Notes under the pieces: generated by a model
Database searches by the model: none
What the model saw: the letters and a program-made list of their open reading frames with translations, nothing else
Told to the model about the DNA's origin: nothing
Program-made: the position numbers and the translations under genes
In this document: one piece after another, positions 1 to 64,000 of the stretch
How positions within the stretch are numbered: position 1 is the stretch's first letter
Layout of the letters: the number at the start of each line of letters is the position of its first letter
Assembly: GCA_028227395.1 (NCBI GenBank)
Contig: JAOIZZ010000003.1
Span: forward strand, 63,077 to 127,076
Source of the DNA: Woeseiaceae bacterium
GTDB lineage: Bacteria > Pseudomonadota > Gammaproteobacteria > Steroidobacterales > Woeseiaceae
Direction of reading: 5' to 3'
DNA: 64,000 nucleotides

Positions 1-248
1 AATTCATATTTAGTGTTATTTTCAAAGGCAATAGATTGCCAATCAGTATCAGTCAGTGTGAAGGTATTAAATATATTATATAAGGCTGAATTTCTTTCTT
101 GTTGTGTATTTGCCATGGAAATCTTTTGTGTTTGTCTTAACTCTAGACCCACAAATATCAAGGATGCAATAACTCCGATAACACCAACCAATTGAAAAAA
201 ACTACTAAATTTTTCTAGATTGATAATAGAGAGTAAGTTTTGTTTCAT
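1..248 (-). CDS. hypothetical membrane protein, N-terminal part only (runs off the left edge of the window)
   Basis: A minus-strand ATG at 248-246 opens a frame that stays open to position 1: MKQNLLSIINLEKFSSFFQLVGVIGVIASLIFVGLELRQTQK... It has one hydrophobic, TM-like stretch. It is absent from the ORF track because no stop lies inside the window. No family recognised. Confidence 0.35.
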   Translation of the reverse strand, partial: MKQNLLSIINLEKFSSFFQLVGVIGVIASLIFVGLELRQTQKISMANTQQERNSALYNIFNTFTLTDTDWQSIAFENNTKYE

Positions 249-358
249 TTTATCGAGCCCTATGCCTGTTCAGATTAAATTTCTATATTTATGGCATTAT
301 TAAGTTAAGAATACAATTTAATTGTAATAAGATCATCTAACCATTAAAAAAGTGATTT

Positions 359-1564
359 ATGGATTCTCTAACAAATAATACGCAGAGACTTACAGAGCAT
401 TTTCAGAATGATAGGAAGACTATTGGAGCTTATCCTGAAGATCTAAGAGTTGCTTTAAGTTCTCTAGATACTCAAGAAGCTCTAAATGAAATTAAGAGCT
501 GGAAGGGATACAAGCCAACTCAATTGCATTCATTACATAGATTCGCAAAAGAGATAGGGGTTCAAGATATATTCTACAAAGATGAGAGTACACGTTTTGA
601 TCTTGGAAGTTTCAAGGCATTGGGTGGTGCTTATGGAGTTCTAAAATTCATTCAAAATCAACTTACTAAAGATCTTAATAAAAATATTAGTATTCGAGAT
701 ATACGTGATGGACAATATTTAGATTTAACAAAAAACTACACAGTTGTTACTGCAACTGATGGAAATCATGGGCGTTCAGTTGCCTATGGAGCAAAATTAT
801 CGGGGTGTAAATGCCAAATATACATTCATGCTGAGGTTAGCGTAGGTCGACAACATGCAATGGAGGAATTTGGAGCGACGGTAATACGCATCAAAGGTAA
901 TTACGATGAATCATTAAGAATCTGTATCGAGGAAGCCACTAAGAATAATTGGCAAATTATTTCGGACACTTCTTATGAAGGCTATACCAGATATCCACGT
1001 TATATTATGGCTGGATATACTGTTTTAGCACATGAAATTACTGAGCAACTTGATTATGAGAACATACCTACTCATATTTTCTTGCAAGCAGGTGTAGGTG
1101 GATTTGCGGCGGCCATCATGGCTTATTTTTGGGAGAAGTATCCTGAAAAAAATATTAAATTTATTATTGTTGAGCCAACCTTAGCGCCTTGTTTAATTGA
1201 AAGTGCGAAAGCAAATGAGTTAACGGTTTTTGATATAAAAGAAGAAACCATGATGGCTGGATTATCCTGTGGCGAACCGTCCTTATTGGCTTGGAAGATC
1301 CTTAATCTAGGTACGGATCATTTTATTACCATTACCGATGATAGGATACCGGATTTAATGCGCTTGCTCGCAAAAGGTATGGGCAATGATCCGTCCATAG
1401 AAGCAGGAGAGTGCTCCGCTAGCGGTTTAGCGGCATTGATGGAGATTAAGAATAATGACTGTATTGCCAAGCAATTGAATCTAAATCAAAACAGTCGAGT
1501 TCTTTTGTTTGGCACAGAGGGAGCGACAGATCCTGATATATATGAGGCAATAATCAATGCCTAA
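359..1564 (+). CDS. dpaL: diaminopropionate ammonia-lyase (PLP-dependent, YgeX/DpaL type)
   Basis: The 401-aa ORF resembles E. coli YgeX as I recall it along its whole length. Motifs: PLP-lysine DESTRFDLGSFKALGGAYGV, TATDGNHGRSVAYGA, LQAGVGGFAAA, MAGLSCGEP, GTEGATDPDIY. Confidence 0.85.
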   Translation: MDSLTNNTQRLTEHFQNDRKTIGAYPEDLRVALSSLDTQEALNEIKSWKGYKPTQLHSLHRFAKEIGVQDIFYKDESTRFDLGSFKALGGAYGVLKFIQNQLTKDLNKNISIRDIRDGQYLDLTKNYTVVTATDGNHGRSVAYGAKLSGCKCQIYIHAEVSVGRQHAMEEFGATVIRIKGNYDESLRICIEEATKNNWQIISDTSYEGYTRYPRYIMAGYTVLAHEITEQLDYENIPTHIFLQAGVGGFAAAIMAYFWEKYPEKNIKFIIVEPTLAPCLIESAKANELTVFDIKEETMMAGLSCGEPSLLAWKILNLGTDHFITITDDRIPDLMRLLAKGMGNDPSIEAGECSASGLAALMEIKNNDCIAKQLNLNQNSRVLLFGTEGATDPDIYEAIINA

Positions 1565-3254
1565 TTCCATTAAGTTATTTTGTATTACTTGCGTGGTGAT
1601 ATTAATGAGCGCCTGCAATTTACAACCAGAGGAGGGAATTGATACTGCATTTATAAATGGTGGGATATACCACGCTGATGAATCTCATTCTTGGTCAGAG
1701 GCTTTAGGTATTGAAGATGGCGTAATAGTGATGGTGGGTTCAAACGATGAGATTAATAAATTAATTGGTATTAAAACTAATATTATCGATCTGAAAGATA
1801 AGATGTTGATGCCAAGTTTTCATGATGGACATGCCCACGTTGAATATGGGGGTAGAGATAAAATCAACTGTAGAATCGATGGTCGTTCATCACCTATTTC
1901 TATTCGTCAACAATTAAATAATTGTGCCATGAGTTTTAACCTTCGAGAAGATGAATGGTTAATTGGCGGTGGCTGGGAATTATTTAATTTTCCCGATGGA
2001 GCTCCAACGAGTGAAATGCTCGATGAGATTTTTGGTAATAGACCTGTATTTTTATCGGATGCTTTCGGTCATAACGCCTGGGTCAGCTCAAAAGCATTGG
2101 AATTAGCAGGTATTAATTCCGATACTCTCGATCCATCTAATGGCAAAATTATTCGTGATTCTGTCACAGGAAAACCTTCAGGAACATTGCGTGATTCAGC
2201 CATGAATTTAATATTGGAGGTATTACCAGCATTAACCACAGAGCAACGATATGAGGCTTTATTATTAGGCATTAAAGAGGCAAATAAATATGGTATAACG
2301 GCATTTATAGAGCCGGGTGTTGATCAACCCTTGGCAAGGTTATATAAAAATCTTGAGGATAATGGAGATTTAAATGCACGTGTGATGTTGGCTTTATCTC
2401 CCATTAATAGTCTTCCAGGAAGTGTAGGACCAGAGTTATTCGATTTACTTGCAGATAGAGAGCAATATCGTGGCCAATATATTAATCCAGATTCCGTAAA
2501 AATATACATAGATGGCGTGATTGAAACTCGCACCTCAACTATGCTCGAACCTTACAGTGATGGCAGTAATTTTCCCTCTTTCTATAGACAAGAAGAGCTG
2601 GAATTATTGTTTCAGCGACTGGATACAATGAAGGTACAAATTCATACCCATGCTATTGGTGATGGTGCCATAAGAAATGCTCTTGATGCATATGAATATG
2701 CCTTTCTGAAAAATGGACCGAATAATAATCGTCATTTAATTGTCCATTTGCAACTTATTGATGAAGCAGATCAACCACGTTTTAATGAACTGGATGTTGC
2801 CGCTAATTTTCAGTGTCTTTGGTGTTATCCTGATCCATATATTGATTTTGCAGAAGACGTCGTCGGCGTCGATCGTGTGGAGAAATTTTTCCCAGTCAGA
2901 AGTCTGCAAGAAGCGGGTGCACTACTGATAGGTGGCAGTGATTGGAATGTGAGCTCATTAAATCCATTGGAGGCTATCGAAACTGCCGTAAGAAGACAGG
3001 ATCCTTATACTGAATCTGGACCAAGCTTAGGGCGGAATGAAGAAATTGATTTGTATACGGCGCTTGATATGTACACACGCAATGCTTCCTATGTCATGCG
3101 ATTGGAAGATAAGACTGGAACTATTGAGGTGGGCAAAAGAGCGGATTTAATTGTTTTAGATCGAAATCTTTTTGAGATTCCAGTTACTGAAATCAGCGAA
3201 GCGAAGGTATTGTTAACACTAATGGATGGCAGGGAAGTATATAATTTACAATAA
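1557..3254 (+). CDS. amidohydrolase-family metal-dependent hydrolase (YtcJ-like), predicted lipoprotein
   Basis: 565 aa. The start overlaps the dpaL stop by 8 nt. It has a lipobox-like N-terminus (VVILMSAC). Metal motifs HDGHAH and HTHAIGD, plus C-terminal GGSDW and GKRADLIVLD, are typical of amidohydrolase_3 proteins. Confidence 0.75.
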   Translation: MPNSIKLFCITCVVILMSACNLQPEEGIDTAFINGGIYHADESHSWSEALGIEDGVIVMVGSNDEINKLIGIKTNIIDLKDKMLMPSFHDGHAHVEYGGRDKINCRIDGRSSPISIRQQLNNCAMSFNLREDEWLIGGGWELFNFPDGAPTSEMLDEIFGNRPVFLSDAFGHNAWVSSKALELAGINSDTLDPSNGKIIRDSVTGKPSGTLRDSAMNLILEVLPALTTEQRYEALLLGIKEANKYGITAFIEPGVDQPLARLYKNLEDNGDLNARVMLALSPINSLPGSVGPELFDLLADREQYRGQYINPDSVKIYIDGVIETRTSTMLEPYSDGSNFPSFYRQEELELLFQRLDTMKVQIHTHAIGDGAIRNALDAYEYAFLKNGPNNNRHLIVHLQLIDEADQPRFNELDVAANFQCLWCYPDPYIDFAEDVVGVDRVEKFFPVRSLQEAGALLIGGSDWNVSSLNPLEAIETAVRRQDPYTESGPSLGRNEEIDLYTALDMYTRNASYVMRLEDKTGTIEVGKRADLIVLDRNLFEIPVTEISEAKVLLTLMDGREVYNLQ

Positions 3255-3317
3255 ATTATCATGAAGCTTAATTTTGTTTGCTAAATATGAACTTTAAAAA
3301 TATGAGAACGTATAAAT

Positions 3318-3881
3318 ATGACTAGATTAGCACCTTTAAAACCAGAGCAGCTCAACGAATCACAAACACGGGTTTTTAATGCCATTCAAGAGGGGCCACG
3401 AGGAGCAATGCCACTAATTGGACCATTTAATGCTTGGGTTAGATCCGGAGACATTGGTGATGCTATTCAAAAGCTTGGCGCTTCATTGCGTTTTGATTCA
3501 ATCCTTGCAGAGGACGTGAAAGAGCTTCTTATTTGCACCGTTGGTCATCACTATAAGGCAAAATTTGAATTTGCATTTCATGAGCAGCTTGCTCTTAAGG
3601 CCGGTATAAATGAATCAATCTTGAATGACCTAAAAGCCGACAGAGTCCCTGTAATTGACGATCAGAAACTAAAATTAGCTTATTTGGTAGCAGAACAATT
3701 ACTGGATACTCACGTAATTGATAATGAATATTATGCCCAAGGTATTGAGGTATTTGGCGAACGAGGTATGCTCGAATTGGTTTCGATTATTGGATATTAT
3801 TGCTTGGTATCGTTAACTCTTAACGCCTTTACTATTCCTCTTGATGAAGGTATGTCGGATCCATTCCCAGAGAAAAAGTAA
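3318..3881 (+). CDS. carboxymuconolactone decarboxylase (CMD/AhpD-like) family protein
   Basis: 187 aa. The N-terminal pattern RLAPLKPEQLNESQ...GPRG...GPFNAW and the core ELLICTVGHHYKAKFEFAFHEQLALKAG match the CMD-family layout from memory. Confidence 0.65.
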   Translation: MTRLAPLKPEQLNESQTRVFNAIQEGPRGAMPLIGPFNAWVRSGDIGDAIQKLGASLRFDSILAEDVKELLICTVGHHYKAKFEFAFHEQLALKAGINESILNDLKADRVPVIDDQKLKLAYLVAEQLLDTHVIDNEYYAQGIEVFGERGMLELVSIIGYYCLVSLTLNAFTIPLDEGMSDPFPEKK

Positions 3882-3884
3882 ATT

Positions 3885-4883
3885 TTATTTTATGTGTTTA
3901 ACGGTGTGACTTAATGTACCTAGACCCTCAATACTGATATCAATCTGACACTCTTCTTCATTCAGTAAGACATTTCGGTGAGCATGCGGAAAGTTTTCAT
4001 TGCCTTTTGCAGCAGTACCGCAACTAATTATGTCACCGGCTTCTAAGGTAAAATAACGACTCGCATCTACAATTAAGTCCTCAATACTAAATGTATATGA
4101 TTGCGTTGTATCGTCCGTAAAACATTGATTATTCTTATAGGCATGAATACGAAGATTATTGGGATCTTTGATTTCATCTTGAGTCGTAATCCAAGGGCCC
4201 ATCGGGCCAAACGTATCGGTATTTTTTGAACGAGTGTGATACACAAAATATAAATCATTTTCATCACTGCCATAGGATTTGCGCCAGTTGGTATATTCTG
4301 GACGCATAATTTTTTGGTCTCGTGTCACAGCCAGACTGTCTTTTGAGAATTTCATACCATGTGAAGTGATGTCATTTATGATGCTGTAACCAAAAACATG
4401 ATTGAGTGCATGTTCTTTTTTTATATCCTTACCTGGGTTACCAATAAATAGGCATAATTCTGGTTCTGGAATGGTATTCCCATAATAATCTCTGATAAGA
4501 ACGGGTTCATTGTGACCATTTAAACAACTTGATGATTTTAGGAAATAATTGGGACAGCCCGGATCAAAGTGAGCCTCCTTACGAATACCCTTATTATTAA
4601 AAGCCACACCCAGAATCTTTCTTGTATTTGGGTTAGGCGGTAACCATGTTACTTTATTCAGCTTTATCAGATTATATTGATCTGGTTCTTGGGAGATTTT
4701 TTCTATCTTATGAGCAATTTCTTGTTGCATGATTGAATCACTGCTGATGAACTCTTGCATCGAGCTCCAAGATAACTTTAGATTAAAGGCCTTAGAAAGT
4801 GTTTCGATACTGACACCAAGCTCATCATTGATACGAAAAATCAAGCAAGGATTTTTGTCTATTTCAATAGTTGCAAGTTTCAA
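3885..4883 (-). CDS. fumarylacetoacetate hydrolase (FAH) family protein
   Basis: 332 aa with C-terminal FAH-fold motifs (VFGYSIINDITSHG, GDIISCGT). A TTG start overlaps the soxG stop (TTGA), so it is the last gene of the first sox operon. Confidence 0.7.
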   Translation of the reverse strand: MKLATIEIDKNPCLIFRINDELGVSIETLSKAFNLKLSWSSMQEFISSDSIMQQEIAHKIEKISQEPDQYNLIKLNKVTWLPPNPNTRKILGVAFNNKGIRKEAHFDPGCPNYFLKSSSCLNGHNEPVLIRDYYGNTIPEPELCLFIGNPGKDIKKEHALNHVFGYSIINDITSHGMKFSKDSLAVTRDQKIMRPEYTNWRKSYGSDENDLYFVYHTRSKNTDTFGPMGPWITTQDEIKDPNNLRIHAYKNNQCFTDDTTQSYTFSIEDLIVDASRYFTLEAGDIISCGTAAKGNENFPHAHRNVLLNEEECQIDISIEGLGTLSHTVKHIK

Positions 4884-5458
4884 TCTTTATTCCCTAAAAT
4901 ATTTTCAGCGACTTGATTGATCGTGTGAACAAGCGATTTTGCATAGGAGCGAGCACCAAGGATGATAAAACAATCTTCTTGATGCGGTTTTTGAATAAAA
5001 ATTGTCATATGTGAGCACCCCGTCCTGGTAGCGCTTCCAGATGGAAAGTTACGTTCACTTAAATCTATTTTAATTAATCTTTCTAAAACGTCTAAGCTGG
5101 CTGGCCCCTCTATTTTGATTGAGATCCAAGCATCTGTTTGTAAGGTAACGGTTGACACCTCATTAAATTTCTTTGTTAGTAGTTGATCAAAGTAAGGATT
5201 GCATTCATTTGAAGTGACGAACCACTGAGAAGGAGAAACCCAAAAAACCGATCCTGTTGAGTGATTAACCATTTTTCCAGGCGCAGGAAGAGAGATGCCA
5301 TATTCTTCTTTAAAGCGTTCATTTAAATCTAACTGCTTATCTAACGACGCATTGATTGAGCAAATTTCTTTAAAACTACTCTGTGTGATCGAAAGAGTAG
5401 GCCATTGGAGATTTAAATGGTCTAAAGTCAGGGCGCTATTTAATTTCTCCTTATCCAC
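4880..5458 (-). CDS. soxG: sarcosine oxidase gamma subunit (copy 1)
   Basis: Its position after soxA, its size and its similarity to copy 2 support the call. I prefer the GTG at 5458: AGGGGAG lies 7 nt upstream, the same SD spacing as in copy 2. The ORF-track start at 5512 would overlap soxA by 62 nt. Confidence 0.75.
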   Translation of the reverse strand: MDKEKLNSALTLDHLNLQWPTLSITQSSFKEICSINASLDKQLDLNERFKEEYGISLPAPGKMVNHSTGSVFWVSPSQWFVTSNECNPYFDQLLTKKFNEVSTVTLQTDAWISIKIEGPASLDVLERLIKIDLSERNFPSGSATRTGCSHMTIFIQKPHQEDCFIILGARSYAKSLVHTINQVAENILGNKD

Positions 5459-8408
5459 GTAACCGCTCCCCTTTGGGGTCATAAAAATGTGGGGAAGTAA
5501 CTTCAATATCAATATCTTGATTTTGCAATAAATTAACCGCCCTTAATTTTCCCCCTATATGGTTCGTACCATTTTTAATCATGGCTAAACCAATGTAGCT
5601 TTTAGACATTGGAGAATAAGCCATTGAAGTGATATATCCTAAATCATTACAGGGAGTGCAGGCCGATTTACTTGCAAAAATATGCGATCCTGAGGAAATT
5701 TTTTGTTTTGGGTTACACGGCATGACTCCTACTAAAATGTGACGCATGGGATCTACCAAACCTTCTCTTTCGGATAAGATGCTGCCAATAGAATCTTTCT
5801 TTTTGGAGACCATTTTTCCTAACCCAAGGTCGCCTGCTGTGGTTTGTCCGTTTAATTCATTTCCAGCGGCATGCCCTTTTTCGATTCTCATTACTCCTAG
5901 TGCTTCCGTACCATATGGGGTCAAATCAAACGTTTTACCTATCTCATGAATATGGCGAATTAATGCATCACTGTATCTCGCAGGAACGGCCAACTCATAT
6001 GCCATTTCACCGGAAAAGGACAGACGAAAGAGTCGTGCTCTAATGCCATTGCAAATACTTATCTCATCACAGGCCATATAAGGAAAATTAGAATTTGAGA
6101 TATCGTGGTCCTTATCTATAATTTTTTCTAGTAAATGACGTGATTTTGGTCCGGCAATAGCATATTGAGCCCATTGCTCCGTGATTGAAATAAGTGCAAC
6201 ATCCATTTCAGGCCAAAGACATTGTCTACAAAATTCCATATGACGATATACTTGCACCGCGTTTGCGGTGGTTGTCGTGACTATGAAATGATTTTTGGCC
6301 AGATGTGCAACCGTGCCGTCATCCATCACAATACCATCTTCTCTGAGCATAATACCGTAACGACAACGATTTATATTTAACGTGGTTATGGTATTGCAAT
6401 ACACTTTATCTAGGAAGGCCGCCGCATCAGTTCCCTGCACATCTATTTTACCTAAAGTGCTGACATCGGTTATTCCCACATTATTACGAGTCGCTAACAC
6501 TTCACGGTTAACACTTTCTTGCCAATGCAATTCATTTGCATGAGGAAAATACTGACTTCTTAACCAGGCTCCACTTTCAACAAATTGCGCTTTTTGTTCA
6601 ACGGCAAATGGATGACTTGGTGTTTCACGTGTGGGTCTAAAATGTTTTCCAGAATGAGGTCCGCTCAGAGCCCCAATTGCAACCGGTATATAAGGAGCCC
6701 TAAAGATGGTAGTGCCCGTTTCTTCAACGGATTTATTCATAGTTTCAGCAATGATGCCGATTCCTATGACGCTTGATGTTTTACCTTGATCTGTCGCCAT
6801 GCCTAAGGTTGTATAACGCTTAACATGCTCAACTGAATAAAACCCCTCTTGCACTGCCAGACGAATATCTTTGGTGGTGACATCATTTTGAAAATCAACC
6901 CAAGCCCGTTGTTTTGTCTCTCTTACAGACCAAAAAGTTTTGCCACGATAAGTATCATCATTAGCCAAAGGAATCATCATCTTGGTGGGTGCATGACCTA
7001 GCTCAGAAAGCACTGCATTGGCCTGATTCATTGCATCTTGTAAGACTAGATTTGTTGCATAGATACCTTTTGCAGCCCCCGCAACTTTCATTCCTGAAGG
7101 AAGCTCAGCTTCATTTGCAATAAAACCAGAAATGACTTCATTCCAGATCGGTCGCTGTCGATGCTGACACGTCAAATGAATAGAGGGATTCCAACCACCA
7201 GAAACTGCAATACTATCTACGTTAATTTTTGCTCCGTTTAATAAAGAGATTGCTTTGACTCTATTATGACCATGCACTTTTATGATTTGATCTTCACTGT
7301 ATACTGGAATTCGTGTATTTTTTTTCGCTATTTCCTGATGCTCTTCTTTCTTACGAATATCTATAATGGCAGCTACATCGATACCTTTTTGATTTAAATC
7401 TCTGGCTGTAAGCCAGCCACTGTCGTTTGAAGTAAAAACCGCTACTCGCGTCGCAGTTCGCACAGCAAATCGATTTGTATAATCACGCATTGCACTTGCC
7501 AGCATGATGCCAGGACGATCATTGTTACCAAAAGCAATGTGTCTTTCAGTGGCACCGGAGGCTAAAATTATGTGCTTAGTATTTATCTCCCAGATCATCT
7601 GCCTTGGGCCGACTGAATTTATTTGGTCACTAAGTCGTTCTATTGCAAAATAGGTTTTTTGATCAAATACCCCAAAAACAGCTGTTTTTGGCATCAGTCG
7701 AACATGTGGCATCGCTTCTAATTCCTTCACTGTATTTGCCACCCAGTCATGGCATTGCAAGCCATCTATTTCTTCATCTTCACCAAGTAATCGTCCACCA
7801 TAAATAAAATCTTCCTCAACGAGAATTGTATTCAAACCTTCCCTTCCCGCAACCAGTCCAGCCATTAAACCAGCAGCGCCCCCTCCAATTATTAATAAAT
7901 CACAATGTCGATACCCTCGATCATAGTGATCTGGGTCGGTTGAGGGGGCTAGCTCACCTAAACCTGCCGCCCTTCGGATTAGCGGTTCATAGACTCTTTC
8001 CCAGAAACTTTTTGGCCACATAAAGGTTTTATAATAAAAACCCGCGGTCAGGAGAGGGGCAAAGCAATCATTGATTGATTGAATATCGTATTTGAGTGAC
8101 GGCCAGCAATTTTGACTTTGTGCCGTTAATCCGTTGAATAATTGAATGGTTGTTGCACGTGTATTGGGTTCTTTAGTGTCTTCATTAGTGAGTTCAACTA
8201 ATGCATTTGGTTCACTAGAGTTTGAGGTGAATATGCCACGGGGTCGATGATATTTGAATGATCGTCCAACTAAATTAATACCATTTGCGAGTAATGCTGA
8301 TGCCAGTGTATCGCCATGGAAGCCCGAATATTTTTTACCATCAAACGTAAAATTTAGAGGGATGTTTCGATCAATTAAACCTCCATCTATGCGATTTTTT
8401 TGGGTCAC
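5451..8408 (-). CDS. soxA: sarcosine oxidase alpha subunit (copy 1)
   Basis: 985 aa. N-terminus FTFDGKKYSGFHGDTLASALLANG...GRSFKYHRPRG, dinucleotide fold LLIIGGGAAGL, C-terminal GcvT-like folate domain, C-terminus FYDPKGERLRG. The GTG start overlaps the soxD stop (GTGA). Confidence 0.9.
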   Translation of the reverse strand: MTQKNRIDGGLIDRNIPLNFTFDGKKYSGFHGDTLASALLANGINLVGRSFKYHRPRGIFTSNSSEPNALVELTNEDTKEPNTRATTIQLFNGLTAQSQNCWPSLKYDIQSINDCFAPLLTAGFYYKTFMWPKSFWERVYEPLIRRAAGLGELAPSTDPDHYDRGYRHCDLLIIGGGAAGLMAGLVAGREGLNTILVEEDFIYGGRLLGEDEEIDGLQCHDWVANTVKELEAMPHVRLMPKTAVFGVFDQKTYFAIERLSDQINSVGPRQMIWEINTKHIILASGATERHIAFGNNDRPGIMLASAMRDYTNRFAVRTATRVAVFTSNDSGWLTARDLNQKGIDVAAIIDIRKKEEHQEIAKKNTRIPVYSEDQIIKVHGHNRVKAISLLNGAKINVDSIAVSGGWNPSIHLTCQHRQRPIWNEVISGFIANEAELPSGMKVAGAAKGIYATNLVLQDAMNQANAVLSELGHAPTKMMIPLANDDTYRGKTFWSVRETKQRAWVDFQNDVTTKDIRLAVQEGFYSVEHVKRYTTLGMATDQGKTSSVIGIGIIAETMNKSVEETGTTIFRAPYIPVAIGALSGPHSGKHFRPTRETPSHPFAVEQKAQFVESGAWLRSQYFPHANELHWQESVNREVLATRNNVGITDVSTLGKIDVQGTDAAAFLDKVYCNTITTLNINRCRYGIMLREDGIVMDDGTVAHLAKNHFIVTTTTANAVQVYRHMEFCRQCLWPEMDVALISITEQWAQYAIAGPKSRHLLEKIIDKDHDISNSNFPYMACDEISICNGIRARLFRLSFSGEMAYELAVPARYSDALIRHIHEIGKTFDLTPYGTEALGVMRIEKGHAAGNELNGQTTAGDLGLGKMVSKKKDSIGSILSEREGLVDPMRHILVGVMPCNPKQKISSGSHIFASKSACTPCNDLGYITSMAYSPMSKSYIGLAMIKNGTNHIGGKLRAVNLLQNQDIDIEVTSPHFYDPKGERLRG

Positions 8409-8689
8409 TGTGTTTGACCTTTCTTGATGACATTGGAGGCAAGCTCTACGTTATTAATTTCGTGAGTGAGTGTATCCCTAGAAACAATCAACCAGGATCG
8501 ATCGCCTTGTTCATGGAACCAAAGTTCTTGATGCTGACCAATGGGGTTATCTCTATGATAGAGATACTCATAAAATACTCGTGCTTGATCTCGTTCTGGT
8601 GTGTTTGGTCGTTGCAACAGTTTAGCGTCACCTAGAATGGTAAATTCCGATGCATTTCTTGGGCCAAGTAAGGGGTGATTAATCTTCAT
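8405..8689 (-). CDS. soxD: sarcosine oxidase delta subunit (copy 1)
   Basis: 94 aa, between soxB and soxA. It resembles copy 2 (EF...G....RP......W..YL..R.N..G...E.W.H..GC/D..W). Confidence 0.85.
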   Translation of the reverse strand: MKINHPLLGPRNASEFTILGDAKLLQRPNTPERDQARVFYEYLYHRDNPIGQHQELWFHEQGDRSWLIVSRDTLTHEINNVELASNVIKKGQTQ

Positions 8690-8700
8690 AAGAAATATAT

Positions 8701-9951
8701 TTAGTGTAGATTGGGTTGTGCGCCCATCCCCTTTTCATCAATCATGTAGCCTTTTTCAAAACGATTTAATAAATAAGCATTGGCATTGGGGTGGTTTTCA
8801 TCGGTAGCTAATAAATGTGCGAAACACTTGCCTGAGGCTGGCGTGGCTTTAAAGCCTCCATAACACCATCCACCATTAAAATAGATGCCTTTAATGGGTG
8901 TTCGATCGATGATGGGTGATCCGTCCATCGACATATCCATCACCCCACCCCACATTCTCAGTAGTCTGGCTTTGCCTATCATTGGCATTAATGCCATACC
9001 CCCTTCGCAAACATCCTCAACTACAGCCATATTTCCACGTTGTGCATAACTATTGTAGCCGTCTATATCGCCACCAAAAACCAAACCACCTTTATCTGAT
9101 TGGCTAATATAAAAATGTCCTGCGCCAAATGTAATCACGCCAGGAATGATGGGTTTTAATCCCTCTGAAACAAAAGCCTGCAATACATGGCTTTCAATTG
9201 GCAGCCGTAATCCAGCGTTTGCCATCACAGCGCTTGAAGAGCCAGCAACAGCAACACCAAATTTTTTAGCTTTGATTCTGCCACGGCTGGTTCTTACTGC
9301 GTTGCATTTGGCATTTTGGATATCAAAGCCTGTTACTTCGCAGTTTTCAATGATATCGACGCCTAATCTATCGGCGGCACGAGCATAACCCCAAGCTACG
9401 GCATCATGACGTATAGTTCCGCCACGCGGCTGCCATAAGCCACCTTGGATAGGAAAACGTGCATTATCGTAATTCAAGAATGGGCATTTTTCTCTTAGTT
9501 TGGCTTCATTTAGAAGAATCGCATCTGCGCCATTGATTAACATAGAATTACCTCGTCTAACATAGGCGTCTCTTTGTGCATCAGAATGAAATAAATTAAT
9601 AACCCCACGTTGTGAAATCATGGCATTATAATTTAGGTCTTGTTCGAATTGCTCCCAGAGTTTAAGGGACATTTCATAGAATTTTTCGTTTTCATGTAAG
9701 AGATAGTTGGAGCGGAAAATCGTCGTATTTCGACCAATGTTACCCCCGCCTAGCCAGCCTTTTTCCAGCACAGCTATTTTTTTATTCTTGTACTCTGAGG
9801 CAAGATAATATGCCGTCGCTAAACCATGCCCACCACCACCGATAACAATAATATCATATTCAGATTTAGGTTCTGGACGTCGCCAAAGGGGTTTCCAGCC
9901 TCGGTGACCAGTCAATGCTTCCTTGATTACTTTAATTGCTGAATAGGCCAC
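8701..9951 (-). CDS. soxB: sarcosine oxidase beta subunit (copy 1)
   Basis: 416 aa. FAD fold [20 protein letters not shown]. It is collinear with copy 2 (419 aa). Confidence 0.9.
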   Translation of the reverse strand: MAYSAIKVIKEALTGHRGWKPLWRRPEPKSEYDIIVIGGGGHGLATAYYLASEYKNKKIAVLEKGWLGGGNIGRNTTIFRSNYLLHENEKFYEMSLKLWEQFEQDLNYNAMISQRGVINLFHSDAQRDAYVRRGNSMLINGADAILLNEAKLREKCPFLNYDNARFPIQGGLWQPRGGTIRHDAVAWGYARAADRLGVDIIENCEVTGFDIQNAKCNAVRTSRGRIKAKKFGVAVAGSSSAVMANAGLRLPIESHVLQAFVSEGLKPIIPGVITFGAGHFYISQSDKGGLVFGGDIDGYNSYAQRGNMAVVEDVCEGGMALMPMIGKARLLRMWGGVMDMSMDGSPIIDRTPIKGIYFNGGWCYGGFKATPASGKCFAHLLATDENHPNANAYLLNRFEKGYMIDEKGMGAQPNLH

Positions 9952-9977
9952 GGTTAGCTTCTAATTCTTCCGATAGA

Positions 9978-10559
9978 TTAATCGGCTGAATTTATCCAAG
10001 AGGGAGGCTCGTAGATAATAATGGTAACCTCATCTCCTTTGTTTATTTTTCCAGTGGTTTCTATTACACCCACAATACCTCTATTTAATTTTGCTGCTTT
10101 TGAGAAGGTGGTGTTTTCAATGGGTTGATTCGATCGATCGCAATGTAACTCAGCAATCTTTTTACCCATCTCCATACAAGGTGGATTATATTCCTCAACG
10201 AGAAGTTCCACGCCCGAGGGAAATTGTAATAAAGTGCCTTTTGGTAAAGCTGATAAATTAGCTATTCCAGAGAGACAAAGATTGGCACCTAATGTGCTCG
10301 CATCGATGGTATTCTCAAGATTCATCGCGGTTTCAATTTCTTTAATTTCTTCTATAGAAACAGCTGACCATTGCCTTTCATTACGTCTTATGGTGCCTTT
10401 TTTTTGCTTGTCACCTGCCCAAGCTACTCGCGTATAACCTCGATGTGAATCTCCTACGATTCCATCGAGTGCTAACTCAATCAAATCTTCCTCGATAGTA
10501 CCAAGGTTATTATTTGATCCAGTGTGGACGGAATGAACATGTGCGGTTAATTTGATCAT
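9978..10559 (-). CDS. MOSC domain-containing protein
   Basis: MOSC-like core (GIVGDSHRGYTR...NLCLSG...LPKGTLLQF...LLVEEYNPPCMEMG). I chose the internal ATG at 10559 (MIKLTAH...). The longer ORF-track version would overlap the divergent SSS gene start. Confidence 0.65.
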   Translation of the reverse strand: MIKLTAHVHSVHTGSNNNLGTIEEDLIELALDGIVGDSHRGYTRVAWAGDKQKKGTIRRNERQWSAVSIEEIKEIETAMNLENTIDASTLGANLCLSGIANLSALPKGTLLQFPSGVELLVEEYNPPCMEMGKKIAELHCDRSNQPIENTTFSKAAKLNRGIVGVIETTGKINKGDEVTIIIYEPPSWINSAD

Positions 10560-10659
10560 TGTTTCACATACTAAAGCGGGCATTGATTTATGACAACAAC
10601 ATAGCATACTGTGAAATCCTATGTAAATATAAGTTAAATTCTGAGGAAGAATTTCTAGT

Positions 10660-12156
10660 ATGAGTAATTTCGTTGCAAACATAGATTATTTGATTATTTT
10701 CCTTTACTTGACCATGTTGGTCAGTATCGGCTTTTACGCTTATAAGCGCGATTCAAGTTATGAGGATTTCATCTTAGCTGGACGCGGAATGACAACACCG
10801 ATGTTAATTTCAACCATGGTATCAACCTATTACGGTCTGGATATTCTCTTTGGCTCATCGGAAATGGCTTTTAATGATGGCTTAATGGCATTTTTTGGCT
10901 ATGCCCTATCAACCCTCGTATTTTATTTATTTATTGCGTTTTATATGGCAGACAAATTACGTTCGGCGAATTTTATCTCTCTCCCTGAAATTCTTGAAAA
11001 AGCTTATGGCAGAAAAACCTCTTCAATTGGAGCGGTGAGTTCAATGGTTTATTGTTTACCCACGACCAGTTTATTTGCATTGGGACGAGTATCTGAGTTT
11101 GTTTTTGGGATTGACGCTCATTATGGTGCTTTTATTTTGGGTGGAATTGCACTGGCTTATACATTACTTGGCGGCTTAAAAGCGGTGGCAATCACCGACA
11201 CTATTCAGTTTTCTCTCATGTGTATTACAGTTGCCGTCGGAGTTCCATTGCTGGTATATGAAGTAGGTGGATTTATATCAATTCAGCAAAGCGTTCCAAC
11301 TGGCCATTTTAAATTATTTGGCACAGTACCGCCTTGGCTATTGATTGCCTATGCATCTTCAAGTCTAGCAGTCCTAATTGATCCTTCTTTGTATCAGCGT
11401 ATTTTTGCAGCACGTAATGCACGTCAAGCTCGCAATGCTATTTTAACTTCAACGGTTATATGGACGACGTTTGATTGGCTGGTCGTGGCCGGCGGTATAG
11501 CAGCATTGGCGGCTGTCACTTCTGGAATCTTATCAAGTGATGTTCATCCAAATGATGCATTTTTAATTGCTGTCACTTATGCGCTACCAATTGGTTTATC
11601 GGGTATATTTCTAGCCGGAGTTCTTGCCACTGCGATGTCAACGATCGATGGTTATACATTGGTGGCGGGCTCTAATATATCCTATGATATGTACCGCCCG
11701 TTAATAAAACCAGATGCCACCGATGCTGATCTCGTGAGGGTAACTAAAATCGGTATCGTTATCGCTTGGACGCTTGGATACGTAGTGGCATTCCAGTTTG
11801 ATCGTATTATGGCTCTACTGATTTTCGTTACTACTGTCATTACATCCACGGTGTTTGTTCCTGTTCTGATGGCGCTATTTCATCGAGGTCGAAAAACCAC
11901 ATTATCAGGATTGCTGAGCTGTGGTGCAGGTCTAGCAAGTGTTCTGACTTTCTATATAGGTATGTCACAGATTGGAGATTATAATGAGCTATGGGGTACT
12001 TATATTTTCTCTTTCTCTGTTGGTGGTTATGATTTTTCAATATGGCAAGAGTATGCTTTATTCTTTTGTCTGCCTATGAGTTTATTGGGATTTTTTATTG
12101 GTAATATTTTTGGCACTAAGTTTATAGAAGCCCCTTTAAGCGGTGAAGCAACATGA
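10660..12156 (+). CDS. sodium:solute symporter (SSS) family transporter
   Basis: 498 aa, highly hydrophobic with about 13 TM segments, and an SSS-like layout. The substrate cannot be read from the sequence. Confidence 0.75.
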   Translation: MSNFVANIDYLIIFLYLTMLVSIGFYAYKRDSSYEDFILAGRGMTTPMLISTMVSTYYGLDILFGSSEMAFNDGLMAFFGYALSTLVFYLFIAFYMADKLRSANFISLPEILEKAYGRKTSSIGAVSSMVYCLPTTSLFALGRVSEFVFGIDAHYGAFILGGIALAYTLLGGLKAVAITDTIQFSLMCITVAVGVPLLVYEVGGFISIQQSVPTGHFKLFGTVPPWLLIAYASSSLAVLIDPSLYQRIFAARNARQARNAILTSTVIWTTFDWLVVAGGIAALAAVTSGILSSDVHPNDAFLIAVTYALPIGLSGIFLAGVLATAMSTIDGYTLVAGSNISYDMYRPLIKPDATDADLVRVTKIGIVIAWTLGYVVAFQFDRIMALLIFVTTVITSTVFVPVLMALFHRGRKTTLSGLLSCGAGLASVLTFYIGMSQIGDYNELWGTYIFSFSVGGYDFSIWQEYALFFCLPMSLLGFFIGNIFGTKFIEAPLSGEAT

Positions 12157-12281
12157 CAGGTTGGGATATATTTACGATTTTTTGTGCAATATTTTTGGGC
12201 TCCAGTGGTTTTATTTTGTTGTTTGTTTTTTTAAGAGATGCATACAGAGATAGAATGGTGAGTAAAAAAAATGTGAAATAA
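12153..12281 (+). CDS. small (42 aa) single-TM protein, possible accessory subunit of the SSS transporter
   Basis: Below the ORF-track size cutoff. The ATG overlaps the SSS stop (ATGA at 12153-12156). Translation: MTGWDIFTIFCAIFLGSSGFILLFVFLRDAYRDRMVSKKNVK, one TM helix plus a basic tail. GGTGA lies about 8 nt upstream. Confidence 0.35.
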   Translation: MTGWDIFTIFCAIFLGSSGFILLFVFLRDAYRDRMVSKKNVK

Positions 12282-12303
12282 GAGATTGTAATAATGCTTA
12301 TAT

Positions 12304-13557
12304 TTATCGATTATTTTTTCTCAAGAGCCAAGTGGCGGCTATGCCAATAAATGCAATAATGGTTAGGAAGATAAAATAATTTTGATGTCCTATTAAGCCT
12401 GGATTTGCATCAAGAATTCTTCCCGAAATAGAGCCAAAAAATATTTCTGGTGTAAAGCCTACGAACGAAACAATACCAATAGTCGTGCCTGTAATTTTTG
12501 CTGGGGTATTAATTTCATGTATAAGCGCAAAATAAATACCTCGAATGGCAAATACTGCAAAGAAAGTTACAAAGATATTCATGTATAAAAAAGTGATCCA
12601 TGGTGCCGAGCCATCCAAGAATATAAGGCTGCTAAAAGAGCATAAGAGCATGCAAAACATCAATAATATAACGCGACTTGCTACCATCCGATCGGCTAGT
12701 ATTCCAGCAAACACGGCCGCAATAGGTCTAGTCAATGAAGCGTATGTAAATAGTGTGGCGGCATCGACCTCATTCATGCCCATTACTTCATAAGCGTATA
12801 AAGCTGTGTTATCGAGACCTTTGTAGGTTGAATAGGCGCAAATAATGATGGCTGCATGCAACCAAACCAAACGGTTTGAGAGGACCTTAGTTAAACTTCT
12901 GAAATCAATTGAGCTTTTTTTGTTAGTGGTATGCACTTGAGATTCAGGAAGAAATTTCCATACCAAGACAGCACCCATAGCGGTTAGTGAAGAATAAAAT
13001 AGTATAATAGAACGAAAACCATTTAATCTTTCACTTGCCGAAGCAAGGTTTATTTGCAGTGGTAAAAAACTAGCAAAAATTATAATTGCAATCGCTGATA
13101 ATAATGAAGCAAGAACACCTCTCCCCCCTTCAAGTAATCCAAAAGCTTTTCCTTGAGTATTATCTCCGCCCCATTCTCTCGTGGCTTTAAGCATTGCTGC
13201 CCAAAATAAAAAAATCGTAGTAATGCCCCAATATCCATATAACAATGTCATTCCGAATAAATCCGGGATGGTACTCATGTATATTCCACCAGATGCTGTC
13301 AGTAACAAAGAAACTGCCATTAATTTTCGCGCCGAAATTTTATCGGCGATGATGCCTCCTAGAAAATAGGAAACCATGGCCATTGAGCCATAGACTGCAA
13401 AGATATCTCCTAAATTGGTATTAGTTAAATTAAATATATCTAAAAAGGTGGGTCGAAAAAAACGTGCTAAATGAAAAGGTAAACTGAACACTAACTCACT
13501 GGCTAAAATCAATATGATTATTTGTGTCGTGCGATGTTTATTTTTAATCATGATCAT
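12304..13557 (-). CDS. MFS transporter
   Basis: 417 aa, about 12 TM segments, MFS-like loop motifs. It is convergent with the SSS gene. Confidence 0.7.
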   Translation of the reverse strand: MIMIKNKHRTTQIIILILASELVFSLPFHLARFFRPTFLDIFNLTNTNLGDIFAVYGSMAMVSYFLGGIIADKISARKLMAVSLLLTASGGIYMSTIPDLFGMTLLYGYWGITTIFLFWAAMLKATREWGGDNTQGKAFGLLEGGRGVLASLLSAIAIIIFASFLPLQINLASASERLNGFRSIILFYSSLTAMGAVLVWKFLPESQVHTTNKKSSIDFRSLTKVLSNRLVWLHAAIIICAYSTYKGLDNTALYAYEVMGMNEVDAATLFTYASLTRPIAAVFAGILADRMVASRVILLMFCMLLCSFSSLIFLDGSAPWITFLYMNIFVTFFAVFAIRGIYFALIHEINTPAKITGTTIGIVSFVGFTPEIFFGSISGRILDANPGLIGHQNYFIFLTIIAFIGIAATWLLRKNNR

Positions 13558-13683
13558 ATTAACAAGAGTATTCTATAAATTTCCTGATAGGTGAAAAATT
13601 TGTGATTTTAATTTTGATCAGCAAAAATTCAGTTGGATTGCTAAAATAATAATTTATTAAGCTTAAGGATAATTATTATTTCT

Positions 13684-14424
13684 GTGATATTCGCATTTTT
13701 TGCTACGGCATTAGTTTATGCTTCTGTCGGTTTCGGGGGTGGCTCGACCTATAACGCCTTATTGATTTTGAGTCAGGTCGATTACAATTTGGTGCCAATT
13801 ATTGCCTTAATATGTAATGTGATCGTCGTGAGTGGTAATTGCTTGAGATACCATAAAAATGATTTGATACCTTGGTCATTTACTTTGCCGGTTATTTTGG
13901 TGTCTATTCCCTTTGCTTTTATGGGCGGTAATATCTTTATTGATGAAGCTCTCTTTATCAAAATCTTGGGTTGGACATTGTTGTTTTCTGGATTGATGAT
14001 GTTTTATAGGCATCAAGAGATTACTTCAGTATCGCCAAAATTAAATAGCTCTATAGGTAAATTTATCAGTATTGTCATCGCAGCTATCTTAGGTTTTCTT
14101 GCTGGTCTAGTGGGTATTGGTGGAGGCATTTTCTTCGCTCCTATGTTGCATATAACCCAGGTCCTCCCAACGAGAAAGATCGCTGCTTTTGCCAGTATTT
14201 TTATTCTGGTTAATTCTGTAGCTGGTCTTATTGGACAATATAATAAGTACGATAACCTTGATATATTGTGGCTTGACAATCAATATATTTGGCTCTTACT
14301 AGCAGTATTTATCGGAGGGCAATTGGGTTCATATATCAGTATCAAAAGAATTAAACCAATTATTTTACGTAGACTAACCGCGGGACTAGTGATTTATGTA
14401 GGATGTAGATTATTATTGATATAA
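13684..14424 (+). CDS. TauE/SafE family sulfite/organosulfonate exporter-like membrane protein
   Basis: 246 aa with a GTG start. The two-repeat membrane protein carries GFGGGSTYNALL and GIGGGIFFAPML motifs, characteristic of TauE/SafE (DUF81). Confidence 0.75.
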   Translation: MIFAFFATALVYASVGFGGGSTYNALLILSQVDYNLVPIIALICNVIVVSGNCLRYHKNDLIPWSFTLPVILVSIPFAFMGGNIFIDEALFIKILGWTLLFSGLMMFYRHQEITSVSPKLNSSIGKFISIVIAAILGFLAGLVGIGGGIFFAPMLHITQVLPTRKIAAFASIFILVNSVAGLIGQYNKYDNLDILWLDNQYIWLLLAVFIGGQLGSYISIKRIKPIILRRLTAGLVIYVGCRLLLI

Positions 14425-14459
14425 GATTAAATGAACGAATGTAATTATAAGAACAGTGC

Positions 14460-15071
14460 TTGAGGTATTCAGTGTCATTAGAAATAAGAAAAATCGTAGT
14501 ACATGATGAAGAAACTCTAATTGAAGGATTTTGTGAAGCAAAAAGTCCCCTCAGAATGTTCGCAGTAGCGGCGGTTATAAAAAACCCATGGTCTGGAAGA
14601 TACGTCGATGATTTAAAACCAGAAATCTTATCTATCGCTCCTCCTTTGGGTGAGGAATTAACTCAAAGAATTATAGAGTTAGCAGGCGGTGGAGAAAAAA
14701 TAGAGGCCTATGGTAAAGCAGCTGTTGTGGGGCTTGACGGAGAAATAGAACACGCCTCTGCCTTGATACATACTTTGCGATTCGGGAATTTTTACAGAGA
14801 GGCAGTAGGAGCGAAAAGTTATTTATCCTTCACGAATACTCGTGGCCCTGCCAATGCATCAATTATGGTTCCGTTGATGGATAAAAATGATGCCGGTCGT
14901 CGTTCTCACTATTTAACCATTCAATTTTCTATTGCAGATGCTCCAAGGGCGGATGAGATTGTAGTTGTTCTAGGGGGCTCAATTGGCGGTCGTCCTCATC
15001 ATCGTATTGGTGATCGCTATCAAGACTTAAAAGATCTCGGTCATGATGTGGAAAACCCTGCCTCGGTATAG
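14460..15071 (+). CDS. 'amino acid synthesis' family protein (AA_synth/DUF1185-type), function unknown
   Basis: 203 aa. EIRKIVV...AVAAVIKNPWSGRYVDDL...YGKAAVVGLDGEIEHASALIH...APRADEIVV...GGRPHHRIG matches the family consensus as I remember it. The start is uncertain (TTG 14460 or GTG 14472). Confidence 0.7.
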   Translation: MRYSVSLEIRKIVVHDEETLIEGFCEAKSPLRMFAVAAVIKNPWSGRYVDDLKPEILSIAPPLGEELTQRIIELAGGGEKIEAYGKAAVVGLDGEIEHASALIHTLRFGNFYREAVGAKSYLSFTNTRGPANASIMVPLMDKNDAGRRSHYLTIQFSIADAPRADEIVVVLGGSIGGRPHHRIGDRYQDLKDLGHDVENPASV

Positions 15072-15855
15072 AACTACCAATAACATTGCCTATTACAAAA
15101 CTGGTAATGGCCCGGCTATTCTTCTGATTCATGGCGTGGGTTTGAGGCTAGAAAGTTGGAATGCCCAAATAAGCATTCTCAGTAAAGAGCACACCGTTTA
15201 TGCCATCGACTTGCCAGGCCACGGAGAAAGTGATCAGTTAATACTAGAATCACCTAATATAAATCTTTATACACAACAAATAAAATTATTTGCCGACGAA
15301 ATAATTACAGGTGCTTTTATAGTGATGGGGCATTCTCTGGGTGCTCTGATCGCGATTCGTTTTGCTCATTTGCACAAAAAATATTGTCTTGGTGTTGTGG
15401 CTTTAAATTGCGTTTATCAACGCACGAAAAAAGCAATGAGTTTCGTCAAATCGCGAGCAACAAAACTTGCTCTAGAGGGCCCTAAAAATATTATTCCTCA
15501 AACAATTGATCGATGGTTTGGAGAAAGTCCATTGGGTTCTAATTTAGAAATAGCTAGTACTTGTAAGCAATGGTTAGAAGCAACAAATACAGACGGTTAT
15601 AGCCATGCTTATAATGCTTTTGCTGATGAAGATGGGGCGGCAGAAAAAATATTGATAATGAATAATTTGCCCATCGCATTTATAACAGGTACGTTAGACT
15701 CAAATTCAACGCCATTAATGAGTCAGGATATGGCGATGATCTCTCCTTTTGGAGTGGTCGAATTAATCCCAGAAGCGGGTCATATGGCACAAATGACTCA
15801 CTCAAAAGAGGTTGGTGAAGTACTGCGATTATTTGCACTGGGCATTAGAAATTAA
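15043..15855 (+). CDS. alpha/beta-fold hydrolase
   Basis: 270 aa. Oxyanion LLIHGVG, nucleophile elbow GHSLGA, C-terminal GHM histidine. It overlaps the upstream gene by 29 nt. Confidence 0.75.
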   Translation: MMWKTLPRYRTTNNIAYYKTGNGPAILLIHGVGLRLESWNAQISILSKEHTVYAIDLPGHGESDQLILESPNINLYTQQIKLFADEIITGAFIVMGHSLGALIAIRFAHLHKKYCLGVVALNCVYQRTKKAMSFVKSRATKLALEGPKNIIPQTIDRWFGESPLGSNLEIASTCKQWLEATNTDGYSHAYNAFADEDGAAEKILIMNNLPIAFITGTLDSNSTPLMSQDMAMISPFGVVELIPEAGHMAQMTHSKEVGEVLRLFALGIRN

Positions 15856-15872
15856 TATAACGAGATAGTTTG

Positions 15873-16910
15873 ATGAAATTTTCACTTTTTGCACATATGG
15901 AACGCACAAGTCAACAGCAATCATATGTTGATTCATACGATGAGTTCTTGGGGTTGTGTCAGCTGGCAGATCAAGGTGGAATGCATGCAATATGGACGGG
16001 CGAACATCATTGTATGGATTTTACTATTGCCCCTAATCCATTTATTAATATCGCTGACTTAGCCAGTAAATTGGATAATGTACGTTTAGGGACAGGCACT
16101 ATTATCGCGCCATTTTGGCACCCAATCAAGCTGGCTGGTGAATCGGCTATGACGGATATAATTACATCGGGAAGACTAGAGCTTGGTATTGCAAGAGGGG
16201 CTTATAGCTATGAATATGAACGTTTAATGCCAGGCATGGATGCTTGGGAGGCCGGTGCTCGCATGCGAGAAATGATACCGGCAATTCAAGGGCTTTGGAG
16301 CGGTAATTATAAGCACGATGGAGAGTATTATAAATTTCCAGAATCAACGTCAACTCCAAAACCAATGCAATCGTCAGGCCCACCTATTTGGATCGCTGCA
16401 AGAGATCCAAATAGTCATGAATTTGCTATAAAAAATAATTGTAATGTTCAGGTCACTCCACTCTGGCAAGGCTATAAGGAAGTAAGAGATTTGATAGCTC
16501 GCTTTAAAGATGCTCAGATTAAATGTCAAAATAAAGCCCAATCAAAAATAATGTTGTTGCAGCATACATTTGTAGCAGGTTCCGATGATGAGATAGATTA
16601 TGCAGCCAAAAAATTCAGTGAGTTTTATGGTCACTTTGGTGCGTGGTTTAAAAATGAAAGACCAGTAGATCAAGCCTTAATGAAAAAATTATCCGTTCCA
16701 GAATTAGAAGTGCTTGATATGTATTCACCTTCCGTTATGAAAGCTAATTTAGCCATCGGTAATTCAACGGATGTGATAAATTTGCTAAAAAAATATGAGG
16801 GGCTCGGCTATGATGAATTTGCTTATTGGATTGATTCAGGAATGAGTTTTGAGCATAAAAAAGCATCTTTAAATAGGTTTATTAACGAAGTTATGCCAGC
16901 TTTTCAATAA
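15873..16910 (+). CDS. LLM-class (luciferase-like) flavin-dependent monooxygenase/oxidoreductase
   Basis: About 345 aa. The N-terminus F.LF....R......Y....EL...AD..G...IWTGEHH and the motifs RLGTGTIIAPFWHP and GRLELGIARG are typical of the LLM family. ATG at 15873; the track's 15870 is a TTG. Confidence 0.8.
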   Translation: MKFSLFAHMERTSQQQSYVDSYDEFLGLCQLADQGGMHAIWTGEHHCMDFTIAPNPFINIADLASKLDNVRLGTGTIIAPFWHPIKLAGESAMTDIITSGRLELGIARGAYSYEYERLMPGMDAWEAGARMREMIPAIQGLWSGNYKHDGEYYKFPESTSTPKPMQSSGPPIWIAARDPNSHEFAIKNNCNVQVTPLWQGYKEVRDLIARFKDAQIKCQNKAQSKIMLLQHTFVAGSDDEIDYAAKKFSEFYGHFGAWFKNERPVDQALMKKLSVPELEVLDMYSPSVMKANLAIGNSTDVINLLKKYEGLGYDEFAYWIDSGMSFEHKKASLNRFINEVMPAFQ

Positions 16911-16927
16911 TCAATGGGTTATGACAT

Positions 16928-18415
16928 ATGACTATTCAGGAAAAAATACCTCATTACCCGCTTTTTATAAACGGCGAATTTGTTGAGGGAGAAAAAAAAG
17001 AAAGTATAGAGAGTATCAACCCTCATACTGGAAAGGCATGGGCAACGTTTGCTGTCGCTAATGATTTTGATGTGAATCGTGCAATATCCATAGCAAAACA
17101 ATCAATGGAAAAAGGCAAGTGGGCAGATATGCTGCCCTCAATGCGTGGTAAATTATTGTGTGCTCTGGCTGATTTAATCGAAAAGCACGCTTCTTTTCTG
17201 GGTGAAATAGAAACCAAGGATAGCGGTAAATTACTTGTCGAGACAGCCACTCAAACAAAATATGTTGCTGATTATTACCGTTATTATGCTGGCTTGGCAG
17301 ACAAAATAGAGGGCGCAACTTTACCGATTGATAAACCGGATATGCATGTTTTCACTACCTGTGAACCGATTGGCGTGGTCGCAGCGATAGTTCCTTGGAA
17401 TGCACAAATGTTCCTTACAGCAACAAAACTAGCTCCGGCACTGGCTGCTGGTTGCGCTATTATTATCAAAGCATCTGAAATTGCCCCATGTGTATTATTG
17501 CATTTTGGGAGACTGATTAAAGAGGCAGGATTTCCAGATGGTGTGGTCTCAATTATCACTGGAGATGCAAAAAGTTGTGCAATTCCATTAACGATACATC
17601 CCGATATTGATCGAATTGCATTTACCGGAGGACCGGAAACTGCTAAACAAATCATTACTAATTCAGCGGAAAATTTTGCTGTTACCACGCTTGAGTTGGG
17701 CGGTAAATCTCCAATAATAATTTTTGAAGATGCAGATATTGATAGCGCAGTTAATGGAATTATCGCTGGAAACTTTGGTGCATCAGGGCAATCTTGTGTT
17801 GCTGGATCAAGAGTGATTGTGCATGAATCAATAAAAAATGACGTTATAGCTAGGCTCATAAAAAAGGCCAACAACATCAAAGTGGGCAGCCCAACAGACC
17901 CAGAGACTCATGTGGGTCCGCTATGTACTGAAAAGCAAATTATATTAATTGAAAACACACTAAAGAAAGCCATTTCACAGAAGGCTAAAATACAATTTGG
18001 TGGAAAGCGAAAACAAAGTGAAGGATATTATTTTGAACCAACATTGGTGGATTGCCCTAATGAATCGATTGCGACACTTGAAGTTGAAATGTTTGGCCCA
18101 GTAATGTCAATGCTGTCTTTCAAGAGCGAAGAAGAGGCGATTGATTTAGCTAATAATAGTTTATACGGGCTTGGCTCAGGTGTATTTACTACTAATTTGG
18201 CTCGCGCACACCGTGTTTCCAAAAAGATTAAGGCAGGTATTTGTTGGATTAATACCTATCGAGCAATTTCACCTATTGCTCCGTTTGGTGGTTATAATCG
18301 ATCGGGTTATGCCAGAGAAGCTGGTATTCAGGCAATAAATGATTACGTGAGGACAAAAACAACTTGGATTAATATATCTGACGAGCCTATGGCTAATCCA
18401 TTTGTTATGCGTTAA
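16928..18415 (+). CDS. NAD(P)+-dependent aldehyde dehydrogenase
   Basis: 495 aa. ALDH signatures VPWNAQM, ELGGKSP (catalytic Glu) and GQSCVAGSR (catalytic Cys). Confidence 0.85.
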   Translation: MTIQEKIPHYPLFINGEFVEGEKKESIESINPHTGKAWATFAVANDFDVNRAISIAKQSMEKGKWADMLPSMRGKLLCALADLIEKHASFLGEIETKDSGKLLVETATQTKYVADYYRYYAGLADKIEGATLPIDKPDMHVFTTCEPIGVVAAIVPWNAQMFLTATKLAPALAAGCAIIIKASEIAPCVLLHFGRLIKEAGFPDGVVSIITGDAKSCAIPLTIHPDIDRIAFTGGPETAKQIITNSAENFAVTTLELGGKSPIIIFEDADIDSAVNGIIAGNFGASGQSCVAGSRVIVHESIKNDVIARLIKKANNIKVGSPTDPETHVGPLCTEKQIILIENTLKKAISQKAKIQFGGKRKQSEGYYFEPTLVDCPNESIATLEVEMFGPVMSMLSFKSEEEAIDLANNSLYGLGSGVFTTNLARAHRVSKKIKAGICWINTYRAISPIAPFGGYNRSGYAREAGIQAINDYVRTKTTWINISDEPMANPFVMR

Positions 18416-18437
18416 TTGAGACAACAGTGCCATGGCC

Positions 18438-20072
18438 TTATTGAGTTGAGTCAGAGTCATCATTTAATAACGACTTAATCAGTGAAATAACCATAAGTGC
18501 CATGACCACTGAAAACGGCAGAGCCCCTATAATCATTATTGATCGCAATGCCTCCATTCCTCCAGCTGCTAACAATACGCCGATAAGAATCGAGAATAGG
18601 ATCCCCCAAATTACTATATGTTTAGCTTGTTTTTGACTTTGACTACCACCTGATGCCAGCGTAGTGATGATCAAAATACCTGAATCTGCTGAAGTGATTA
18701 AAAACGTTAATAGTAATGTCACAATGATTAAGGAGAGCGCGATGGATAATCCCGGTGAAAGTATTAAATTAATTGTTTCGAATAATTGCGCTGAAATATC
18801 TGCATTAACGATGGCACCCTGAGCGATATCACTCAGTTCAAGATCAATTGCTGTAGCACCGATGAAGGTGATCCATACCAAGCAGATCAAAGAAGGAATA
18901 ATCATTGCGCCGATGACATATTCGCGAATGGTCCTGCCTCGAGAGACGCGGGCTAAAAATAAACCGACAAAAGGAGCGAAAGCGATCCACCAGGCCCAAT
19001 AAAATATAGTCCAAGTACTTTGCCATCCTTGTAATGCAGCAGAGGGTTCAACGCCGTTATCTTTCCAAACGGTGGTAGACATCGATGGAAGGGCGATCAG
19101 ATAATCCCATATCGTGTAAAAAAAGGTTTCTAAGGCAAAAAAGGTAGCGCCAAATAAAATGAAAAAGGCAATTAAGAAAACCGATAAACTCATATTAATA
19201 TTTGACAACCACTTGATGCCTTTTTGTAAACCCGACATAGCAGAAACACAAGAAGCACTAACGATTAGAGTTAATCCGAATAACTGAGCTAGAAGAGTTG
19301 GCTTCCCGCTGCCATCTATCAACCACGTTGCACCACTTATATTGAAAAGGCCAGAGGCAAATTGTGATACACCATAACCAATCGTCACACTTAGACCAAC
19401 GATAGTGGCTAAGATAGCAACGATATCCACAACGTGTCCCGCGCCGCCCGACATAGCTCGGCCAAAAAGAGGTTGTAAGGCACTTCGAATTGTTAGAGGC
19501 AGGTTACGATTATAGGATAAATATCCCAGTGAAATACCAATCACACCATAACAAGCCCAAGGCGTGAGGCCATAGTGCAACATAGCCCATTTATAGGCAT
19601 TACGAACATTATTTTCATCCAGTCCAGTGGCTAATCCTTTGATCGTGTCAGGGTTAGTGGTGAAGTGAGAAAGAGGTTCAGCAGTAGAATAAGTAAGCAT
19701 CCCTATACCTATACCAGCACCAAACATCATCGAGATCCATGAGAAGGTACTAAATTCTGGTTTTTCATTAGGCTTACCCAGTTTTATATGAGCCGTGCGA
19801 GGCCAAAATCCAAGGCATAAACAAGCAATGGTATAAAATGCAGTGACATAGACATACCAGGTCCCAAAGGTTTCAGTCGACCAATTTTGTGCTTCCAATA
19901 ATATTTGGCCGGTAGTGGAAGGTGAGATAGCCACCCACATAATGAGCCCACCAATTAATAATTTTGGTATCACAGCAACAACACGATTAAAGCCTTTGTA
20001 GAATCCAGACTGATCTGTATTTATGAATACAGCTGGTTGCTGCTGACTTGAGGGTGAATTATCCAAGATCAT
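18438..20072 (-). CDS. BCCT family (betaine/carnitine/choline) transporter, copy 1
   Basis: 544 aa. BCCT signature WTIFYWAWWIAFAPFVGLFLARVSRGRTIREY. Confidence 0.85.
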   Translation of the reverse strand: MILDNSPSSQQQPAVFINTDQSGFYKGFNRVVAVIPKLLIGGLIMWVAISPSTTGQILLEAQNWSTETFGTWYVYVTAFYTIACLCLGFWPRTAHIKLGKPNEKPEFSTFSWISMMFGAGIGIGMLTYSTAEPLSHFTTNPDTIKGLATGLDENNVRNAYKWAMLHYGLTPWACYGVIGISLGYLSYNRNLPLTIRSALQPLFGRAMSGGAGHVVDIVAILATIVGLSVTIGYGVSQFASGLFNISGATWLIDGSGKPTLLAQLFGLTLIVSASCVSAMSGLQKGIKWLSNINMSLSVFLIAFFILFGATFFALETFFYTIWDYLIALPSMSTTVWKDNGVEPSAALQGWQSTWTIFYWAWWIAFAPFVGLFLARVSRGRTIREYVIGAMIIPSLICLVWITFIGATAIDLELSDIAQGAIVNADISAQLFETINLILSPGLSIALSLIIVTLLLTFLITSADSGILIITTLASGGSQSQKQAKHIVIWGILFSILIGVLLAAGGMEALRSIMIIGALPFSVVMALMVISLIKSLLNDDSDSTQ

Positions 20073-20105
20073 TGCTCCTAATAATTATTGTAAGTAACTT
20101 TTTAG

Positions 20106-20867
20106 TTATTCACCCGCACCAAGTCGGGATTGTTCACTTGCTTCGACTAATATCTGATCAGCTATATGCAAGAGCTTTGTATATTGAGTAGCCTCAATAT
20201 CAAGACCACTTGTTATTTTCTCATTAAAACGTTGTTTAAATTCACATGCTAGAATTTCTTGAGTCACTTTTCCTTTTTGTGAAACAGGTGGAATCTTTAA
20301 ATAAGACTCAATGGAATTAATACTATGTTTAGAGCATATCAAATCTAATTCAGACTTGTTATTGAGTATTGAATTATTTATTTTTATTGTTGAAAAATTT
20401 GGATACATTTCATTAGGATTGATACTCGCTGAATACAGTAAATTTTTTTCTGGTTCTGCCCACCATGCTTTCGCGTAATAACCATATTGACTGCATTTAA
20501 TGAGGTTAGGGAGAATAACAATAGGCTTAAGCGTATTGTTGATAATAGAATGACAGAAATTATCTTGATGGCATTTTGCTAATGTCATATCAGTAATAAT
20601 ACTGCCTGTATGAATGAGGCTATGTTTTTGATTATCAAAGACAAAACATTTTTTCTTATCCTTTAAAAGGATAGGTGTGAGATTTAATTTTTTAGGGTTC
20701 ACGTCAGTTATTCCTAGAAAATTAATAATTCCCAAAAGATCGTGAATTTCAAGCCATTGAATGATTGCTGCTGTATCTTCGAAATCATATTTATGACCAT
20801 AATATGATTCACAGGCACGATTTAGCAGGGCTTTGAATTCATTGATTGAAATTCTAATGAATTTCAT
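20106..20867 (-). CDS. hypothetical protein (253 aa), no motif recognised
   Basis: AAGGAA SD before the ATG at 20867. It overlaps the upstream gene by 14 nt and looks soluble. It is possibly related to the small DUF proteins found beside M19-like genes in betaine loci, but that is memory only. Confidence 0.6.
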   Translation of the reverse strand: MKFIRISINEFKALLNRACESYYGHKYDFEDTAAIIQWLEIHDLLGIINFLGITDVNPKKLNLTPILLKDKKKCFVFDNQKHSLIHTGSIITDMTLAKCHQDNFCHSIINNTLKPIVILPNLIKCSQYGYYAKAWWAEPEKNLLYSASINPNEMYPNFSTIKINNSILNNKSELDLICSKHSINSIESYLKIPPVSQKGKVTQEILACEFKQRFNEKITSGLDIEATQYTKLLHIADQILVEASEQSRLGAGE

Positions 20868-22581
20868 TTCCTTTGCTCATTTGATTATTTGGCATGATAG
20901 GGAAGATCCAATCATCTTTATATTTAGAGCCAATATCAGAGGTAATTGGCGCTCCTTGGAACATCGTATTACGAACCCATAGTCGAGACTTAGGATCAAA
21001 TTTTCCAACGCCAAAAAACGATAACTTACAGCGCAATAAATGTATTGGCAGCACATCTTTATCAAGTAAATTTGCTTGTATTTCACCGTATTTTGTTTTT
21101 GCCATTGTTTGTATACGCCGAATAATTTGACGATGCTCGGGGTATGCGAATACGAATTCAGCAACATTATTAATTTTTATTTCTGGAGGTAATTTTTTAA
21201 GAGTCGAATGACATTGTTCAACAGCCCGAGCAATACCGATCAGTATTTCTTTTTCAGCGCCCTGATCAATGTCTCTATCACCAAGTCTTGGCTCCATTTT
21301 TTCTTCAGATCGATACCAGAAAACAGCATTTGCACTTTTGGAATTGAAATCGTATTGCAACGCCCATTGATATTGCTTTTCTATAATTTGTCTGAGATCC
21401 AATAATTTCATTTCTGGAGACAGTGCGTATATTTCCTCGATGTCATGGTTTTCTTCTAGAGACAATACTTCTTCAGGGTGGATTTCGATTAAAATGGTAT
21501 TAATGAGTTCTTGCGCTTCAACATTATAGTGGTTGGTTACATAGTCTATAAATTGACCCCACTCTTGAAGAGTTTCTTTGTTCAGCCACTGTATGATCGA
21601 GCCTAGGGATTGACTGGCCTCTAGATTAATTTTATTTTGCGACTCATTATTGGTCGTTATTTCATTTAAATGAATGATGGCACGTTGTATCAATAAATTC
21701 AGAGCTTGCAGGGTATTTTTATTTGGTAGTGTATGGCTTATAACTTGTGCTAATGCTAATTCTCTCGTTTCGATCCAGCTATTGATTAATAAAGGATGCT
21801 TGATTAAAAAAGGCGCCATTCCAAGACCAGTAGCATTACCAATCCCAAAATACCTTTTTATGTCATCATCGAGACGAACTGCTAACTCAGGTGCACGCTT
21901 GAATGCAATATGATCGGCTTGATCTAGGCTGAACTGTCTGATCATAAAACAAGCAAACATTTCAGCTGAAAATGGCTCTTTGAAGTCTTGATAAGCTAAT
22001 TTTATTTTGCCCCAATCAGCCATTCCGAATTTACCGCTTCCATACACAGCCGTTGTTCGATACAAATAGCCAACCTCATTAATTTTTTTGATACAAGGCT
22101 GCATACCAGAACTGAGTTGATTGACCACATATTCAAAGTTACGGCTGCTTTTATTGGCTCTTGATAACACTAGACTTTCTGCTGACATTCTACCTTTTTC
22201 TTGGCGTGGCACATTTTCTTTCAGCGTCTCTAATTCATCTGGTTTAAAGGGTCCATGCCGAAGCGTAACAGTCATGTCCCAAGCCTCTGCAATCACTCTA
22301 TCTGTTCGAATAGTGCTATCTAGAAAATTGGCAAATACGACAAAATGATAACAAGTGCTTGGAGTGGTTATCTCATAAACAGTTTCACCATAACCCTCTT
22401 TGTCTAAATTAAACAAGACGCGATTAATGCTCCACTGCTCTTGCATAACTTTTCTCATTAACTTTCGCATAAAACTAAGTTTATAAGGATAAAAGCTTCC
22501 TAGTCGATTGAGATCCATGACTTTTGCTGGGCTTCTTAAGCTCGTTTTTGCTTGCTTAAGGCTGTGATTATGATTATTCAT
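20854..22581 (-). CDS. hypothetical protein (575 aa), no motif recognised
   Basis: A long uninterrupted ORF whose ATGA overlaps the M19-like gene stop. It has no TM segment, signal peptide, P-loop or other cofactor motif visible to me. Confidence 0.65.
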   Translation of the reverse strand: MNNHNHSLKQAKTSLRSPAKVMDLNRLGSFYPYKLSFMRKLMRKVMQEQWSINRVLFNLDKEGYGETVYEITTPSTCYHFVVFANFLDSTIRTDRVIAEAWDMTVTLRHGPFKPDELETLKENVPRQEKGRMSAESLVLSRANKSSRNFEYVVNQLSSGMQPCIKKINEVGYLYRTTAVYGSGKFGMADWGKIKLAYQDFKEPFSAEMFACFMIRQFSLDQADHIAFKRAPELAVRLDDDIKRYFGIGNATGLGMAPFLIKHPLLINSWIETRELALAQVISHTLPNKNTLQALNLLIQRAIIHLNEITTNNESQNKINLEASQSLGSIIQWLNKETLQEWGQFIDYVTNHYNVEAQELINTILIEIHPEEVLSLEENHDIEEIYALSPEMKLLDLRQIIEKQYQWALQYDFNSKSANAVFWYRSEEKMEPRLGDRDIDQGAEKEILIGIARAVEQCHSTLKKLPPEIKINNVAEFVFAYPEHRQIIRRIQTMAKTKYGEIQANLLDKDVLPIHLLRCKLSFFGVGKFDPKSRLWVRNTMFQGAPITSDIGSKYKDDWIFPIMPNNQMSKGNEIH

Positions 22582-23582
22582 GAGTCTTTATTAGGCATGG
22601 GCGGAAAGGACGACAAGAAGAAATTTAACCAATTTTTACCCATGATTTTTTCTATGTCATGATCACTGAAACTTACAGCTTGAAGGCCATCAATTAAGTT
22701 TTGGAATCCCAAATTATTTTTAAACCAGTCTGGTTGTTTGGGCCATGCAGGTTGTTCAGCATTACCTTCACCAAAGTCAGGTGTGAGTGCCCATCGGCCA
22801 CTGCGCATCCATTCTAAGATGGTATAGTCCCAGTTAAGACATAAATCTGAGCCAATACCAATGCGATCTATACCCATAAATTCAGCTGTGTCATAGATCA
22901 TATTGCAAAATTCTTCTAAGGTGCAATCAGAACCTTTAGCAAGGTGAAAAGGGTAAAGACTCACGCCTAGCATACCTTTAGATTCACTGAGATTCTTGAG
23001 AACATCATTTGATTTATTTCTTAATGCTGCGTGGAAAGTAGTTGGATTTGCATGCGTGATTGCAATTGGTCGAGTAGAAATTTCCATGGCTTGTAAGGTT
23101 GAATATTCAGCACTGTGCGACATATCGATGATCATACCGAGACGATTCATTTCTTTGATAGCCACTTTGCCAAACCGAGTGATGCCTGAATCTCTCTCTT
23201 CATAGCAACCAGTGGCAAGTAGGCTTTGATTGTTATAACTGAGTTGCATTATACGTGCGCCTAGATGATGCATTTCTTCAATAAGACGAACATCGTCTTC
23301 CACGGGAGAGCAATTTTGAAAGCCAAAGATAATACCAATTTTATTATTATCTTGAGCGACTTGAATGTCCTCAGCACTTCTGATTGGCATAATAAGATCA
23401 GCATGTTCTGTGAATTGTTTGTTCCAGTTATCAATATTTTGAATGACTTCTTTTCGATTTTCCCAATAGGCGATAGTGACATGAATCACATTAAGACCGC
23501 CGCGCTTCGCTTCTTTAAAAAGTTCTCGATTCCAATTTACATATTGGAGGCAATCAATAATTAATATGTCATTGGTATTCAT
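22578..23582 (-). CDS. peptidase M19 (renal dipeptidase) family homologue with a degenerate metal site
   Basis: 334 aa. It is collinear with DPEP1 motifs: IIDMSHS, AITHANP and GIGSD are conserved. IIDCLQY replaces VIDGHND and GFQN replaces GVEG. The start shares one nt with the ALDH stop (TAATG). Confidence 0.75.
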   Translation of the reverse strand: MNTNDILIIDCLQYVNWNRELFKEAKRGGLNVIHVTIAYWENRKEVIQNIDNWNKQFTEHADLIMPIRSAEDIQVAQDNNKIGIIFGFQNCSPVEDDVRLIEEMHHLGARIMQLSYNNQSLLATGCYEERDSGITRFGKVAIKEMNRLGMIIDMSHSAEYSTLQAMEISTRPIAITHANPTTFHAALRNKSNDVLKNLSESKGMLGVSLYPFHLAKGSDCTLEEFCNMIYDTAEFMGIDRIGIGSDLCLNWDYTILEWMRSGRWALTPDFGEGNAEQPAWPKQPDWFKNNLGFQNLIDGLQAVSFSDHDIEKIMGKNWLNFFLSSFPPMPNKDS

Positions 23583-25021
23583 TATGAAGAAATATAGGTC
23601 GTTTTAACGATAGTATAAAACTCTTTAGCATAGGATCCCTGCTCACGAGGCCCATAGCTTGAAGATTTTCTGCCACCGAACGGGACATGGTAATCGGTTC
23701 CAGCGGTTGGTAGGTTAACCATTACACAGCCCGATTCAGAATGTCGTTTAAAGTGATTGGCTTGTTTGAGTGATTGAGTAATAATCCCTGAAGTTAGACC
23801 AAAATCAGAGTCATTAGAGATGGCCAATGCGTCTTCATAACTCTTAGCTTTTATAACGCAAGCAATTGGTCCGAATACTTCCTCACGATTAATTTCCATC
23901 TGATTATTAGTTTCTGTAAATAAGGTAGGACGCATATAAAATCCATTATGACTCACCGTTATTGATTCATCACCAACTATCATTTTAGCGCCAGCTTTTT
24001 GAGCAGATGCTATGTATTTTTTATTTTGTTCAAATTGACGTGAATCAACCACAGGACCAATTTGTGTTGTCTTATCTAATGCATTTCCGACAACCAATCC
24101 TTGTGTTGCTGTGATCATTTTTTCAACGAACTCATCATGAATGCCCGCTTCAACAATTAGTCTAGAGGATGCAGTGCATTTTTGTCCGGTACCAAAAAAT
24201 GCGCCGTTAATGGCGCATTGGACGGCAATATCAATATCAGCATCATTCAGGATGACCAGCGCATTTTTGCTGCCCATCTCTAATTGAATTCGTGTCATAT
24301 TTTTAATGGCTTTTTGTGCTATCAAGTTGCCTGTCTTGACTGAGCCTGTAAATGAAATAGCATCAATGTTTTTTGATTCTGAGAGTGTCTCACCAGCAAT
24401 ACTTCCTGGCCCTTGAATACAGTTAAATACACCTTTCGGTAAACCACTTCGATGCAATATATCAGCAAATGCAATTGCACTGGCTGGCACAATTTCAGAA
24501 GGTTTAAGGACAACACAATTACCAAAAGCAAGGGCTGGCGCTATTTTCCAGGCAGCAACTGCTATGGGGAAGTTCCAAGGCGTAATCACACCAATTACAC
24601 CTAATGGCTCTCTTGTGACTTCAACATTTATATTAGGTCGAGTGGAAGTGGCCAGTTCACCCATCTGCCTGAGAACTTCTGCGCCGAAGTATTGAAAGAA
24701 TTGTCCTGATCGATATACCTCACCAATGCCTTCAGCTAATGGTTTACCTTCTTCTCGCGCTATTAATTCACCAATTTCGGTACTGCAATTAATGAGCTCA
24801 TCGCCAATATAATCGAGTATTTTTTTTCTCTCTTCCAGTGAGCTGGCTGACCATTCAGTAAAAGCATCTCTAGCACTTTTGATTGCCAATAAACTGTCTT
24901 CTTTAGAGGCTGCATGAAAAGTACCAATACAATCTGTCGTATCAGAAGGATTGATGCTAGTGAATGATTGGCCATCATTAAACCATTGACCATTAATTAA
25001 GTTACTTCCTAAATTTGACAT
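23582..25021 (-). CDS. NAD(P)+-dependent aldehyde dehydrogenase (semialdehyde dehydrogenase-like)
   Basis: 479 aa. ITPWNFP, LEMGSKNA (catalytic Glu) and GQKCTASSR (catalytic Cys). Confidence 0.85.
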   Translation of the reverse strand: MSNLGSNLINGQWFNDGQSFTSINPSDTTDCIGTFHAASKEDSLLAIKSARDAFTEWSASSLEERKKILDYIGDELINCSTEIGELIAREEGKPLAEGIGEVYRSGQFFQYFGAEVLRQMGELATSTRPNINVEVTREPLGVIGVITPWNFPIAVAAWKIAPALAFGNCVVLKPSEIVPASAIAFADILHRSGLPKGVFNCIQGPGSIAGETLSESKNIDAISFTGSVKTGNLIAQKAIKNMTRIQLEMGSKNALVILNDADIDIAVQCAINGAFFGTGQKCTASSRLIVEAGIHDEFVEKMITATQGLVVGNALDKTTQIGPVVDSRQFEQNKKYIASAQKAGAKMIVGDESITVSHNGFYMRPTLFTETNNQMEINREEVFGPIACVIKAKSYEDALAISNDSDFGLTSGIITQSLKQANHFKRHSESGCVMVNLPTAGTDYHVPFGGRKSSSYGPREQGSYAKEFYTIVKTTYISS

Positions 25022-25090
25022 TTTTCCCTCAGATAAAGAATGTTTGCATATAAACTATACGTGAATCGATTACTAGTTATTGTAACTAAG

Positions 25091-27073
25091 TTAAACAAGA
25101 TCTCCCAATGCATTTTTAAGAGGCTGCAACCAGGGCTCATAGTTTTTCCATTGCTCTAATCCACTTTTATAGATGGGCTGTCTTACTTGTTCTGAACTAG
25201 GTGTTCTGACATTTCTTTTGGTTTGATGAAAGTTAATGCAATTTTCTTCAAAAGGAAGTTCACAATAATCAAGAATGCGATGCACTTCACGGTCTAAGTT
25301 AGCCACCACATTTTCATATTGAACACGAAGAATTTTCCCAGGAAGTATTTCATCCCAATGATCCATTACTTTTACGTAATCACGATAATAAGTTCCAATT
25401 TCCTCTAAACCATAAGAGAATTGTTGGCCACTGGCGAATAGCTGTTTGAAACCACTAAAGCAACAAGCCATTGGTTCTCGTCGTGCATCAATTATTTTTG
25501 CATTTGGAAGAATCAATCGTATTAAAGCAATATGTCGAAAATTATTGGGCATTTTATCAATAAAGTAAGGCGCTTTTTTTCGATGAATGCGAGTTTCTTC
25601 AATATAATTTTTACCGAAGGCCTTTAGTTTTTCAGGATCGAGTGTGCTTAAATTAGCAGGATAATCTGGCGTCTGATTGATGGTTTTTCTACCTGCGAGT
25701 TTATAGGCAAGTGCCGGAATGTTGGGTAATTCTAGAGTTCCTTCAACTTGAGAGTGTGAGGCTAAAATTTGCTCTAATAGGGTCGAGCCTGCTCTAGGTA
25801 ATCCGACTATAAAAATGGGGGCTGAATCTAGATGACCTTGATTATGTTTTGCATTAAATAGATCAACATTACAATGCGCTTGCTGTAAGGCAAGAATCTT
25901 AGTCATATTTTCTTTAGTATAGTTATGATTCGTTTTTTGTAAGGTATTACCTCTTTCATAATAATAGAATGATTTTTTGAATTGTTTTTGATCCTCATAA
26001 TGTTTGCCAAGGGCAAAACAAAGATGAATTCTGTTAGTTGCTACGGTGGCACTCATGGCCTCTTTTTCAGTCATTAAATTAACTTCTTGGTCGGTAAATT
26101 CATATGTCTTTAAATTAGCCATACTCCAATAAGCGTCACCAAAATCATTGCGTGCCGCATATGCTTTTCGATAAGCCTCAATTGCTTCGTCTTTTTTACC
26201 AATAGTTTTAAGGGCGTGCCCATGAACCAATCTTAGTTCTGGGTCATTTGGAGTAATTTTGTTTGCCTTGTCATAGATATTCAATGCTGTCTTGTAATCA
26301 CCTACTGCTATGGATTGATTAGCAAAAGCTATTTTATATTTAAGGTTGCTAGGTTCTCTCTTAATTAGGATTTTTGCTTGCTCAAGCGATTGCTTGTATT
26401 TTTGACGTCGATACAAAACAACCATATAGTCGTGCCTGGCAAAATTGTTTTCTGGTTCGAACTCAAGTGCTTTTTCGAGCAAAAATTCAGCGTCATCTAG
26501 AACGTCAGCAGCAACACCAAGGCTAGCTAATAAACGCATCCCCTCGACATTTTTTTTATTCTTTTGCAAAAATTGTCGACATAACTGTTCTGCATCATAG
26601 CTATGACCTTCAGAAATCATGTTACGAACGCTTAATAATTCATCGGGTAAGGCTTTTAATTTTTCATATTCGGTATTTGTGATTTTCGCGTTATCATGAT
26701 TGCCTTGTTTGGTATGGATTTTTGTTAAACCGGCCCAACTCGCTATTAAGGAGTTATTAAGCGAAACGGCATGTCGATAAGCATAAAGCGCCTGACTGGT
26801 GAATCCTGCAGCCATACAAACATGCCCTTCTTCTTGAAAAGCTCTGCCATATCCAGGGCGAATTTTTTTTAACTGTCTTAAGGTTGCAAGCGCCTCTTCT
26901 AGCCTATTAAGGTATCTTTGGCATACGGCTTTAATATAGAGGGCTTTTCCATTTTCAGGATATTGCTCGAGGATCACTTCTGTTTTTTTCTCAGCTTCAA
27001 CCAGACGACTGTTTACTAGAAGTGATCTTGCTTCTTCTAATGCAACTTCAATTTGTTCTTTATTATTCATCAT
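25091..27073 (-). CDS. TPR-repeat / sulfotransferase-domain protein
   Basis: 660 aa. The N-terminal roughly 400 aa are TPR-like. The C-terminal domain carries the PAPS 5'-phosphosulfate loop GLPRAGSTLLEQILASH and the later RxxxS region. Confidence 0.75.
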   Translation of the reverse strand: MMNNKEQIEVALEEARSLLVNSRLVEAEKKTEVILEQYPENGKALYIKAVCQRYLNRLEEALATLRQLKKIRPGYGRAFQEEGHVCMAAGFTSQALYAYRHAVSLNNSLIASWAGLTKIHTKQGNHDNAKITNTEYEKLKALPDELLSVRNMISEGHSYDAEQLCRQFLQKNKKNVEGMRLLASLGVAADVLDDAEFLLEKALEFEPENNFARHDYMVVLYRRQKYKQSLEQAKILIKREPSNLKYKIAFANQSIAVGDYKTALNIYDKANKITPNDPELRLVHGHALKTIGKKDEAIEAYRKAYAARNDFGDAYWSMANLKTYEFTDQEVNLMTEKEAMSATVATNRIHLCFALGKHYEDQKQFKKSFYYYERGNTLQKTNHNYTKENMTKILALQQAHCNVDLFNAKHNQGHLDSAPIFIVGLPRAGSTLLEQILASHSQVEGTLELPNIPALAYKLAGRKTINQTPDYPANLSTLDPEKLKAFGKNYIEETRIHRKKAPYFIDKMPNNFRHIALIRLILPNAKIIDARREPMACCFSGFKQLFASGQQFSYGLEEIGTYYRDYVKVMDHWDEILPGKILRVQYENVVANLDREVHRILDYCELPFEENCINFHQTKRNVRTPSSEQVRQPIYKSGLEQWKNYEPWLQPLKNALGDLV

Positions 27074-27106
27074 CTAATTTATTATTGATTATTTCGAAGA
27101 AAGAAA

Positions 27107-27130
27107 AAAGGCGAGCCTTAGCTCGCCTTT
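27107..27130 (-). terminator. rho-independent terminator after the TonB-dependent receptor gene
   Basis: AAAGGCGAGC-CTTA-GCTCGCCTTT forms a perfect 10-bp stem (GC-rich 7-bp core) with a 4-nt loop. On the minus strand a U6 run follows. It lies 37 nt after the receptor stop. Confidence 0.7.
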
Positions 27131-27166
27131 ATTTTCCTTCTGCGTAATAACTACGCTAACACTATA

Positions 27167-29929
27167 TTAGAAGTCGTATGAGACTCTAAAACCCATAGTA
27201 CGTGGGCGGTTAGTGGTAGCTCTTTCGAAGAAGTCTTGTCTGTTGATATGCAACTGTGCACGTTCGTCAGTTAAGTTCTTCACATAGAGCTCCATGCCCC
27301 AGTTATTATTTATATTTTTCAAGCCAACTGAAGTATCAAAAACTGTGTAAGCTTTTTGAAATACATTTGGCTCGTCAGTCGTATCAACTATTGAGTTAAG
27401 CGCTTTTCCTGCATGCTTCATACCCAATTGATAGTAGATACTTCCGTTTGCTGTTTCCCGCTCATATTTAGCTCTAATGGTATATTGTACTTCAGGAGTC
27501 AAAGGTAATTGACGACCTTCATCTTGAACTACGAGAGCAAACGCTGGATCAACACGAGTCAATTCAGTTTTATTATATGAACCAGCTGCATAGACAGTTA
27601 GATTGTCTGTGGCTGCCCATGTAAGATCGCCTTCCATTCCTTTGATTTCAGCATCACCACCATTATCAACAAGTGTAAATATTGAGATGTTTTGCGAATC
27701 GAAATGTGACACTTGAATGTCTTTCCAGTCGATCATGTAGATTGCACCATTGAAACGTAAACGACCATCAAACATAGTTGATTTCCAGCCGAACTCAGTA
27801 CTTTCCATCACATCTGATCTGAACACATAAGGTAAGCAGTATCCAGGGAAGCCAGTTGCTGCGTTTGCATCAATTGCTCCTTTAGTACCACAAGCTATCT
27901 CTGTAGCTAGGCCTGCATTTGCCTTATTATTTGCAGTTGCATCATAAACACCTAGTTTAGCCGCGCCTCGGTTGAAACCACCAGGACGATAACCCTCAGA
28001 CCATGTTGTGTACAATAAGAGATCATCACTTGGCGTATAAGACAACGTGAATTTCATCATTGTATCTTTAGTGCTAATAGGCCTAATTGCCGATGTAAAT
28101 TTAGTGGCATAATCTCGACCACCAGTGACATTAGGTCTAACGTCATTTGAAGGGTCAGCATCATCTACCAGTAATGGACGATTACCGTATCTCCATGCGC
28201 CGTATCCTGTGAAGTCATAATCTAAATCATATTTACGTGCACTCACAGCTACATTCAATTCATCGCTGAGTTGAAAATCAATCTCACCAAACACTGCTGT
28301 TTGCTTTTCTGTTCTAAGATTGTCATTTCTAAACTGCGTTGCACCATTTACAACACCTCTTGCGTTAGCAGATGCTGTACCAAATGTACCTGGCGATCTA
28401 TTGATATCGATTGGGGCAAAGCCTGCTTCGTATGGTGCCATGTAGTTAAAATTACCGATGTGTTTGATTTCGAAATCTTCGACATAAACACCACCTTGCA
28501 TGTTGACCATACCATCCCAATTTGTAGCGAATCGTATTTCATTAGTCATGCGCGTCATTTCATTTTGCAGTCCTACAGCATTTGCTGGGTTACCGCACTC
28601 GATCACGCCAGGATTACCGCTTAGCGTTGGATCATAACCATACCTTGCTACTGTATTAGCAGCTGCTACTGCTGCAGTGGTTATATTACCATCAGCATCT
28701 TTTACTTCTGCAACTGCAAGAGTTTCACCTACACCTGCACCAGTATAATAACCGGCACCGGTTAAGTATTCACAGATATAACCTGATATGGATCCACCGA
28801 TATTGGTATAGCCAGTGTAATCAAGTTGTGCATCGACTGAACGATCTAAGAAAGCACCTGTATAAACAATATCGATATCACCCATTGAACCATTTAGAGT
28901 CCAAGCAGTTGTGTTGAACGAATCATCTAATTTATCAGGTGTGAACCGCGATACTTTGAGGTCACCTTTGGCCATATCATAATCCCAAACACCTTCAGTT
29001 TTGAGAGACTGAGTAGTATTTTGGAGAAGTATATCCCAGTTTTCATTAAGTACCCATTTAAGGCCCATTCTAGCGCCTGCATAGTGTGCATCATTAAAAT
29101 CATCTTCAACGATTGAATCATTTCTTGCTGCTGTATAATTAACTGGAATTGTTGTACCTGCTGCGATTTCTGTTCCGTTAAAGAATCTGGTTGCTTTAGC
29201 GTACGTAACACCAGTTGCTTTAGGGAATGTTCCGTTAATCTTACTACTAGGCGTGAATGTTCCTGCTACATTATCAATATAACCACCTTGGTTATCATTA
29301 TAAAGAGCTACCCTGAATGCCATTTTACCTTCAATCAACGGAACATTAAGCATCATTTCAGCTGAGTTTGAATTCTCACCACCTGATGTAGATGCAAAAC
29401 CGCCATTAAAGCTTGCTTGGAATTCATCAATCACTGGTTTGTTAGTAATTAATCTAACTGTACCTGCCATTGAGCTGGCACCATATAAAGTACCTTGTGG
29501 CCCAGGAAGTACCTCAATACGTTCCATGTCAGTAACATAAACATCTAAGTTACGACCGCCTGATGTAACTGGTTGTTCATCTAAGTAGAGTGCAACGTTT
29601 GGAGCGGAACCTTGAGATTCTGCAACCGTGATATTAATCGCATCGACTGCGGCACCACGAATGTAGATTTCATTTTGTCCTGGTCCTCGTCCACCAGCAT
29701 TAACGCTTGGTAGATATTTCACATAGTCACTGAAGCTTTGAATATTTTCGTCTTCTAGTCTTTGTGCGTCCATTGCTTGCACGGCAAGTGGAATATCTTG
29801 CATGCTAGCTGACCGTTTTGTTGCAGTGACTGTAATTTCTTCTATTGCTTGAGCATGCACCGCTGAAGTAGCAGCACTTGCTGACATCGCAAGTAATACA
29901 GCTTGATGTACTTTGTTTACCTTAAGCAT
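27167..29929 (-). CDS. TonB-dependent outer-membrane receptor
   Basis: About 920 aa. Signal peptide MLKVNKVHQAVLLAMSASAATSAVHA, plug region (EEITVTATKR..., IEVLPGPQGTLYGASSMAGT) and a C-terminal beta-barrel ending in ...RVSYDF. ATG at 29929, preceded by GGGGGAA, is preferred over the TTG at 29950. Confidence 0.9.
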   Translation of the reverse strand: MLKVNKVHQAVLLAMSASAATSAVHAQAIEEITVTATKRSASMQDIPLAVQAMDAQRLEDENIQSFSDYVKYLPSVNAGGRGPGQNEIYIRGAAVDAINITVAESQGSAPNVALYLDEQPVTSGGRNLDVYVTDMERIEVLPGPQGTLYGASSMAGTVRLITNKPVIDEFQASFNGGFASTSGGENSNSAEMMLNVPLIEGKMAFRVALYNDNQGGYIDNVAGTFTPSSKINGTFPKATGVTYAKATRFFNGTEIAAGTTIPVNYTAARNDSIVEDDFNDAHYAGARMGLKWVLNENWDILLQNTTQSLKTEGVWDYDMAKGDLKVSRFTPDKLDDSFNTTAWTLNGSMGDIDIVYTGAFLDRSVDAQLDYTGYTNIGGSISGYICEYLTGAGYYTGAGVGETLAVAEVKDADGNITTAAVAAANTVARYGYDPTLSGNPGVIECGNPANAVGLQNEMTRMTNEIRFATNWDGMVNMQGGVYVEDFEIKHIGNFNYMAPYEAGFAPIDINRSPGTFGTASANARGVVNGATQFRNDNLRTEKQTAVFGEIDFQLSDELNVAVSARKYDLDYDFTGYGAWRYGNRPLLVDDADPSNDVRPNVTGGRDYATKFTSAIRPISTKDTMMKFTLSYTPSDDLLLYTTWSEGYRPGGFNRGAAKLGVYDATANNKANAGLATEIACGTKGAIDANAATGFPGYCLPYVFRSDVMESTEFGWKSTMFDGRLRFNGAIYMIDWKDIQVSHFDSQNISIFTLVDNGGDAEIKGMEGDLTWAATDNLTVYAAGSYNKTELTRVDPAFALVVQDEGRQLPLTPEVQYTIRAKYERETANGSIYYQLGMKHAGKALNSIVDTTDEPNVFQKAYTVFDTSVGLKNINNNWGMELYVKNLTDERAQLHINRQDFFERATTNRPRTMGFRVSYDF

Positions 29930-30173
29930 ATCTGGTTTCCCCCGAGGCAATTTATGTTGCCGTTTTTTTGCTTAGTTAATAAAACATTACTTGTTGTTTG
30001 TGTGACTTTTTCAAATTTTTTTTACAAAAAAATGAGTTAAATCGACACAGTAATGCATGAAATTTAAAGTAGTTGGATCAAAACTACAAGCAAATAATTA
30101 ACTTTTTACGCTTTTTTGTTATTTTTGTTGTTTTAATACAACAATAGAAAAAACTCAATATATTTGGTTTTGA

Positions 30174-31853
30174 CTAAAATAAACCCGTAATACTTTTTGA
30201 ATCGTCTACACCAATATTATCAGAAGCCGGCTTCCTCGGCAGTCCTGGCATGGTCATAACATCACCACATACTACGACAATAAATTCGGCACCAGCAGCA
30301 AGTCGAATTTCACGGATAGGAACATCATGACCACTGGGAGCTCCAGTGAGTTGCGGGTCAGTAGAAAAACTGTACTGGGTTTTTGCCATACAAACCGGAT
30401 AATGACCGTAACCCTCTGTTTCAAATTGATCAAATTGTGCTCGTACTTTTTTGTCTGCAATAATATCTTGGGCGCCATAAATGGTTCTAGCAATATGCTG
30501 AGCTTTATCCCAGAGTTTCATGTCATCGGCATACAGTGTTTTAAATTTAGATGGCTGATTGTCAATCATGTCGATTACATGAGAGGCTAATGCTTCTGCC
30601 CCTTTTCCACCATCAGACCAGTGAGAAGAAATTTTACAAGCAACGCCAAATTTTTGACAATAATCTATAATTGCTTGATGCTCATTTTTTGTGTCAGTTA
30701 CGTAATCATTTATAGCAACGGCTACTGGCACTCCAAATTCACCAATATTTCGAATGTGACGACCTAGGTTCTCACATCCAGCTATCACAGCATCGACATT
30801 CTCTTTTTGTAAGTTTGATTTTTCAACTCCACCGTGCATTTTTAAAGCTTTGGTGGTTGCAACTAGGACCACGGCACTGGGATTAAGTCCTGCTTTACGA
30901 CATTTTATATCAAAAAATTTCTCTGCCCCTAAGTCAGCGCCAAAACCTGCTTCAGTTACCACATAATCAGCCAGTTTGAGTGCTGTTTTAGTAGCCACAA
31001 CAGAGTTACAACCGTGTGCAATATTGGCAAATGGACCGCCATGCATTAAAGCAGGGTTATTTTCAAGTGTCTGAACTATATTAGGTTGAAAGGCATCTTT
31101 TAATAAAGCAGTCATTGCACCTTGTGCATTTAGTTGACTGACTTTGACCGGCTCACGTTTTCTTGTATATCCGATAACAATGTTACCGATACGATTTTGC
31201 AGATCATCAAGATCTGTTGCCAAGCAAAAGACGGCCATAACCTCAGAGGCGACTGTGATGTCAAAACCTCCTTGTCTTGGAATACCGTTACCAGGACCGC
31301 CAAGACCAGTTGTGATATCTCTTAGGGCACGATCATTCATATCGACAACTCGCTTCCAAGTAATTCTCCTTGGATCAAGGTCCAGCGTATTTTCCCAGTG
31401 GATATGATTATCAATTAAGGCAGACAAAAGGTTATGTGCCGCACCGATGGCATGAAAATCACCCGTGAAATGTAAATTGATGTCTGTCATTGGGATGACT
31501 TGAGCATAACCACCACCTGCGGCTCCCCCTTTCATTCCAAAACAAGGACCCAAGCTTGGTTCTCGTAAGCAAATCATCGCACGCTTACCTATGTGGCATA
31601 AACCATCGACTAAGCCAACGCTCGTTGTTGTTTTGCCTTCACCTGCGGGTGTGGGTGAGATTGCAGTGACTAAAATAAGATGACCGTCTTTCTTATCCTG
31701 AATTCCATCAATAAATTCGTAGGTTAATTTTGCCTTATCATTACCATATGGAATTAAACCCAATTCTTTAATGTCTAATTTCTTAGCAATGTCTGTAATG
31801 GGTTTTTTTATTGCTGCTTGAGCAATCTCTAAATCTGAAAGATAGTCTGTCAT
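30174..31853 (-). CDS. fhs: formate-tetrahydrofolate ligase
   Basis: 559 aa from the ATG at 31853 ([12 protein letters not shown]...). FTHFS P-loop [15 protein letters not shown] and a highly conserved core. The ORF-track N-terminal extension to 31952 is unlikely. Confidence 0.9.
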
Positions 31854-32077
31854 AATTTTATTACCTAGAATTACATCTTTATGTATTATTTTGATTATGG
31901 AAAAGCAGTCTAATCTGGAAACTGTTTTTTCACAAATCGTAATCCATATCATGAGGAGTTAGTTAGCTGAAAATTTTTGTCTTTTATTACGGTAATATTT
32001 ATGCAAATAATCGCTTTTTCAAGGCATTCTATGGATTTTTAATTTAATAATAATTTTATTAAAGTTTGATGGGTATA

Positions 32078-32106
32078 ATGTCGTTTAAAATCATACAAAT
32101 GTCGTT
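32078..32106 (+). promoter_or_regulatory. two direct ATGTCGTT repeats spaced 21 bp, candidate activator site in the fhs/mttB divergent promoter region
   Basis: ATGTCGTT occurs at 32078-32085 and 32099-32106. A possible sigma70 promoter lies downstream (TTGAAT 32125-32130, 17 nt spacer, AATATA 32148-32153). The same core motif recurs upstream of dmgdh. Confidence 0.35.
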
Positions 32107-32209
32107 ATTAGATAAGCAATTAGGTTGAATGTAGAAGAAAATCACGAAATATATAAAAATTTAATTATTACAAAAAATAGTTAGGCGATTAATTGAAGGG
32201 GGCGATGGG

Positions 32210-33751
32210 ATGGTTGATAGAAAACGCCGACGAAAAGGTGGCGGCAGAAGCTCAAAAGTAGCTGCTCGTCAAAATATTTCTACTGAATATCAAGCTTATA
32301 TTGAACGCAATATACCTTATTTTGAAATATTGGATGAAGAGGGCTTGGCGTTAATAGAAAATAACGCTGATATTTTATTAGAAGAAATTGGTATTGAATT
32401 TCGTGATTTCCCCGAAGCTTTAAAACTATTCAAGGATGCAGGCGCAGACATAAAAGGTGAACGAGTTCGTTTCCCACGTGGTTTTTGCCGAAGTATCATT
32501 CAGGCAAGCGCTCCATCGGAATATACTCAACACGCTCGGAATTCTGCTCGTAATGTTGTTATTGGGGGACCACGAACAGTGCTCGTCCCTGCCTATGGTT
32601 CGCCTTTCATTAGAAACTTAGATGAGGGCCGACGTTATGCGACCATTGAAGATTTTCGTAATTTTGTAAAATTAGCTTACATGAGCCCGCATCTTCATCA
32701 TTCGGGAGGAACTATTTGTGAGCCTGTTGATGTCCCCGTGAATAAGCGTCATTTCGATATGATCTACAGTCATATTAAATACAGTGATAAACCATTCATG
32801 GGATCTGTTACTCACCCAGAAAGAGCGGAAGATACAGTGGCGATGGCTAAAATTCTCTTTGGTGAGGACTTCCTTAAAGAAAATACCGTTCTAACCAGCT
32901 TAATCAATGCAAATTCACCATTAACTTTTGATGCCACAATGTTGGGTGCAGCGACAGTTTATGCCAAGAATAATCAGGCCACGATGATTTCACCTTTTAT
33001 CCTGGCAGGAGCGATGTCTCCGGTTAGTGTTGCTGGCACAGTGACGCAAATTTTAGCAGAAGCTCTAGCAGGTATAGCTTATATTCAGCTAGTTAATCCA
33101 GGTGCCCCAGTAATTTTCGGAACCTTTGCGAGTGCCGTATCTATGCAAACTGGCGCACCAACCTTTGGTACTCCTGAGCCCGGTCAGGTGATGACAATTG
33201 CAGGTGCCTTAGCTAGACGCTTAGGCGTTCCATTTCGAAGTGGTGGAGGATTATGTGCTTCTAAAATTCCAGATGCACAGGCAGCTTATGAATCTGCAAA
33301 TACTCTACAAGCGTCGGCATTAGCTGGAGTTAACTTTATGTTGCATACCGCAGGTTGGCTTGAGGGTGGTCTTTCCATGGGCTATGAAAAGTTTATTATG
33401 GATGCAGATCAAGCGGGTATGTTAGCAGTGATGCTTAAAGGAGTAGATATGTCAGTCAACGCTCAAGCATTAGATGCATTTAGAGAAATAGGACCTGGGG
33501 CCCATTTTCTCGGAGCGACACATACACAAGCTAATTTTGAATCTGCATTTTATCGTTCGGAAGTTGCTGATAACAATAGTTTTGAACAGTGGGAAGAAGA
33601 AGGCAGTATGGATTGTGCTATGCGAGCAAATAAAAAATGGAAACAAATGTTAAAAGACTATGAGGCGCCTGAATTAGATCAAGGAATTGATGAAGCATTA
33701 TTAGAATTTATTGCCAAAAGAAAATCTGAATTTGAAGACAAGGATTATTAA
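32210..33751 (+). CDS. MttB-superfamily (trimethylamine methyltransferase family) quaternary-amine:corrinoid methyltransferase, non-pyrrolysine type
   Basis: 513 aa with no in-frame TAG. Family-typical length and an Arg-rich N-terminus (MVDRKRRRKGGGRSSKVAARQ). A corrinoid protein gene follows immediately. Confidence 0.8.
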   Translation: MVDRKRRRKGGGRSSKVAARQNISTEYQAYIERNIPYFEILDEEGLALIENNADILLEEIGIEFRDFPEALKLFKDAGADIKGERVRFPRGFCRSIIQASAPSEYTQHARNSARNVVIGGPRTVLVPAYGSPFIRNLDEGRRYATIEDFRNFVKLAYMSPHLHHSGGTICEPVDVPVNKRHFDMIYSHIKYSDKPFMGSVTHPERAEDTVAMAKILFGEDFLKENTVLTSLINANSPLTFDATMLGAATVYAKNNQATMISPFILAGAMSPVSVAGTVTQILAEALAGIAYIQLVNPGAPVIFGTFASAVSMQTGAPTFGTPEPGQVMTIAGALARRLGVPFRSGGGLCASKIPDAQAAYESANTLQASALAGVNFMLHTAGWLEGGLSMGYEKFIMDADQAGMLAVMLKGVDMSVNAQALDAFREIGPGAHFLGATHTQANFESAFYRSEVADNNSFEQWEEEGSMDCAMRANKKWKQMLKDYEAPELDQGIDEALLEFIAKRKSEFEDKDY

Positions 33752-33808
33752 GTTAATCAAATAGCGAGTTCGTGAATTTTATATATTAGGTAGCAGAGAG
33801 ATTATTTT

Positions 33809-34522
33809 ATGAGTGATTCGAATGAAGTTTATGATGACGAGGATATCGTTTTAGCCGATTTGTCTGATGATGAGTTGGTCGAGCAAATGCACGATGATTT
33901 ATACGATGGTCTAAAAGAAGAGATCGAAGAAGGCACCAATATTTTGCTATCAAGAGATTGGTCGGCAGAACGAGTCCTTAACGAAGCTTTGGTTGCAGGT
34001 ATGAAAATCGTGGGTGTCGATTTTCGCGATGGTATTTTATTTGTTCCTGAGGTTTTGTTAGCAGCAAATTCAATGAAGGGTGGAATGGCTATTTTAAAAC
34101 CATTGTTAGCTGAAACGGGAGCAAAACCGATAGGCACGATGGTCATTGGTACGGTTAAAGGTGATATTCATGATATTGGAAAAAATTTAGTTGGTATGAT
34201 GTTAGAAGGAGCAGGTTTTGAGGTATTTGATATTGGAATAAATAATTCTGTAGAGGATTATTTTGCAGCTCTTGAGGAGCATAAGCCAGATATCTTGGGT
34301 ATGTCCGCACTGCTTACAACGACGATGCCATATATGAAAGTAGTTATTGATGAGATGGTTAATAAAGGCATACGCGATGACTATATTGTCCTTGTTGGCG
34401 GTGCTCCACTAAACGAAGAATTTGGAACAGCAGTTGGGGCGGATGGATATTGTAGGGATGCTGCAGAGGCCGCTGCTATATCCGTTGCCATGGTGGCTGA
34501 ACGACAAGCTTCACAAGCTTAA
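33809..34522 (+). CDS. cobalamin (corrinoid)-binding protein, MtbC/MtgC-like
   Basis: 237 aa. B12-binding motif GDIHDIGKNLV (DxHxxG), SALLTTTM, and GGAPL in a Rossmann-like C-terminal domain, with an N-terminal helical cap. Confidence 0.85.
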   Translation: MSDSNEVYDDEDIVLADLSDDELVEQMHDDLYDGLKEEIEEGTNILLSRDWSAERVLNEALVAGMKIVGVDFRDGILFVPEVLLAANSMKGGMAILKPLLAETGAKPIGTMVIGTVKGDIHDIGKNLVGMMLEGAGFEVFDIGINNSVEDYFAALEEHKPDILGMSALLTTTMPYMKVVIDEMVNKGIRDDYIVLVGGAPLNEEFGTAVGADGYCRDAAEAAAISVAMVAERQASQA

Positions 34523-34556
34523 ATACCAGCATCGTATTTAAAATTACTAGAATGGC

Positions 34557-34859
34557 ATGAAGAAAATTACTATATTTTGGCGAGACATTCCATCCCAAAT
34601 TTTGGTCCAAAAAGGAAGAAATAGACAGAAAAAAATGTTAGCTCCTCGTTTCCAGGAGGCAATCGATAGAGCAGCTATGCGTTCTGGAAAAGGCAGCAGT
34701 GATGCCTATATTAATGAGTGGCGAAGGGTAACTGAGACTATTGATTTGTGTCCAGATATTGAGACGTTGTTAATCCTTGAAATCAAGGAGCTTGAACTTA
34801 AATATTCAGATAGTGAGTTATTAAAATTAATACGAAATCATGGCGTCACAAAAACGTGA
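34557..34859 (+). CDS. small conserved protein of unknown function ('virulence factor'-domain-like, as found beside MetF in corrinoid methyltransferase clusters)
   Basis: 100 aa (MKKITIFWRDIPSQILVQKGRNRQKKMLAPRFQEAIDRAAMRSGKGSSDAYINEWRR...). The family assignment is from memory of similar small ORFs next to metF-like genes and is not verified. Confidence 0.5.
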   Translation: MKKITIFWRDIPSQILVQKGRNRQKKMLAPRFQEAIDRAAMRSGKGSSDAYINEWRRVTETIDLCPDIETLLILEIKELELKYSDSELLKLIRNHGVTKT

Positions 34860-34889
34860 GCGTCTCATTACCTAGGATGGGTCAGTAAA

Positions 34890-35756
34890 GTGGGGAATGA
34901 AATAAATACAAGCAAATCATCTAGAGAGATCAGTAAACGCATAATTGATAATTTGGAAAATGCCTACATGGAAGTTATCCCATTTCCCAATATCGAAGAT
35001 AAATTTCAAATTCTAAAACCAAATACGCGTTTAGCGGTTACTTGTTCACCGACAAAAGGTGTAGACGAAACCCTGCAACTTTGTGAGAAACTTGTGTCCC
35101 TTGGATTTAGTGTAACTCCTCATATTGCGGCGAAATGCGTGAGCAATCAAAAGCATCTTGAATCAATTATAAAGAAACTCGATTCCATGAATGTTGATAG
35201 TATCTTTATACCTGGAGGTGATCGACCTGAGCCAATGGGGGATTTTCATAATGCATATCAACTTTTAGCAGCTCTAAAAGTGTGCAATCACAATATGAGA
35301 TCAATAGGAATTGCGGCGCATCCCGAAGGGCATCCAGATATAGATGAGGCTCACTTAATGGAAGATCTTGAGAGAAAAAAAGACTTAGCAGACTATATTG
35401 TTACTCAAATGTGTTTTGATGCAAATATCTTGGGTGACTGGTTGGTTCGGATCAAACAAAATGGTATTGATCTTCCAGTTTGGGCCGGCTTACCAGGTGT
35501 GATCGAGCGTGGACGTTTACTCAGAACTTCTCTGAGGATTGGGGTGGGTGATTCACTTCGTTTTTTGCGAAAAAAATCTCAAGTCGCCGCAGAATTAATG
35601 AAATCTAGTATTTATCATCCTGACAAATTAGTGGAAAGTATTTCTGAATATGAAGATATTGAATCGACCAATCTTTCTGGTTATCACATATTTTGTTTTA
35701 ACCAAGTTGAAATGACAGAAAAATGGCGAATTGAGACCATTGCTCGAATGCAATGA
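34890..35756 (+). CDS. metF: methylenetetrahydrofolate reductase (MetF-like)
   Basis: 288 aa with a GTG start. MTHFR-like TIM-barrel pattern (VTCSPTKG...TPHIAA...IFIPGGD...GIAAHPEGHP...TQMCFD). The context is methyl-THF producing genes. Confidence 0.7.
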   Translation: MGNEINTSKSSREISKRIIDNLENAYMEVIPFPNIEDKFQILKPNTRLAVTCSPTKGVDETLQLCEKLVSLGFSVTPHIAAKCVSNQKHLESIIKKLDSMNVDSIFIPGGDRPEPMGDFHNAYQLLAALKVCNHNMRSIGIAAHPEGHPDIDEAHLMEDLERKKDLADYIVTQMCFDANILGDWLVRIKQNGIDLPVWAGLPGVIERGRLLRTSLRIGVGDSLRFLRKKSQVAAELMKSSIYHPDKLVESISEYEDIESTNLSGYHIFCFNQVEMTEKWRIETIARMQ

Positions 35757-35799
35757 AAATAATCTAATAATAAAATATAAATAATTGGTTGGAGAAAAA

Positions 35800-36699
35800 A
35801 TGACTATTACGTCAATAAGCTCGGCAACAAGAGAAGTTAGGATCGGTTTTGATCAACCATTCGTAATAATAGGTGAGAGAATTAATCCAACCGGAAGAAA
35901 GCTATTAGCGGAGGAAATGAAAGCCGATGATTTCAGTCGTGTTGAAGCAGATGCGATCGCGCAAGTAAAAGCTGGTGCACATATGCTTGATATAAATGCA
36001 GGAATTCCACTGGCTGATGAACCAGCATTACTCGCAAAAGCCATTCAGGTAGTACAAGCTGTCACCGATGTTCCCTTGTCAATTGACTCATCTATAATAG
36101 CTGCACTTGAGGCTGGTTTAGCTGTATATCAGGGCAAGGCATTAGTAAATTCAGTGACGGGAGAAGATGAGGTTCTCGAGGCTGTGCTGCCTCTGGTTGC
36201 TAAATACAACTGTGCAGTTGTTGCAATTTCAAATGATGAAACAGGAATCTCAGAAGATCCTAACGTTCGGTTTGAGGTGGCTAAAAAGATTGTTGAAAGG
36301 GCTGCGGATTATGGAATCTCTCATGAAAACATAGTGGTAGATCCATTAGTGATGCCGATTGGTGCCATAAATTCAGCAGGTCTACAAATTATGCATCTGG
36401 TTGGGCGATTAAAAAATGAATTAAAAGTTAATACTACTTGTGGGGCATCAAATGTGAGTTTTGGGCTACCAAATCGAAATGGTATAAATGCTGCATTCTT
36501 AACTATGGCGATTGCTTCTGGTATGACGTCTGCGATTACGAGCCCCCTTCATGCAGAAGTCATGCAGGCGGTCCTGGGTGCGAATGTTATGATGGGCAAT
36601 GATCCAAACTGTAGCAAATGGATCGAACAATTTCGTGCCGCAGAGTTAGGTGATAGGGGAGATGCAAGGAGTAAAAGAAAACGTAGACGAAGAGGTTAA
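35800..36699 (+). CDS. methyltetrahydrofolate:corrinoid methyltransferase (pterin-binding domain, MetH/AcsE/MtrH-like)
   Basis: About 299 aa from the ATG at 35800 (GGAG at 35791). Pterin-binding motifs IGERINPTGRK, LDINAG, LSIDSS, VNSV and NVSFGLPNR. The C-terminal tail RSKRKRRRRG is unusually basic. Confidence 0.8.
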   Translation: MTITSISSATREVRIGFDQPFVIIGERINPTGRKLLAEEMKADDFSRVEADAIAQVKAGAHMLDINAGIPLADEPALLAKAIQVVQAVTDVPLSIDSSIIAALEAGLAVYQGKALVNSVTGEDEVLEAVLPLVAKYNCAVVAISNDETGISEDPNVRFEVAKKIVERAADYGISHENIVVDPLVMPIGAINSAGLQIMHLVGRLKNELKVNTTCGASNVSFGLPNRNGINAAFLTMAIASGMTSAITSPLHAEVMQAVLGANVMMGNDPNCSKWIEQFRAAELGDRGDARSKRKRRRRG

Positions 36700-36743
36700 A
36701 TTTGATTTGTGTTGTTTAAATTATAATATAAACTAAATTCATT

Positions 36744-37859
36744 ATGACGCTTTCAACAGAACAAAATGAGATAGTAATAACGAAAGATTCGATTCGAATA
36801 GTTGATAACGGAAAAGTTAAATATGATCTCCCACATCTCTGGTTAAGAGATAATTGTCAATGCGATGAATGCAGAGTCGTAGAATCTCAAGAAAAGCGTT
36901 TCATGCTGAGTTCAATCGACTCTAAACTTATGCCAGTTAACGTTGAATATGATGGTGAGGAAATTCAACTAAGATGGCCAGATAATCATGAAACCATTAT
37001 TGATCTGAGCTTAATCAGGGAGCTTGGTAGAAAGAGAAAACCAGATTGGAAGACTTGGGGGGTAAATTTCAAACCGAGTTATTTCTCTTGGCAAGAATTT
37101 ATAACGAATGATTCTAAGGCCGTTAATGCAATCAAAGAATTTATAAGTTCGGGCGTAATTATTCTTTCAGATGCCCCACGTGAGCCCGAAACATTAGAGT
37201 TATTATCATCCCGTTTGGGTCCACTCCGAGAAACACTATTTGAACGTATTCATAATGTTTCGGTGAGTCGAGAGGTTTATAATATTGCTCATACTTCTCT
37301 GGAGCTTCCACCGCATAATGATTTTGCAAGTTATACGTGGCCGCCAAGTGTTCAGGGGCTTCATATGTTAGAAAATGAATGCGAAGGTGGAGAATCAATT
37401 GTGGTTGATGGCTGGGCCCTCTTGGAGAAATTAAGAAATGATCATCCGAAGCATTTCCAGATTCTATGTGAGTTTGGCGTCCCTTTTCGAGAATTTGATG
37501 AGAATAACGAGACCTATGCAATTGAACCTATGATAAAAATCGATAGTAATAACATTATCACTGGATTTCGATTTTCTAATCAACTCATGCAGGTTATCGA
37601 TCCAACGAGAAAAAAAGTAAAAGAATTTTATTTGGCTTATCACGAATTATGCTCTCGTGTCTTATCGACATCCTTTCGATCGGTTTTCAGATTGGAGGGG
37701 GGGCAAATATTATTGGTTGCTGCTCACAGAGTATTGCATGCCAGACAAGGCTTTGTTCCAGAAGGTAAGAGACACTTACAAGATGCATATTTTGAAATGG
37801 ATAATATTGTGAATAATATTGTTGTATTAAGGCGCAGAATGGCTAGTCATGATGGATAA
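36744..37859 (+). CDS. gamma-butyrobetaine hydroxylase-like Fe(II)/2-oxoglutarate dioxygenase (BBOX/TmpA-type)
   Basis: 371 aa. N-terminal DUF971-type Zn domain (HLWLRDNCQCDECR), TauD/TfdA-fold core with HxD (PPHNDFASY) and a distal His (AAHRVLHAR). Confidence 0.8.
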   Translation: MTLSTEQNEIVITKDSIRIVDNGKVKYDLPHLWLRDNCQCDECRVVESQEKRFMLSSIDSKLMPVNVEYDGEEIQLRWPDNHETIIDLSLIRELGRKRKPDWKTWGVNFKPSYFSWQEFITNDSKAVNAIKEFISSGVIILSDAPREPETLELLSSRLGPLRETLFERIHNVSVSREVYNIAHTSLELPPHNDFASYTWPPSVQGLHMLENECEGGESIVVDGWALLEKLRNDHPKHFQILCEFGVPFREFDENNETYAIEPMIKIDSNNIITGFRFSNQLMQVIDPTRKKVKEFYLAYHELCSRVLSTSFRSVFRLEGGQILLVAAHRVLHARQGFVPEGKRHLQDAYFEMDNIVNNIVVLRRRMASHDG

Positions 37860-38409
37860 AAAAGTTGATTTTAATGCCATGGAAGAAGGCACACGAAGTG
37901 ATTATGATTTGGTTTTCGAGCATGATGCTGAAAATGGAAGGAATTTATTAGATCGCATTCTGATTTGGTTGAAAATGATGGAAGGAGAATCACCTTATAA
38001 GATAAGTCGATTAGAGCATGTTCTTCAGACGGCAACTCGTGCCGAGAAAGATGGCGCTGACAATGAAACAATAGTCTGCGCTTTGCTTCATGATATTGGG
38101 GATGTATTGGCACCTACTAATCATTCTCAAGTTGCCGCAGCTCTATTGAGGCCGTATGTCAGCGAAAAAAATTATTGGATTGTACTGCATCATGGTTTAT
38201 TCCAGGGTTATTATTGGATGCATCATTATGATAAAGATAGAGATGCACGTGATAAATTAAAGGATCACCCTTATTATGAGGCTTGTGTGGAATTCTGTGC
38301 ACGTTGGGATCAAGTATCTTTTGATCCAAATTATGATACTTATCCATTAGAACATTTTATACCCATGTTGAAAGAGGTTTTTGCGAAGGAGCCGGCTTCA
38401 TTCGTTTGA
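37849..38409 (+). CDS. HD-domain protein, PhnZ/TmpB-like (candidate mixed-valent di-iron oxygenase)
   Basis: 186 aa, overlapping the dioxygenase gene by 11 nt. LEHVLQTATRAEKDGADNETIVCALLHDIGD...NHSQVAA...LHHGLFQGYY resembles PhnZ-type HD proteins as I remember them. Confidence 0.7.
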   Translation: MMDKKVDFNAMEEGTRSDYDLVFEHDAENGRNLLDRILIWLKMMEGESPYKISRLEHVLQTATRAEKDGADNETIVCALLHDIGDVLAPTNHSQVAAALLRPYVSEKNYWIVLHHGLFQGYYWMHHYDKDRDARDKLKDHPYYEACVEFCARWDQVSFDPNYDTYPLEHFIPMLKEVFAKEPASFV

Positions 38410-38427
38410 TGAAATTAATATTATGAT

Positions 38428-38486
38428 GTGTCGTAATTAGTTAAGATAAAAAATAATATTGTCGTTATATGAATAATAAATGTCGC
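38428..38486 (+). promoter_or_regulatory. three direct TGTCG(T/C) repeats (31 and 21 bp spacing) upstream of dmgdh, candidate regulator binding sites
   Basis: TGTCGT at 38428-38433, TGTCGT at 38459-38464 and TGTCGC at 38480-38485. They share the core of the repeats at 32078-32106. Confidence 0.35.
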
Positions 38487-38492
38487 TTATAA

Positions 38493-38518
38493 GTAAATTA
38501 CATCGGTGCATGTAATTT
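38493..38518 (+). promoter_or_regulatory. perfect 10-bp inverted repeat TAAATTACAT-N6-ATGTAATTTA in the dmgdh leader/promoter
   Basis: Read directly: 38493-38502 is the exact reverse complement of 38509-38518, with spacer cggtgc. It could be an operator or an RNA hairpin. Confidence 0.4.
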
Positions 38519-38584
38519 AAACTGATCCTCTGAAAATAAGATGATTTAAGGATACTAGAAAAGATATCCTACGGAGATTAAAGC

Positions 38585-41041
38585 ATGAAAAATCAAGCAA
38601 AAGTGGTGGTGATAGGTGGCGGTGTTGTTGGGGTAAGTGCACTGTATCATCTCGCAAAAAAAGGTTGGGGTGAAGATGTTGTGCTTCTAGAAAAAGCAGA
38701 ATTAACTTCCGGCTCTACTTGGCATGCTGCTGGACTCTTGCCGCTTTTTAATATGAGTTACAGTGTTGGGCAAATTCATAAATATTCCGTTGATCTATAT
38801 GGAAAACTAGAAGCTGAAACCACACAGCCCGTGGGCTTTAGTAAAGTTGGAAATCTTCGTCTTGCAATGAATCAAGATAGGATGGATGAGTATTATCAAT
38901 ATGCTGCAACCGCAAAAACAATTGGTATAAATGTAGAATTTTTGACGCCTGAGCAAGTGAAAGAAATTTGGCCCATGTGCGAGACAAATGATTTGGTTGG
39001 TGCAATTTATCATCCTGATGATGGCTATATTCAACCAGCTGATTTGACGCAGGCATTTGCGAAAGGGGCCAGAGCGCTTGGCGCAATTATTTATCGCAAT
39101 ACTCCTGTCTTGGATATTGAGCAATCTTCGCAAGGTGGCTGGATTGTAAAAACAAAAAATGGGGATATCATTTGTGATCATGTGATATCTGCTACCGGAA
39201 ATTATGCACGACAAACCGGAAAGATGATTGGATTGGATATACCTGTCATGCCAGTTGAGCATCAATATATAGTCACCGAGCCTCATCCCGAACTGCAAGC
39301 AAGACGCAAATCAGGCACACCTGAAATGCCAGTTCTTAGGGAATCCGATGGATCTTGGTATTTAAGAGAAGAGAATGGCGGGTTTATTTTGGGTCCTTAT
39401 GAGAAAGGTGCCCCTTGTTGTTATGTTGATGGACCAAATCCAGATGCTGAATATGAACTTTTTCAGGAAGATATTGATCGATTGATGCCGCATATTGAAG
39501 CAGCTCTTGAGCGAGTACCGGCATTTGGAGAGGTTGGCTTCAAACAAGTTTATAACGGTGCAATCGCTTATACTCCTGACGGCAATCCCATTGTCGGACC
39601 TGCTTGGGGCGTGGATAATTTTTGGCTAAATGAAGGTCATAGTTTTGGTATTACGGCTGCAGGCGGAGCTGGTTGGCAATTAGCAGAATGGATTGTAGAT
39701 GGTGAACCAACTATTGATATGTTGGGTGTTGATCCAAGACGTTTTGGTGATTATGTGTCAAAAAAATATTTAATGGAGAAATCTGAGGAAGCGTATGCTC
39801 ATGTTTTTACGACGCACTTTCCCGATGAAGAAAGACCAGCTGGTAGACCCTTGAAAACCGCTCCCTGTTATGAAAGATTAAAGTCAATGGGTGCTGTTTT
39901 TGGTCAAAAATATGGTTGGGAGAGAGCGAATTGGTTTGCGACAGATGGAATGGCACAGAAAGATGATTGGTCATTTAGAAGATCAAAGTGGTTTAAAGCT
40001 ATAGGTAATGAAGTAAAAAATGTTACCAAAAATGTGGGTCTTTTAGATATGACTGCATTTGCAAAATGTCGAATTTCTGGCTCGGGCGCTGAAAAATTCT
40101 TAGATTATCTAGTGGCAAATCGAATTCCAAAGAAAATCGGTCAAATCGGCTTATGTCATGCACTTAATTCTCAAGGTGGAATTCATTCAGAATTCACAAT
40201 CCTCAGAGAGTCGGTAGATTCTTTTTACTTGGTCTCTGCTGGGGCCCTGCAAAGACTAGATCATGATTATATTAGAAGATTTATGCCAAGAGATAATTCT
40301 GTTCAATATCAACACTTAACTGATGCAATCGGAGTATTGGTTCTGGCCGGACCTAAATCTCGTGAATTATTAAATAAAGTATCGGACGCTGATTTTTCAA
40401 ATGAAGCATTTCGCTGGCTAACAGCAAAAAATATTGAAATTGATGGATGCCAGTTAAATGCTATGCGCGTTAATTACGTAGGTGAGCTTGGCTGGGAATT
40501 GCATCATCCAATCGAATACCAAAATCAAATATTTGATGCTTTGTTTGCTGCCGGTGATGATTTGGATCTTAAACCATTTGGGATTCGAGCGATGGACACT
40601 ATGAGATTGGAGAAATCCTATCGTATGGTTGGCACTGAATTATCTATCGAATACTCCGCTTTTGAGTCTGCTATGGATCGGTTCATATGCCTTGATAAAG
40701 GCGACTTTATTGGCCGCGATAAATTAATTGAATGGCAAGAAAGAGGTAGAGAAAATCAGCTTGTTACGCTAGAGATTGATGAGATAAAAGATGCAGATGT
40801 CTTGGGTAATAATGCACTGACATTAAATGGGGAATTAGTTGGCCGAGCCACAGGTGGTGGTTTTGGTTTTAGAGTGAATCGTTCACTTGCCTTGGCAATG
40901 GTAAAACCAAATTTTGCCGTGCTTGGTTCTGAGTTTTCTATAGATATTCTCGGTGAAAATTATCAGGCTAGAGTAATATCAGACAGTCCTTTTGATGGAA
41001 AAAATGAACGACTTCGTGATGTGAATGGCGCCAATGAATAA
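38585..41041 (+). CDS. dimethylglycine dehydrogenase-type FAD oxidoreductase with C-terminal GcvT-like folate domain
   Basis: 818 aa. FAD fold [22 protein letters not shown] domain and an aminomethyltransferase-like C-terminal half. It sits directly upstream of soxBDAG. A sarcosine dehydrogenase cannot be excluded. Confidence 0.8.
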
Positions 41042-42284
41042 ATATTCAGCATTCAGTTTATTTAAAAATGCTCTTACCAATAATAAAAATTGGCAAGTAT
41101 CTTGGCGAGACGCAACACCCAAATCTAAATATGACGCCATTATAGTTGGTGGCGGTGGGCATGGTTTAGCAACAGCATATTATTTAGCAAAAAATCATGG
41201 TATGAAGAATATTGCTGTACTTGAAAAAGGCTGGATTGGCGGTGGAAATACAGCTCGAAATACAACAATAGTAAGATCTAATTATTTATGGACCGAATCT
41301 TCATTACTTTATGAAAAGTCATTAAAATTATGGGAGGGATTGAGTCAGGATATTAATTTTAATGTCATGTTTAGTCAGCGCGGTGTTTATAATTTGGGCC
41401 ATACACTCCAAGATATGCGAGATATTGAAAGAAGGGTAAGTGCGAATCAATTAAATGGTATCGATGCAGAAGTGGTAGATGCGCAACAAATTAAACAAGC
41501 TATACCATTAATTAATACCTCAAAAAATGCTCGTTACCCCATCCTTGGTGCTTCATTACAACGGCGTGCTGGTGTAGCGAGACATGATGCAGTAGCTTGG
41601 GGTTATGCTAGAGCCGCCAGTGAACTTGGGGTTGATATTATTCAACAGTGTGAGGTAACGGGAATTCGAAAGAATGGTTCTCAAGTTATGGGTGTTGATA
41701 CCAGTCGTGGGTATATTGAGGCCAAAAAAGTAGGCGTAGTTGTTGCTGGTCATGCATCAGTTTTGGCAGATATGGCAGGCATTCGTTTACCTTTGGAAAG
41801 TCATCCACTGCAAGCATATGTTTCTGAGCCTCTAAAACCAGTATTAGATACAGTGATTATGTCCAATGCTGTGCATGGCTATATAAGTCAATCCGATAAA
41901 GGGGAATTAGTGATTGGCGCAGGAATAGATCCTTATATTGGTTATGGACAAAGAGGAAGTTTTTGCACTATTGAACATTGTATGCAAGCGATCATAGCGT
42001 TATTCCCAAATTTCAGTCGCGTAAGAATGTTACGTCAATGGGGAGGTATAGTGGATGTTTCTCCTGATGCTTGCCCGATTCTTAGTAAAACTCCTGTTGA
42101 AGGTTTGTACTTTAATTGTGGCTGGGGGACGGGTGGATTTAAAGCCACCCCAGGTTCTGGTTGGACCTTTGCACATACTATTGCAAATAATCAACCACAT
42201 GAATTAAACGCTCCATTTTCCTTAGATCGATTCTCAACAGGTGCATTGATAGACGAACATGGCGCTGCTGCAGTAGCTCATTAA
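41034..42284 (+). CDS. soxB: sarcosine oxidase beta subunit (copy 2)
   Basis: [20 protein letters not shown], collinear with copy 1. ATG at 41034 gives an N-terminal length matching copy 1; ATG at 41025 is also possible. Confidence 0.9.
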
Positions 42285-42298
42285 ATAGGTAAAAGAAG

Positions 42299-42586
42299 AT
42301 GTTATTAATTAAATGCCCTTGGTGTGGCGTAAGAGATGAAACAGAATTTTCATATGGAGGTGAGGCAGGTATTGAGCGCCCTTTAAAACCGGAAGATTTA
42401 AATGATCAAGAATGGGCAGATTATCTCTTTATGCGAAAAAATACTCGCGGCCTATTTCTTGAGCAATGGAATCATAGTCTAGGTTGTCGTCAGTGGTTTA
42501 TCGTTGAGCGAAATACTGTGACTTATGAAATTATTGCTACCTCAAAAATTAAGAATGAAGCACCAGATATTCAAGTGGACGCATAA
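42299..42586 (+). CDS. soxD: sarcosine oxidase delta subunit (copy 2)
   Basis: 95 aa. MLLIKCPWCGVRDETEFSYGGE... is the Cys-containing, Zn-type N-terminus typical of SoxD. The stop shares one nt with the soxA start. Confidence 0.9.
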   Translation: MLLIKCPWCGVRDETEFSYGGEAGIERPLKPEDLNDQEWADYLFMRKNTRGLFLEQWNHSLGCRQWFIVERNTVTYEIIATSKIKNEAPDIQVDA

Positions 42587-45500
42587 TGCAAATTAATCGA
42601 CTTAAGTCTGGTGGGCAAATTAATCGTGATAAAACATTGCGATTTACTTTCAATGGTCAAAGTTATAAAGGTTATTTAGGCGACACATTGGCTTCTGCAT
42701 TACTTGCAAATGGTGTAGATATTGTTGGGCGAAGTTTTAAGTATCATCGTCCGAGAGGAATAGTTGGGAGCGGTGCCGAAGAGCCAAACGCTATCTTTCA
42801 AATTGGAAGTGGAGCCACCACCGAAGCTGGAATGCGAGCCACGCAAGTTGAGTTATATGATGGCTTAGTAGCTAAAAGCGAAAAAGGTTGGCCAAGTCTA
42901 TCTTTTGATATTGCTGAAGTTAATGATTGGTGTAGTAAGTTATTTGGTGCTGGATTTTATTACAAAACGTTTATGTATCCCGCCAAGTTTTGGAAAATAT
43001 ATGAATATTTTTTACGTAGAATGGCAGGCTTAGGTGCAGCCCCAAGAGAGCCAGATCCAGATTATTATAATCATCAAAATACTCATTGTGATGTTCTTGT
43101 GGTTGGTGCTGGACCCGCTGGATTGATGGCAGCTTTATCGGCTGGTAAATCTGGTGCTAAAGTTATTATTGCTGATGATCAAGCTAATTTTGGTGGCTCC
43201 CTATTGGCTTCGAAAGAGCTCATAGAGGGTCTAACTGCCGACAAATGGGTCTCTTCTCAACTTCAGATGTTAGAGGAATTACCTAATGTAACCTGCTTAT
43301 CTAGAAGTACAGTATTCGGTTATTATGATTATAATTTTTTAACGATTAACGAGCGGTGCACTAATCATCTGAGTGAGTTCACAGAGGGCCATGTCCGACA
43401 AAAATTATGGCGTGTGCGAGCTAAGCGAGTAGTTTTAGCTCAAGGCGCTTTTGAGCGCCCATTAGTATTTCCAAATAATGATCGACCGGGTGTTATGTTG
43501 GCGTCTGCAGTATCAAATTATATAAATCGTTATGGCGTGCTCCCAGGAAAAAATCCAATTCTGTTTACTAATAATGATTCTGCTTATCAAGCCGCCATTG
43601 ATATGAAAATTGCAGGTGCAAAATCTGTACTTGTGGTTGATAGTCGGTCCGAGCAACCCTCTGATATGGTCGATGAAGCAAGAAATAATGGTATTGAATT
43701 ACAATTTGATGCGGTTATTAGAAATGTTATTGGCCATACAAAAGTGAAGGGCGTCGAGATTTCAACCTATGATTCTGGAAGTAATACTTGTGCAGCCCAA
43801 GCAACAAAAAGAACTTGTGACTTATTGATTTATTCAGGTGGATGGAGTCCTGCAGTTCATCTTCACTCCCAGTCCGGTGGAATAAATAAATGGGATGATA
43901 ATCGCCACTGTTTTGTTCCGCATACGACTAAACAAGCATCCTTTTCGATTGGTTCATGCAATGGGACATGGAGTCTTGAAGATTGTCTTAAAGAAGGGAT
44001 TGCATGCGGTCGTGATGTTGCTGGTAGTTTAAATTTAAAAGTGAATGATATTAACTTACCAATTACAAAGAAAATTAAATTAAATCCGATGATGCCTTTA
44101 TGGCAAGTAATAGCAGAAAATTCGGTGGAGAACCTTCCAAAACAATTTTTGGATTATCAGAACGATACAACTGTTTCTGATATATATCTTGCTGTTAGGG
44201 AAGGGTATACGGGTATTGAGCATGTAAAACGATATACTGCTCTTGGCTTTGGCACAGATCAGGGAAAATTAGGTAATATCAATGGCATGGCTATATTGGC
44301 TATAGCTCTTGGGAAGCCAATTGCAGAGATTGGTACAACAACATTTAGACCGGCTTATACTCCTGTGAGTTTTGGTGTCTGTGCTGGTGAAGATATTGGA
44401 GAAATGTTTGAACCAACTAGAAAAACGGCTATTCATGATTTTCACACCGAAAGTAAAGCTCCTTTTGAAATTGTAGGTCAATGGCTACGTCCATGGTATT
44501 TCCCTAAAGACGACGAAGATATGTCCAGTGCTGTCATCCGTGAGTGCTTAGCAACCAGATCATCGCTTGGAATAATGGATGCCTCCACGTTAGGAAAGAT
44601 TGATGTTTGTGGAAAAGATGCGGTTACTTTTTTAGAAAAAATTTACACACATGATGTCGCAAAGATGGCTGTTGGACAATGTGCATATGGGGTAATGCTC
44701 GGCGAAGATGGCATGATTAAGGATGATGGGGTTATGGCTCGTTTAGGTGAAAATCATTTTTACTTAACCACCACAACTGGCGGTGCAGCGACTGTAATGA
44801 GTTGGCTTGAACAATGGTTGCAAACTGAATGGCCACATTTGACTGTTTATCTAACTTCTTTGACCGATCAATTATCTACGATCGCACTAGTTGGACCAAA
44901 TAGTCGTCGCGTATTGCAAAAGTTAGTGGATGCTGATTTGAGCAATGATAATTTTCCATTTATGAAGACTTGTAAAAGTGAAATAGCAGGTCTCAAGGTG
45001 GATTTATTCCGAGTTAGCTTTAGTGGTGAACTTGCTTTTGAGATAAATGTTAATAGCAATTTTGCACTGTATATATGGAATCTTTTGATGGTAACTGGAA
45101 GAGATTTTGAAATTACTCCTTACGGTACCGAGACTATGCATGTTTTAAGGGCTGAAAAAGGTTTTATCATTGTTGGTCAAGACACGGATGGTTCTATAAA
45201 TCCTCATGATGCAGGATTGGGGTGGTTGGTCTCAAAAGAAAAAGATTTTATAGGTAAGCGCTCCCTTGAAAGAGTTGATTCTATTCGAAGTGATAGGAAG
45301 CAGTTAGTTGGGTTACTCTCAGTGGACAATAAAAGTGTGATACCTGAAGGAGCACAGTTAATTGAAAAAAAATCTCCCTCAGGGCCAACACCAATGTATG
45401 GCCATGTTAGCTCCAGTTATTTCAGTCCTGTTTTAGGACATCCAATCGCTCTAGCATTAATTGAATCAGGTAGAAATAGAATTGGCGATAAATTATTAGC

Positions 45501-45588
45501 AATCTCTTCCGATGCAAAAGCAATAGAAGTAACTATTGCAAAACCGATATTTTATGATCCAAAGGGGGAGCGACAGCATGCCAAATGA
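42586..45588 (+). CDS. soxA: sarcosine oxidase alpha subunit (copy 2)
   Basis: 1000 aa. FTFNGQSYKGYLGDTLASALLANG...GRSFKYHRPRG, VLVVGAGPAGL, a GcvT-like C-terminal domain and the C-terminus FYDPKGERQHAK. Confidence 0.9.
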   Translation: MQINRLKSGGQINRDKTLRFTFNGQSYKGYLGDTLASALLANGVDIVGRSFKYHRPRGIVGSGAEEPNAIFQIGSGATTEAGMRATQVELYDGLVAKSEKGWPSLSFDIAEVNDWCSKLFGAGFYYKTFMYPAKFWKIYEYFLRRMAGLGAAPREPDPDYYNHQNTHCDVLVVGAGPAGLMAALSAGKSGAKVIIADDQANFGGSLLASKELIEGLTADKWVSSQLQMLEELPNVTCLSRSTVFGYYDYNFLTINERCTNHLSEFTEGHVRQKLWRVRAKRVVLAQGAFERPLVFPNNDRPGVMLASAVSNYINRYGVLPGKNPILFTNNDSAYQAAIDMKIAGAKSVLVVDSRSEQPSDMVDEARNNGIELQFDAVIRNVIGHTKVKGVEISTYDSGSNTCAAQATKRTCDLLIYSGGWSPAVHLHSQSGGINKWDDNRHCFVPHTTKQASFSIGSCNGTWSLEDCLKEGIACGRDVAGSLNLKVNDINLPITKKIKLNPMMPLWQVIAENSVENLPKQFLDYQNDTTVSDIYLAVREGYTGIEHVKRYTALGFGTDQGKLGNINGMAILAIALGKPIAEIGTTTFRPAYTPVSFGVCAGEDIGEMFEPTRKTAIHDFHTESKAPFEIVGQWLRPWYFPKDDEDMSSAVIRECLATRSSLGIMDASTLGKIDVCGKDAVTFLEKIYTHDVAKMAVGQCAYGVMLGEDGMIKDDGVMARLGENHFYLTTTTGGAATVMSWLEQWLQTEWPHLTVYLTSLTDQLSTIALVGPNSRRVLQKLVDADLSNDNFPFMKTCKSEIAGLKVDLFRVSFSGELAFEINVNSNFALYIWNLLMVTGRDFEITPYGTETMHVLRAEKGFIIVGQDTDGSINPHDAGLGWLVSKEKDFIGKRSLERVDSIRSDRKQLVGLLSVDNKSVIPEGAQLIEKKSPSGPTPMYGHVSSSYFSPVLGHPIALALIESGRNRIGDKLLAISSDAKAIEVTIAKPIFYDPKGERQHAK

Positions 45589-46171
45589 AATAAAAGGCTT
45601 TGTACTTGATGATTTTATTAAGAAGTATCGACCCTCAAATTCAACTTCTCCAGAGATAAATGTCAGCATAAAACCGGACGTTAATTATTTAAATATCAGA
45701 GGTTCAGTTAATGATAGAAATTTCCTAGAACATGCCGAATCAATTCTTCAGCAAGCATTACCTCTGGAATTTAATACTTTTACTGTGGGGGATCATCATA
45801 TTTATTGGCTTGGTCCAAATGAATGGTTGGTCGTTACAGATTTTGACCTAGACTCTATTTTACAGAAAATATCAAAAAAAATTGATCTATATGCTACCAA
45901 TCAGACAGGGGGATTGACACAGCTCATCCTCCGAGGAAATTGCGTTCGTTCTCTACTTGCAAGGGGTTGTACACTAGATGTAAGTGAGGGTAATTTTTTG
46001 ATTGGGCAATGTGCACAAACAGGATTATCTAAAGCTGGAATATTATTAGCCTTAACTGATTCTTCTCCATCATTCAATTTGATTGTTCGAAGGAGTTTTG
46101 CTGAATATGTTGGATTATGGCTTGAGCAATCTGGAAGTGAATTCGGTATAAATTTTGTTCAAGAGCATTAA
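45578..46171 (+). CDS. soxG: sarcosine oxidase gamma subunit (copy 2)
   Basis: ATG at 45578, with GGGGGAG 7 nt upstream, overlaps the soxA stop by 11 nt. About 197 aa. Confidence 0.8.
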   Translation: MPNEIKGFVLDDFIKKYRPSNSTSPEINVSIKPDVNYLNIRGSVNDRNFLEHAESILQQALPLEFNTFTVGDHHIYWLGPNEWLVVTDFDLDSILQKISKKIDLYATNQTGGLTQLILRGNCVRSLLARGCTLDVSEGNFLIGQCAQTGLSKAGILLALTDSSPSFNLIVRRSFAEYVGLWLEQSGSEFGINFVQEH

Positions 46172-46217
46172 AACGTTAAACTAATTTAGTCCTTAATATT
46201 TAATAGGCATATGCGCG

Positions 46218-47192
46218 ATGAACACCTTAGGTAAAGTCTTGGTAGAGCCACAAAATTTTGGGTTTTTATTGTTGGAAAATTTTACTCTAATCTCTCTTTC
46301 ATCAGCAATAGAGCCCCTGCGTTTAGCCAACCATTCCTTAAAGAAAAATATTTATAATTGGCAAACTTTCTCAGAACAAGGCGGGTCTGTTCTGGCAAGT
46401 GACGGAGTAAGCATCAATGTAGATTTTTCAATTAATTCCGAAGCAGCTCTAAGTGATATAGATTTGCTAATTATTTGTGGTGGCATAGACGTAGAAAAAA
46501 ATTATTCTAAGAATATTGCTAGATTTTTAAGAAATGTACACTATAAAAAGATAGCCCTAGGAGCGATATGCACCGGCAGTCGAATTCTTGCAATGGCTGA
46601 TTTATTGAATGGTTACTCATGCAGTGTTCATTGGGACGGCCTGAGTACACTGAGTAATTTATTTCCTAAAATTAATGTCCGTCGAAATCTATTCACTATA
46701 GATCGCGATCGATTCACTAGTTCTGGAGGAATTGCCCCATTTGATATGATGCTTAAAATAATAAGAGATAGGTATGATCTAACAGTTAGCTCGGCTGTGG
46801 CAGAACAATTTATTTCAGATAGAATTCGACGTGGTGATGATGAGCAGCGCATTCCACTAAAGCATCTAATCGGATCATTGTCAGAGAAACTAATTTCTGC
46901 TGTTCAATTGATGGAAGCAAATATCAGAGAGCCAATCAATCAGACTGATTTGGCTGCTTATACAGGATTATCAGCCAGACAGTTACAGCGACTCTTTAAG
47001 CGGTATCTCAGTTGCAGTCCATCTCGATATTATCTGCAATTAAGACTAGAAAGAGCGAAAGACCTCTTGCAGCAAACCTCACTAAGTATTCTTGAAGTTA
47101 CTGCCGAATCAGGTTTTATATCTGTTTCTCATTTTAGCAAAAGTTATAAAGTATACTTTGGTTATTCACCTAGTATTGAACGAAATAATTAA
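46218..47192 (+). CDS. GlxA-family transcriptional regulator (DJ-1/PfpI-like N-domain + AraC-type HTH), GbdR/CdhR-like
   Basis: 324 aa. The N-terminal GATase1-like domain has GAICTGSRILA. C-terminal AraC HTHs: LAAYTGLSARQLQRLFKRYL and VTAESGFISVSHFSKSYKVYFGYSPS. It sits at the end of the betaine/sarcosine operon. Confidence 0.8.
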   Translation: MNTLGKVLVEPQNFGFLLLENFTLISLSSAIEPLRLANHSLKKNIYNWQTFSEQGGSVLASDGVSINVDFSINSEAALSDIDLLIICGGIDVEKNYSKNIARFLRNVHYKKIALGAICTGSRILAMADLLNGYSCSVHWDGLSTLSNLFPKINVRRNLFTIDRDRFTSSGGIAPFDMMLKIIRDRYDLTVSSAVAEQFISDRIRRGDDEQRIPLKHLIGSLSEKLISAVQLMEANIREPINQTDLAAYTGLSARQLQRLFKRYLSCSPSRYYLQLRLERAKDLLQQTSLSILEVTAESGFISVSHFSKSYKVYFGYSPSIERNN

Positions 47193-47205
47193 TTAACAGA
47201 TATTG

Positions 47206-48735
47206 CTACTTTCTTTTTTCTGTCTGATAGAGTGCCTTAGAGAGTCCAAGTATCATTAGTATTAAAACAATTGAAAATGGTAATGCAATAGCAGTAGTTG
47301 CTGTTTGAAGTGCAACTAGACCTCCAGTCAGAAGAAGTAATCCAGCAACAAGACCAATTATGAAACCCCAGAATATTCTCAATGCTCTTGGTGGGTTCTT
47401 TTTACCACTACAGAGGATGGTACAGATGACAAGAGTTCCCGAATCAGATGAAGTTACAAACCAAGTTGCAATTAGTACTGTTGCTAATAAAACAACCGGC
47501 CAAGTTGCCCAACCTAAATTAAGTAATTCAAAAGTCCTAAATAGAGCTTGTGTCATATCTTGATTGACAGCCTGAATCAGATTACCTGACTGGTTCAATT
47601 GAAGGTCTAAAGCTGTTGCTCCTAGAACACATAACCAAATAAATCCGATGAAGGTGGGCACAAGTAAGGTTCCAATTACGTATTCTCTTAAAGTACGCCC
47701 TCTTGAGATCCGGGCCATAAACATCCCCACAAAAGGGCCCCAAGAAACCCACCAACCCCAATAAAAAAGTGTCCATGCAGTCTGCCAACCAATTTCATTA
47801 CTTGGGTCGACCCAAGTACCCATTGGCAGAAAAGTACGCATGTAATCTATGCTCCCATAGAAAATTGAGCTGATAATGGCCAGTGTTGGTCCTGCAAAAA
47901 GAAAACAACCAATAAGGATAATACATAACCAGATATTCAATTCACTGAGTTTACGAATACCCCGATTAACTCCCGATACTGCAGACATAGTGGCTATTGC
48001 AGATACTACTAAGATTATTCCTAATTTAAATAAAGGCGTGACCTCAATATTAAAGAGATACTCTAAACCACTAGCCATTTGTGAAGCTCCAAGACCTAAG
48101 GTCACAGCAATACCAAATAAAGTGCTAAAAACAGCTAATAAATCTATGAAATCACCAGTTAATCCATAAATTCGATCACCAATAAATGGATACAATGAGG
48201 ATCTAATTGTTAATGGAAGTCCTTTTCGATACGAAAAATATCCTAAGCATAAACCGACAACAGAATATATTGCCCAGCCATGCAAGCCCCAATGAAATAG
48301 TGTGATTCTTTGTGCAATAACAGCTGCTTCATTGGTGATTGGCTCGATATTTTCCATAGCAAGAAATGGATTTTGTTGTAAGTGTAAAATGGGCTCAGCT
48401 ACGCCAAAAAAAAGGATGCCAGTTCCAATGCCTGCTCCAAATAGCATTGAGAACCATGAGAATCTAGTAAATTCTGGTTTTTCTCCATCTTTTCCTAAGG
48501 TGATATGCCCGTATGGCGAAATAATTATGAGTAAGGTGAAGATCATCACAATAGTGACTATCCATATTAAATAACTAGAAAAATAATTGGTTATTAGTAT
48601 TTGCCAATACATAACAAACTGATTAACTAGTTCTGGACTGCTCAAGATAAAACTAAGGAATGAGCCTATTAGTATTGTGGCCGTCATAGCAAGACGTATG
48701 TTAGTTCCTTCTAGGTGACCCATTAATCTTTTCAT
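47206..48735 (-). CDS. BCCT family (betaine/carnitine/choline) transporter, copy 2
   Basis: 509 aa. BCCT signature WTLFYWGWWVSWGPFVGMFMARISRGRTLREY. Confidence 0.85.
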   Translation of the reverse strand: MKRLMGHLEGTNIRLAMTATILIGSFLSFILSSPELVNQFVMYWQILITNYFSSYLIWIVTIVMIFTLLIIISPYGHITLGKDGEKPEFTRFSWFSMLFGAGIGTGILFFGVAEPILHLQQNPFLAMENIEPITNEAAVIAQRITLFHWGLHGWAIYSVVGLCLGYFSYRKGLPLTIRSSLYPFIGDRIYGLTGDFIDLLAVFSTLFGIAVTLGLGASQMASGLEYLFNIEVTPLFKLGIILVVSAIATMSAVSGVNRGIRKLSELNIWLCIILIGCFLFAGPTLAIISSIFYGSIDYMRTFLPMGTWVDPSNEIGWQTAWTLFYWGWWVSWGPFVGMFMARISRGRTLREYVIGTLLVPTFIGFIWLCVLGATALDLQLNQSGNLIQAVNQDMTQALFRTFELLNLGWATWPVVLLATVLIATWFVTSSDSGTLVICTILCSGKKNPPRALRIFWGFIIGLVAGLLLLTGGLVALQTATTAIALPFSIVLILMILGLSKALYQTEKRK

Positions 48736-48810
48736 TTAATCAATACTCCAATAAATCAGTTTGTGTAAAGTAAATTTCTAAAGAATTATTTTAAATATAT
48801 GATTCTATAA

Positions 48811-50334
48811 TTAACTTTCTGGCGGACTAAATACTCGAGCAAAATAATCTGTAATTTCATTTGTTAAATTCTCTGAATTATTATTTTTTATTCCTGAGAG
48901 TTTGAGTGCGAGTGTTTTTTTGAATTCAACCTGCATTTCACGTGCAATCTGAATCCTCTGTGCCTGAGGTGAGCCAGCTCCGTGCATTGATTCTGTAAGA
49001 TAACCAACTGCGTTTCTTCCTAAAGTCATATTTTCTATCAAACGAAGTATCCTTACTCTATTTTCCGTGGGGATATCTTTTTGACCTTTTAGATATTTTT
49101 TTAATAAGATTCCAATTTTTGGGTGATCAAAATCTTTTTGTGAAGGTAAGGTAGCGACTAATCCACCAGCGATATCTTGAGCTAATCTTCCAATCTCATA
49201 AGTAAATTTTGTCACATGATGTTTGCAGACATTCGCCAGCATATCATCACAAATATAAGCACCAGAAGTAGTCTCATGAGACTGATAGCTTGCCGCTATC
49301 CCGGTGGCATAAATTGTTTCATTGAGGTGAGTCATTTCAGTCAGTTTATCTTTTATATGTGATGCTTTTTCGACACCGTTGTATTCAGCAGCAGCAGCAG
49401 CGGCACCTATGAGAACATCCCCAACACCAGATTTACACACATAGCTGCGACGATGATAACAAGTAAATCGTTCCACTAGCATGGCTGAAAAATCATATTC
49501 ACCATCCATAAAAATTCTTTCATTAGGGATAAATACATTATCAAAAATGACCATGGCTTCTTGTCCAGCATATTCTGCATTTCCTACATCAATATCACCT
49601 TCGTCTAATGAGCGAGTATCACAAGATTGTCGTCCATAGATATAAGTAATTCCTTTTGCATCAGTTGGAATTGCACCAACTATTGCATAGTCTTTATCTT
49701 TTTCGCCCAATCTAAGTGTCGGCATGACTATCATCCAATGAGAATTCAAACATCCTGTTTGATGTGCTTTGGCTCCACTGATATAAACACCATTATTGGT
49801 TCTTTTGGTAATATGCACATATAAGTCTGGGTCGTTTTGTTGGTGAGGCGCTAAACTTCGATCCCCTTTAACATCTGTCATGGCACCACCGATTACAAAT
49901 CCGCCATTTTGAACCATAACGATAAATTCTTTGAACTTTTCATGATACGAACTATTATATTTTTCATCAATTTCATATGTTACTGAAAACAACGAATTCA
50001 GAGCATCCATTCCAACACAGCGTTGAAAGCAGGTTCCAGTTAGCTGACCAAGACGGCGCTGCATTTTATTTTGCATAACCACATCTTCAGATGACTGAGC
50101 AATATGTAAAAATCGGTTGATTCTTTTGTTGGTAAAAGGAGAGATTACCGATGCAATTTCTGGATTCTCAATAGCGAGATCATATGTTTTTGCTACGGCA
50201 TTAACTGAAGGTCTAATAACTGGATGATCAATCGGCTCATCTATCTGCTCACCAAAATAATAAACAGTTAGATTACGATTACGCAAACTATCAAAATAAT
50301 CTTCGCTTGTTTTTATGGAGATCTTTTTATTCAT
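48811..50334 (-). CDS. 4-hydroxybutyryl-CoA dehydratase/vinylacetyl-CoA isomerase-like protein (HpaB/AbfD superfamily)
   Basis: About 507 aa from the ATG at 50334. TGTCFQRCVGMDALN (CxxxC) and YHRRSYVCKSG resemble the AbfD [4Fe-4S] ligand regions as I recall them. The overall HpaB-family length fits. Confidence 0.6.
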   Translation of the reverse strand: MNKKISIKTSEDYFDSLRNRNLTVYYFGEQIDEPIDHPVIRPSVNAVAKTYDLAIENPEIASVISPFTNKRINRFLHIAQSSEDVVMQNKMQRRLGQLTGTCFQRCVGMDALNSLFSVTYEIDEKYNSSYHEKFKEFIVMVQNGGFVIGGAMTDVKGDRSLAPHQQNDPDLYVHITKRTNNGVYISGAKAHQTGCLNSHWMIVMPTLRLGEKDKDYAIVGAIPTDAKGITYIYGRQSCDTRSLDEGDIDVGNAEYAGQEAMVIFDNVFIPNERIFMDGEYDFSAMLVERFTCYHRRSYVCKSGVGDVLIGAAAAAAEYNGVEKASHIKDKLTEMTHLNETIYATGIAASYQSHETTSGAYICDDMLANVCKHHVTKFTYEIGRLAQDIAGGLVATLPSQKDFDHPKIGILLKKYLKGQKDIPTENRVRILRLIENMTLGRNAVGYLTESMHGAGSPQAQRIQIAREMQVEFKKTLALKLSGIKNNNSENLTNEITDYFARVFSPPES

Positions 50335-50424
50335 TTTTATTCGACCACCCTCGTATCGAAATTTAACCATATAATCTTTAACTTATTTGAATCGATTTTG
50401 TGGATTTCAGTTTTCAGATAAGCT

Positions 50425-51774
50425 TCATACTACAACATAAGCAATAGCAATATAAAAAATCGACGCAGATCCTGCTGCAATTAAAGCATATGGAAATTGT
50501 GTTAGCGCGTGTTTCATAGGACTAATATCACAACTTTGTGCTGAAAGCACAGTGGCATCTGTATAGAAGCAGGCATGACTTCCAAAGGATCCTGCCGAGA
50601 GTAGAGCGCCTATAATTAGTGGGATAGGTACTTCTAGAGCGACACCTAAAGGCATTACTATTGGTATTGCAATGGCAAATATTCCCCAATTTGAAGCTGT
50701 GGCGAATGACATGAATGCCATAGAGATAAATACAATCACTGGGAATAAAATAGGTGACATAAAGGGCTTAACTGATTCCATAATAAATTGTGGAAAACCC
50801 AATTGATCATTAATCGTTTTAAACATGAAAGCAGCTATAACAATCATCAAAGGTGGAATCATTATTTTAAAACCCTCAAGCATTGCATCGAGGGCTGCAT
50901 ATATATTGATCAACTTTAAACCTATAATGATTGGCACAGTAAGCATTAATGCTGCAATAATACCTTTTAACAAATCAATATCGTTCAACCATGTAAACGC
51001 AATAAGTACAATTAAAGGAAGAATAAAAGCCCACATATTAGCTTTTTGTTTTGGATTTTTTTGCTGCATGTCTTCAGTTAGTTTTTCTGTACAATCTTTT
51101 TGAGATGCAATGACCTCCTCATTTAGCATCGGACCAATAAGCGGAAATCGACCAGTTGCGACAAATGGTACAAGAAAAAGAGCGATTATTGGATAAAACA
51201 TAAAAGGTATAGCAGCAATATAATGACTCATTCCACCACCTAAAGGGATCGCATCAGTTGATTCAAGAATTACAGAGAAATATACTGCCCAAGTAGATAT
51301 AGGGATTAAAACACATGTTGGCGCTGCAGTGGAGTCAACAATATATGCAAGCATAGACCGTGATACTTTGAATTTATCGGTTACTTTTTTCATTGAATTA
51401 CCTATTACGATTGCATTGAGGTAGTCATCTAAAAACATTGTTAGTCCAAGCAGCCAAGTAATAATGAGTGATTTATTTCTGGTATTCGCTTTTTTTGTCA
51501 TTGTATCTGTGAATGCGGCAACACCCCCAGTCGCAATTAATAAATAGAACAAGCTTCCCATTAAACCACAGACCATTATTATCCATGCGATTTGAGGGTC
51601 CTGCATGACCGAAAGAGTTATATCAGAAAAAGAGCCAAGTAAATTTTCTGGAGAAACTAACAATATACCAACTACAACACCAGTAATAAGGGCTGCGACT
51701 GGTCGATTAGTCAGTATTGCGGTTGCAAGAACCACAATAGTGGGTATCAATGTTATTAAACCTGCATTCTCCAT
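50425..51774 (-). CDS. NhaC-family Na+/H+ antiporter-like transporter
   Basis: About 449 aa from the ATG at 51774 (the track start 51807 is a TTG). It is polytopic, and its repeat organisation and length are typical of the NhaC family. Confidence 0.65.
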   Translation of the reverse strand: MENAGLITLIPTIVVLATAILTNRPVAALITGVVVGILLVSPENLLGSFSDITLSVMQDPQIAWIIMVCGLMGSLFYLLIATGGVAAFTDTMTKKANTRNKSLIITWLLGLTMFLDDYLNAIVIGNSMKKVTDKFKVSRSMLAYIVDSTAAPTCVLIPISTWAVYFSVILESTDAIPLGGGMSHYIAAIPFMFYPIIALFLVPFVATGRFPLIGPMLNEEVIASQKDCTEKLTEDMQQKNPKQKANMWAFILPLIVLIAFTWLNDIDLLKGIIAALMLTVPIIIGLKLINIYAALDAMLEGFKIMIPPLMIVIAAFMFKTINDQLGFPQFIMESVKPFMSPILFPVIVFISMAFMSFATASNWGIFAIAIPIVMPLGVALEVPIPLIIGALLSAGSFGSHACFYTDATVLSAQSCDISPMKHALTQFPYALIAAGSASIFYIAIAYVVV

Positions 51775-51799
51775 TTCATTGATCCTTTTAAGTTTTAAT

Positions 51800-53017
51800 T
51801 TATGCAAATGTTCTGGTCAAAAACCAGAAAAAACCAAGACCAAATAAACTACCAGAAAGAATAGATGGAAGCGGTTCCTTAATTAATGACTTCGTAAAAT
51901 AATAAATTATCCAACATAAAGAAATGATACAAACTTGTCCAAACTCCAGCCCCAAATTAAAGCCTAGTAATGGCCATAAAATGTTGTTGGTAGTCATACC
52001 AGTCTCGCTGAGAAATCCAGCGAATCCTAACCCATGTGCAAAACCAAACAAAAGAGCCATTATCAGTAGTAGATATTTTGTTTTTTCAAAAAAGTGATTA
52101 TAAGAAATTTTACAAAGATTTAAATAACTGTAAGAAAATATTCCTAAGCCAAAATAGCAGATTAGATCTCGAGATGAAATCTTACCAAAATAGAATGCCA
52201 CTATACCTAGACTAACTAATAGAATAGTGAAGCTATTAGTGAGTAATAATTTATTATTATTTTTATAGTTACTATATTCAATTGCCATCAACATGATAGT
52301 GAAGCCTATAACAATTTCTACGATGCGACTATTTGTTGATACCATACCTGCGGTAGCGGCAAATAAACTGGCACTGTGCCCTACCGTAAAACCAGTAATT
52401 GCAATAATACTACGTTTGATTGAAGCGGCAACTAAGAGTATTCCAAATAAAAATGCAAGGTGATCATAGCCACCTAATATGTGTTCCATTCCAAGTATAA
52501 AGAAATTACCAAATGATTGATTTTTCTTTACCATTTCGCTGGTATTTATTTCCCAAGGAGAGGAGGTATTCTTTACAAGTAGTTCCGAGATCAGCTGACC
52601 TTGATAATAGATTTTTGCAAAGTGAGTATGCGAAGGTGAGAGTTCAAAGATTGCCCTGTAATCAATTTTTGTGGGCGGAGTTTGTGGGCAATTAAATTGC
52701 AATTCGATTCTAATAAATCCCTCGGATGCTTTTAGTATATTACTTGGCCCAAGTGAGCAAATTGTTTGCTCGCTAAAAACACGTACATTATTTTTTGCAT
52801 GCTCTAAGAATGAAGAAGAAAGCGGGTTATTATTCTGCTTTATTAATGGCAAACGAGTTACTTCATGACTTGGAATAGTAATTATTCCAGCTATATCCTT
52901 ATTCAGTACAGTCCAATTTGAGTAACTTTCACTTTTACTATGCCCGAATGAATTGGTTGCCATAATAGACCAAGCTATTATAAAAATAATTGATTTGATG
53001 ATTGATTTAATCGTCAT
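51800..53017 (-). CDS. HupE/UreJ-family membrane protein with an N-terminal periplasmic domain
   Basis: 405 aa. A signal peptide and a soluble domain of about 170 aa are followed by the TM region with HILGGYDHLAFLFGILLV (HupE/UreJ motif). It overlaps the upstream gene by 11 nt. Confidence 0.7.
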   Translation of the reverse strand: MTIKSIIKSIIFIIAWSIMATNSFGHSKSESYSNWTVLNKDIAGIITIPSHEVTRLPLIKQNNNPLSSSFLEHAKNNVRVFSEQTICSLGPSNILKASEGFIRIELQFNCPQTPPTKIDYRAIFELSPSHTHFAKIYYQGQLISELLVKNTSSPWEINTSEMVKKNQSFGNFFILGMEHILGGYDHLAFLFGILLVAASIKRSIIAITGFTVGHSASLFAATAGMVSTNSRIVEIVIGFTIMLMAIEYSNYKNNNKLLLTNSFTILLVSLGIVAFYFGKISSRDLICYFGLGIFSYSYLNLCKISYNHFFEKTKYLLLIMALLFGFAHGLGFAGFLSETGMTTNNILWPLLGFNLGLEFGQVCIISLCWIIYYFTKSLIKEPLPSILSGSLFGLGFFWFLTRTFA

Positions 53018-53858
53018 TTATTTTATTTAGCTTAATTGTGGCACTTTCTTTTAAGTTATTAATATATTGTCTGAGCTTTTCGTCAGCTCTGTATCTCATG
53101 TATTCATTAATTACCTGGTATTTGATTTCGTCAAAAGGTTGAGTAATTGATTCTTTTCGCTGAACAATTTCTACTACATACCATCTACCTTGTGAGAAAT
53201 TAACAACTGTTTTTTGCTCAGGATTACTAGCCACCAGAGTAACAAGCGTTGGTCCAATATATTCTCTAAGTTTGTTCATAGTGAGTAAACCTTGAGGAAT
53301 ATTTTTTAGGAGACGTGTATTTTTTTTGTCAGGTATGACTTTATTTTCCTGAATAGCTATTTTAATTGATAGTGCATCATTTTCAGTCGCCGCGATCCAG
53401 ACTTTTACTGCGATGGCACCTGGGTAAGTGAACCGCTCTTGATGCGAGTTATAATATTCGACAAGCTCATCATCGCTCGGTTGTATGGCTGCAACTTCAT
53501 TATTAATGGAGGCTATTAGTGCTCTTACAATAGCACCTCTAACATCATTATCAGTATCTAAAATACCTAAAGCTAAACCTCTTTGAACTAGCAGTTCTTC
53601 TTCAATCAATCTTTGTAATACCCATTCACGATCAATGGTGCTTAATTCATCTTTTGTATCAGTATTAAATCTATCTAGGGCCTGTAAATAAGTTTCTTTG
53701 GAGATTATTGCTTTATTGACTACAGCAGCAACTTCACTACCTTCGAGTTGATCACTGTTGATTTCGGTGAAGATGCCATAACCAGCAAATATTAATCCAA
53801 TAAATGCACCGACGAATAGCCATACTAAATTAGTATTATAATTTTTGCTTCGCATCAT
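53007..53858 (-). CDS. membrane-anchored SurA/PpiD-like chaperone, degenerate parvulin-type PPIase domain
   Basis: 283 aa. An N-terminal TM anchor (LVWLFVGAFIGLIFAGYGIF), a SurA_N-like helical region, then a parvulin-sized domain lacking an obvious catalytic signature. Confidence 0.5.
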   Translation of the reverse strand: MMRSKNYNTNLVWLFVGAFIGLIFAGYGIFTEINSDQLEGSEVAAVVNKAIISKETYLQALDRFNTDTKDELSTIDREWVLQRLIEEELLVQRGLALGILDTDNDVRGAIVRALIASINNEVAAIQPSDDELVEYYNSHQERFTYPGAIAVKVWIAATENDALSIKIAIQENKVIPDKKNTRLLKNIPQGLLTMNKLREYIGPTLVTLVASNPEQKTVVNFSQGRWYVVEIVQRKESITQPFDEIKYQVINEYMRYRADEKLRQYINNLKESATIKLNKINDD

Positions 53859-53879
53859 TGGGACGTTTAGAGGAATTAA

Positions 53880-56213
53880 TTAATTTAGAGAAGCTTGAGT
53901 ACTGTCGTTATCCCAATCTACAAAGATCGGCGAAGACCAAGCACGCTCTTCGTTAACTGCCAGGCAATCATCATTCATATCCCCACGCCGATCTCCGTAA
54001 CAGAGATTAACTTTTTTACAGTTACCCTCTGAATCGTACTCACACCTGAGATTTTCAGCATTCACAGCAAGGCTTGGTGATTCGATCGCTCTCACGTAAT
54101 AAACAGCGTCCCTTCCCAGTGACGGATACTCCTCATCAATAAAATTAACTTCACAGCCATCAGGATCGGCTTTGCAGTCGAAGGTTTTCCATGGATCTTG
54201 AATTAGACCAGATATATCCTCATTGGGTGTAATTTGAGGAAGTATTCGAATTACTTCAATACGCGTAATCAGTTTTCTAGTATCTGATGGATTATAGCAT
54301 TCCCCACGGCATAAGTTTTCCAAACGCTCTGGTGTCAGTGCATTATAGGTATAATCTGGACAACCAGGTTTTTGTTCAAAGGCACCAACTGCTCTCACTT
54401 CAAACTCAGGCGCAGAAGACATAGCAACTTCATCACCCATATTGACGGAGGCATTTATTCCATTATTTTTTGTATTAAACCATAGTAATATCCGATCACC
54501 ACTAGTTCCATAAACCGCTTTTTTTTGCATGGAATCCCAAATAGAGTTTCGATCTCTACCATTTGAATGGACAGCCATCAATCCACCAGTCGTGAAAAAT
54601 GAAGCTTGTCTTTCTCGCTCAGTAATCATTAAGGGTACTATGTCCAATCTTCTTACTTTTGAGGTAGTTTTGATCAAATTTAAGTCTTCTCGTCCAATCA
54701 TCAAATCGGATCCTACATCGATATTATCTGATGAGGCGATTGGCTCGCCATCATTAAAACGAAAAGCGCGTTCAGCAGTCTTAGTAGCTGGTCCAAGAAC
54801 TGATTCTGTCATTCCTCTCCTTGAAAATTCCTTATATCCAGTTCCTGGCCTTGCTGAATGATTATCACTTGAGGCCATAAAGCCAAACCTAAATCGACGA
54901 GGATTTTCAGGGTCATCAAAATTTGTCTGTGCCATGATGTATTGTGCAGCTCCACCAGGACGATAATTAAATGCAGGTATATAACAATCTTTACACTGCC
55001 CAGAATCCAACCAATCTTCTGGACCTTCACCTCTAACAGTCAAATGACCACCGGTACCAGCATTGACATAATCTTGTCTTGCAGTAGCCGCTCGCTTCTG
55101 ACACTCATAAGGCGATTCACCAATGGCTAAACATCGATCTTCAATTATTTGTCCAGCTCGATGACATGATGGAAGGTAATCATCAGATGGAGCTGGACAA
55201 ATTGGTTGTTGCTTGTCATTCATTACAGTGGCCCTAAAATCTCGATATTCTTCTGAGTTTCCATGACCTGAAAATACCTCGAGAAGTGTTTGTCTATTAG
55301 GATCGAAATTATCACCAATAAGTTGTTTATTAAATTCAGAGGCAGGAGGAGTATAGAAACCCCAAGTAGTTCCATGCGGAATAACCATTGACTCAAAACC
55401 CCAATCATCTAATTTAGAGAAAAGTTCTGCTGGTGTTTCTGCACCCTCTCGACAATCACTTGGCAATTCCCATACGGATTTTCCAAGTTCACATTCTTCT
55501 GACTGCCTAAGCTCATGTAAATAGAGGTTGAAATCAAGCATTCTTTGATTCGGGTCTAATGCAAATAAAATAGGCCCATTTCTTAATGGCAGACCTCTCA
55601 AAGCAGAGTTAGCAATACCACCTGAATGAATTGGTCTTTTGGGAACTTTTTCAGTTTCAATATCTCTAAATATTACATTTTTATGGCCAAAATGAGTATC
55701 TGGGGTAGCTCCCACTTGTGTCCATTCCCAGCCTAAAAAAGCCACTGTATCTGGATTTGGGCCATTACCTCCTACTGCATTACACTGTTGAATAGAGCTA
55801 ACAGTTTCTGACCAGCGCCTGGGAGTAGATGCCTCGGCATGATCATTAATTGACCAAAAATCAAGTGCCGAACAAAATCTAGCAAAATCACATGCATCAG
55901 CAAGTGGATGAGAGCCTTCACCTTGAAGCATTGGGAGACTTCCTAAGAATGCATCAAATGAGAGAGTGGTATGAGCATGCAAGTCACCAAATAAAATCTG
56001 TTTAGTATTATCTGCATTAATGTTTGTGGCTGCTCGAGTTTGTATTTGAGTTCTTTCTTTAATTATCTCTTTTGGAATCATTTGGTTGGTAATTTTACCC
56101 GGCCCATCATGAATACCTAACCAGCCATAGGTGATTACAAAAAATAAACCTACAGCTATTAAAGTTAGAGTAAATAAAATAAATATAATTTTATTTATTG
56201 ATTTAGAGGGCAT
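53880..56213 (-). CDS. DUF3604-family protein (PHP-like predicted metal-dependent phosphoesterase), membrane anchored
   Basis: 777 aa. An N-terminal TM anchor is followed by the family signature FGDLHAHTTLSFDAF and further His/Asp clusters (INDHAE, IPHGTTWG, SSDNHSARPG). Confidence 0.7.
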   Translation of the reverse strand: MPSKSINKIIFILFTLTLIAVGLFFVITYGWLGIHDGPGKITNQMIPKEIIKERTQIQTRAATNINADNTKQILFGDLHAHTTLSFDAFLGSLPMLQGEGSHPLADACDFARFCSALDFWSINDHAEASTPRRWSETVSSIQQCNAVGGNGPNPDTVAFLGWEWTQVGATPDTHFGHKNVIFRDIETEKVPKRPIHSGGIANSALRGLPLRNGPILFALDPNQRMLDFNLYLHELRQSEECELGKSVWELPSDCREGAETPAELFSKLDDWGFESMVIPHGTTWGFYTPPASEFNKQLIGDNFDPNRQTLLEVFSGHGNSEEYRDFRATVMNDKQQPICPAPSDDYLPSCHRAGQIIEDRCLAIGESPYECQKRAATARQDYVNAGTGGHLTVRGEGPEDWLDSGQCKDCYIPAFNYRPGGAAQYIMAQTNFDDPENPRRFRFGFMASSDNHSARPGTGYKEFSRRGMTESVLGPATKTAERAFRFNDGEPIASSDNIDVGSDLMIGREDLNLIKTTSKVRRLDIVPLMITERERQASFFTTGGLMAVHSNGRDRNSIWDSMQKKAVYGTSGDRILLWFNTKNNGINASVNMGDEVAMSSAPEFEVRAVGAFEQKPGCPDYTYNALTPERLENLCRGECYNPSDTRKLITRIEVIRILPQITPNEDISGLIQDPWKTFDCKADPDGCEVNFIDEEYPSLGRDAVYYVRAIESPSLAVNAENLRCEYDSEGNCKKVNLCYGDRRGDMNDDCLAVNEERAWSSPIFVDWDNDSTQASLN

Positions 56214-56305
56214 CTTTTATGTTCCTTTTTTCTCTTATACGTCAATTTAGTTCTTATATTTTTTCTCAATTTTTTATTCGAGAAAATTTAGCCTAAGATT
56301 AAGCA

Positions 56306-57238
56306 TCACTTATAAAGGGCCTCAAAGCAATAATGTTTTTCATTCAGATTAAAAATAATATCTGCTTTATTTGGCATCGTAAGTAAATTCTCTTTTGTCC
56401 ATCGCTCAAAATGTTGCATAAAAAAAGTTAAATGTTTTTCATGCATTAGATTAGTTTTATTTTGTTTATTTTCATTCATTAGTTTCGATTCTTGCTTAGC
56501 TCGCCAAATTTTTAAAATCTCCATATTTGGGGGATTGAGAAACAGTAAGCTATTAATTAAGTTAGATAGGTTTTGGTAGTTGTTAGTTAAGTGCCAATTA
56601 ACATAATTCCGCCATTTACCATCGGTATCCATGGACTTCTCCAGATGATTGATGGGCTCTATTAGAAGATTGGATTGAATTGGTTCACTTGCGACACACC
56701 ACCCCTCAATAATGATTAAATCTATAGGTCCAATTGCTTGCTGCCATTTTACTCTGGGTTCACGATCATCTTGCACTTTGTTAAATTGAGGGAGCAAAAC
56801 TTTTTCACCTAACTTAAGATTTTTCAGTTGATCAACACAATTTAATAATAAATTTATATCATGAGTACCTGGAACTCCCCTAGTGATTAATAAAGGATGA
56901 GTTGTCTTACTGAGGAGTAATCTTTCTTTTTTAGTGAAATAGAAATCATCAATTGATAACACTATGACATCACCAACCAAATCTGGTGCCATTGATGATT
57001 TTATAAAATCTGCTAATGTGGATTTTCCAGTTCCAATAGGACCATTTATTCCGAATATGTAGGGTGAAGATGAGTTAATTTTTTTTCTTAGCCATACAAC
57101 CAGTGGGATGTAATATTGAGATATTAAATTACTAAAATTTTTAGGTAAACGGTGTTTTTTGATAAAACAATTAATTAATTCTTTTGAAAATAACTGAGAA
57201 TAATCTGATTGATTTTGAGCTTTAATTTTCTTATCCAT
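56306..57238 (-). CDS. P-loop kinase (PRK/uridine kinase/glycerate-3-kinase-like)
   Basis: About 310 aa. Walker A GINGPIGTGKSTLADF and the ILSIDDFY motif, as in GLYK/TDA10-type kinases. ATG at 57238, 3 nt after the def stop. Confidence 0.5.
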   Translation of the reverse strand: MDKKIKAQNQSDYSQLFSKELINCFIKKHRLPKNFSNLISQYYIPLVVWLRKKINSSSPYIFGINGPIGTGKSTLADFIKSSMAPDLVGDVIVLSIDDFYFTKKERLLLSKTTHPLLITRGVPGTHDINLLLNCVDQLKNLKLGEKVLLPQFNKVQDDREPRVKWQQAIGPIDLIIIEGWCVASEPIQSNLLIEPINHLEKSMDTDGKWRNYVNWHLTNNYQNLSNLINSLLFLNPPNMEILKIWRAKQESKLMNENKQNKTNLMHEKHLTFFMQHFERWTKENLLTMPNKADIIFNLNEKHYCFEALYK

Positions 57239-57241
57239 CAA

Positions 57242-57766
57242 TCAATAAGCATTGGCTGATTCTAATTCTTGTGTGAATCCAAAGTTTGCATAATTTTCTA
57301 TTTTATCTATATATAAAAGGCCATCCAAATGATCTAACTCATGTTGGAAAACTCTTGCATGAAAATCTGAAACTTCTCTTGTTATCTTTTTTCCCAAAAA
57401 ATCATAACCTGAATATTGAATTTTTTTGAAACGCGGCACTAAACCTCGCATACCAGGAATACTCAAACAACCTTCCCAGCCTGTCTCGGATTCTGTTTCT
57501 AGTGATTTAAACGAAGGATTAATTAACACTGTCATTGGTATAGCAGGACTTTGTGGGTACCTTGGGCTTTCTTCAAAACCAAATATTATTACACGTTTTA
57601 GTATACCAATTTGAATTGCTGCTAAACCGACACCGTCGTTTGCTATCATAGTATCTTTCATATCTTCAATTAATTGAGATAATTCTGGAGTATTGAACTC
57701 TTTAATGGGCTCGGCAATTTCACGTAAAATCGGATTGCCCATTTTTAATATTTCTTGCTCGGCCAT
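57242..57766 (-). CDS. def: peptide deformylase
   Basis: 174 aa with all three motifs: GVGLAAIQIG, EGCLSIPG and HELDHLDG. Confidence 0.9.
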   Translation of the reverse strand: MAEQEILKMGNPILREIAEPIKEFNTPELSQLIEDMKDTMIANDGVGLAAIQIGILKRVIIFGFEESPRYPQSPAIPMTVLINPSFKSLETESETGWEGCLSIPGMRGLVPRFKKIQYSGYDFLGKKITREVSDFHARVFQHELDHLDGLLYIDKIENYANFGFTQELESANAY

Positions 57767-57897
57767 AAATTCTTACCATTTTATTGTACAAAAATACTGT
57801 TGAGACTGGTTTGTAATAATAAATATTTCAAATTACGTTCAATAAGCATACAAGAATGTTAAATTAAATTATGAATTAATTTTTTGGTAGATTACAT

Positions 57898-59205
57898 ATG
57901 CACAATATTTTTTATTGGTCTTTTGCCGTCGCCGTTGGTGGCTTTCTTTTTGGATTTGATACTGCAGTTATATCTGGAGCTGACCAATCTTTGCAAAAAT
58001 TATGGAGTTCAAATGACCTCCTTCATGGAGCGATGGTTATGTCATCAGCTTTATGGGGAACTGTTTTAGGTGCCCTCATTGGAGGTGTAGTATGTGAAGA
58101 GTTTGGACGAAAAAAAATTCTAATTTTGGTAGCAATACTGTATCTATTTTCTGCATTAGGTTCAGCCTTGGCGAATGATCCATATTTTTTTGCATTGATG
58201 AGATTATTGGGTGGATTTGGAGTTGGTTTATCTAGCATAGTAGTGCCTGCGTATATTGCTGAAATAGCTCCAGCTAAACAGAGGGGCAGATTGGTTGCTC
58301 TTTATCAATTCCAGATTGTATTTGGGATTTTAGTAGCATTTTTGTCTAATTATATTCTGTCTGAATATTTTGCTTTAAATTGGAGATGGATGTTAGGGAT
58401 AGAGATATTACCTGCGATAATTTTCTTAACTATGGTAATAAGAGTGCCCGAAAGTCCAAGATGGTTATTTCTTAGAAGAGATGATGAGGTTGAGTGCCGT
58501 CGAATATTAAATATTATTGATCCTAAGTCAGCTGCAGCAACTATGGCTAGTATTAAAGATGTAAAGAAAGATTCTAATCAGGATCGTTTATTTTCCAGCC
58601 TCTATAAAATACCCATAGCTTTAGCTTTTTTTATTGCATTATTCAATCAACTCTCTGGTATAAATTTTATTATTTATTTTGCTCCACGCATATTTTCTCT
58701 GGCGGGGTTAAGTGACTCGATTGCTCTATTATCTTCAGCAGGAGTAGGCATGGTTAATCTAGTTTTTACATTATTTGGAATGTTGTTGATTGATCGTTAT
58801 GGGAGAAAGCTATTAATGATTATAGGCTCTTTAGGGTATATTTTTTCATTAACAACAATTTCATTGGCTTTTTATACAAATGTTGATGGATTGATTGTTG
58901 TATTCCTAGTATTTCTATTTATAGGCTCTCATGCAATTGGTCAAGGTGCTGTAATTTGGGTATTCTTTGCAGAAATATTTCCAAATAATGTTCGTACTAA
59001 AGGACAATCTTTAGGTAGTGGGGTGCACTGGATTTTGGCTGCTTTAATTGCTTTGTTGATGCCCTATTTCTTGGGTCAATATGAAGCCCATATCATATTT
59101 GGTTTTTTTGCATTTATGATGATAATGCAATTAATTTTTGTTATTTTTTTTATGCCAGAAACCAGAAATAAAACTCTTGAATCTTTAGCAAAAAGTTATA
59201 AATAG
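57898..59205 (+). CDS. MFS sugar-porter family transporter
   Basis: 435 aa. GRKK loop, PESPRWL and C-terminal PETRNKTLESL signatures of the sugar porter subfamily. Confidence 0.8.
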   Translation: MHNIFYWSFAVAVGGFLFGFDTAVISGADQSLQKLWSSNDLLHGAMVMSSALWGTVLGALIGGVVCEEFGRKKILILVAILYLFSALGSALANDPYFFALMRLLGGFGVGLSSIVVPAYIAEIAPAKQRGRLVALYQFQIVFGILVAFLSNYILSEYFALNWRWMLGIEILPAIIFLTMVIRVPESPRWLFLRRDDEVECRRILNIIDPKSAAATMASIKDVKKDSNQDRLFSSLYKIPIALAFFIALFNQLSGINFIIYFAPRIFSLAGLSDSIALLSSAGVGMVNLVFTLFGMLLIDRYGRKLLMIIGSLGYIFSLTTISLAFYTNVDGLIVVFLVFLFIGSHAIGQGAVIWVFFAEIFPNNVRTKGQSLGSGVHWILAALIALLMPYFLGQYEAHIIFGFFAFMMIMQLIFVIFFMPETRNKTLESLAKSYK

Positions 59206-59360
59206 AGCTCCACTTATTTTTTAGACTAGATGTAGTAGGATTATAGTTTGCAGATCTTAACAAAACTTACATAGACACTCATGTAAGGATAATTGTAGAC
59301 TGAAATATTGAAATTCGCATAATAACAATAAGTAAAAGCAAATAATGGAGTTTATTAAAG

Positions 59361-60944
59361 ATGAGTTTTATTAAGAATATTAAATTATTAGTCGTAATTT
59401 TGGCGGTTAGTTTTTTGGTGGGTTGTTCCCAGCAAATAAATACTTCAAATCAAAATTTTGGAAATATTAGTTTTATAAATTCGGGCTCTCCTGAAGCGCA
59501 ATTAGCATTTTTGACGGGTGTTAAGGCGCTGCATAGCTTTCAATTTGATGGAGCTCGTATTGCTTTCGAAGAAGCACAAACCATAGACCCATCTTTCGCA
59601 ATGGCTTATTGGGGCCAGGCGATGAGTGATAATCATCCACTCTGGGCCCAACAAGATAAAATGGCTGCCGAAAAAGCTTTAATTCGTCTTGCACCAACAT
59701 TTGAAGAGCGTTTAGCAAAATCAGGTAGTGAGAAAGAAAAAGCCTATATGACCGCTATCGAGGCCTTATATTTCTCCTCTGATAATAAGCTTGAAAGAGA
59801 TTTCGCTTATTCATCAGCACTGTCTCGTATGCATGAAAGATGGCCTGATGATCATGAAATTTCTATATTTTATGCACTCTCATTACTGGGGACTATTCGT
59901 CCTGGTGATGATGGTTTTCGTAGGCAAGCGCTAGCTGCCTCTATCGCCATGGATGTCTTCAAGAAGAACGAAAATCATCCTGGCGCAGCACATTTTACAA
60001 TTCATTCACTAGATGATCCTGAGCATGCAATTCTTGCACTCCCCGCAGCAACTGTGTACGCAAATATTGCTCCATCATCAGCTCATGCATTGCATATGCC
60101 TTCACATATCTTCTTACAGTTAGGCATGTGGGATCGTGTTGTGAATTCTAATATTGAAGCTTTTGCAGCTGCAGTGAGTAATAATAAAAAGCTTGGCTTA
60201 AGAGAGGGTGGGGAGGATTTTCATACGCTATCTTGGTTGGCTTATGCCAACCTCATGCTTGGTCATTTTGATCGAGCTCAAGAAAACTTGGCTATTGCAC
60301 TCGCTACTGTTGAGAGAAATCCAGATGATAATCGTGTTCTTTCGCGTTATTTAAATATGCGTGCGAGGTATATAATTGAAACTGGTGATTGTGAGGAATC
60401 GGAGCTTAAAAGTGCTGATTCTAATGAAGGCCAACATACAGCATGGGTTACAGCATTAGGTATGTGTGCAGCTAAAAATCTTGATATGGAAACAGCTACT
60501 GAGGCACTAACTCGTTTGTCAATGAAGCGAGAGAAAACCCGAGAGTCTGGTGAGAGTTATAAAGCATTTGAGATTGAAATTCATGAAAAAGAATTAGGCG
60601 CTATAATTAAAATGATGCAAGGCGAATTTGATCAAGCCGTTGTTTTGGCTAGAGAGGCTTCTTTAATTGAACTAGAAAATATGTCAGCGCCATCAGGTCC
60701 GCCTATACCAATGAAGCCTGCTGCAGAGATGTATGGGGAAATATTAGCTGCTGCTGGCCGATATGATGAGGCGGTTAATGCATTTAAGGCTGCTTTAAAT
60801 TGGGTTCCAAATAGAACACCTTCTATTCTTGGTCTATCTATTGCGGCAGAAAAAAATGGTGATATGGAATTGGCAAGAGAAATGGAGGCAAAACTGCAAT
60901 CTACACCAGGGATAAACTCAGAGAAATTTACTGCCTCACTTTAA
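59361..60944 (+). CDS. TPR-like helical-repeat lipoprotein, unknown function
   Basis: 527 aa. Lipobox LVGCSQ, His-rich segments (HPGAAHFTIHSLDDPEHA, SAHALHMPSHIF) and C-terminal TPR-like repeats. Confidence 0.55.
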   Translation: MSFIKNIKLLVVILAVSFLVGCSQQINTSNQNFGNISFINSGSPEAQLAFLTGVKALHSFQFDGARIAFEEAQTIDPSFAMAYWGQAMSDNHPLWAQQDKMAAEKALIRLAPTFEERLAKSGSEKEKAYMTAIEALYFSSDNKLERDFAYSSALSRMHERWPDDHEISIFYALSLLGTIRPGDDGFRRQALAASIAMDVFKKNENHPGAAHFTIHSLDDPEHAILALPAATVYANIAPSSAHALHMPSHIFLQLGMWDRVVNSNIEAFAAAVSNNKKLGLREGGEDFHTLSWLAYANLMLGHFDRAQENLAIALATVERNPDDNRVLSRYLNMRARYIIETGDCEESELKSADSNEGQHTAWVTALGMCAAKNLDMETATEALTRLSMKREKTRESGESYKAFEIEIHEKELGAIIKMMQGEFDQAVVLAREASLIELENMSAPSGPPIPMKPAAEMYGEILAAAGRYDEAVNAFKAALNWVPNRTPSILGLSIAAEKNGDMELAREMEAKLQSTPGINSEKFTASL

Positions 60945-61047
60945 AGAAAAATGACTGTTAGAAATAAAAAAATATTTATAGGAAATTAATATAAAAGATT
61001 CACAAAAAAATAAAAAAATAAAAAAAGGGGTTACCCGCCGAGCATTT

Positions 61048-62910
61048 TTGGGTACTTCAGCCAGTGCTGCGGCTGTTATTGGAAGTGGTACAAATGTCAA
61101 TGCACAGGTCAGTGTTAAAGAAGAAATAAGAGGTAAGATTCCTGAACCTTCCCCATCACAATTGGATCGTGATGTCGGAGCTATGAAGCCTCCCATAGTA
61201 ATAAAGAGAGCGGCTCAGAGGCCTGGCTCTGATTTGATGGTGCAGGTACTAAAGGATTTGAAGATAGAGTTTATTGCAGCCAACCCTGCATCAAGTTTTG
61301 AAGGCTTGCAAGAATCAATTATCAATTATGGTCCAGTACCAAATACCATGCCTGAACTTATTACTGCGCTTCATGAAGAATCAGCTGTTGATATGGCACA
61401 TGGTTATGCTAAAGCTGAAGGTGCTCCAATGGCGGTGATGTTGCATGGAACAGTTGGTTTACAGCATGCTTCCATGGCTATTTATCAGGCGTATCATGAT
61501 AAGACTCCAATTATAATTATCGTAGGTAGGGATGATAAATTTTTTCGTCAAGAGCAAACTGCTAATGATATTGCAGGTCTTACTAGGGCATTTACCAAAT
61601 GGGACGTACAGCCAACATCTCTAAGTGGAACACTGGATGCAATTCAGCGTGCTCATAAGGAAGCCATTACTCCTCCAATGGGTCCAGTAGTGATTGTAAT
61701 TGATACAGAATTTCAAAAAGAAGAGGCAGGCGAACTAAAATTACCAATTTATACTCCACCTATTTTTAATACTATAAATAAAAAACAAGCAAAAAAAATA
61801 GCTCAAGACCTCCTACTAGCAAAAAATCCTAGAATTCAAATAGGAAAACTTAGAACGCCAGAAGGTATTTTAAATTCGATTAAGTTAGTTGAATTATCTG
61901 GATGCTCAGTAAGAACTGCAGCCACCAATGTATCAATGAGTTTCCCCGAAAGACATCCTCAGACTGGCAAGGGAAACGATACAAATTATGACTATATATT
62001 GGGTCTGGAATCGGATGGAGTTGATGTTTCAATTCAAGGGCCTACTTTATTATCAAACGCTGAAAATAGGGACCTTACAGAAATTGGTTTTGGGTTTATT
62101 AGGGATCCAGTTATTCCTCCAAGGCTTGATCTTACTGGAAAAAATGATATTACAGCAGACGCTGAAGCCAGTATTCCCATTATTATCGAGCAATTCAAAA
62201 GACTACAGACACAAGAAGCGCTTGATAATATCTCGGTGAGGGTCTCAAGACATGAATCTGCAAATTCAGAAAATTATGAAAAAGAATTAAAGAAAACACT
62301 CGAGAAAAAAAGAAAAGGATGGAATTCCAGCCCAGTCAGCCTTGCAAGATTGTATTCAGAATTATGGCCGCTCATAAGAGATCTCGATTGGTGTTTATCC
62401 TCTCCAACTGTGTTTTCTAGTCGTCATCATGTTGGTCTCTGGGATCACAATAAACCTTATAGTTATTTGGGCATGCATGGGGCTGGAGGTATAGGATATT
62501 GCATTGGTGCATCTGCAGGTGCAGGGCTTGCTGCAAAAGATCGAAATCGAATAGTAGTGAATATTCAATGTGATGGAGATTTGAATTATACGCCTGGTTC
62601 TTTATGGACTGCGGCACATCATAAATTGCCATTATTAACAATCATGCATAATAATCGAGGTTATCATCAGGAGGTCATGTATCTTCATTATATGGCTGGA
62701 GTAAGGGGAAGGGGGAGCGATCGTATGCATATTGGTACCACCCTGAGAGAACCATTTATAGATTATGCAAAACTTGCTGAAGCCTATGGTGTTAAAAGTG
62801 AGGGGCCAATTGAGAATCCAGAAGAGCTTGCCGCTGCTTATAAAAGAGGTATAAAAACAGTTTTATCCGGTAAACCATATCTCATAGATGTTATCACTGA
62901 GCCAAGATGA
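61048..62910 (+). CDS. thiamine-diphosphate-dependent enzyme (ALS/PoxB-like three-domain fold) with a twin-arginine signal whose start lies upstream of the track start
   Basis: Pyr domain HEESAVDMAHGYA. ThDP motif CDGDLNY-X-MHNNRGY (GDG-X24-27-NN). The frame is open from 60982 and encodes ...KKGVTRRAFLGTSASAAAVIGSGTNVNA-Q. TTG 61048 is the only canonical start, so the true start is probably upstream (ATA 61018 or ATT 60985) or hidden by a homopolymer error. Confidence 0.8.
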   Translation: MGTSASAAAVIGSGTNVNAQVSVKEEIRGKIPEPSPSQLDRDVGAMKPPIVIKRAAQRPGSDLMVQVLKDLKIEFIAANPASSFEGLQESIINYGPVPNTMPELITALHEESAVDMAHGYAKAEGAPMAVMLHGTVGLQHASMAIYQAYHDKTPIIIIVGRDDKFFRQEQTANDIAGLTRAFTKWDVQPTSLSGTLDAIQRAHKEAITPPMGPVVIVIDTEFQKEEAGELKLPIYTPPIFNTINKKQAKKIAQDLLLAKNPRIQIGKLRTPEGILNSIKLVELSGCSVRTAATNVSMSFPERHPQTGKGNDTNYDYILGLESDGVDVSIQGPTLLSNAENRDLTEIGFGFIRDPVIPPRLDLTGKNDITADAEASIPIIIEQFKRLQTQEALDNISVRVSRHESANSENYEKELKKTLEKKRKGWNSSPVSLARLYSELWPLIRDLDWCLSSPTVFSSRHHVGLWDHNKPYSYLGMHGAGGIGYCIGASAGAGLAAKDRNRIVVNIQCDGDLNYTPGSLWTAAHHKLPLLTIMHNNRGYHQEVMYLHYMAGVRGRGSDRMHIGTTLREPFIDYAKLAEAYGVKSEGPIENPEELAAAYKRGIKTVLSGKPYLIDVITEPR

Positions 62911-63314
62911 AGAAATTCTCTCTATATGTTTTTATATTTATAGTATTTTTGTACGTACCCATAATTAATTCAGCTATAAATACTGAAAATGGTGCATCAC
63001 TTTACTTGGATCATGGTTGTTATAGTTGTCATGGCTATAATGGAAGCGGCAGGCATCCAATTGCTAATAATATCAGTGGTATTATGTCCAGTGAGGCATT
63101 ATTTATAACTTTCTTAAGATTAAGAGCTGATCTCAACCCCTTAAAACCATCAAATAGTATGCCAAATTACAGTGAAGCAGTAATTAATGATGAGCAAGCT
63201 CAAGATTTATATGCCTATATAAATACCCTAACAGATAATCCGCCGCAGATTGAAAATATACCTATCCTTAAAAATATACTTGATAACGCTATTAGGAAAA
63301 CCGAAAATGAATAA
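62907..63314 (+). CDS. mono-haem c-type cytochrome (class I-like), secreted
   Basis: 135 aa. Sec signal MKKFSLYVFIFIVFLYVPIINSA, haem motif CYSCH and a candidate Met ligand in SMPNY. ATGA overlaps the ThDP enzyme stop. Confidence 0.8.
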   Translation: MKKFSLYVFIFIVFLYVPIINSAINTENGASLYLDHGCYSCHGYNGSGRHPIANNISGIMSSEALFITFLRLRADLNPLKPSNSMPNYSEAVINDEQAQDLYAYINTLTDNPPQIENIPILKNILDNAIRKTENE

Positions 63315-64000
63315 AATCACTCAAAAATTTAAATTATTTGCCTTCATTCTATGTTTGATTTTTTCTCATCAAGAACTGATGGCTCATCACTCAGCGATTG
63401 CCTTCGACAAGACAAAATCGGTTACCGTTTCGGGTAAAATCATGCGCTCAGTCTGGCGCAATCCTCATATGGCCATCAATATAGAGGTTCCTGGTGATAC
63501 GGATAATTCGATTCTTTGGAAGATTGAGGGACCTGGAACCACAATTCTCGCTGGAAAAGGTTTTAATAAAAAATTGCTTATGGATGCCACTAAATCCAGC
63601 GAATTAATCACCGTAGTTATGCATCCACTTCGTTCTGGCAAACCAGGTGGTTTACTTCAAAGAATTACGCTTGCCAGTGGTGATTCTTATCAAGTTGGAG
63701 AAGAATATCAAGATCCAGCTGCAGGCGAACAAGAGAGAGTAATCCCTTCTCTGGTGGAATGGACACCTCCACCGAAAGGTGAAACCTGGCAGCAGAGAGA
63801 AGCGAAAACCCGTCCAAGTAAATTACCTATTATTGCCAGTGAGGCAAGACAAACTGGACCAGGCGCACTAGATCCTGAAAATCTAAATAAAAAAAGATCC
63901 CCAGCACCATTTGATTTGACAGGTATTTGGTCTTTTAGAGGCGAAGATAGGGGCGATCAAAATTACACTTCTATGTATGGCTCTTATGAATTCAAACCTC
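63307..64000 (+). CDS. secreted DUF6152-like protein with a C-terminal extension (partial, runs off the right edge)
   Basis: ATG at 63307 overlaps the cytochrome stop by 8 nt. The frame is open to the window end. MNKITQKFKLFAFILCLIFSHQELMAHHSAIAFDKTKSVTVSGKIMRSVWRNPHMAINIEV...VVMHPLRSGKPGG matches the AHHS..FD....G.V....W.NPH pattern I associate with DUF6152. Confidence 0.6.
   Translation, partial: MNKITQKFKLFAFILCLIFSHQELMAHHSAIAFDKTKSVTVSGKIMRSVWRNPHMAINIEVPGDTDNSILWKIEGPGTTILAGKGFNKKLLMDATKSSELITVVMHPLRSGKPGGLLQRITLASGDSYQVGEEYQDPAAGEQERVIPSLVEWTPPPKGETWQQREAKTRPSKLPIIASEARQTGPGALDPENLNKKRSPAPFDLTGIWSFRGEDRGDQNYTSMYGSYEFKP

Follow-up and report, generated by a model that had tools for sequence, protein, structure and literature searches.

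Two consecutive genes of a pelagic Woeseiaceae bacterium, encoding proteins of 575 and 253 amino acids, are very probably, judging from gene order and sequence, the orthologues of homB and homA in a streamlined homD-homC-homB-homA-homT operon for homarine (N-methylpicolinate). They lie in the window, by which we mean the whole stretch of 64,000 nucleotides that was analysed (positions 63,077 to 127,076 of contig JAOIZZ010000003.1, assembly GCA_028227395.1). The identification rests on synteny, gene sizes, annotations and the homologues present in relatives of the studied Cobetia and Ruegeria pomeroyi strains. The pathway is already known, and at its level the reading of the pair is not new: a study of March 2026 established that the homABCDER(+homT) operon degrades homarine, a metabolite of algae (Ferrer-Gonzalez, Heal et al., Nat Microbiol 2026; PMC13236597). 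The initial annotation had taken the pair for two orphan proteins and for the least explained coding capacity of the window. The first description fails, since both proteins have homologues and the family of the larger one comprises at least 8000 clusters at 90% identity, and the second gives way to the correspondence with the published homB and homA.

Operon structure and correspondence with hom

The following features were located in the window.

23582..25021, minus strand: homD-like aldehyde dehydrogenase (ALDH), 479 aa, first gene of the operon (Pfam Aldedh, E = 3e-155)
22578..23582, minus strand: homC-like M19 'dipeptidase'-family amidohydrolase, 334 aa, with an atypical metal site (Pfam Peptidase_M19, E = 6.5e-72)
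22578-22581, minus strand: ATGA overlap of the homC TGA stop and the homB start
20854-22581, minus strand: homB-like large gene, 575 aa, ATG start, no known domain or fold found; between the homC-like and homA-like genes
20854-20867, minus strand: 14 nt shared by the end of homB and the start of homA; an AAAGGAA ribosome-binding site lies shortly before the homA ATG
20106-20867, minus strand: homA-like small gene, 253 aa, ATG start; its product is a shortened Ldh_2-fold / DUF3726 protein whose C-terminal tail is invariant
18438..20072, minus strand: homT-like BCCT-family transporter, 544 aa (Pfam BCCT, E = 1e-145)

Both overlaps and the ribosome-binding site were read directly and confirm that the two genes are translationally coupled, as had been claimed. 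The 575-aa and 253-aa translations contain no internal stops, and the BCCT gene begins 33 nt past the 253-aa gene and has an AGGAG site (also read directly). Metatranscriptome contigs from four studies, at 95-100% identity, span both genes and both junctions; they originate in RNA libraries, which is not by itself proof of transcription. The view that both genes are real is upheld by the size of the large-protein family and by the presence of a homologue of the small gene directly downstream of the large one in all 66 loci with enough sequence to judge.

In the published system, mutants of homB, homC, homD and homR lose growth on homarine, while deletion of homT, encoding a predicted glycine-betaine-type transporter, lowers it (PMC13236597). 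There, homA (about 700 nt) adjoins homB (about 1,700 nt) in 97.7% of genomes, HomC is a predicted peptidase, and HomD is an aldehyde-dehydrogenase-like oxidoreductase (PMC13236597). The window agrees with Cobetia sp. OBi1 (ACFLL8_11495/11500) and Ruegeria pomeroyi DSS-3 (SPO3188/SPO3189) in the sizes and adjacency of homA and homB, and shares with the published operon a peptidase-like homC, an ALDH homD and a betaine-type transporter as neighbours. All four hom genes and the BCCT gene, in the order ALDH, M19, 575, 253, BCCT, fit into 6.6 kb of one strand, and their reading frames overlap or nearly abut; the homA-D orthologues thus lie within 10 kb with homA and homB adjacent, the arrangement by which the published survey recognised the operon. 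The window differs from the published operon in its host, represented by a small-genome Woeseiaceae MAG, and in having neither homR nor homE.

Among the 70 related loci that extend sufficiently far upstream, most have the ALDH gene ahead of the M19 gene, and in nearly every locus the M19 gene is the immediate upstream neighbour of the 575-aa gene. The commonest patterns in Rhodobacteraceae are of the form LysR(divergent)-ALDH-M19-[BCCT]-575-253-Ldh_2, occurring in 35, 24 and 22 loci, which, when reversed, is the published Cobetia order homE, homA, homB, homT, homC, homD, homR (ACFLL8_11490-11520). The order also matches Ruegeria pomeroyi SPO3188-3192, which are homA, B, C, D and R. The Ldh_2 gene of these loci is presumed to be homE by position, the main text of the 2026 paper not naming the family of HomE (PMC13236597).

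Homologues of the 575-aa protein were found in 31 of 401 sampled Pseudomonadota genomes (about 8%). Of 70 genomes in the genus to which Ruegeria lacuscaerulensis belongs, 68 have homologues, as do 179 of 401 genomes sampled from the family of that species. Many Halomonas and Marinobacter genomes have them too, and they are present in Luminiphilus and Vibrio-like genomes. The copies in the 68 Ruegeria-genus genomes and in many Halomonadaceae are full-length and have the same operon. These marine groups are those named for the published operon (PMC13236597). In the tree, the protein of the window is nested among homologues nearly all of which have a homD/homC context. It is 45% identical to the Halomonas copies and 39% to the Ruegeria copies, and 39-46% identical overall to homologues in relatives of the studied lineages.

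An accessory module of glycine-betaine or dimethylglycine catabolism, as in the dgc operon of P. aeruginosa, was also considered and was dropped when the hom operon matched gene for gene. Like the window, the dgc operon, which serves N-methyl amino-acid catabolism, places a small hypothetical protein next to an atypical M19 protein; however, a HomB-like gene is not reported in it. The nearest solved relative of the homC-like protein, 2i5g (deposited as 'amidohydrolase', E = 4.8e-59), is presumably a P. aeruginosa protein, and we take PA5397 to be a DUF3726 protein.

An unmatched fold and its cut-down Ldh_2 partner

Neither known domains nor solved folds include a detectable relative of HomB. 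Pfam revealed no domain in the 575-aa protein, and only scattered chance matches in 63 of its relatives; NCBIfam and sequence and profile searches of the PDB returned no match either. The AlphaFold model is confident (pLDDT 93.8), but Foldseek against the PDB found no match to it at E <= 0.001, a wide VIA-align search picked up nothing beyond a generic helical hairpin (residues 275-358, Z < 8), and the clusters obtained from the ESM Atlas all carried either no name or an arbitrary one. No cofactor-binding signature was found in HomB. The protein is very strongly conserved, and its invariant residues include many Arg, Gly, His and Glu, among them R215 and E274. The conserved patch reported in the initial annotation was confirmed: YFGIGNATGLGMAPFLIKHP, at residues 243-262, contains the patch GIGNxTGLGMAPF and is the most conserved stretch of the family, where, among 64 sequences, G246, G248 and G254 never vary and N249, G252, H262 and P263 reach at least 90% conservation. 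The earlier statement that the proteins carry no recognisable motif holds for the 575-aa protein and not for its partner, which has a confident match to a characterised domain family, the Ldh_2 fold.

HomA is a cut-down Ldh_2-fold protein without the central motifs of that family. At E <= 0.001, every Foldseek match listed for the 253-aa protein is a type-2 malate/lactate dehydrogenase with probability 1.00 (E down to 2e-10, query-normalised TM 0.52-0.66), and its profile matches in the PDB are Ldh_2 enzymes plus one weak PlcR row. The alignment of its family to the neighbouring full-length Ldh_2 genes (hhalign probability 94%, E = 9e-8) covers the N-terminal 137 and the C-terminal 45 residues, and only positions 2-140 and 289-334 of the solved enzymes align to it. 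The fold is shared with Ldh_2 / PF02615 enzymes such as AllD (ureidoglycolate dehydrogenase, 4h8a/1xrh), ComC (sulfolactate dehydrogenase, 2x06), DpkA (delta1-piperideine-2-carboxylate reductase, 1wtj) and YiaK (1nxu). In contrast to these enzymes, the 253-aa protein is about 90 residues shorter, scores below the Pfam cut-off, lacks the motif-bearing middle third of the full-length domain (about 333 positions), has an invariant C-terminal tail of its own, SRxGAGE, with S247 and R248 among its invariant residues, and is partnered or fused with HomB. It has no counterpart of GTNP, GGxKG and GGPP, which are invariant in the full-length Ldh_2 neighbours, and should not be classed as a dehydrogenase.

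In Pfam terms, DUF3726 (PF12525) is matched by 56 of 57 members of the 253-aa family at E <= 0.01 (best 3e-16), some of them above the cut-off, and Ldh_2 by 16 of the 57. The protein of the window itself scores 18 bits (E = 0.0027), below the DUF3726 gathering cut-off of 22.1 bits; by its sequence relationships it is classed as a divergent DUF3726 member by transitivity, because 56 of 57 homologues match although its own score is too low. The PF12525 profile had no match in 14 control genomes, and a literature search on DUF3726 returned no papers. HomA is stated to have FAD-binding motifs (PMC13236597); this annotation was not reproduced for the HomA-like family here, in whose 57 members Pfam detects only DUF3726 and Ldh_2.

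The two proteins form an obligate pair: their genes always lie side by side, fusions are frequent, and the modelled complex is a heterodimer. Besides the 66 loci in which the genes are neighbours, 44 of the 47 relatives of at least 740 aa carry a C-terminal 253-like domain, with Pfam DUF3726 among the evidence, so that fusion of the two does occur in some genomes, an 839-aa gene being one example. Complex prediction for the pair scored 0.86 against 0.16 for the best control, a mark that 58 of 80 solved complexes attain but only 2 of 110 mismatched pairs. At least 78% of the contacts recur between runs, with a partner pLDDT of at least 82. A similar complex was not found in the PDB. The modelled interface includes family-conserved residues of the large protein (G183, G186, Y423, E430-R432, P481 and R484) and of the small one (S7, E10, E20, G221, L240 and V241). 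An AlphaFold HomA-HomB heterodimer is likewise reported for the published system (PMC13236597).

Proposed chemistry and alternative explanations

Genetics and metabolomics in Cobetia and Ruegeria pomeroyi established that homarine catabolism yields N-methylglutamate, which is then demethylated to glutamate, and three unidentified formulas, C7H9NO5, C6H9NO4 and C6H9NO3, were observed (PMC13236597). A route whose chances we judge about even is that HomA-HomB opens the ring, HomD oxidises the product, HomC removes the formyl group, and a reduction gives N-methylglutamate. The HomA-HomB heterodimer, with a ring-opening role assigned to HomB by analogy only, would cleave the C5-C6 bond of homarine in a reaction expected to depend on O2 and a reductant, giving 2-(N-methylformamido)-5-oxopent-2-enoate. 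The aldehyde could then be oxidised by HomD to C7H9NO5, and the N-formyl group removed by the M19 amidohydrolase HomC to give C6H9NO4, both formulas being among those observed (PMC13236597). The resulting N-methyl-iminoglutarate may be reduced to N-methylglutamate by homE (full-length Ldh_2) where this is present, and by another reductase here. By atom count, the three formulas and N-methylglutamate appear to fit the proposed intermediates. A search of the genome, which is 84.6% complete, for an N-methylglutamate dehydrogenase operon found nothing but the window's two sox-like operons, neither of which is close to the type adjacent to hom genes; since each has just 30-43% identity to the sox/mgd-like genes located after homA in other lineages, this step is not assigned here.

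The functional analogue proposed for HomA-HomB is TgnA/TgnB, said to have been described by Perchat et al. in 2018 and reportedly a two-component flavin oxygenase that opens the trigonelline ring in Acinetobacter baylyi, where a pathway intermediate is said to have the same formula as C7H9NO5. On this proposal both would be two-protein units for the ring opening of an N-methylpyridinium carboxylate, with oxidation of the aldehyde and hydrolysis of the amide as the next steps. The two resemble each other in role and not in family, and HomA-HomB does not belong to the TgnAB type: Pfam detected no flavin-reductase or luciferase-like monooxygenase domain in 64 HomB-like and 57 HomA-like sequences. 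TgnA/TgnB are also cited in the 2026 paper (PMC13236597). Tentatively, and with doubt outweighing belief, HomB may be the founding member of an undescribed fold that forms, with the stripped Ldh_2-like HomA, a composite active site opening the N-methylpyridinium ring, with a chemistry or cofactor unlike both the trigonelline flavin two-component system and the FAD-based model of the 2026 paper. In such a site the invariant C-terminal tail of HomA may reach into HomB.

The operon might instead act on another N-methylated or quaternary nitrogen compound taken up through the BCCT transporter, such as a different pyridinium or an amino-acid betaine, with the same protein family at work. With only 39-46% identity to relatives of the studied lineages, substrate specificity could differ, and genes of methylamine and betaine catabolism form an island in the window. 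Some Rhodobacteraceae, moreover, have two copies, the second being M19-575-253 without ALDH beside MttB-like or DMGDH-like genes; because these second copies sit in another gene context, paralogues with other substrates are plausible. However, the window has the full canonical homD-C-B-A-T context, and its protein nests among copies with homD/homC. The Halomonas and Ruegeria copies are 41-45% identical to each other, so the two studied lineages are as distant mutually as from the window's, yet both use homarine. We therefore consider a different substrate improbable.

More improbable still, and by a clear step, is that HomA/HomB does not open the ring and is non-catalytic or later-acting (a scaffold, a chaperone or an isomerase/hydratase), the first attack being made by an enzyme encoded outside the operon. 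The loss from HomA of the region bearing the invariant Ldh_2 motifs would suit such a role, as would a HomB with neither cofactor signature nor known fold, and ring opening by HomA/HomB is a hypothesis in the 2026 paper too (PMC13236597). Against this, a homB transposon mutant of Ruegeria pomeroyi does not grow on homarine (PMC13236597), the core operon offers no other candidate for the first step, its ALDH and amidohydrolase fitting later ones, and the very strong conservation of HomB, including its invariant residues, is as expected of an enzyme.

Significance for homarine use

In marine phytoplankton and invertebrates, homarine ranks with the most abundant small nitrogen metabolites, and the hom operon is the only known route of its bacterial breakdown. 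The homDCBA-T operon found here, complete but minimal and carried by a pelagic Woeseiaceae genome of 1.6 Mb, would add one more streamlined lineage of users and leaves the overall picture unchanged. The enzymology concerns a two-protein unit that is very common in the sampled Pseudomonadota, with a confident but unmatched fold, a degenerate dehydrogenase-fold partner and no evident cofactor. Its study can start from three observations: B-A fusions are frequent in nature, HomA has an Ldh_2 ancestry, and conserved residues lie in the modelled interface.

A probable hom gene run

Two minus-strand ORFs, coding for proteins of 575 and 253 residues, are present at 20854-22581 and 20106-20867 exactly as described in the initial annotation, and form the third and fourth members of a tight run of five genes:

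23582-25021, minus strand, aldehyde dehydrogenase (homD-like), first of the run
22578-23582, minus strand, M19 "dipeptidase"-family protein (homC-like), second
20854-22581, minus strand, 575-aa protein (homB-like), third
20106-20867, minus strand, 253-aa protein (homA-like), fourth
18438-20072, minus strand, BCCT transporter (homT-like), last

The M19 and 575-aa genes share an ATGA overlap, the 575-aa and 253-aa genes overlap by 14 nt with an AAAGGAA site ahead of the latter, and the transporter gene follows after 33 nt that include AGGAG; these junctions show translational coupling. Metatranscriptome contigs from four studies, 95-100% identical, span both genes and both junctions, which is consistent with in situ transcription, DNA carried over into the RNA libraries being another possible source. 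The assembly comprises 1.62 Mb and is 84.6% complete, and the nearest genome records, at 97% protein identity, come from MAGs of pelagic Woeseiaceae.

The aldehyde dehydrogenase-M19-575-253 block recurs across 70 loci of Woeseiaceae, Hyphomonadaceae, Halieaceae, Arenicella, Pseudomonadales and one Cryomorphaceae. The dominant order in about 157 Rhodobacteraceae loci is a divergent LysR gene, aldehyde dehydrogenase, M19, (BCCT), 575, 253 and Ldh_2. The homarine catabolism genes homABCDER and the transporter homT were defined by Ferrer-Gonzalez, Heal et al. (Nat Microbiol 2026; PMC13236597), in the order homE, homA, homB, homT, homC, homD, homR in Cobetia sp. OBi1 (ACFLL8_11490-11520) and homA-homB-homC-homD-homR in R. 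pomeroyi (SPO3188-3192). In that work homA and homB are about 700 and 1,700 nt long and adjacent in 97.7% of 11,755 genomes, HomC is predicted to be a peptidase, HomD is an aldehyde dehydrogenase, transposon mutants of homB, homC, homD and homR did not grow on homarine, and labelled homarine was converted to N-methylglutamate and glutamate (PMC13236597). The consensus cluster found here, when reversed, matches the published order gene for gene; the window thus very probably carries homD-homC-homB-homA-homT, without homE or homR, as judged from synteny, size, annotation and relatives. The lack of homE agrees with its loss from small genomes (PMC13236597). homE is equated with the Ldh_2 gene by position only.

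A tree of 157 non-redundant homologues places the HomB of the window among copies nearly all of which have homD/homC context. It is 45% identical to copies from Halomonas, of the same family as Cobetia, and 39% to those of Ruegeria, both being relatives of the studied strains. The Halomonas and Ruegeria copies share 41-45% identity, so the window's protein is no more remote than these two lineages are from each other.

A TonB-dependent receptor and a TPR-plus-sulfotransferase protein adjoin the hom genes (25091-29950, minus strand). The same pairing, in differing arrangements, is found in Hyphomonadaceae (Hellea, Litorimonas) and several other gammaproteobacteria (loci L009-L037, L038, L040 and L041); the association spans two classes and is absent from the main text of PMC13236597. 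In Hyphomonadaceae a small class-I SAM methyltransferase gene (L030:3832-4467, with equivalent positions in Hellea loci) lies between the TPR-sulfotransferase and Ldh_2 genes, upstream of the hom genes. Beside homT, a divergent cluster (12304-18415) comprises an MFS gene, four small or medium genes and a second aldehyde dehydrogenase; it holds this position in all close Woeseiaceae relatives (L001, L002, L004, L044, L068), and parts of it occur near hom genes in Arenicella (L047).

The HomB-like and HomA-like proteins

The initial annotation regarded both proteins as orphans without motif. This holds for the large protein insofar as neither it (Pfam, NCBIfam) nor, consistently, its 63 aligned relatives (Pfam) gave a domain match. 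It is, however, anything but an orphan: a word-indexed search returned at least 8000 homologous clusters, all unnamed or called hypothetical among the matches listed, an exhaustive search through the representatives at 50% identity returned 1285 clusters (E <= 0.001), and it occurs in 31 of 401 evenly sampled Pseudomonadota genomes. In the alignment of 64 sequences many Gly, Arg, His, Glu, Trp and Tyr positions are invariant or nearly so, and the patch initially singled out as conserved-looking indeed falls among them. The AlphaFold model is confident (pLDDT 93.8, pTM 0.92), but no PDB structure matched it in Foldseek at E <= 0.001, an independent structure search matched only a generic helical hairpin, PDB sequence and profile searches were empty, and no cofactor signature was found.

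The small protein, taken alone, matches DUF3726 at 18 bits, under the Pfam cut-off, while among 57 aligned members of its family DUF3726 is recognised in 56, Ldh_2 in 16 and other Pfam families in none. The family profile matches type-2 malate/lactate dehydrogenases in the PDB, bar one weak PlcR row, with coverage of the first 137 residues and of a pair of C-terminal helices. All listed structural matches of its AlphaFold model (pLDDT 87.9) at E <= 0.001 belong to the Ldh_2 family (best E = 2e-10, Foldseek), and hhalign aligned the family with full-length Ldh_2 genes, located in many of the same clusters, at 94% probability. Compared with these, about 90 central residues are absent, and this is the region holding the invariant motifs of the full-length neighbours. 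The most conserved part is the extreme C-terminus, LVExTExSRxGAGE, disordered in the monomer model. Given the Ldh_2 matches, the missing motif-bearing centre and the conserved tail, HomA is probably a stripped-down Ldh_2-fold subunit and not a dehydrogenase. The FAD-binding motifs given for HomA (PMC13236597) were not reproduced by Pfam in the 57 members.

The pair acts as a single unit. The small gene lies directly downstream of the large one in each of the 66 loci where the sequence extends far enough, and 44 of 47 large-protein relatives of at least 740 aa carry a C-terminal domain matching the small-protein profile (L018:8013-10532, P0145, P0158, P0161, P0165 and about 40 others); Pfam confirmed DUF3726 in several of these fusions and in the 839-aa one of L018. 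In the longest fusions (840-960 aa) the HomA-like part is closer to a full Ldh_2 domain in size, which suggests stepwise reduction of HomA from a complete dehydrogenase. A HomA-HomB heterodimer was predicted with AlphaFold (PMC13236597); our complex prediction scored 0.86 against 0.16 for the best control, a level that 58 of 80 solved complexes attain but just 2 of 110 mismatched pairs, with at least 78% of contacts agreeing between runs and partner pLDDT of at least 82. Sequence and profile searches found no comparable complex in the PDB that the prediction could simply have reproduced. The modelled interface contains family-conserved residues of both proteins.

Some Rhodobacteraceae have a second M19-HomB-like-HomA-like module without aldehyde dehydrogenase, beside MttB-like or DMGDH-like genes (L087, L089 and L100, genomes G132, G278 and G160), whose products may be paralogues for another substrate.

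A possible route from homarine to glutamate

Three homarine products without assigned structure were reported, C7H9NO5, C6H9NO4 and C6H9NO3 (PMC13236597). By atom count, the first fits 2-(N-methylformamido)pent-2-enedioate, the second its deformylated enamine/imine, N-methyl-iminoglutarate, and the third the corresponding semialdehyde, and these fits suggest an order of reactions. TgnAB opens the ring of trigonelline with O2 and two reducing equivalents. By analogy, HomAB would open homarine between C5 and C6 at the same cost, HomD would then oxidise the aldehyde, HomC would remove the formyl group, and an imine reductase would finally form N-methylglutamate. That last step could fall to a full-length Ldh_2 such as HomE, since DpkA-type members reduce N-methyl imino acids.

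Canonical renal dipeptidases have a His-x-Asp metal motif. The homC-like protein (22578-23582, minus strand) has IIDCLQY at this position, and its closest solved relative, the 'amidohydrolase' 2i5g (E = 4.8e-59), has the same substitution (VIDGLII); judged by sequence, the two seem to form a separate M19 subgroup whose metal site is altered.

Some loci of Halieaceae and Pseudomonadales have, directly behind homA, an operon for a sox-like heterotetramer (B-like, A-like, GCV_T-like; L036:10494-15713, L053:10588-15821, L055:10488-15750), which is probably of the N-methylglutamate dehydrogenase (mgd) type, which is often misannotated (PMC13236597). The only sox-like operons seen in this incomplete genome are the window's two, each 30-43% identical to the sox/mgd-like genes behind homA in other lineages.

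Both the genetics and the pathway of this system have been described before, and what remains of interest is the unmatched fold of HomB and the enzymology of the pair.

Follow-up and report, generated by a model that had tools for sequence, protein, structure and literature searches.

A predicted MtgBCD-type operon for cobalamin-dependent glycine betaine demethylation in an aerobic, genome-streamlined marine gammaproteobacterium

Described betaine demethylases and the layout of the locus

The closest described counterpart of the locus analysed here is the MtgBCD glycine betaine demethylase of aerobic marine Alpha-, Gamma- and Deltaproteobacteria, which is accompanied by a RamA-like activase (Mausz et al. 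2025, PNAS; PMC12478193). In Ruegeria pomeroyi, the assignment of MtgB came from proteomics, and mtgC and mtgD were the genes knocked out (PMC12478193). A preliminary description of the present DNA had held that non-Pyl MttB systems were characterised in anaerobes only, a statement that this publication has overtaken. The same superfamily and chemistry, i.e. methyl transfer from glycine betaine (GBT) to Co(I) and on to THF, are found in MtgB/MtgC/MtgA of Desulfitobacterium hafniense Y51 (2qne, 9yce; PMC13080624), which differs from the present host in being an anaerobe and in whose MtgB the tetrad Y97, R312, H348 and F356 binds GBT (PMC13080624). For the accessory genes, the relevant comparisons are the activase RACo of Carboxydothermus hydrogenoformans (3zyy, 4c1n) and the type-4 enzyme S6MTHFR of Sphingobium lignivorans SYK-6 (7xg9; PMC11868366).

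The window, i.e. the whole 64-kb stretch of DNA that was analysed, contains all six open reading frames of the preliminary description, and profile searches matched each of them, at its noted coordinates, to the family that had been named. The formate-tetrahydrofolate ligase gene fhs (30174-31952, minus strand; PF01268, 880 bits; NF010030, 900 bits, above the cut-off) is divergent from a plus-strand operon. The latter opens with genes for an MtgB-like methyltransferase of the MttB family (32210-33751), an MtgC-like corrinoid (cobalamin-binding) protein (33809-34522), a PF13769 ('Virulence_fact') protein of 100 aa (34557-34859; 63.7 bits), an MTHFR-like, MetF2-like flavoprotein of 288 aa (34890-35756) and an MtgD-like, pterin-binding methyl-THF:corrinoid methyltransferase (MeTr; 35785-36699; NF005719, 364 bits against a cut-off of 259), with intergenic gaps of 28-57 bp from mttB to MeTr. 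MtgB, MtgC and MtgD are each encoded by a single-copy gene in the genome.

As had been described, oxygen-dependent enzymes lie beside this module, and they continue the array on the plus strand. A TauD/GBBH-like 2-oxoglutarate dioxygenase (36744-37859; TauD and GBBH-like_N domains; TmpA 215 bits and gamma-butyrobetaine dioxygenase 226 bits, both below cut-off) may supply the betaine pool with a precursor, and its gene overlaps by 11 nt that of a PhnZ/TmpB-like HD-domain oxygenase-like protein (37849-38409; HD domain, 28 bits; Phn-HD, 46.7 bits, below cut-off). These are followed by a dimethylglycine dehydrogenase (DMGDH)-like protein (38585-41041; DAO, FAO_M and GCV_T domains) and a heterotetrameric sarcosine oxidase, soxBDAG (41025-46171; TIGR01373, 721 bits, above the cut-off; SoxD and SoxA domains, SoxG), composed of soxB (41025-42284), soxD (42299-42586), soxA (42586-45588) and soxG (45536-46171). 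A GbdR-like regulator (46218-47192, plus strand; DJ-1/PfpI domain and AraC HTH) comes next, and a BCCT betaine/carnitine/choline transporter gene (47206-48735, minus strand; PF02028, 562 bits) lies just downstream, convergent with the array. Additionally, a TonB-dependent receptor of 927 aa (27167-29950, minus strand; Plug domain, 62 bits) is a possible candidate for an associated uptake component; homologues at 33-36% identity occur upstream of mttB in several related loci. The genome encodes the haem-copper oxidase COX1, and the host is predicted to be an aerobe.

We consider, with a probability of about 0.8, that this locus is an MtgBCD-type operon for cobalamin-dependent GBT demethylation in an aerobic, genome-streamlined marine gammaproteobacterium. 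In the pathway that we infer from homology and gene context, GBT would probably enter via the BCCT transporter, whereupon the MtgB-like protein would move one of its N-methyl groups onto the Co(I) centre of the MtgC-like protein, yielding dimethylglycine. The MtgD-like methyltransferase would pass this methyl group from the corrinoid protein to THF and the adjacent MTHFR-like flavoprotein would oxidise CH3-THF to CH2-THF, while the DMGDH-like protein and SoxBDAG would release the two remaining methyl groups as CH2-THF to leave glycine. The C1 units would exit through the THF pathway, with Fhs forming formate and ATP. Of the route set out in the preliminary description, the part from substrate methyl via Co-CH3 and CH3-THF to CH2-THF agrees with these genes, but its completeness to formate is putative at one step, a search of the 85%-complete assembly having found no FolD.

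The resemblance to MtgBCD(E) of R. pomeroyi DSS-3 comprises the MttB-family MtgB, the corrinoid MtgC, the pterin-binding MtgD, the RamA/RACo-like activase and an adjacent MetF paralogue (MetF2 in R. pomeroyi, where it is proposed to oxidise CH3-THF; PMC12478193); the R. pomeroyi host is likewise an aerobe without MetH. The co-location of dimethylglycine and sarcosine demethylation genes is shared with marine Gamma- and Deltaproteobacteria (PMC12478193), and the uptake rather than synthesis of B12 with streamlined roseobacters. Conversely, the genes form one co-directional array here, no DUF1638 protein was detected, the gene of the MtgE type is truncated, and the PF13769 gene, a constant member of these clusters, is absent from the main text of PMC12478193.

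The MttB-family protein and its likely substrate

The first gene of the operon encodes 513 aa with a full-length match to PF06253 (positions 2-499 of 500; 756 bits). It has no in-frame stop and is therefore non-Pyl, consistent with the earlier observation that an amber codon is lacking. Against the PDB, the protein scored 751 bits with 4yyc, 443 and 441 bits with D. hafniense MtgB (2qne and 9yce, respectively) and 123 bits with MttB (7xcl), by which measure it is far nearer to characterised MtgB than to MttB. Its closest solved relative, 4yyc, is a 'putative trimethylamine methyltransferase' from what we take to be Sinorhizobium meliloti; the match is full-length and includes a shared HxAGWLEGG segment, and neither a function nor a publication for this structure was found in the literature. 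To our knowledge, this proteobacterial MttB clade has had no biochemical test.

Three of the four residues of the GBT-binding motif are kept, since Y97, R312 and H348 of MtgB align to Y129, R343 and H379, while F356 aligns to Gly387, as it does in 80 of the 81 orthologues compared. Y129, R343, H379 and W383 are invariant among the 81, and Trp383, four residues before Gly387, may serve as the replacement for F356. This variant of the betaine-binding motif in the proteobacterial clade constitutes a modest new point. MtcB and MtyB differ in physiological substrate at 53% mutual identity, and similarity to MtgB alone therefore cannot fix the substrate. The assignment to GBT, which we regard as likely, is made because similarity to MtgB is joined by the Y/R/H motif, by the DMGDH-soxBDAG-GbdR neighbours, by the BCCT gene and by a linkage that recurs in related loci.

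This recurring linkage is extensive, with dmgdh linked in 30 related loci, soxB in 24, GbdR-like regulator homologues in 22 and fhs adjoining the cluster in 11. DMGDH-like orthologues at 73-81% identity adjoin the cluster in many loci, and in three of them (L008, L010 and L014) the cluster of the MttB orthologue leads to dmgdh/sox directly or after the HD gene only; homologues of the HD protein (64-68% identity) are found in the clusters of L007, L008, L010, L024 and L059. A cluster in a SAR324 metagenome-assembled genome (L064) is 70-78% identical to the present one, and mtgC has been reported in SAR324 (PMC12478193). Furthermore, four seawater metatranscriptome runs with rRNA depletion, from three studies, yielded contigs of at least 95% identity that cover fhs to soxG; a single contig of 1449 bases spans the end of mttB, the corrinoid and PF13769 genes and the start of the MTHFR gene. 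These contigs show that the sequence is present in seawater RNA libraries, which is not proof of transcription.

That the enzyme acts on another quaternary amine (proline betaine, carnitine, gamma-butyrobetaine, a choline derivative or the product of the TauD/HD pair), with the dimethylglycine and sarcosine genes as a separate input, is improbable. The glycine at the position of F356 would fit such a substrate, as would the divergence of MtcB and MtyB, the TauD/HD pair within the operon, whose substrate is unassigned, and the occurrence of up to seven MttB paralogues in related genomes, which implies diverse substrates (PMC12478193). However, the single MttB gene of this genome stands first in an array in which the catabolic enzymes that follow act on dimethylglycine and sarcosine, its orthologue adjoins dmgdh and sox in many lineages, the motif's Y, R and H do not vary among the orthologues, and the locus also encodes a GbdR-like regulator and a BCCT transporter.

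Methyl transfer to THF and the PF13769 protein

The corrinoid protein carries the PF02607 (B12-binding_2) and PF02310 (B12-binding) domains, with the DxHxxG motif as DIHDIG at residues 119-124, and no other PF02310 protein was found in the recovered genome sequence. Its presumed partner, the MtgD-like protein, scored 152 bits with 4o0q, 137 bits with the folate domain of MetH and 136 bits with MeTr; it is thus of the MetH/MeTr pterin-binding type, whereas MtgA of D. hafniense is reported to be without sequence identity to known structures.

The MTHFR-like protein matches PF02219 weakly (43.7 bits). Among solved structures its best match is the CH3-THF-oxidising S6MTHFR (7xg9; 99.6 bits), to which it is equal in length, while ordinary MTHFRs scored at most 37 bits. 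The type-4 signature is nevertheless not retained: L48-P49, R78 and P268 of S6MTHFR correspond to S53-P54, C83 and F270, with only the first proline kept. The two systems share the same logic, in which a demethylase that makes CH3-THF is paired with an oxidising MTHFR, and the gene lies directly upstream of mtgD, beside which the published system also has its MetF paralogue. The protein is accordingly placed here as a predicted catalyst of CH3-THF to CH2-THF conversion, the direction being that suggested by these relatives. MetV was not found in the genome; a MetV and MetF pair takes the place of the MTHFR-like protein in most related clusters.

A still less probable reading is that the corrinoid protein and MeTr chiefly work as a split methionine synthase of the kind that P. 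inhibens and R. pomeroyi have (MtgC, MtgD and MtgE), with betaine demethylation secondary. Neither MetH nor MetE was found in the genome, and MetH occurs in none of the 10 genomes of the genus, though a search of larger relatives from the family and order found it in most; moreover, in the published system neither function can do without MtgC and MtgD (PMC12478193). Also in favour of this reading, a 301-aa homocysteine S-methyltransferase, distinct from the MtgE-type protein, is intact on contig C45. Against a chiefly biosynthetic role, comparison with a genus mate shows that a 1.23-kb deletion truncates the MtgE/Bhmt-type (PRK07534-type) gene on contig C12. In addition, mtgC and mtgD share their direction with the catabolic genes under a GbdR-like regulator, and the neighbouring MTHFR-like protein has a CH3-THF-oxidising enzyme as its nearest solved relative. 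One role does not preclude the other.

The operon also contains the small PF13769 gene, which is present in 44 related loci and co-occurs perfectly with MttB, both being confined to the same 12 of 201 class genomes. The AF2 model of the protein is confident (pLDDT 92.7), and a structure search with it found no solved fold relative. PF13769 is thus a constant uncharacterised partner of MttB genes, a useful if modest new point. More tentatively, and with the odds somewhat against the whole of it, the 'virulence factor' label may be a misnomer for a protein that MttB-dependent methyl transfer requires in aerobic proteobacteria, one not studied to date, whose occurrence goes with that of MttB and not with that of the activase or DUF1638. 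The system of this genus would then be pared down to MtgB, MtgC, PF13769, the MTHFR-like protein and MtgD with an unlinked RACo, lacking DUF1638 and MetV and here also an intact MtgE, and the cell's sole B12-binding-domain protein would serve betaine catabolism alone.

Corrinoid reactivation and cobalamin supply

The preliminary description had noted the lack of an activase gene, which holds for the window, where tblastn detected no RACo/RamA homologue, but not for the genome. The genome search for a RamA-like gene that it had proposed returned a single RACo copy on contig C16 (C16:92-2113; 673 aa; tblastn), with Fer2 (31.5 bits), linker (100.5 bits), middle (162.8 bits) and C-terminal ASKHA (304 bits) domains and the four cysteines of the [2Fe-2S] domain, Cys44, Cys50, Cys53 and Cys98. 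Full-length alignment to 3zyy (residues 9-639; 332 bits) covers the same four domains as in C. hydrogenoformans RACo, i.e. [2Fe-2S] ferredoxin, linker, middle and ASKHA ATPase, and the gene is predicted to encode a canonical RACo-type reductive activase of the RACo/RamA family (COG3894). Through its N-terminal [2Fe-2S] domain and ASKHA ATPase, this protein would re-reduce the Co(II) corrinoid. While the C. hydrogenoformans enzyme serves the Wood-Ljungdahl CoFeSP of an anaerobe, the target in this aerobe is presumably MtgC; the RACo-type activase, with its 2Fe-2S domain, also sets this system apart from that of D. hafniense.

The distribution of RACo follows that of MttB: of 21 related genomes, 14 have MttB and exactly these 14 have RACo, and all 12 MttB-positive genomes among the 201 sampled from the class have RACo. 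The RACo gene is present in 45 related loci, in most of them directly after MeTr; it is in-cluster in most related loci of other lineages and unlinked from the operon in this genus, where it is present in 10 of 10 genomes. DUF1638, which the published system has as a second protein linked to corrinoid reactivation and whose gene adjoins that of PF13769 in other families, was not found in this 85%-complete genome or in seven of nine genus mates, one of them 99% complete. DUF1638 appears to be dispensable in one genus, again a useful but modest new point. That a corrinoid demethylase operates here without a RamA/RACo-type activase and needs another reactivation mechanism, as the lack of an activase gene in the window and the failure to find DUF1638 might suggest, is scarcely credible given a full-length canonical RACo in this genome, throughout the genus and in every MttB-positive genome sampled, in-cluster in most relatives.

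The substrate and the means of reactivation, which the preliminary description had presented as an open puzzle, are largely resolved by the RACo gene on C16 and by an MttB homologue near MtgB amid dimethylglycine and sarcosine catabolism. With activase and MtgB similarity both found, this is therefore an ordinary MtgB system, the very outcome that the description had named as counting against its own reading. The search for B12 genes, which it had likewise proposed, identified BtuB downstream of a cobalamin riboswitch, with a PduO-type adenosyltransferase next and BtuF adjoining, while CbiC and CobS were not found in the genome. Cobalamin is accordingly placed among the compounds that the cell is predicted to import, through riboswitch-controlled BtuB and BtuF, and not to make. 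As the corrinoid protein is the sole PF02310 (MetH/mutase type) protein of the recovered genome, this BtuB uptake may therefore exist largely for the betaine pathway. The predicted operon extends aerobic B12-dependent glycine betaine demethylation to another abundant marine lineage, and the route ties osmolyte turnover to the B12 economy of the ocean.

Composition of the array

ORF listing and Pfam/NCBIfam scans confirmed the presence and position of every gene named in the preliminary description, which had placed a corrinoid-dependent demethylation module at 30174-36699, and its pathway logic was borne out. The module comprises fhs on the reverse strand (30174-31952; 880 bits) and, on the forward strand, genes for an MttB-family protein of 513 aa with no internal stops (32210-33751; PF06253, 756 bits), a corrinoid protein with cap and B12-binding domains and a DxHxxG motif at residues 119-124 (33809-34522), a 100-aa PF13769 ('Virulence_fact') protein identified by Pfam scan (34557-34859), a weakly matching 288-aa MTHFR-like protein (34890-35756; 43.7 bits) and a methyl-THF:corrinoid methyltransferase (MeTr; 35785-36699; NF005719, 364 bits). 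The forward-strand genes from mttB to that of MeTr are separated by 28-57 bp. In the Pfam/NCBIfam scans the array extends on the same strand well past position 36699, where the earlier module ended, with genes for a TauD/GBBH-like dioxygenase (36744-37859), an overlapping HD-domain oxygenase-like protein (37849-38409) and a dimethylglycine-dehydrogenase-like protein (38585-41041), followed by soxBDAG (41025-46171) and a GbdR-like DJ-1/AraC regulator gene (46218-47192); a convergent BCCT transporter gene (47206-48735, reverse strand) lies after the array. A promoter and terminator scan returned no more sites than shuffled sequence and was thus uninformative on operon boundaries.

The TauD/GBBH-like and HD pair (36744-38409) scored under the cut-offs of TmpA/TmpB, PhnZ and gamma-butyrobetaine dioxygenase, and related clusters also contain the HD gene, three of them (L007, L008 and L010) with no detectable dioxygenase partner. 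Upstream of the array lies a gene for a 927-aa TonB-dependent receptor (27167-29950, reverse strand), homologues of which (33-36% identity) occur upstream of mttB in eight related loci (L002, L003, L005, L008, L009, L018, L024 and L027); this receptor may represent a conserved outer-membrane uptake partner of the betaine cluster.

Corrinoid reactivation and associated proteins

The preliminary description had regarded the lack of an activase gene as a puzzle, which disappeared at the genome level when a genome-wide search identified a canonical RACo on C16, another contig of the same assembly. The ASKHA-domain search of the whole genome returned this one RACo gene (C16:92-2113), the product of which has the complete architecture of Fer2, linker, middle and C-terminal domains, matches the solved RACo 3zyy with 332 bits across residues 9-639, and carries cysteines 44, 50, 53 and 98 in a spacing like that of plant-type 2Fe-2S ferredoxins. 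RACo is encoded within the cluster in 45 of 80 related loci, at 54-63% identity to the C16 protein (51% in one locus). MttB and RACo were present in the identical 14 of 21 relatives, including all ten genomes of the genus, and RACo was present in each of the 12 MttB-positive genomes among 201 sampled across the class (one per family). Furthermore, mttB and the RACo gene lie on separate contigs in every genome of the genus, indicating that their separation is a feature of the lineage rather than an accident of assembly.

The premise that such systems are known from anaerobes alone has been overtaken, as aerobic precedents exist in Ruegeria pomeroyi and P. inhibens (PMC12478193, PMC5764234). In the former, an aerobe, MtgC (corrinoid protein) and MtgD (pterin-binding methyltransferase) are essential for growth on glycine betaine and also for methionine synthesis (Mausz et al. 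2025, PMC12478193), while N-osmolytes induce MttB-family MtgB candidates, the MetF paralogue MetF2, a RamA-like protein and a DUF1638 protein (PMC12478193). In aerobically grown P. inhibens, B12 reactivation was assigned to a ferredoxin and a DUF4445 (RamA-like) protein (Price et al. 2018, PMC5764234). The activase elsewhere in the genome and the 2025 paper together account for the claimed anomaly.

With respect to B12 supply, a single cobalamin riboswitch (84 bits) was located upstream of genes for a BtuB-type receptor and a PduO-type adenosyltransferase, and BtuF is encoded next to these; neither CbiC nor CobS was found in the genome. The corrinoid protein of the array is the sole PF02310 protein detected in this genome.

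PF13769 homologues were identified in 44 related loci, and among the 201 class genomes the family was present in precisely the 12 that carry MttB; RACo and DUF1638 each appear in a few further class genomes that lack MttB. The Bacillus subtilis control genome matches PF13769 yet lacks both MttB and RACo. An AlphaFold2 model of the PF13769 protein, built on a 43-sequence alignment, reached a pLDDT of 92.7 with a beta3-alpha2-beta-alpha2 topology, and no solved relative emerged from Foldseek against the PDB (best E 0.28, nothing significant), VIA-align in wide mode (best Z 3.7) or phmmer against the PDB (no match). The invariant residues include W8, R9, D10, P12, R21, F32, D37, Y51, W55 and R57, the protein contains no cysteine motif, and no mention of PF13769 was found in the literature. 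The predicted complex of MtgB, MtgC and the PF13769 protein scored 0.00, a value that is evidence neither way.

In class-sample genomes carrying both, the DUF1638 gene lies immediately upstream of that of PF13769. Elsewhere DUF1638 adjoins a corrinoid gene, and genetic evidence from P. inhibens ties it to B12 reactivation. No DUF1638 match was obtained in the present genome or in seven of its nine genus mates, one of them a 99%-complete genome with MttB and RACo, and the other two have it; it looks dispensable in this lineage. The possibility that PF13769 replaces DUF1638 was rejected, as their genes lie side by side in most other families.

Predicted substrate and one-carbon route

The affinity of the MttB homologue, a single-copy gene in this genome, to MtgB was judged by PDB bit scores and by a published betaine motif. 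It scored 751 bits against 4yyc, an uncharacterised protein for which no publication was found, 443 and 441 bits against the Desulfitobacterium hafniense MtgB structures 2qne and 9yce, respectively, and 123 bits against Pyl-MttB. Four MtgB residues, Y97, F356, R312 and H348, form its betaine site (Picking et al. 2026, PMC13080624) and were mapped through the 9yce alignment (chain numbering being native minus 2, consistently for all four residues) to Y129, G387, R343 and H379. Y129, R343 and H379 are invariant across 81 orthologues, while the F356 position is Gly in 80 of these 81, so that just three of the four residues of the glycine betaine motif are retained. W383, four residues before G387, is likewise invariant and may supply the second aromatic face of the betaine site. 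The assignment of glycine betaine as the predicted substrate is carried by gene context: the next catabolic enzymes of the array use dimethylglycine and sarcosine, its regulator resembles GbdR, a BCCT transporter gene adjoins, and the MttB orthologue lies beside dmgdh in 30 loci and soxB in 24 loci from many lineages.

The 288-aa MTHFR-like protein is closest to S6MTHFR (7xg9; 99.6 bits), ordinary MTHFRs scoring at most 37 bits. S6MTHFR is a type-4 enzyme that oxidises CH3-THF supplied by THF-dependent demethylases, of which the corrinoid-dependent system CmuAB is one (PMC11868366). However, its signature residues L48, R78 and P268 correspond to S53, C83 and F270 in the protein encoded here, which was accordingly not classed as type 4. 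Its gene position and the MetF2 precedent suggest that it would oxidise CH3-THF. Most related clusters have a MetV and MetF pair in place of this protein, and a second MTHFR of the genome is encoded on contig C47. No FolD (PF02882) was detected in the assembly (85% complete), despite fhs adjoining the operon, leaving the step from CH2-THF to formyl-THF undocumented in this genome.

Distribution, expression and methionine synthesis

The assembly comprises 1.62 Mb in 50 contigs (84.6% complete, approximately 37% GC; the window lies on C23) and encodes a haem-copper oxidase subunit I. Genomes of the genus measure 1.1-2.0 Mb, those of the rest of the family approximately 4 Mb. The closest MttB relatives (85-86% identity) belong to uncultured marine Gammaproteobacteria known from single-cell and metagenome genomes, followed by Woeseiaceae, Halieaceae, Porticoccaceae and Steroidobacteraceae; after these come certain Beta- and Alphaproteobacteria together with SAR324 (68-79%). 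Matching stretches numbered more than 585, indicating that the MttB orthologue is common in aerobic proteobacteria. Across 80 related loci the usual order is mttB, corrinoid protein gene, PF13769, MetV and MetF (in most loci), MeTr and RACo, usually alongside genes for dimethylglycine dehydrogenase, soxBDAG and a GbdR-like protein. In four loci with MttB 85-86% identical (L002-L005), the order is BCCT, DMGDH-like (just 26-27% identical to that of the window), mttB, corrinoid protein gene and short MTHFR-like gene, and PF13769, MeTr and RACo were absent from their 10-kb flanks; the cluster has thus been rearranged even between near relatives.

Across three studies, six rRNA-depleted seawater metatranscriptome runs contained 43-64% of the sampled words of 32210-36699, and contigs from four of these lie along the stretch from fhs to soxG at 95-100% identity. 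One 1449-base RNA-library contig spans the end of mttB, the corrinoid protein and PF13769 genes and the start of the MTHFR-like gene with three differences. These data are consistent with expression of the operon in seawater, although the contigs may be carried-over DNA. The gbdR bin (46306-46936) had no RNA contig cover in any of the four runs. In three RNA runs a joint 32396->38711 (32376-32396 to 38711-38733) skips 6314 bases; with loose ends on either side and just 21 letters matching on one of them, it probably derives from another organism or a relative whose genes are arranged differently, or from a short shared word.

Neither MetE nor MetH was found in the genome. MetH-length matches were obtained in none of the ten genus genomes; most larger family and order relatives searched had them (1068-1416 aa). 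The absence of MetH from the genus is in line with the proposal of Mausz et al. that possession of MtgCDE permitted its loss. In genus mates (loci L098 and L099) a Bhmt/MtgE-type gene of approximately 350 aa immediately follows metF. Compared with one of these (G205, L098), the present genome carries a 1.23-kb deletion at C12:117961-118640 (4923-5640 of L087, a stretch of that contig), creating a fusion of the first ~52 metF codons with the Bhmt/MtgE-type gene from about codon 170 (its last ~183 codons). A different homocysteine S-methyltransferase of 301 aa is intact on contig C45. The module may thus have a catabolic role only in this genome, or the deletion may be a strain variant captured in the MAG; with no MetH or MetE found, the organism may be a methionine auxotroph, or the MAG may contain such a variant.

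Alpha-, Gamma- (SUP05) and Deltaproteobacteria (SAR324) of the pelagic zone have been reported to carry mtgBCD, frequently co-located with dimethylglycine and sarcosine genes, mostly in MetH-free genomes and with high expression in the ocean (PMC12478193). The names Woeseia, Halieaceae and Porticoccaceae are absent from the supplement of Mausz et al. The cluster described here adds a new and somewhat reduced member to the aerobic MtgBCD kind.

What the first reader, a model, noticed from the sequence alone, without database searches (positions are those of the whole stretch)
59361..64000. Periplasmic ThDP enzyme, cytochrome c and DUF6152-like trio: possible undescribed periplasmic 2-oxoacid/aldehyde:cytochrome c oxidoreductase
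The 620-aa protein has the full ThDP-enzyme architecture: a Pyr domain with HEESAVDMAHGYA, a middle domain, and a PP domain with GDG-X-NN (CDGDLNY...MHNNRGY). It is preceded in frame by a Tat signal, and Tat export suits a cofactor-loaded enzyme. Its stop overlaps (ATGA) the start of a Sec-exported mono-haem cytochrome c (CYSCH). The stop of that gene overlaps by 8 nt a third secreted protein with the AHHS..FD...W.NPH pattern (DUF6152-like) and a long extra C-terminal region. A His-rich TPR lipoprotein gene lies 100 nt upstream on the same strand. The ThDP enzymes of this fold that I know (acetolactate synthase, PoxB, Xsc, oxalyl-CoA and benzoylformate decarboxylases) act on the cytoplasmic side. 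A Tat-exported member stoichiometrically coupled to a c-type cytochrome suggests periplasmic oxidative decarboxylation or C-C cleavage, with electrons delivered straight to the respiratory chain. I am not aware of a described system of this kind.
Basis: partly seen in the sequence, partly recalled or inferred. Interest (0 to 1): 0.75.

Follow-up and report, generated by a model that had tools for sequence, protein, structure and literature searches.

The report
Exported thiamine enzyme paired with cytochrome c
A thiamine-diphosphate enzyme that carries an export signal for the periplasm is almost always encoded next to its own small cytochrome c, in ocean and soil bacteria from several phyla; this points to an undescribed way of feeding electrons from aldehydes or 2-oxoacids into respiration, but no experiment supports it yet.

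Summary
Window 60991-62910 encodes a benzoylformate-decarboxylase-like ThDP enzyme with an in-frame twin-arginine (Tat) signal. Its stop overlaps (ATGA) a Sec-type mono-haem cytochrome c gene, which overlaps a DUF6152 gene by 8 nt.

Comparative data make the core solid:
- Tat-bearing relatives form one clade (Gammaproteobacteria, Acidobacteriota, sphingomonads). 88 of 90 homologues in 80 genomes keep the RR motif.
- A cytochrome c gene lies directly downstream of 73/85 genes in genomes and 46/46 in metagenome contigs.
- Two signal-less relatives have no cytochrome c neighbour.

The "trio" is lineage-specific. DUF6152 genes, here fused to a calycin-like barrel, are fixed in the operon only in the marine gammaproteobacterial clade. 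They lie within 10 kb in about a third of the other genomes. The TPR lipoprotein is peripheral.

In this low-GC lineage no ATG/GTG/TTG precedes the RR motif. Conserved ATA/ATT codons sit where relatives have ATG.

Most likely function (inferred): a periplasmic ThDP-dependent aldehyde or 2-oxoacid:cytochrome c oxidoreductase. The substrate is unknown; gene contexts weakly hint at aromatics. I could not determine whether FAD is present. I found no paper describing such a system. Two cultured carriers, Rhizorhabdus wittichii RW1 and a Novosphingobium strain, make it testable.

The parts
60991..62910 (+). Tat-exported ThDP enzyme (about 639 aa if ATA 60991 is the start; gene callers give 61048-62910, 620 aa). 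It is benzoylformate-decarboxylase-like and has Pyr and PP domains.
   Evidence: Pfam PF02776 and PF02775. The best PDB matches by sequence and by fold are benzoylformate decarboxylases. The catalytic Glu in HEE aligns with Glu47 of benzoylformate decarboxylase, and the GDG...NN motif is invariant in the clade.
60991..61104 (+). Twin-arginine signal peptide: Lys-rich n-region, TRRAFLG at 61033-61053, and a VNA|Q cleavage site. The start codon is probably ATA 60991 (alternatives: ATT 60985, ATA 61018).
   Evidence: In-frame translation. The RR motif is conserved, with synonymous Arg codon changes, in relatives of 71-97% identity. ATA/ATT at -15/-14 from RR aligns with ATG at -14/-15 in relatives that have a canonical start. 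Pfam TAT_signal matches 7/13 clade members.
62907..63314 (+). Mono-haem class I cytochrome c (135 aa) with a Sec-type signal. CYSCH lies at 63018-63032 and the Met ligand motif SMPNY at 63156-63170. Its start overlaps the ThDP stop (ATGA).
   Evidence: Pfam PF00034 5.4e-11. The single CXXCH and the MP motif are conserved in 82 neighbouring cytochromes. A cytochrome c gene lies directly downstream of 73/85 (genomes) and 46/46 (metagenome contigs) ThDP genes.
63307..64000 (+). 5' part (231 of 415 codons) of a secreted DUF6152 protein fused to a C-terminal calycin-like barrel domain. The mature N-terminus is His-His-Ser (63385-63393), and WRNPH lies at 63454-63468.
   Evidence: Pfam PF19649 3.2e-19. 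The full length comes from the 99.3%-identical contig L001. The AF2 model has pLDDT 81: an OB-like N-domain plus a barrel resembling fatty-acid- and retinol-binding proteins. HHS is present in 113/120 homologues.
59361..60944 (+). TPR lipoprotein (527 aa). It is a peripheral neighbour, not a core part of the module.
   Evidence: Lipobox LVGC and TPR Pfam hits. It lies upstream only in relatives of 80% identity or more, sits on the opposite strand downstream in relatives of about 74% identity, and is absent elsewhere.

Best explanation
The core is a two-gene module.

Proposed mechanism:
1. A benzoylformate-decarboxylase-like ThDP enzyme folds and binds ThDP/Mg2+ in the cytoplasm. The Tat pathway then exports it to the periplasm.
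2. There it works with a dedicated, Sec-exported mono-haem cytochrome c encoded immediately downstream.
3. ThDP forms the carbanion/enamine (Breslow) intermediate. This happens either by decarboxylating a 2-oxoacid or by adding directly to an aldehyde.
4. The intermediate is oxidised in two one-electron steps by the cytochrome c, which passes the electrons to the respiratory chain.
5. The resulting acyl-ThDP is hydrolysed to a carboxylate.

The substrate is unknown. Gene contexts and the nearest characterised relatives weakly favour aromatic 2-oxoacids or aldehydes.

In the marine gammaproteobacterial lineage of this window, the module has recruited two to three pairs of secreted DUF6152 (OB-like, His-His N-terminus) plus calycin-like barrel proteins. 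These probably act as accessory ligand- or metal-binding components.

Shown: the export signal, the ThDP motifs, the haem motif and the gene linkage. Inferred: the complex, the direction of electron flow, the chemistry and the substrate.
For: 1. Export. The RR motif is present in 88/90 homologues from 80 species genomes. The Tat-bearing proteins form one clade on a neighbour-joining (NJ) tree; the four apparent exceptions are N-terminally truncated gene calls. Pfam TAT_signal matches 7/13 members. In the window lineage the signal is kept in frame with synonymous Arg codon changes.
2. Catalytic competence. The catalytic Glu, the GDG...NN motif and the LWTAA motif are invariant.
3. Cytochrome c partner. 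It lies directly downstream in 73/85 and 46/46 cases, often with overlapping stop and start codons. It sits upstream, or after a ThDP tandem, in 4 more cases, and a fifth locus (L083) has it downstream with the haem motif beyond the 400-nt cut-off. The single CXXCH and the Met ligand are conserved. The pair recurs in Gammaproteobacteria, Acidobacteriota and Alphaproteobacteria, including R. wittichii RW1 and a Novosphingobium strain. No other neighbour is conserved across phyla.
4. Specificity. Two signal-less relatives have no cytochrome c neighbour.
5. Chemistry. One-electron oxidation of ThDP enamines by ferricyanide, by FAD in pyruvate oxidase (POX/PoxB) and by Fe-S clusters in pyruvate:ferredoxin oxidoreductase (PFOR) is established enzymology (my own knowledge).
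6. DUF6152 linkage. The gene order is fixed in all relatives of 66% identity or more. Adjacency survives rearrangement into a divergent orientation in relatives of 53-61% identity. In the reverse test, 2 of 3 DUF6152 orthologues sit next to a ThDP-cytochrome c pair.
Against: - No experiment exists.
- The closest characterised relatives, benzoylformate decarboxylases at about 20-25% identity, are non-oxidative and cytoplasmic.
- No residue set specific to the Tat clade suggests an electron relay. The clade differs from its signal-less sister clade at only about six positions outside the signal.
- There is no invariant Cys, so no Fe-S cluster. Whether FAD is bound could not be assessed, because the AF2 model is poor (pLDDT 65).
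- The distance from the usually buried ThDP C2 to a docked haem is unknown.
- Seven of 85 genes lack a nearby cytochrome c.
- In this genome the signal peptide depends on a non-canonical start codon.
Confidence: 0.55

Rival explanations
1. The exported ThDP enzyme is non-oxidative: a periplasmic decarboxylase, C-C lyase or carboligase, like its benzoylformate decarboxylase and benzaldehyde-lyase relatives. The adjacent cytochrome c serves another enzyme, or has a structural or sensing role.
For: The best sequence and fold matches are non-oxidative benzoylformate and 4-hydroxybenzoylformate decarboxylases and engineered formolases. No clade-specific redox-relay residues were found. PQQ dehydrogenases that could use a soluble cytochrome c lie within 10 kb in 12 loci.
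Against: The cytochrome c is the only neighbour conserved across three phyla. It is usually translationally coupled to the ThDP gene, and no other redox enzyme is consistently nearby. The PQQ enzymes that do occur carry their own cytochrome c domain. Signal-less relatives lack the cytochrome c neighbour.
Confidence: 0.2
2. The oxidative function is the same, but the enzyme works as a flavo-ThDP enzyme, like pyruvate oxidase (PoxB). FAD bound in the middle domain takes two electrons from the enamine and passes them singly to the cytochrome c. The module would then be a ThDP-flavocytochrome c.
For: All well-characterised oxidative members of this fold (POX, PoxB) use FAD (my own knowledge). The middle domain PF00205 is detectable in 9/13 clade members. 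Tat export suits a protein carrying several cofactors.
Against: The nearest relatives by sequence and fold are FAD-free benzoylformate decarboxylases. Pyruvate oxidase models are not among the top NCBIfam hits. The middle domain of the window subclade is too degenerate for Pfam to detect.
Confidence: 0.15
3. In this particular organism the enzyme is cytoplasmic. Translation starts at TTG 61048, inside a decayed signal peptide, and the upstream Tat-like sequence is an untranslated relic.
For: No ATG, GTG or TTG lies upstream of the RR motif in the window. Gene callers pick TTG 61048 or later starts for this lineage.
Against: The upstream frame is open and encodes a conserved Lys-rich n-region plus S/T-RR-x-F-L/I-G in at least eight sublineages of 71-97% identity. 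The Arg codons change synonymously (CGC CGA, AGA CGT, AGA CGA, CGG CGA, AGG CGT). An ATA, ATT or ATC codon sits at the position where sister lineages have ATG. The cytochrome c and DUF6152 partners, which have Sec-type signals, are retained.
Confidence: 0.05

Closest known systems
Benzoylformate decarboxylase and 4-hydroxybenzoylformate decarboxylase (ThDP enzymes of the decarboxylase/pyruvate-oxidase (DC/POX) superfamily)
   Same: They are the closest solved relatives by sequence (E about 1e-26) and by fold. Shared features are the catalytic Glu, a His at the position of benzoylformate decarboxylase His70, the GDG...NN motif and the LWTAA motif. They act on aromatic 2-oxoacids, which fits the aromatic-catabolism neighbours of some loci.
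   Different: They are cytoplasmic and non-oxidative and have no cytochrome partner. Identity is only about 20-25%. The NCBIfam benzoylformate decarboxylase score is 150.6 bits against a cutoff of 493. The middle domain here is degenerate and carries an insertion of about 40 residues plus long helices.
Pyruvate oxidase / pyruvate:quinone oxidoreductase PoxB (formerly 'pyruvate dehydrogenase (cytochrome)')
   Same: These are ThDP enzymes of the same superfamily that oxidise the hydroxyethyl-ThDP intermediate and deliver the electrons to the respiratory chain.
   Different: PoxB is FAD-dependent, acts on the cytoplasmic face of the membrane and reduces quinone. It has no signal peptide and no haem partner. 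FAD could not be shown here.
Periplasmic two-subunit dehydrogenase:cytochrome c enzymes (for example SorAB sulfite dehydrogenase, p-cresol methylhydroxylase flavocytochrome c, the molybdenum aldehyde oxidoreductase PaoABC)
   Same: The genetic and cellular logic is the same: a Tat-exported catalytic subunit loaded with its cofactor, plus a Sec-exported mono-haem cytochrome c encoded next to it, with periplasmic substrate oxidation feeding the respiratory chain (my own knowledge of these systems).
   Different: Their catalytic cofactors are molybdopterin or flavin. None uses ThDP.
Pyruvate:ferredoxin oxidoreductase family
   Same: This family shows that ThDP enamines can be oxidised in one-electron steps through a ThDP radical without flavin.
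   Different: It has an unrelated domain organisation, uses [4Fe-4S] clusters and CoA, and is cytoplasmic and oxygen-sensitive. The present clade has no invariant Cys.

Membership tests
ThDP-dependent enzymes, DC/POX superfamily (Pyr - middle - PP domains) | N-terminal Pyr domain with the catalytic Glu that activates ThDP | tested here: met
   PF02776 at 2.8e-17. The first Glu of HEE aligns with Glu47 of benzoylformate decarboxylase and is invariant in 13 diverse clade members.
ThDP-dependent enzymes, DC/POX superfamily (Pyr - middle - PP domains) | C-terminal PP domain with the GDG-X(24-27)-NN Mg2+/diphosphate motif | tested here: met
   PF02775 at 8e-22. D-G-D and N-N are invariant. Coordinates are 62569-62664.
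ThDP-dependent enzymes, DC/POX superfamily (Pyr - middle - PP domains) | Central domain (Pfam PF00205) | tested here: inconclusive
   Not detected in the window protein even at E<=1. It is detected in 9/13 clade members (best 6.6e-14). The benzoylformate decarboxylase alignment runs into its first half.
Benzoylformate decarboxylase (EC 4.1.1.7) | Score above the curated family threshold | tested here: not met
   NF005485 scores 150.6 bits against a cutoff of 493. The best model, NF006203 (PRK08327, a ThDP-requiring protein of unknown function), scores 165 against 456.
Benzoylformate decarboxylase (EC 4.1.1.7) | Cytoplasmic, non-oxidative enzyme without a redox partner | tested here: not met
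   Conserved Tat signal and conserved cytochrome c neighbour.
FAD-dependent pyruvate oxidase / PoxB | FAD bound by the middle domain | not testable with these tools
   The AF2 model is too poor (pLDDT 65). No pyruvate oxidase model is among the top 25 NCBIfam hits.
Tat (twin-arginine) substrates | S/T-R-R-x-F-L-K motif, hydrophobic h-region and AxA-type cleavage site at the N-terminus | tested here: met
   TRRAFLG, followed by TSASAAAVIGSG, followed by VNA|Q. The motif occurs in 88/90 homologues. PF10518 matches 7/13 clade members. Actual export was not tested.
Tat (twin-arginine) substrates | A start codon upstream of the signal peptide | tested here: inconclusive
   There is no ATG, GTG or TTG. 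Conserved ATA/ATT/ATC sits at the position of ATG in relatives.
Class I c-type cytochromes | Single CXXCH haem-attachment motif, distal Met ligand and export signal | tested here: met
   PF00034 at 5.4e-11. CYSCH and SMPNY are conserved in 82 neighbouring cytochromes, 80 of them with one haem motif. The Sec-type signal was judged by inspection.
DUF6152 (PF19649) | Pfam model match above the gathering score | tested here: met
   69.3 bits against a cutoff of 27. Three paralogues occur in the locus. The family has no known function and appears in no paper in the searchable library.
Periplasmic dehydrogenase:cytochrome c heterodimers (works-like comparison) | Physical complex and substrate-dependent reduction of the cytochrome c subunit | not testable with these tools
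   Only gene linkage and overlapping stop and start codons are shown.

The most novel reading that the evidence does not exclude
A ThDP enzyme without flavin or Fe-S clusters works in the bacterial periplasm. It passes electrons from the thiazolium-bound (Breslow) intermediate directly to a c-type haem. This would create a previously unrecognised respiratory entry point for aldehydes or 2-oxoacids, possibly aromatic compounds derived from lignin or humic matter. It would be widespread in ocean Gammaproteobacteria and soil Acidobacteriota. In the marine lineage it would be served by a new family of secreted proteins that combine a His-His N-terminus, an OB-like domain and a calycin-like barrel, and that bind a metal and/or a hydrophobic substrate.
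Probability: 0.3. Interest if true: 0.85.

Novelty: new variant of a known kind. Interest (0 to 1): 0.72.

Why it matters
As far as I know, and as far as the searchable literature shows, ThDP enzymes of this fold act in the cytoplasm, or in organelles in eukaryotes. A monophyletic, Tat-exported clade with a dedicated cytochrome c would be new in three ways:
- It would add ThDP to the short list of cofactors used for periplasmic respiration, alongside molybdopterin, flavin, PQQ, haem and copper.
- It would define a new enzyme class: ThDP-dependent substrate:cytochrome c oxidoreductases.
- It could show how a ThDP enamine is oxidised by a haem protein, with or without flavin.

The clade is not rare. 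Close relatives recur in many marine metagenomes, including Tara Oceans samples, and in many soil Acidobacteriota, often as tandem paralogues. It may therefore matter for the turnover of aldehydes, oxoacids or aromatic compounds in oceans and soils.

Cultured carriers exist, so the idea can be tested directly. They are Rhizorhabdus wittichii RW1 (ABQ67889.1) and Novosphingobium sp. KACC 22771.

The apparent conserved use of AUA/AUU as a start codon is a separate curiosity. It also explains why gene callers systematically cut off the signal peptide in this lineage.

Tried and rejected
- Promoter and terminator scan of the locus: fewer sites than in shuffled sequence, so it says nothing about operon boundaries.
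- AF2 model of the ThDP enzyme from a 13-sequence alignment: mean pLDDT 65 with poor domain packing. I used it only for fold family and did not infer an FAD site or a docking surface from it.
- Residues specific to the Tat clade that might form an electron relay: only about six discriminating positions outside the signal, none aromatic, His or Cys.
- PDB sequence searches for DUF6152 plus the C-terminal domain, with a single sequence and with a 75-sequence profile: no hit at E<=10. Foldseek gave only weak matches: fatty-acid- and retinol-binding-protein-like barrels and OB folds, best E = 5.5e-4.
- TPR lipoprotein as part of the system: rejected, because it is conserved only in near relatives and changes strand and position.
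- DUF6152 as an obligatory third subunit: rejected, because it is absent within 10 kb in 54 of 80 genome loci and occurs without the ThDP enzyme in L088.
- Cytochrome c as the partner of a neighbouring PQQ dehydrogenase: rejected as a general explanation, because a PQQ enzyme is present in only 12 loci and carries its own cytochrome c domain.
- Natural ThDP-cytochrome c fusion proteins in the roughly 150 loci: none seen.
- Nine literature searches (DUF6152, periplasmic ThDP/TPP enzymes, Tat plus thiamine, RW1 locus tags): nothing relevant.


Full report
**1. What is in the window**

Four genes lie on the + strand at 59361-64000.
- A TPR lipoprotein at 59361-60944, with lipobox LVGC.
- A ThDP enzyme listed as 61048(TTG)-62910.
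- A 135-aa cytochrome c at 62907-63314.
- A DUF6152 gene that starts at 63307 and runs off the window end.

Pfam confirms TPP_enzyme_N and TPP_enzyme_C, Cytochrom_C and DUF6152. The ATGA overlap and the 8-nt overlap are real.

Upstream of the listed TTG the frame stays open to 60982. It encodes KKIKKGVTRRAFLGTSASAAAVIGSGTNVNA|QV, a canonical twin-arginine signal.

'His-rich' overstates the TPR protein. It is 2.8% His, with one local cluster.

A 99.3%-identical contig (L001) supplies what the window cuts off.
- The DUF6152 protein is 415 aa, with an extra C-terminal domain (CTD) of about 220 aa.
- It is followed by a second DUF6152+CTD fusion (340 aa).
- After inserted LigB and GST genes comes a split pair: a CTD-only protein (275 aa) and a DUF6152-only protein (128 aa).

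**2. The start-codon problem**

No ATG, GTG or TTG precedes the RR motif in the window. The same holds in at least eight related sublineages of 71-97% identity.

The upstream frame is nevertheless conserved at the protein level. It keeps a Lys-rich n-region and S/T-RR-x-F-L/I-G, and the Arg codons change synonymously. An ATA, ATT or ATC codon sits 15, 14 or 12 codons before RR. Sister lineages have their ATG at that position (for example MGKSKKSVKKNKLTRR).

I conclude that the signal is translated from a non-canonical AUA/AUU start. This explains why gene callers output truncated versions of 620, 591, 579 and 557 aa.

**3. A monophyletic exported clade**

Orthologues of 67-70% identity have normal Met starts followed by a Tat signal.

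A search of 1.8 billion cluster representatives found many relatives of 38-56% identity with RRxFL signals. Relatives of 33-37% identity lack any signal.

On an NJ tree of 90 full-length representatives the Tat-bearing proteins form one clade. The four apparent exceptions inside it are N-terminally truncated gene calls.

In 80 species genomes, 88 of 90 homologues carry the motif. These genomes are all MAGs: Woeseiaceae, Steroidobacteraceae and other Gammaproteobacteria, plus Bryobacterales, Vicinamibacterales and Terriglobia.

**4. The cytochrome c is the constant partner**

A mono-haem cytochrome c gene lies directly downstream on the same strand of 73 of 85 evaluable ThDP genes in genomes, and of 46 of 46 in metagenome contigs.

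Of the 12 apparent exceptions:
- One (L083) has the cytochrome c, with its haem motif further into the gene.
- Two (L056, L079) have it upstream.
- Two (L047, L068) are ThDP-ThDP-cytochrome c tandems.
- Seven truly lack it.

The single CXXCH, the MP Met-ligand motif and a YAYI motif are conserved.

No other neighbour is conserved across phyla. Two signal-less relatives have no cytochrome c nearby.

The pair also occurs in cultured sphingomonads.
- In Rhizorhabdus wittichii RW1 (ABQ67889.1) it sits beside genes for an alpha/beta hydrolase, a thiolase, a CoA ligase, a Rieske dioxygenase (alpha and beta subunits), an AraC regulator and a TonB receptor.
- On a Novosphingobium megaplasmid it is followed by a second cytochrome c and a TonB-dependent receptor.

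**5. DUF6152 is a lineage-specific accessory**

In every relative of 66% identity or more whose contig extends far enough, the order is fixed: ThDP, cytochrome c, DUF+CTD (about 410 aa), DUF+CTD (about 340 aa), then the CTD and DUF split pair.

In gammaproteobacterial relatives of 53-61% identity the DUF+CTD pair is divergently transcribed upstream, or absent. Adjacency that survives such rearrangement argues for a functional link.

In the 80 genome loci, DUF6152 or CTD genes lie within 10 kb in 26 loci. None occurs in the other 59 kb of the window.

In the reverse test, two of three DUF+CTD orthologues sit next to a ThDP-cytochrome c pair and one does not.

AF2 (pLDDT 81) predicts an OB-like N-domain and a barrel resembling fatty-acid- and retinol-binding proteins. 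The PDB matches are weak and there is no sequence match to the PDB.

The mature N-terminus is His-His-Ser in 113 of 120 homologues. With the invariant WRNPH motif this suggests a metal site, which is my inference only. The occurrence of fused and split versions links the two domains functionally.

**6. What kind of ThDP enzyme**

The best curated model, PRK08327 (a ThDP protein of unknown function), is far below its threshold. So is the benzoylformate decarboxylase model.

The best PDB relatives by sequence and by fold are benzoylformate and 4-hydroxybenzoylformate decarboxylases and engineered formolases. Residues matching Glu47 and His70 of benzoylformate decarboxylase, the GDG...NN motif and the LWTAA motif are present.

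There is no invariant Cys, so no Fe-S cluster.

The middle domain is detectable in 9 of 13 clade members but not in the window protein. FAD binding could not be assessed, because the AF2 model is poor.

The Tat clade differs from its cytoplasmic sister clade at very few positions outside the signal.

**7. Mechanism (inferred)**

Three observations underlie the model: an export route that carries folded, cofactor-loaded proteins; intact ThDP catalytic motifs; and a dedicated haem c partner.

The most economical reading is periplasmic oxidation of the ThDP-bound enamine, with electrons passing to cytochrome c and on to the respiratory chain. The enamine would form from a 2-oxoacid by decarboxylation, or from an aldehyde by direct addition. 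The acyl-ThDP would then be hydrolysed.

One-electron oxidation of ThDP enamines is established chemistry: ferricyanide assays, the PFOR radical, and FAD in POX/PoxB (my own knowledge). The layout of a Tat-exported catalytic subunit plus a Sec-exported cytochrome c matches SorAB-type periplasmic dehydrogenases.

The main rival is a non-oxidative periplasmic lyase or decarboxylase.

**8. Substrate hints (weak)**

Recurrent but non-universal neighbours are:
- a PQQ dehydrogenase with a cytochrome c domain (12 loci);
- tannase/feruloyl esterase (7 loci);
- two LigB-type dioxygenase families (6 and 5 loci);
- FAA hydrolase (6 loci);
- GSTs and MFS transporters;
- ring-hydroxylating dioxygenase and TonB receptors in the sphingomonads.

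Together with the benzoylformate decarboxylase kinship, these hints lean towards aromatic 2-oxoacids or aldehydes. They do not establish it.

**9. Literature**

Nine full-text searches found nothing relevant. The terms covered DUF6152, periplasmic ThDP/TPP enzymes, Tat plus thiamine, ThDP plus cytochrome c, and RW1 locus tags. The library lacks most subscription-journal papers, so an existing description cannot be excluded.

**10. Verdict**

The exported ThDP enzyme plus cytochrome c is a real, conserved and apparently undescribed module. The DUF6152 proteins are an accessory in the marine lineage, and the TPR protein is not part of the module. Function and substrate remain inferences.

Noticed in passing
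window 60982-61053; also L085, L086, L090-L111, L135, L139: The ThDP gene of this low-GC marine lineage has no ATG, GTG or TTG upstream of its conserved Tat motif. ATA, ATT or ATC sits 15, 14 or 12 codons before RR, at the position where sister lineages have ATG. This suggests a conserved AUA/AUU initiation codon. It also explains why gene callers systematically truncate the signal peptide.
   Followed up: partly
window 63307-64000; L001 12260-14552 and 16218-17444: DUF6152 occurs fused to an unannotated domain of about 220 aa in two genes. In a third pair the two parts are separate adjacent genes, which links the domains functionally. AF2 predicts an OB-like domain plus a calycin barrel resembling fatty-acid-binding proteins. 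The mature N-terminus His-His-Ser and the WRNPH motif are nearly invariant, which hints at a metal site.
   Followed up: partly
L046, L049, L050, L051, L055, L072 (Bryobacterales, Steroidobacteraceae); L047, L068: Some genomes carry two ThDP-cytochrome c modules in tandem or a few kb apart, or a ThDP-ThDP-cytochrome c arrangement. This suggests paralogous expansion with different substrate specificities.
   Followed up: no
L156 (Rhizorhabdus wittichii RW1, CP000699.1 1684600-1706558); L157 (Novosphingobium sp. KACC 22771 plasmid NZ_CP117882.1 545887-563806): Cultured sphingomonads carry the Tat-ThDP plus cytochrome c pair. In RW1 it lies next to a recombinase-flanked cluster with hydrolase, thiolase, CoA ligase, Rieske dioxygenase and TonB receptor genes. 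In the Novosphingobium strain it is followed by a second cytochrome c and a TonB-dependent receptor.
   Followed up: partly
L001 14558-16118 (just beyond the window end): In this genome a LigB-type extradiol dioxygenase gene and a GST gene, both on the opposite strand, are inserted between the second DUF6152 fusion gene and the split CTD/DUF6152 pair. In relatives of 74-77% identity the six genes are contiguous.
   Followed up: no
L001 17477-21863; L085 and L086 1-5850; L088 10267-15684: The module, or in L088 the DUF6152 pair alone, sits beside a cluster of photolyase, Mpo1-like, amine-oxidase-type flavoprotein, methyltransferase or cyclopropane-fatty-acid-synthase, SDR/epimerase and lipocalin genes. 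From memory, this resembles photo-oxidative-stress and lipid-modification clusters. A possible link to lipid-derived carbonyls was not examined.
   Followed up: no
window 53880-56213 (- strand): A large DUF3604 protein (777 aa) with an N-terminal membrane anchor or signal lies upstream, next to genes for a SurA-like rotamase and a HupE/UreJ_2 protein. This arrangement is conserved in near relatives. Its function is unknown.
   Followed up: no
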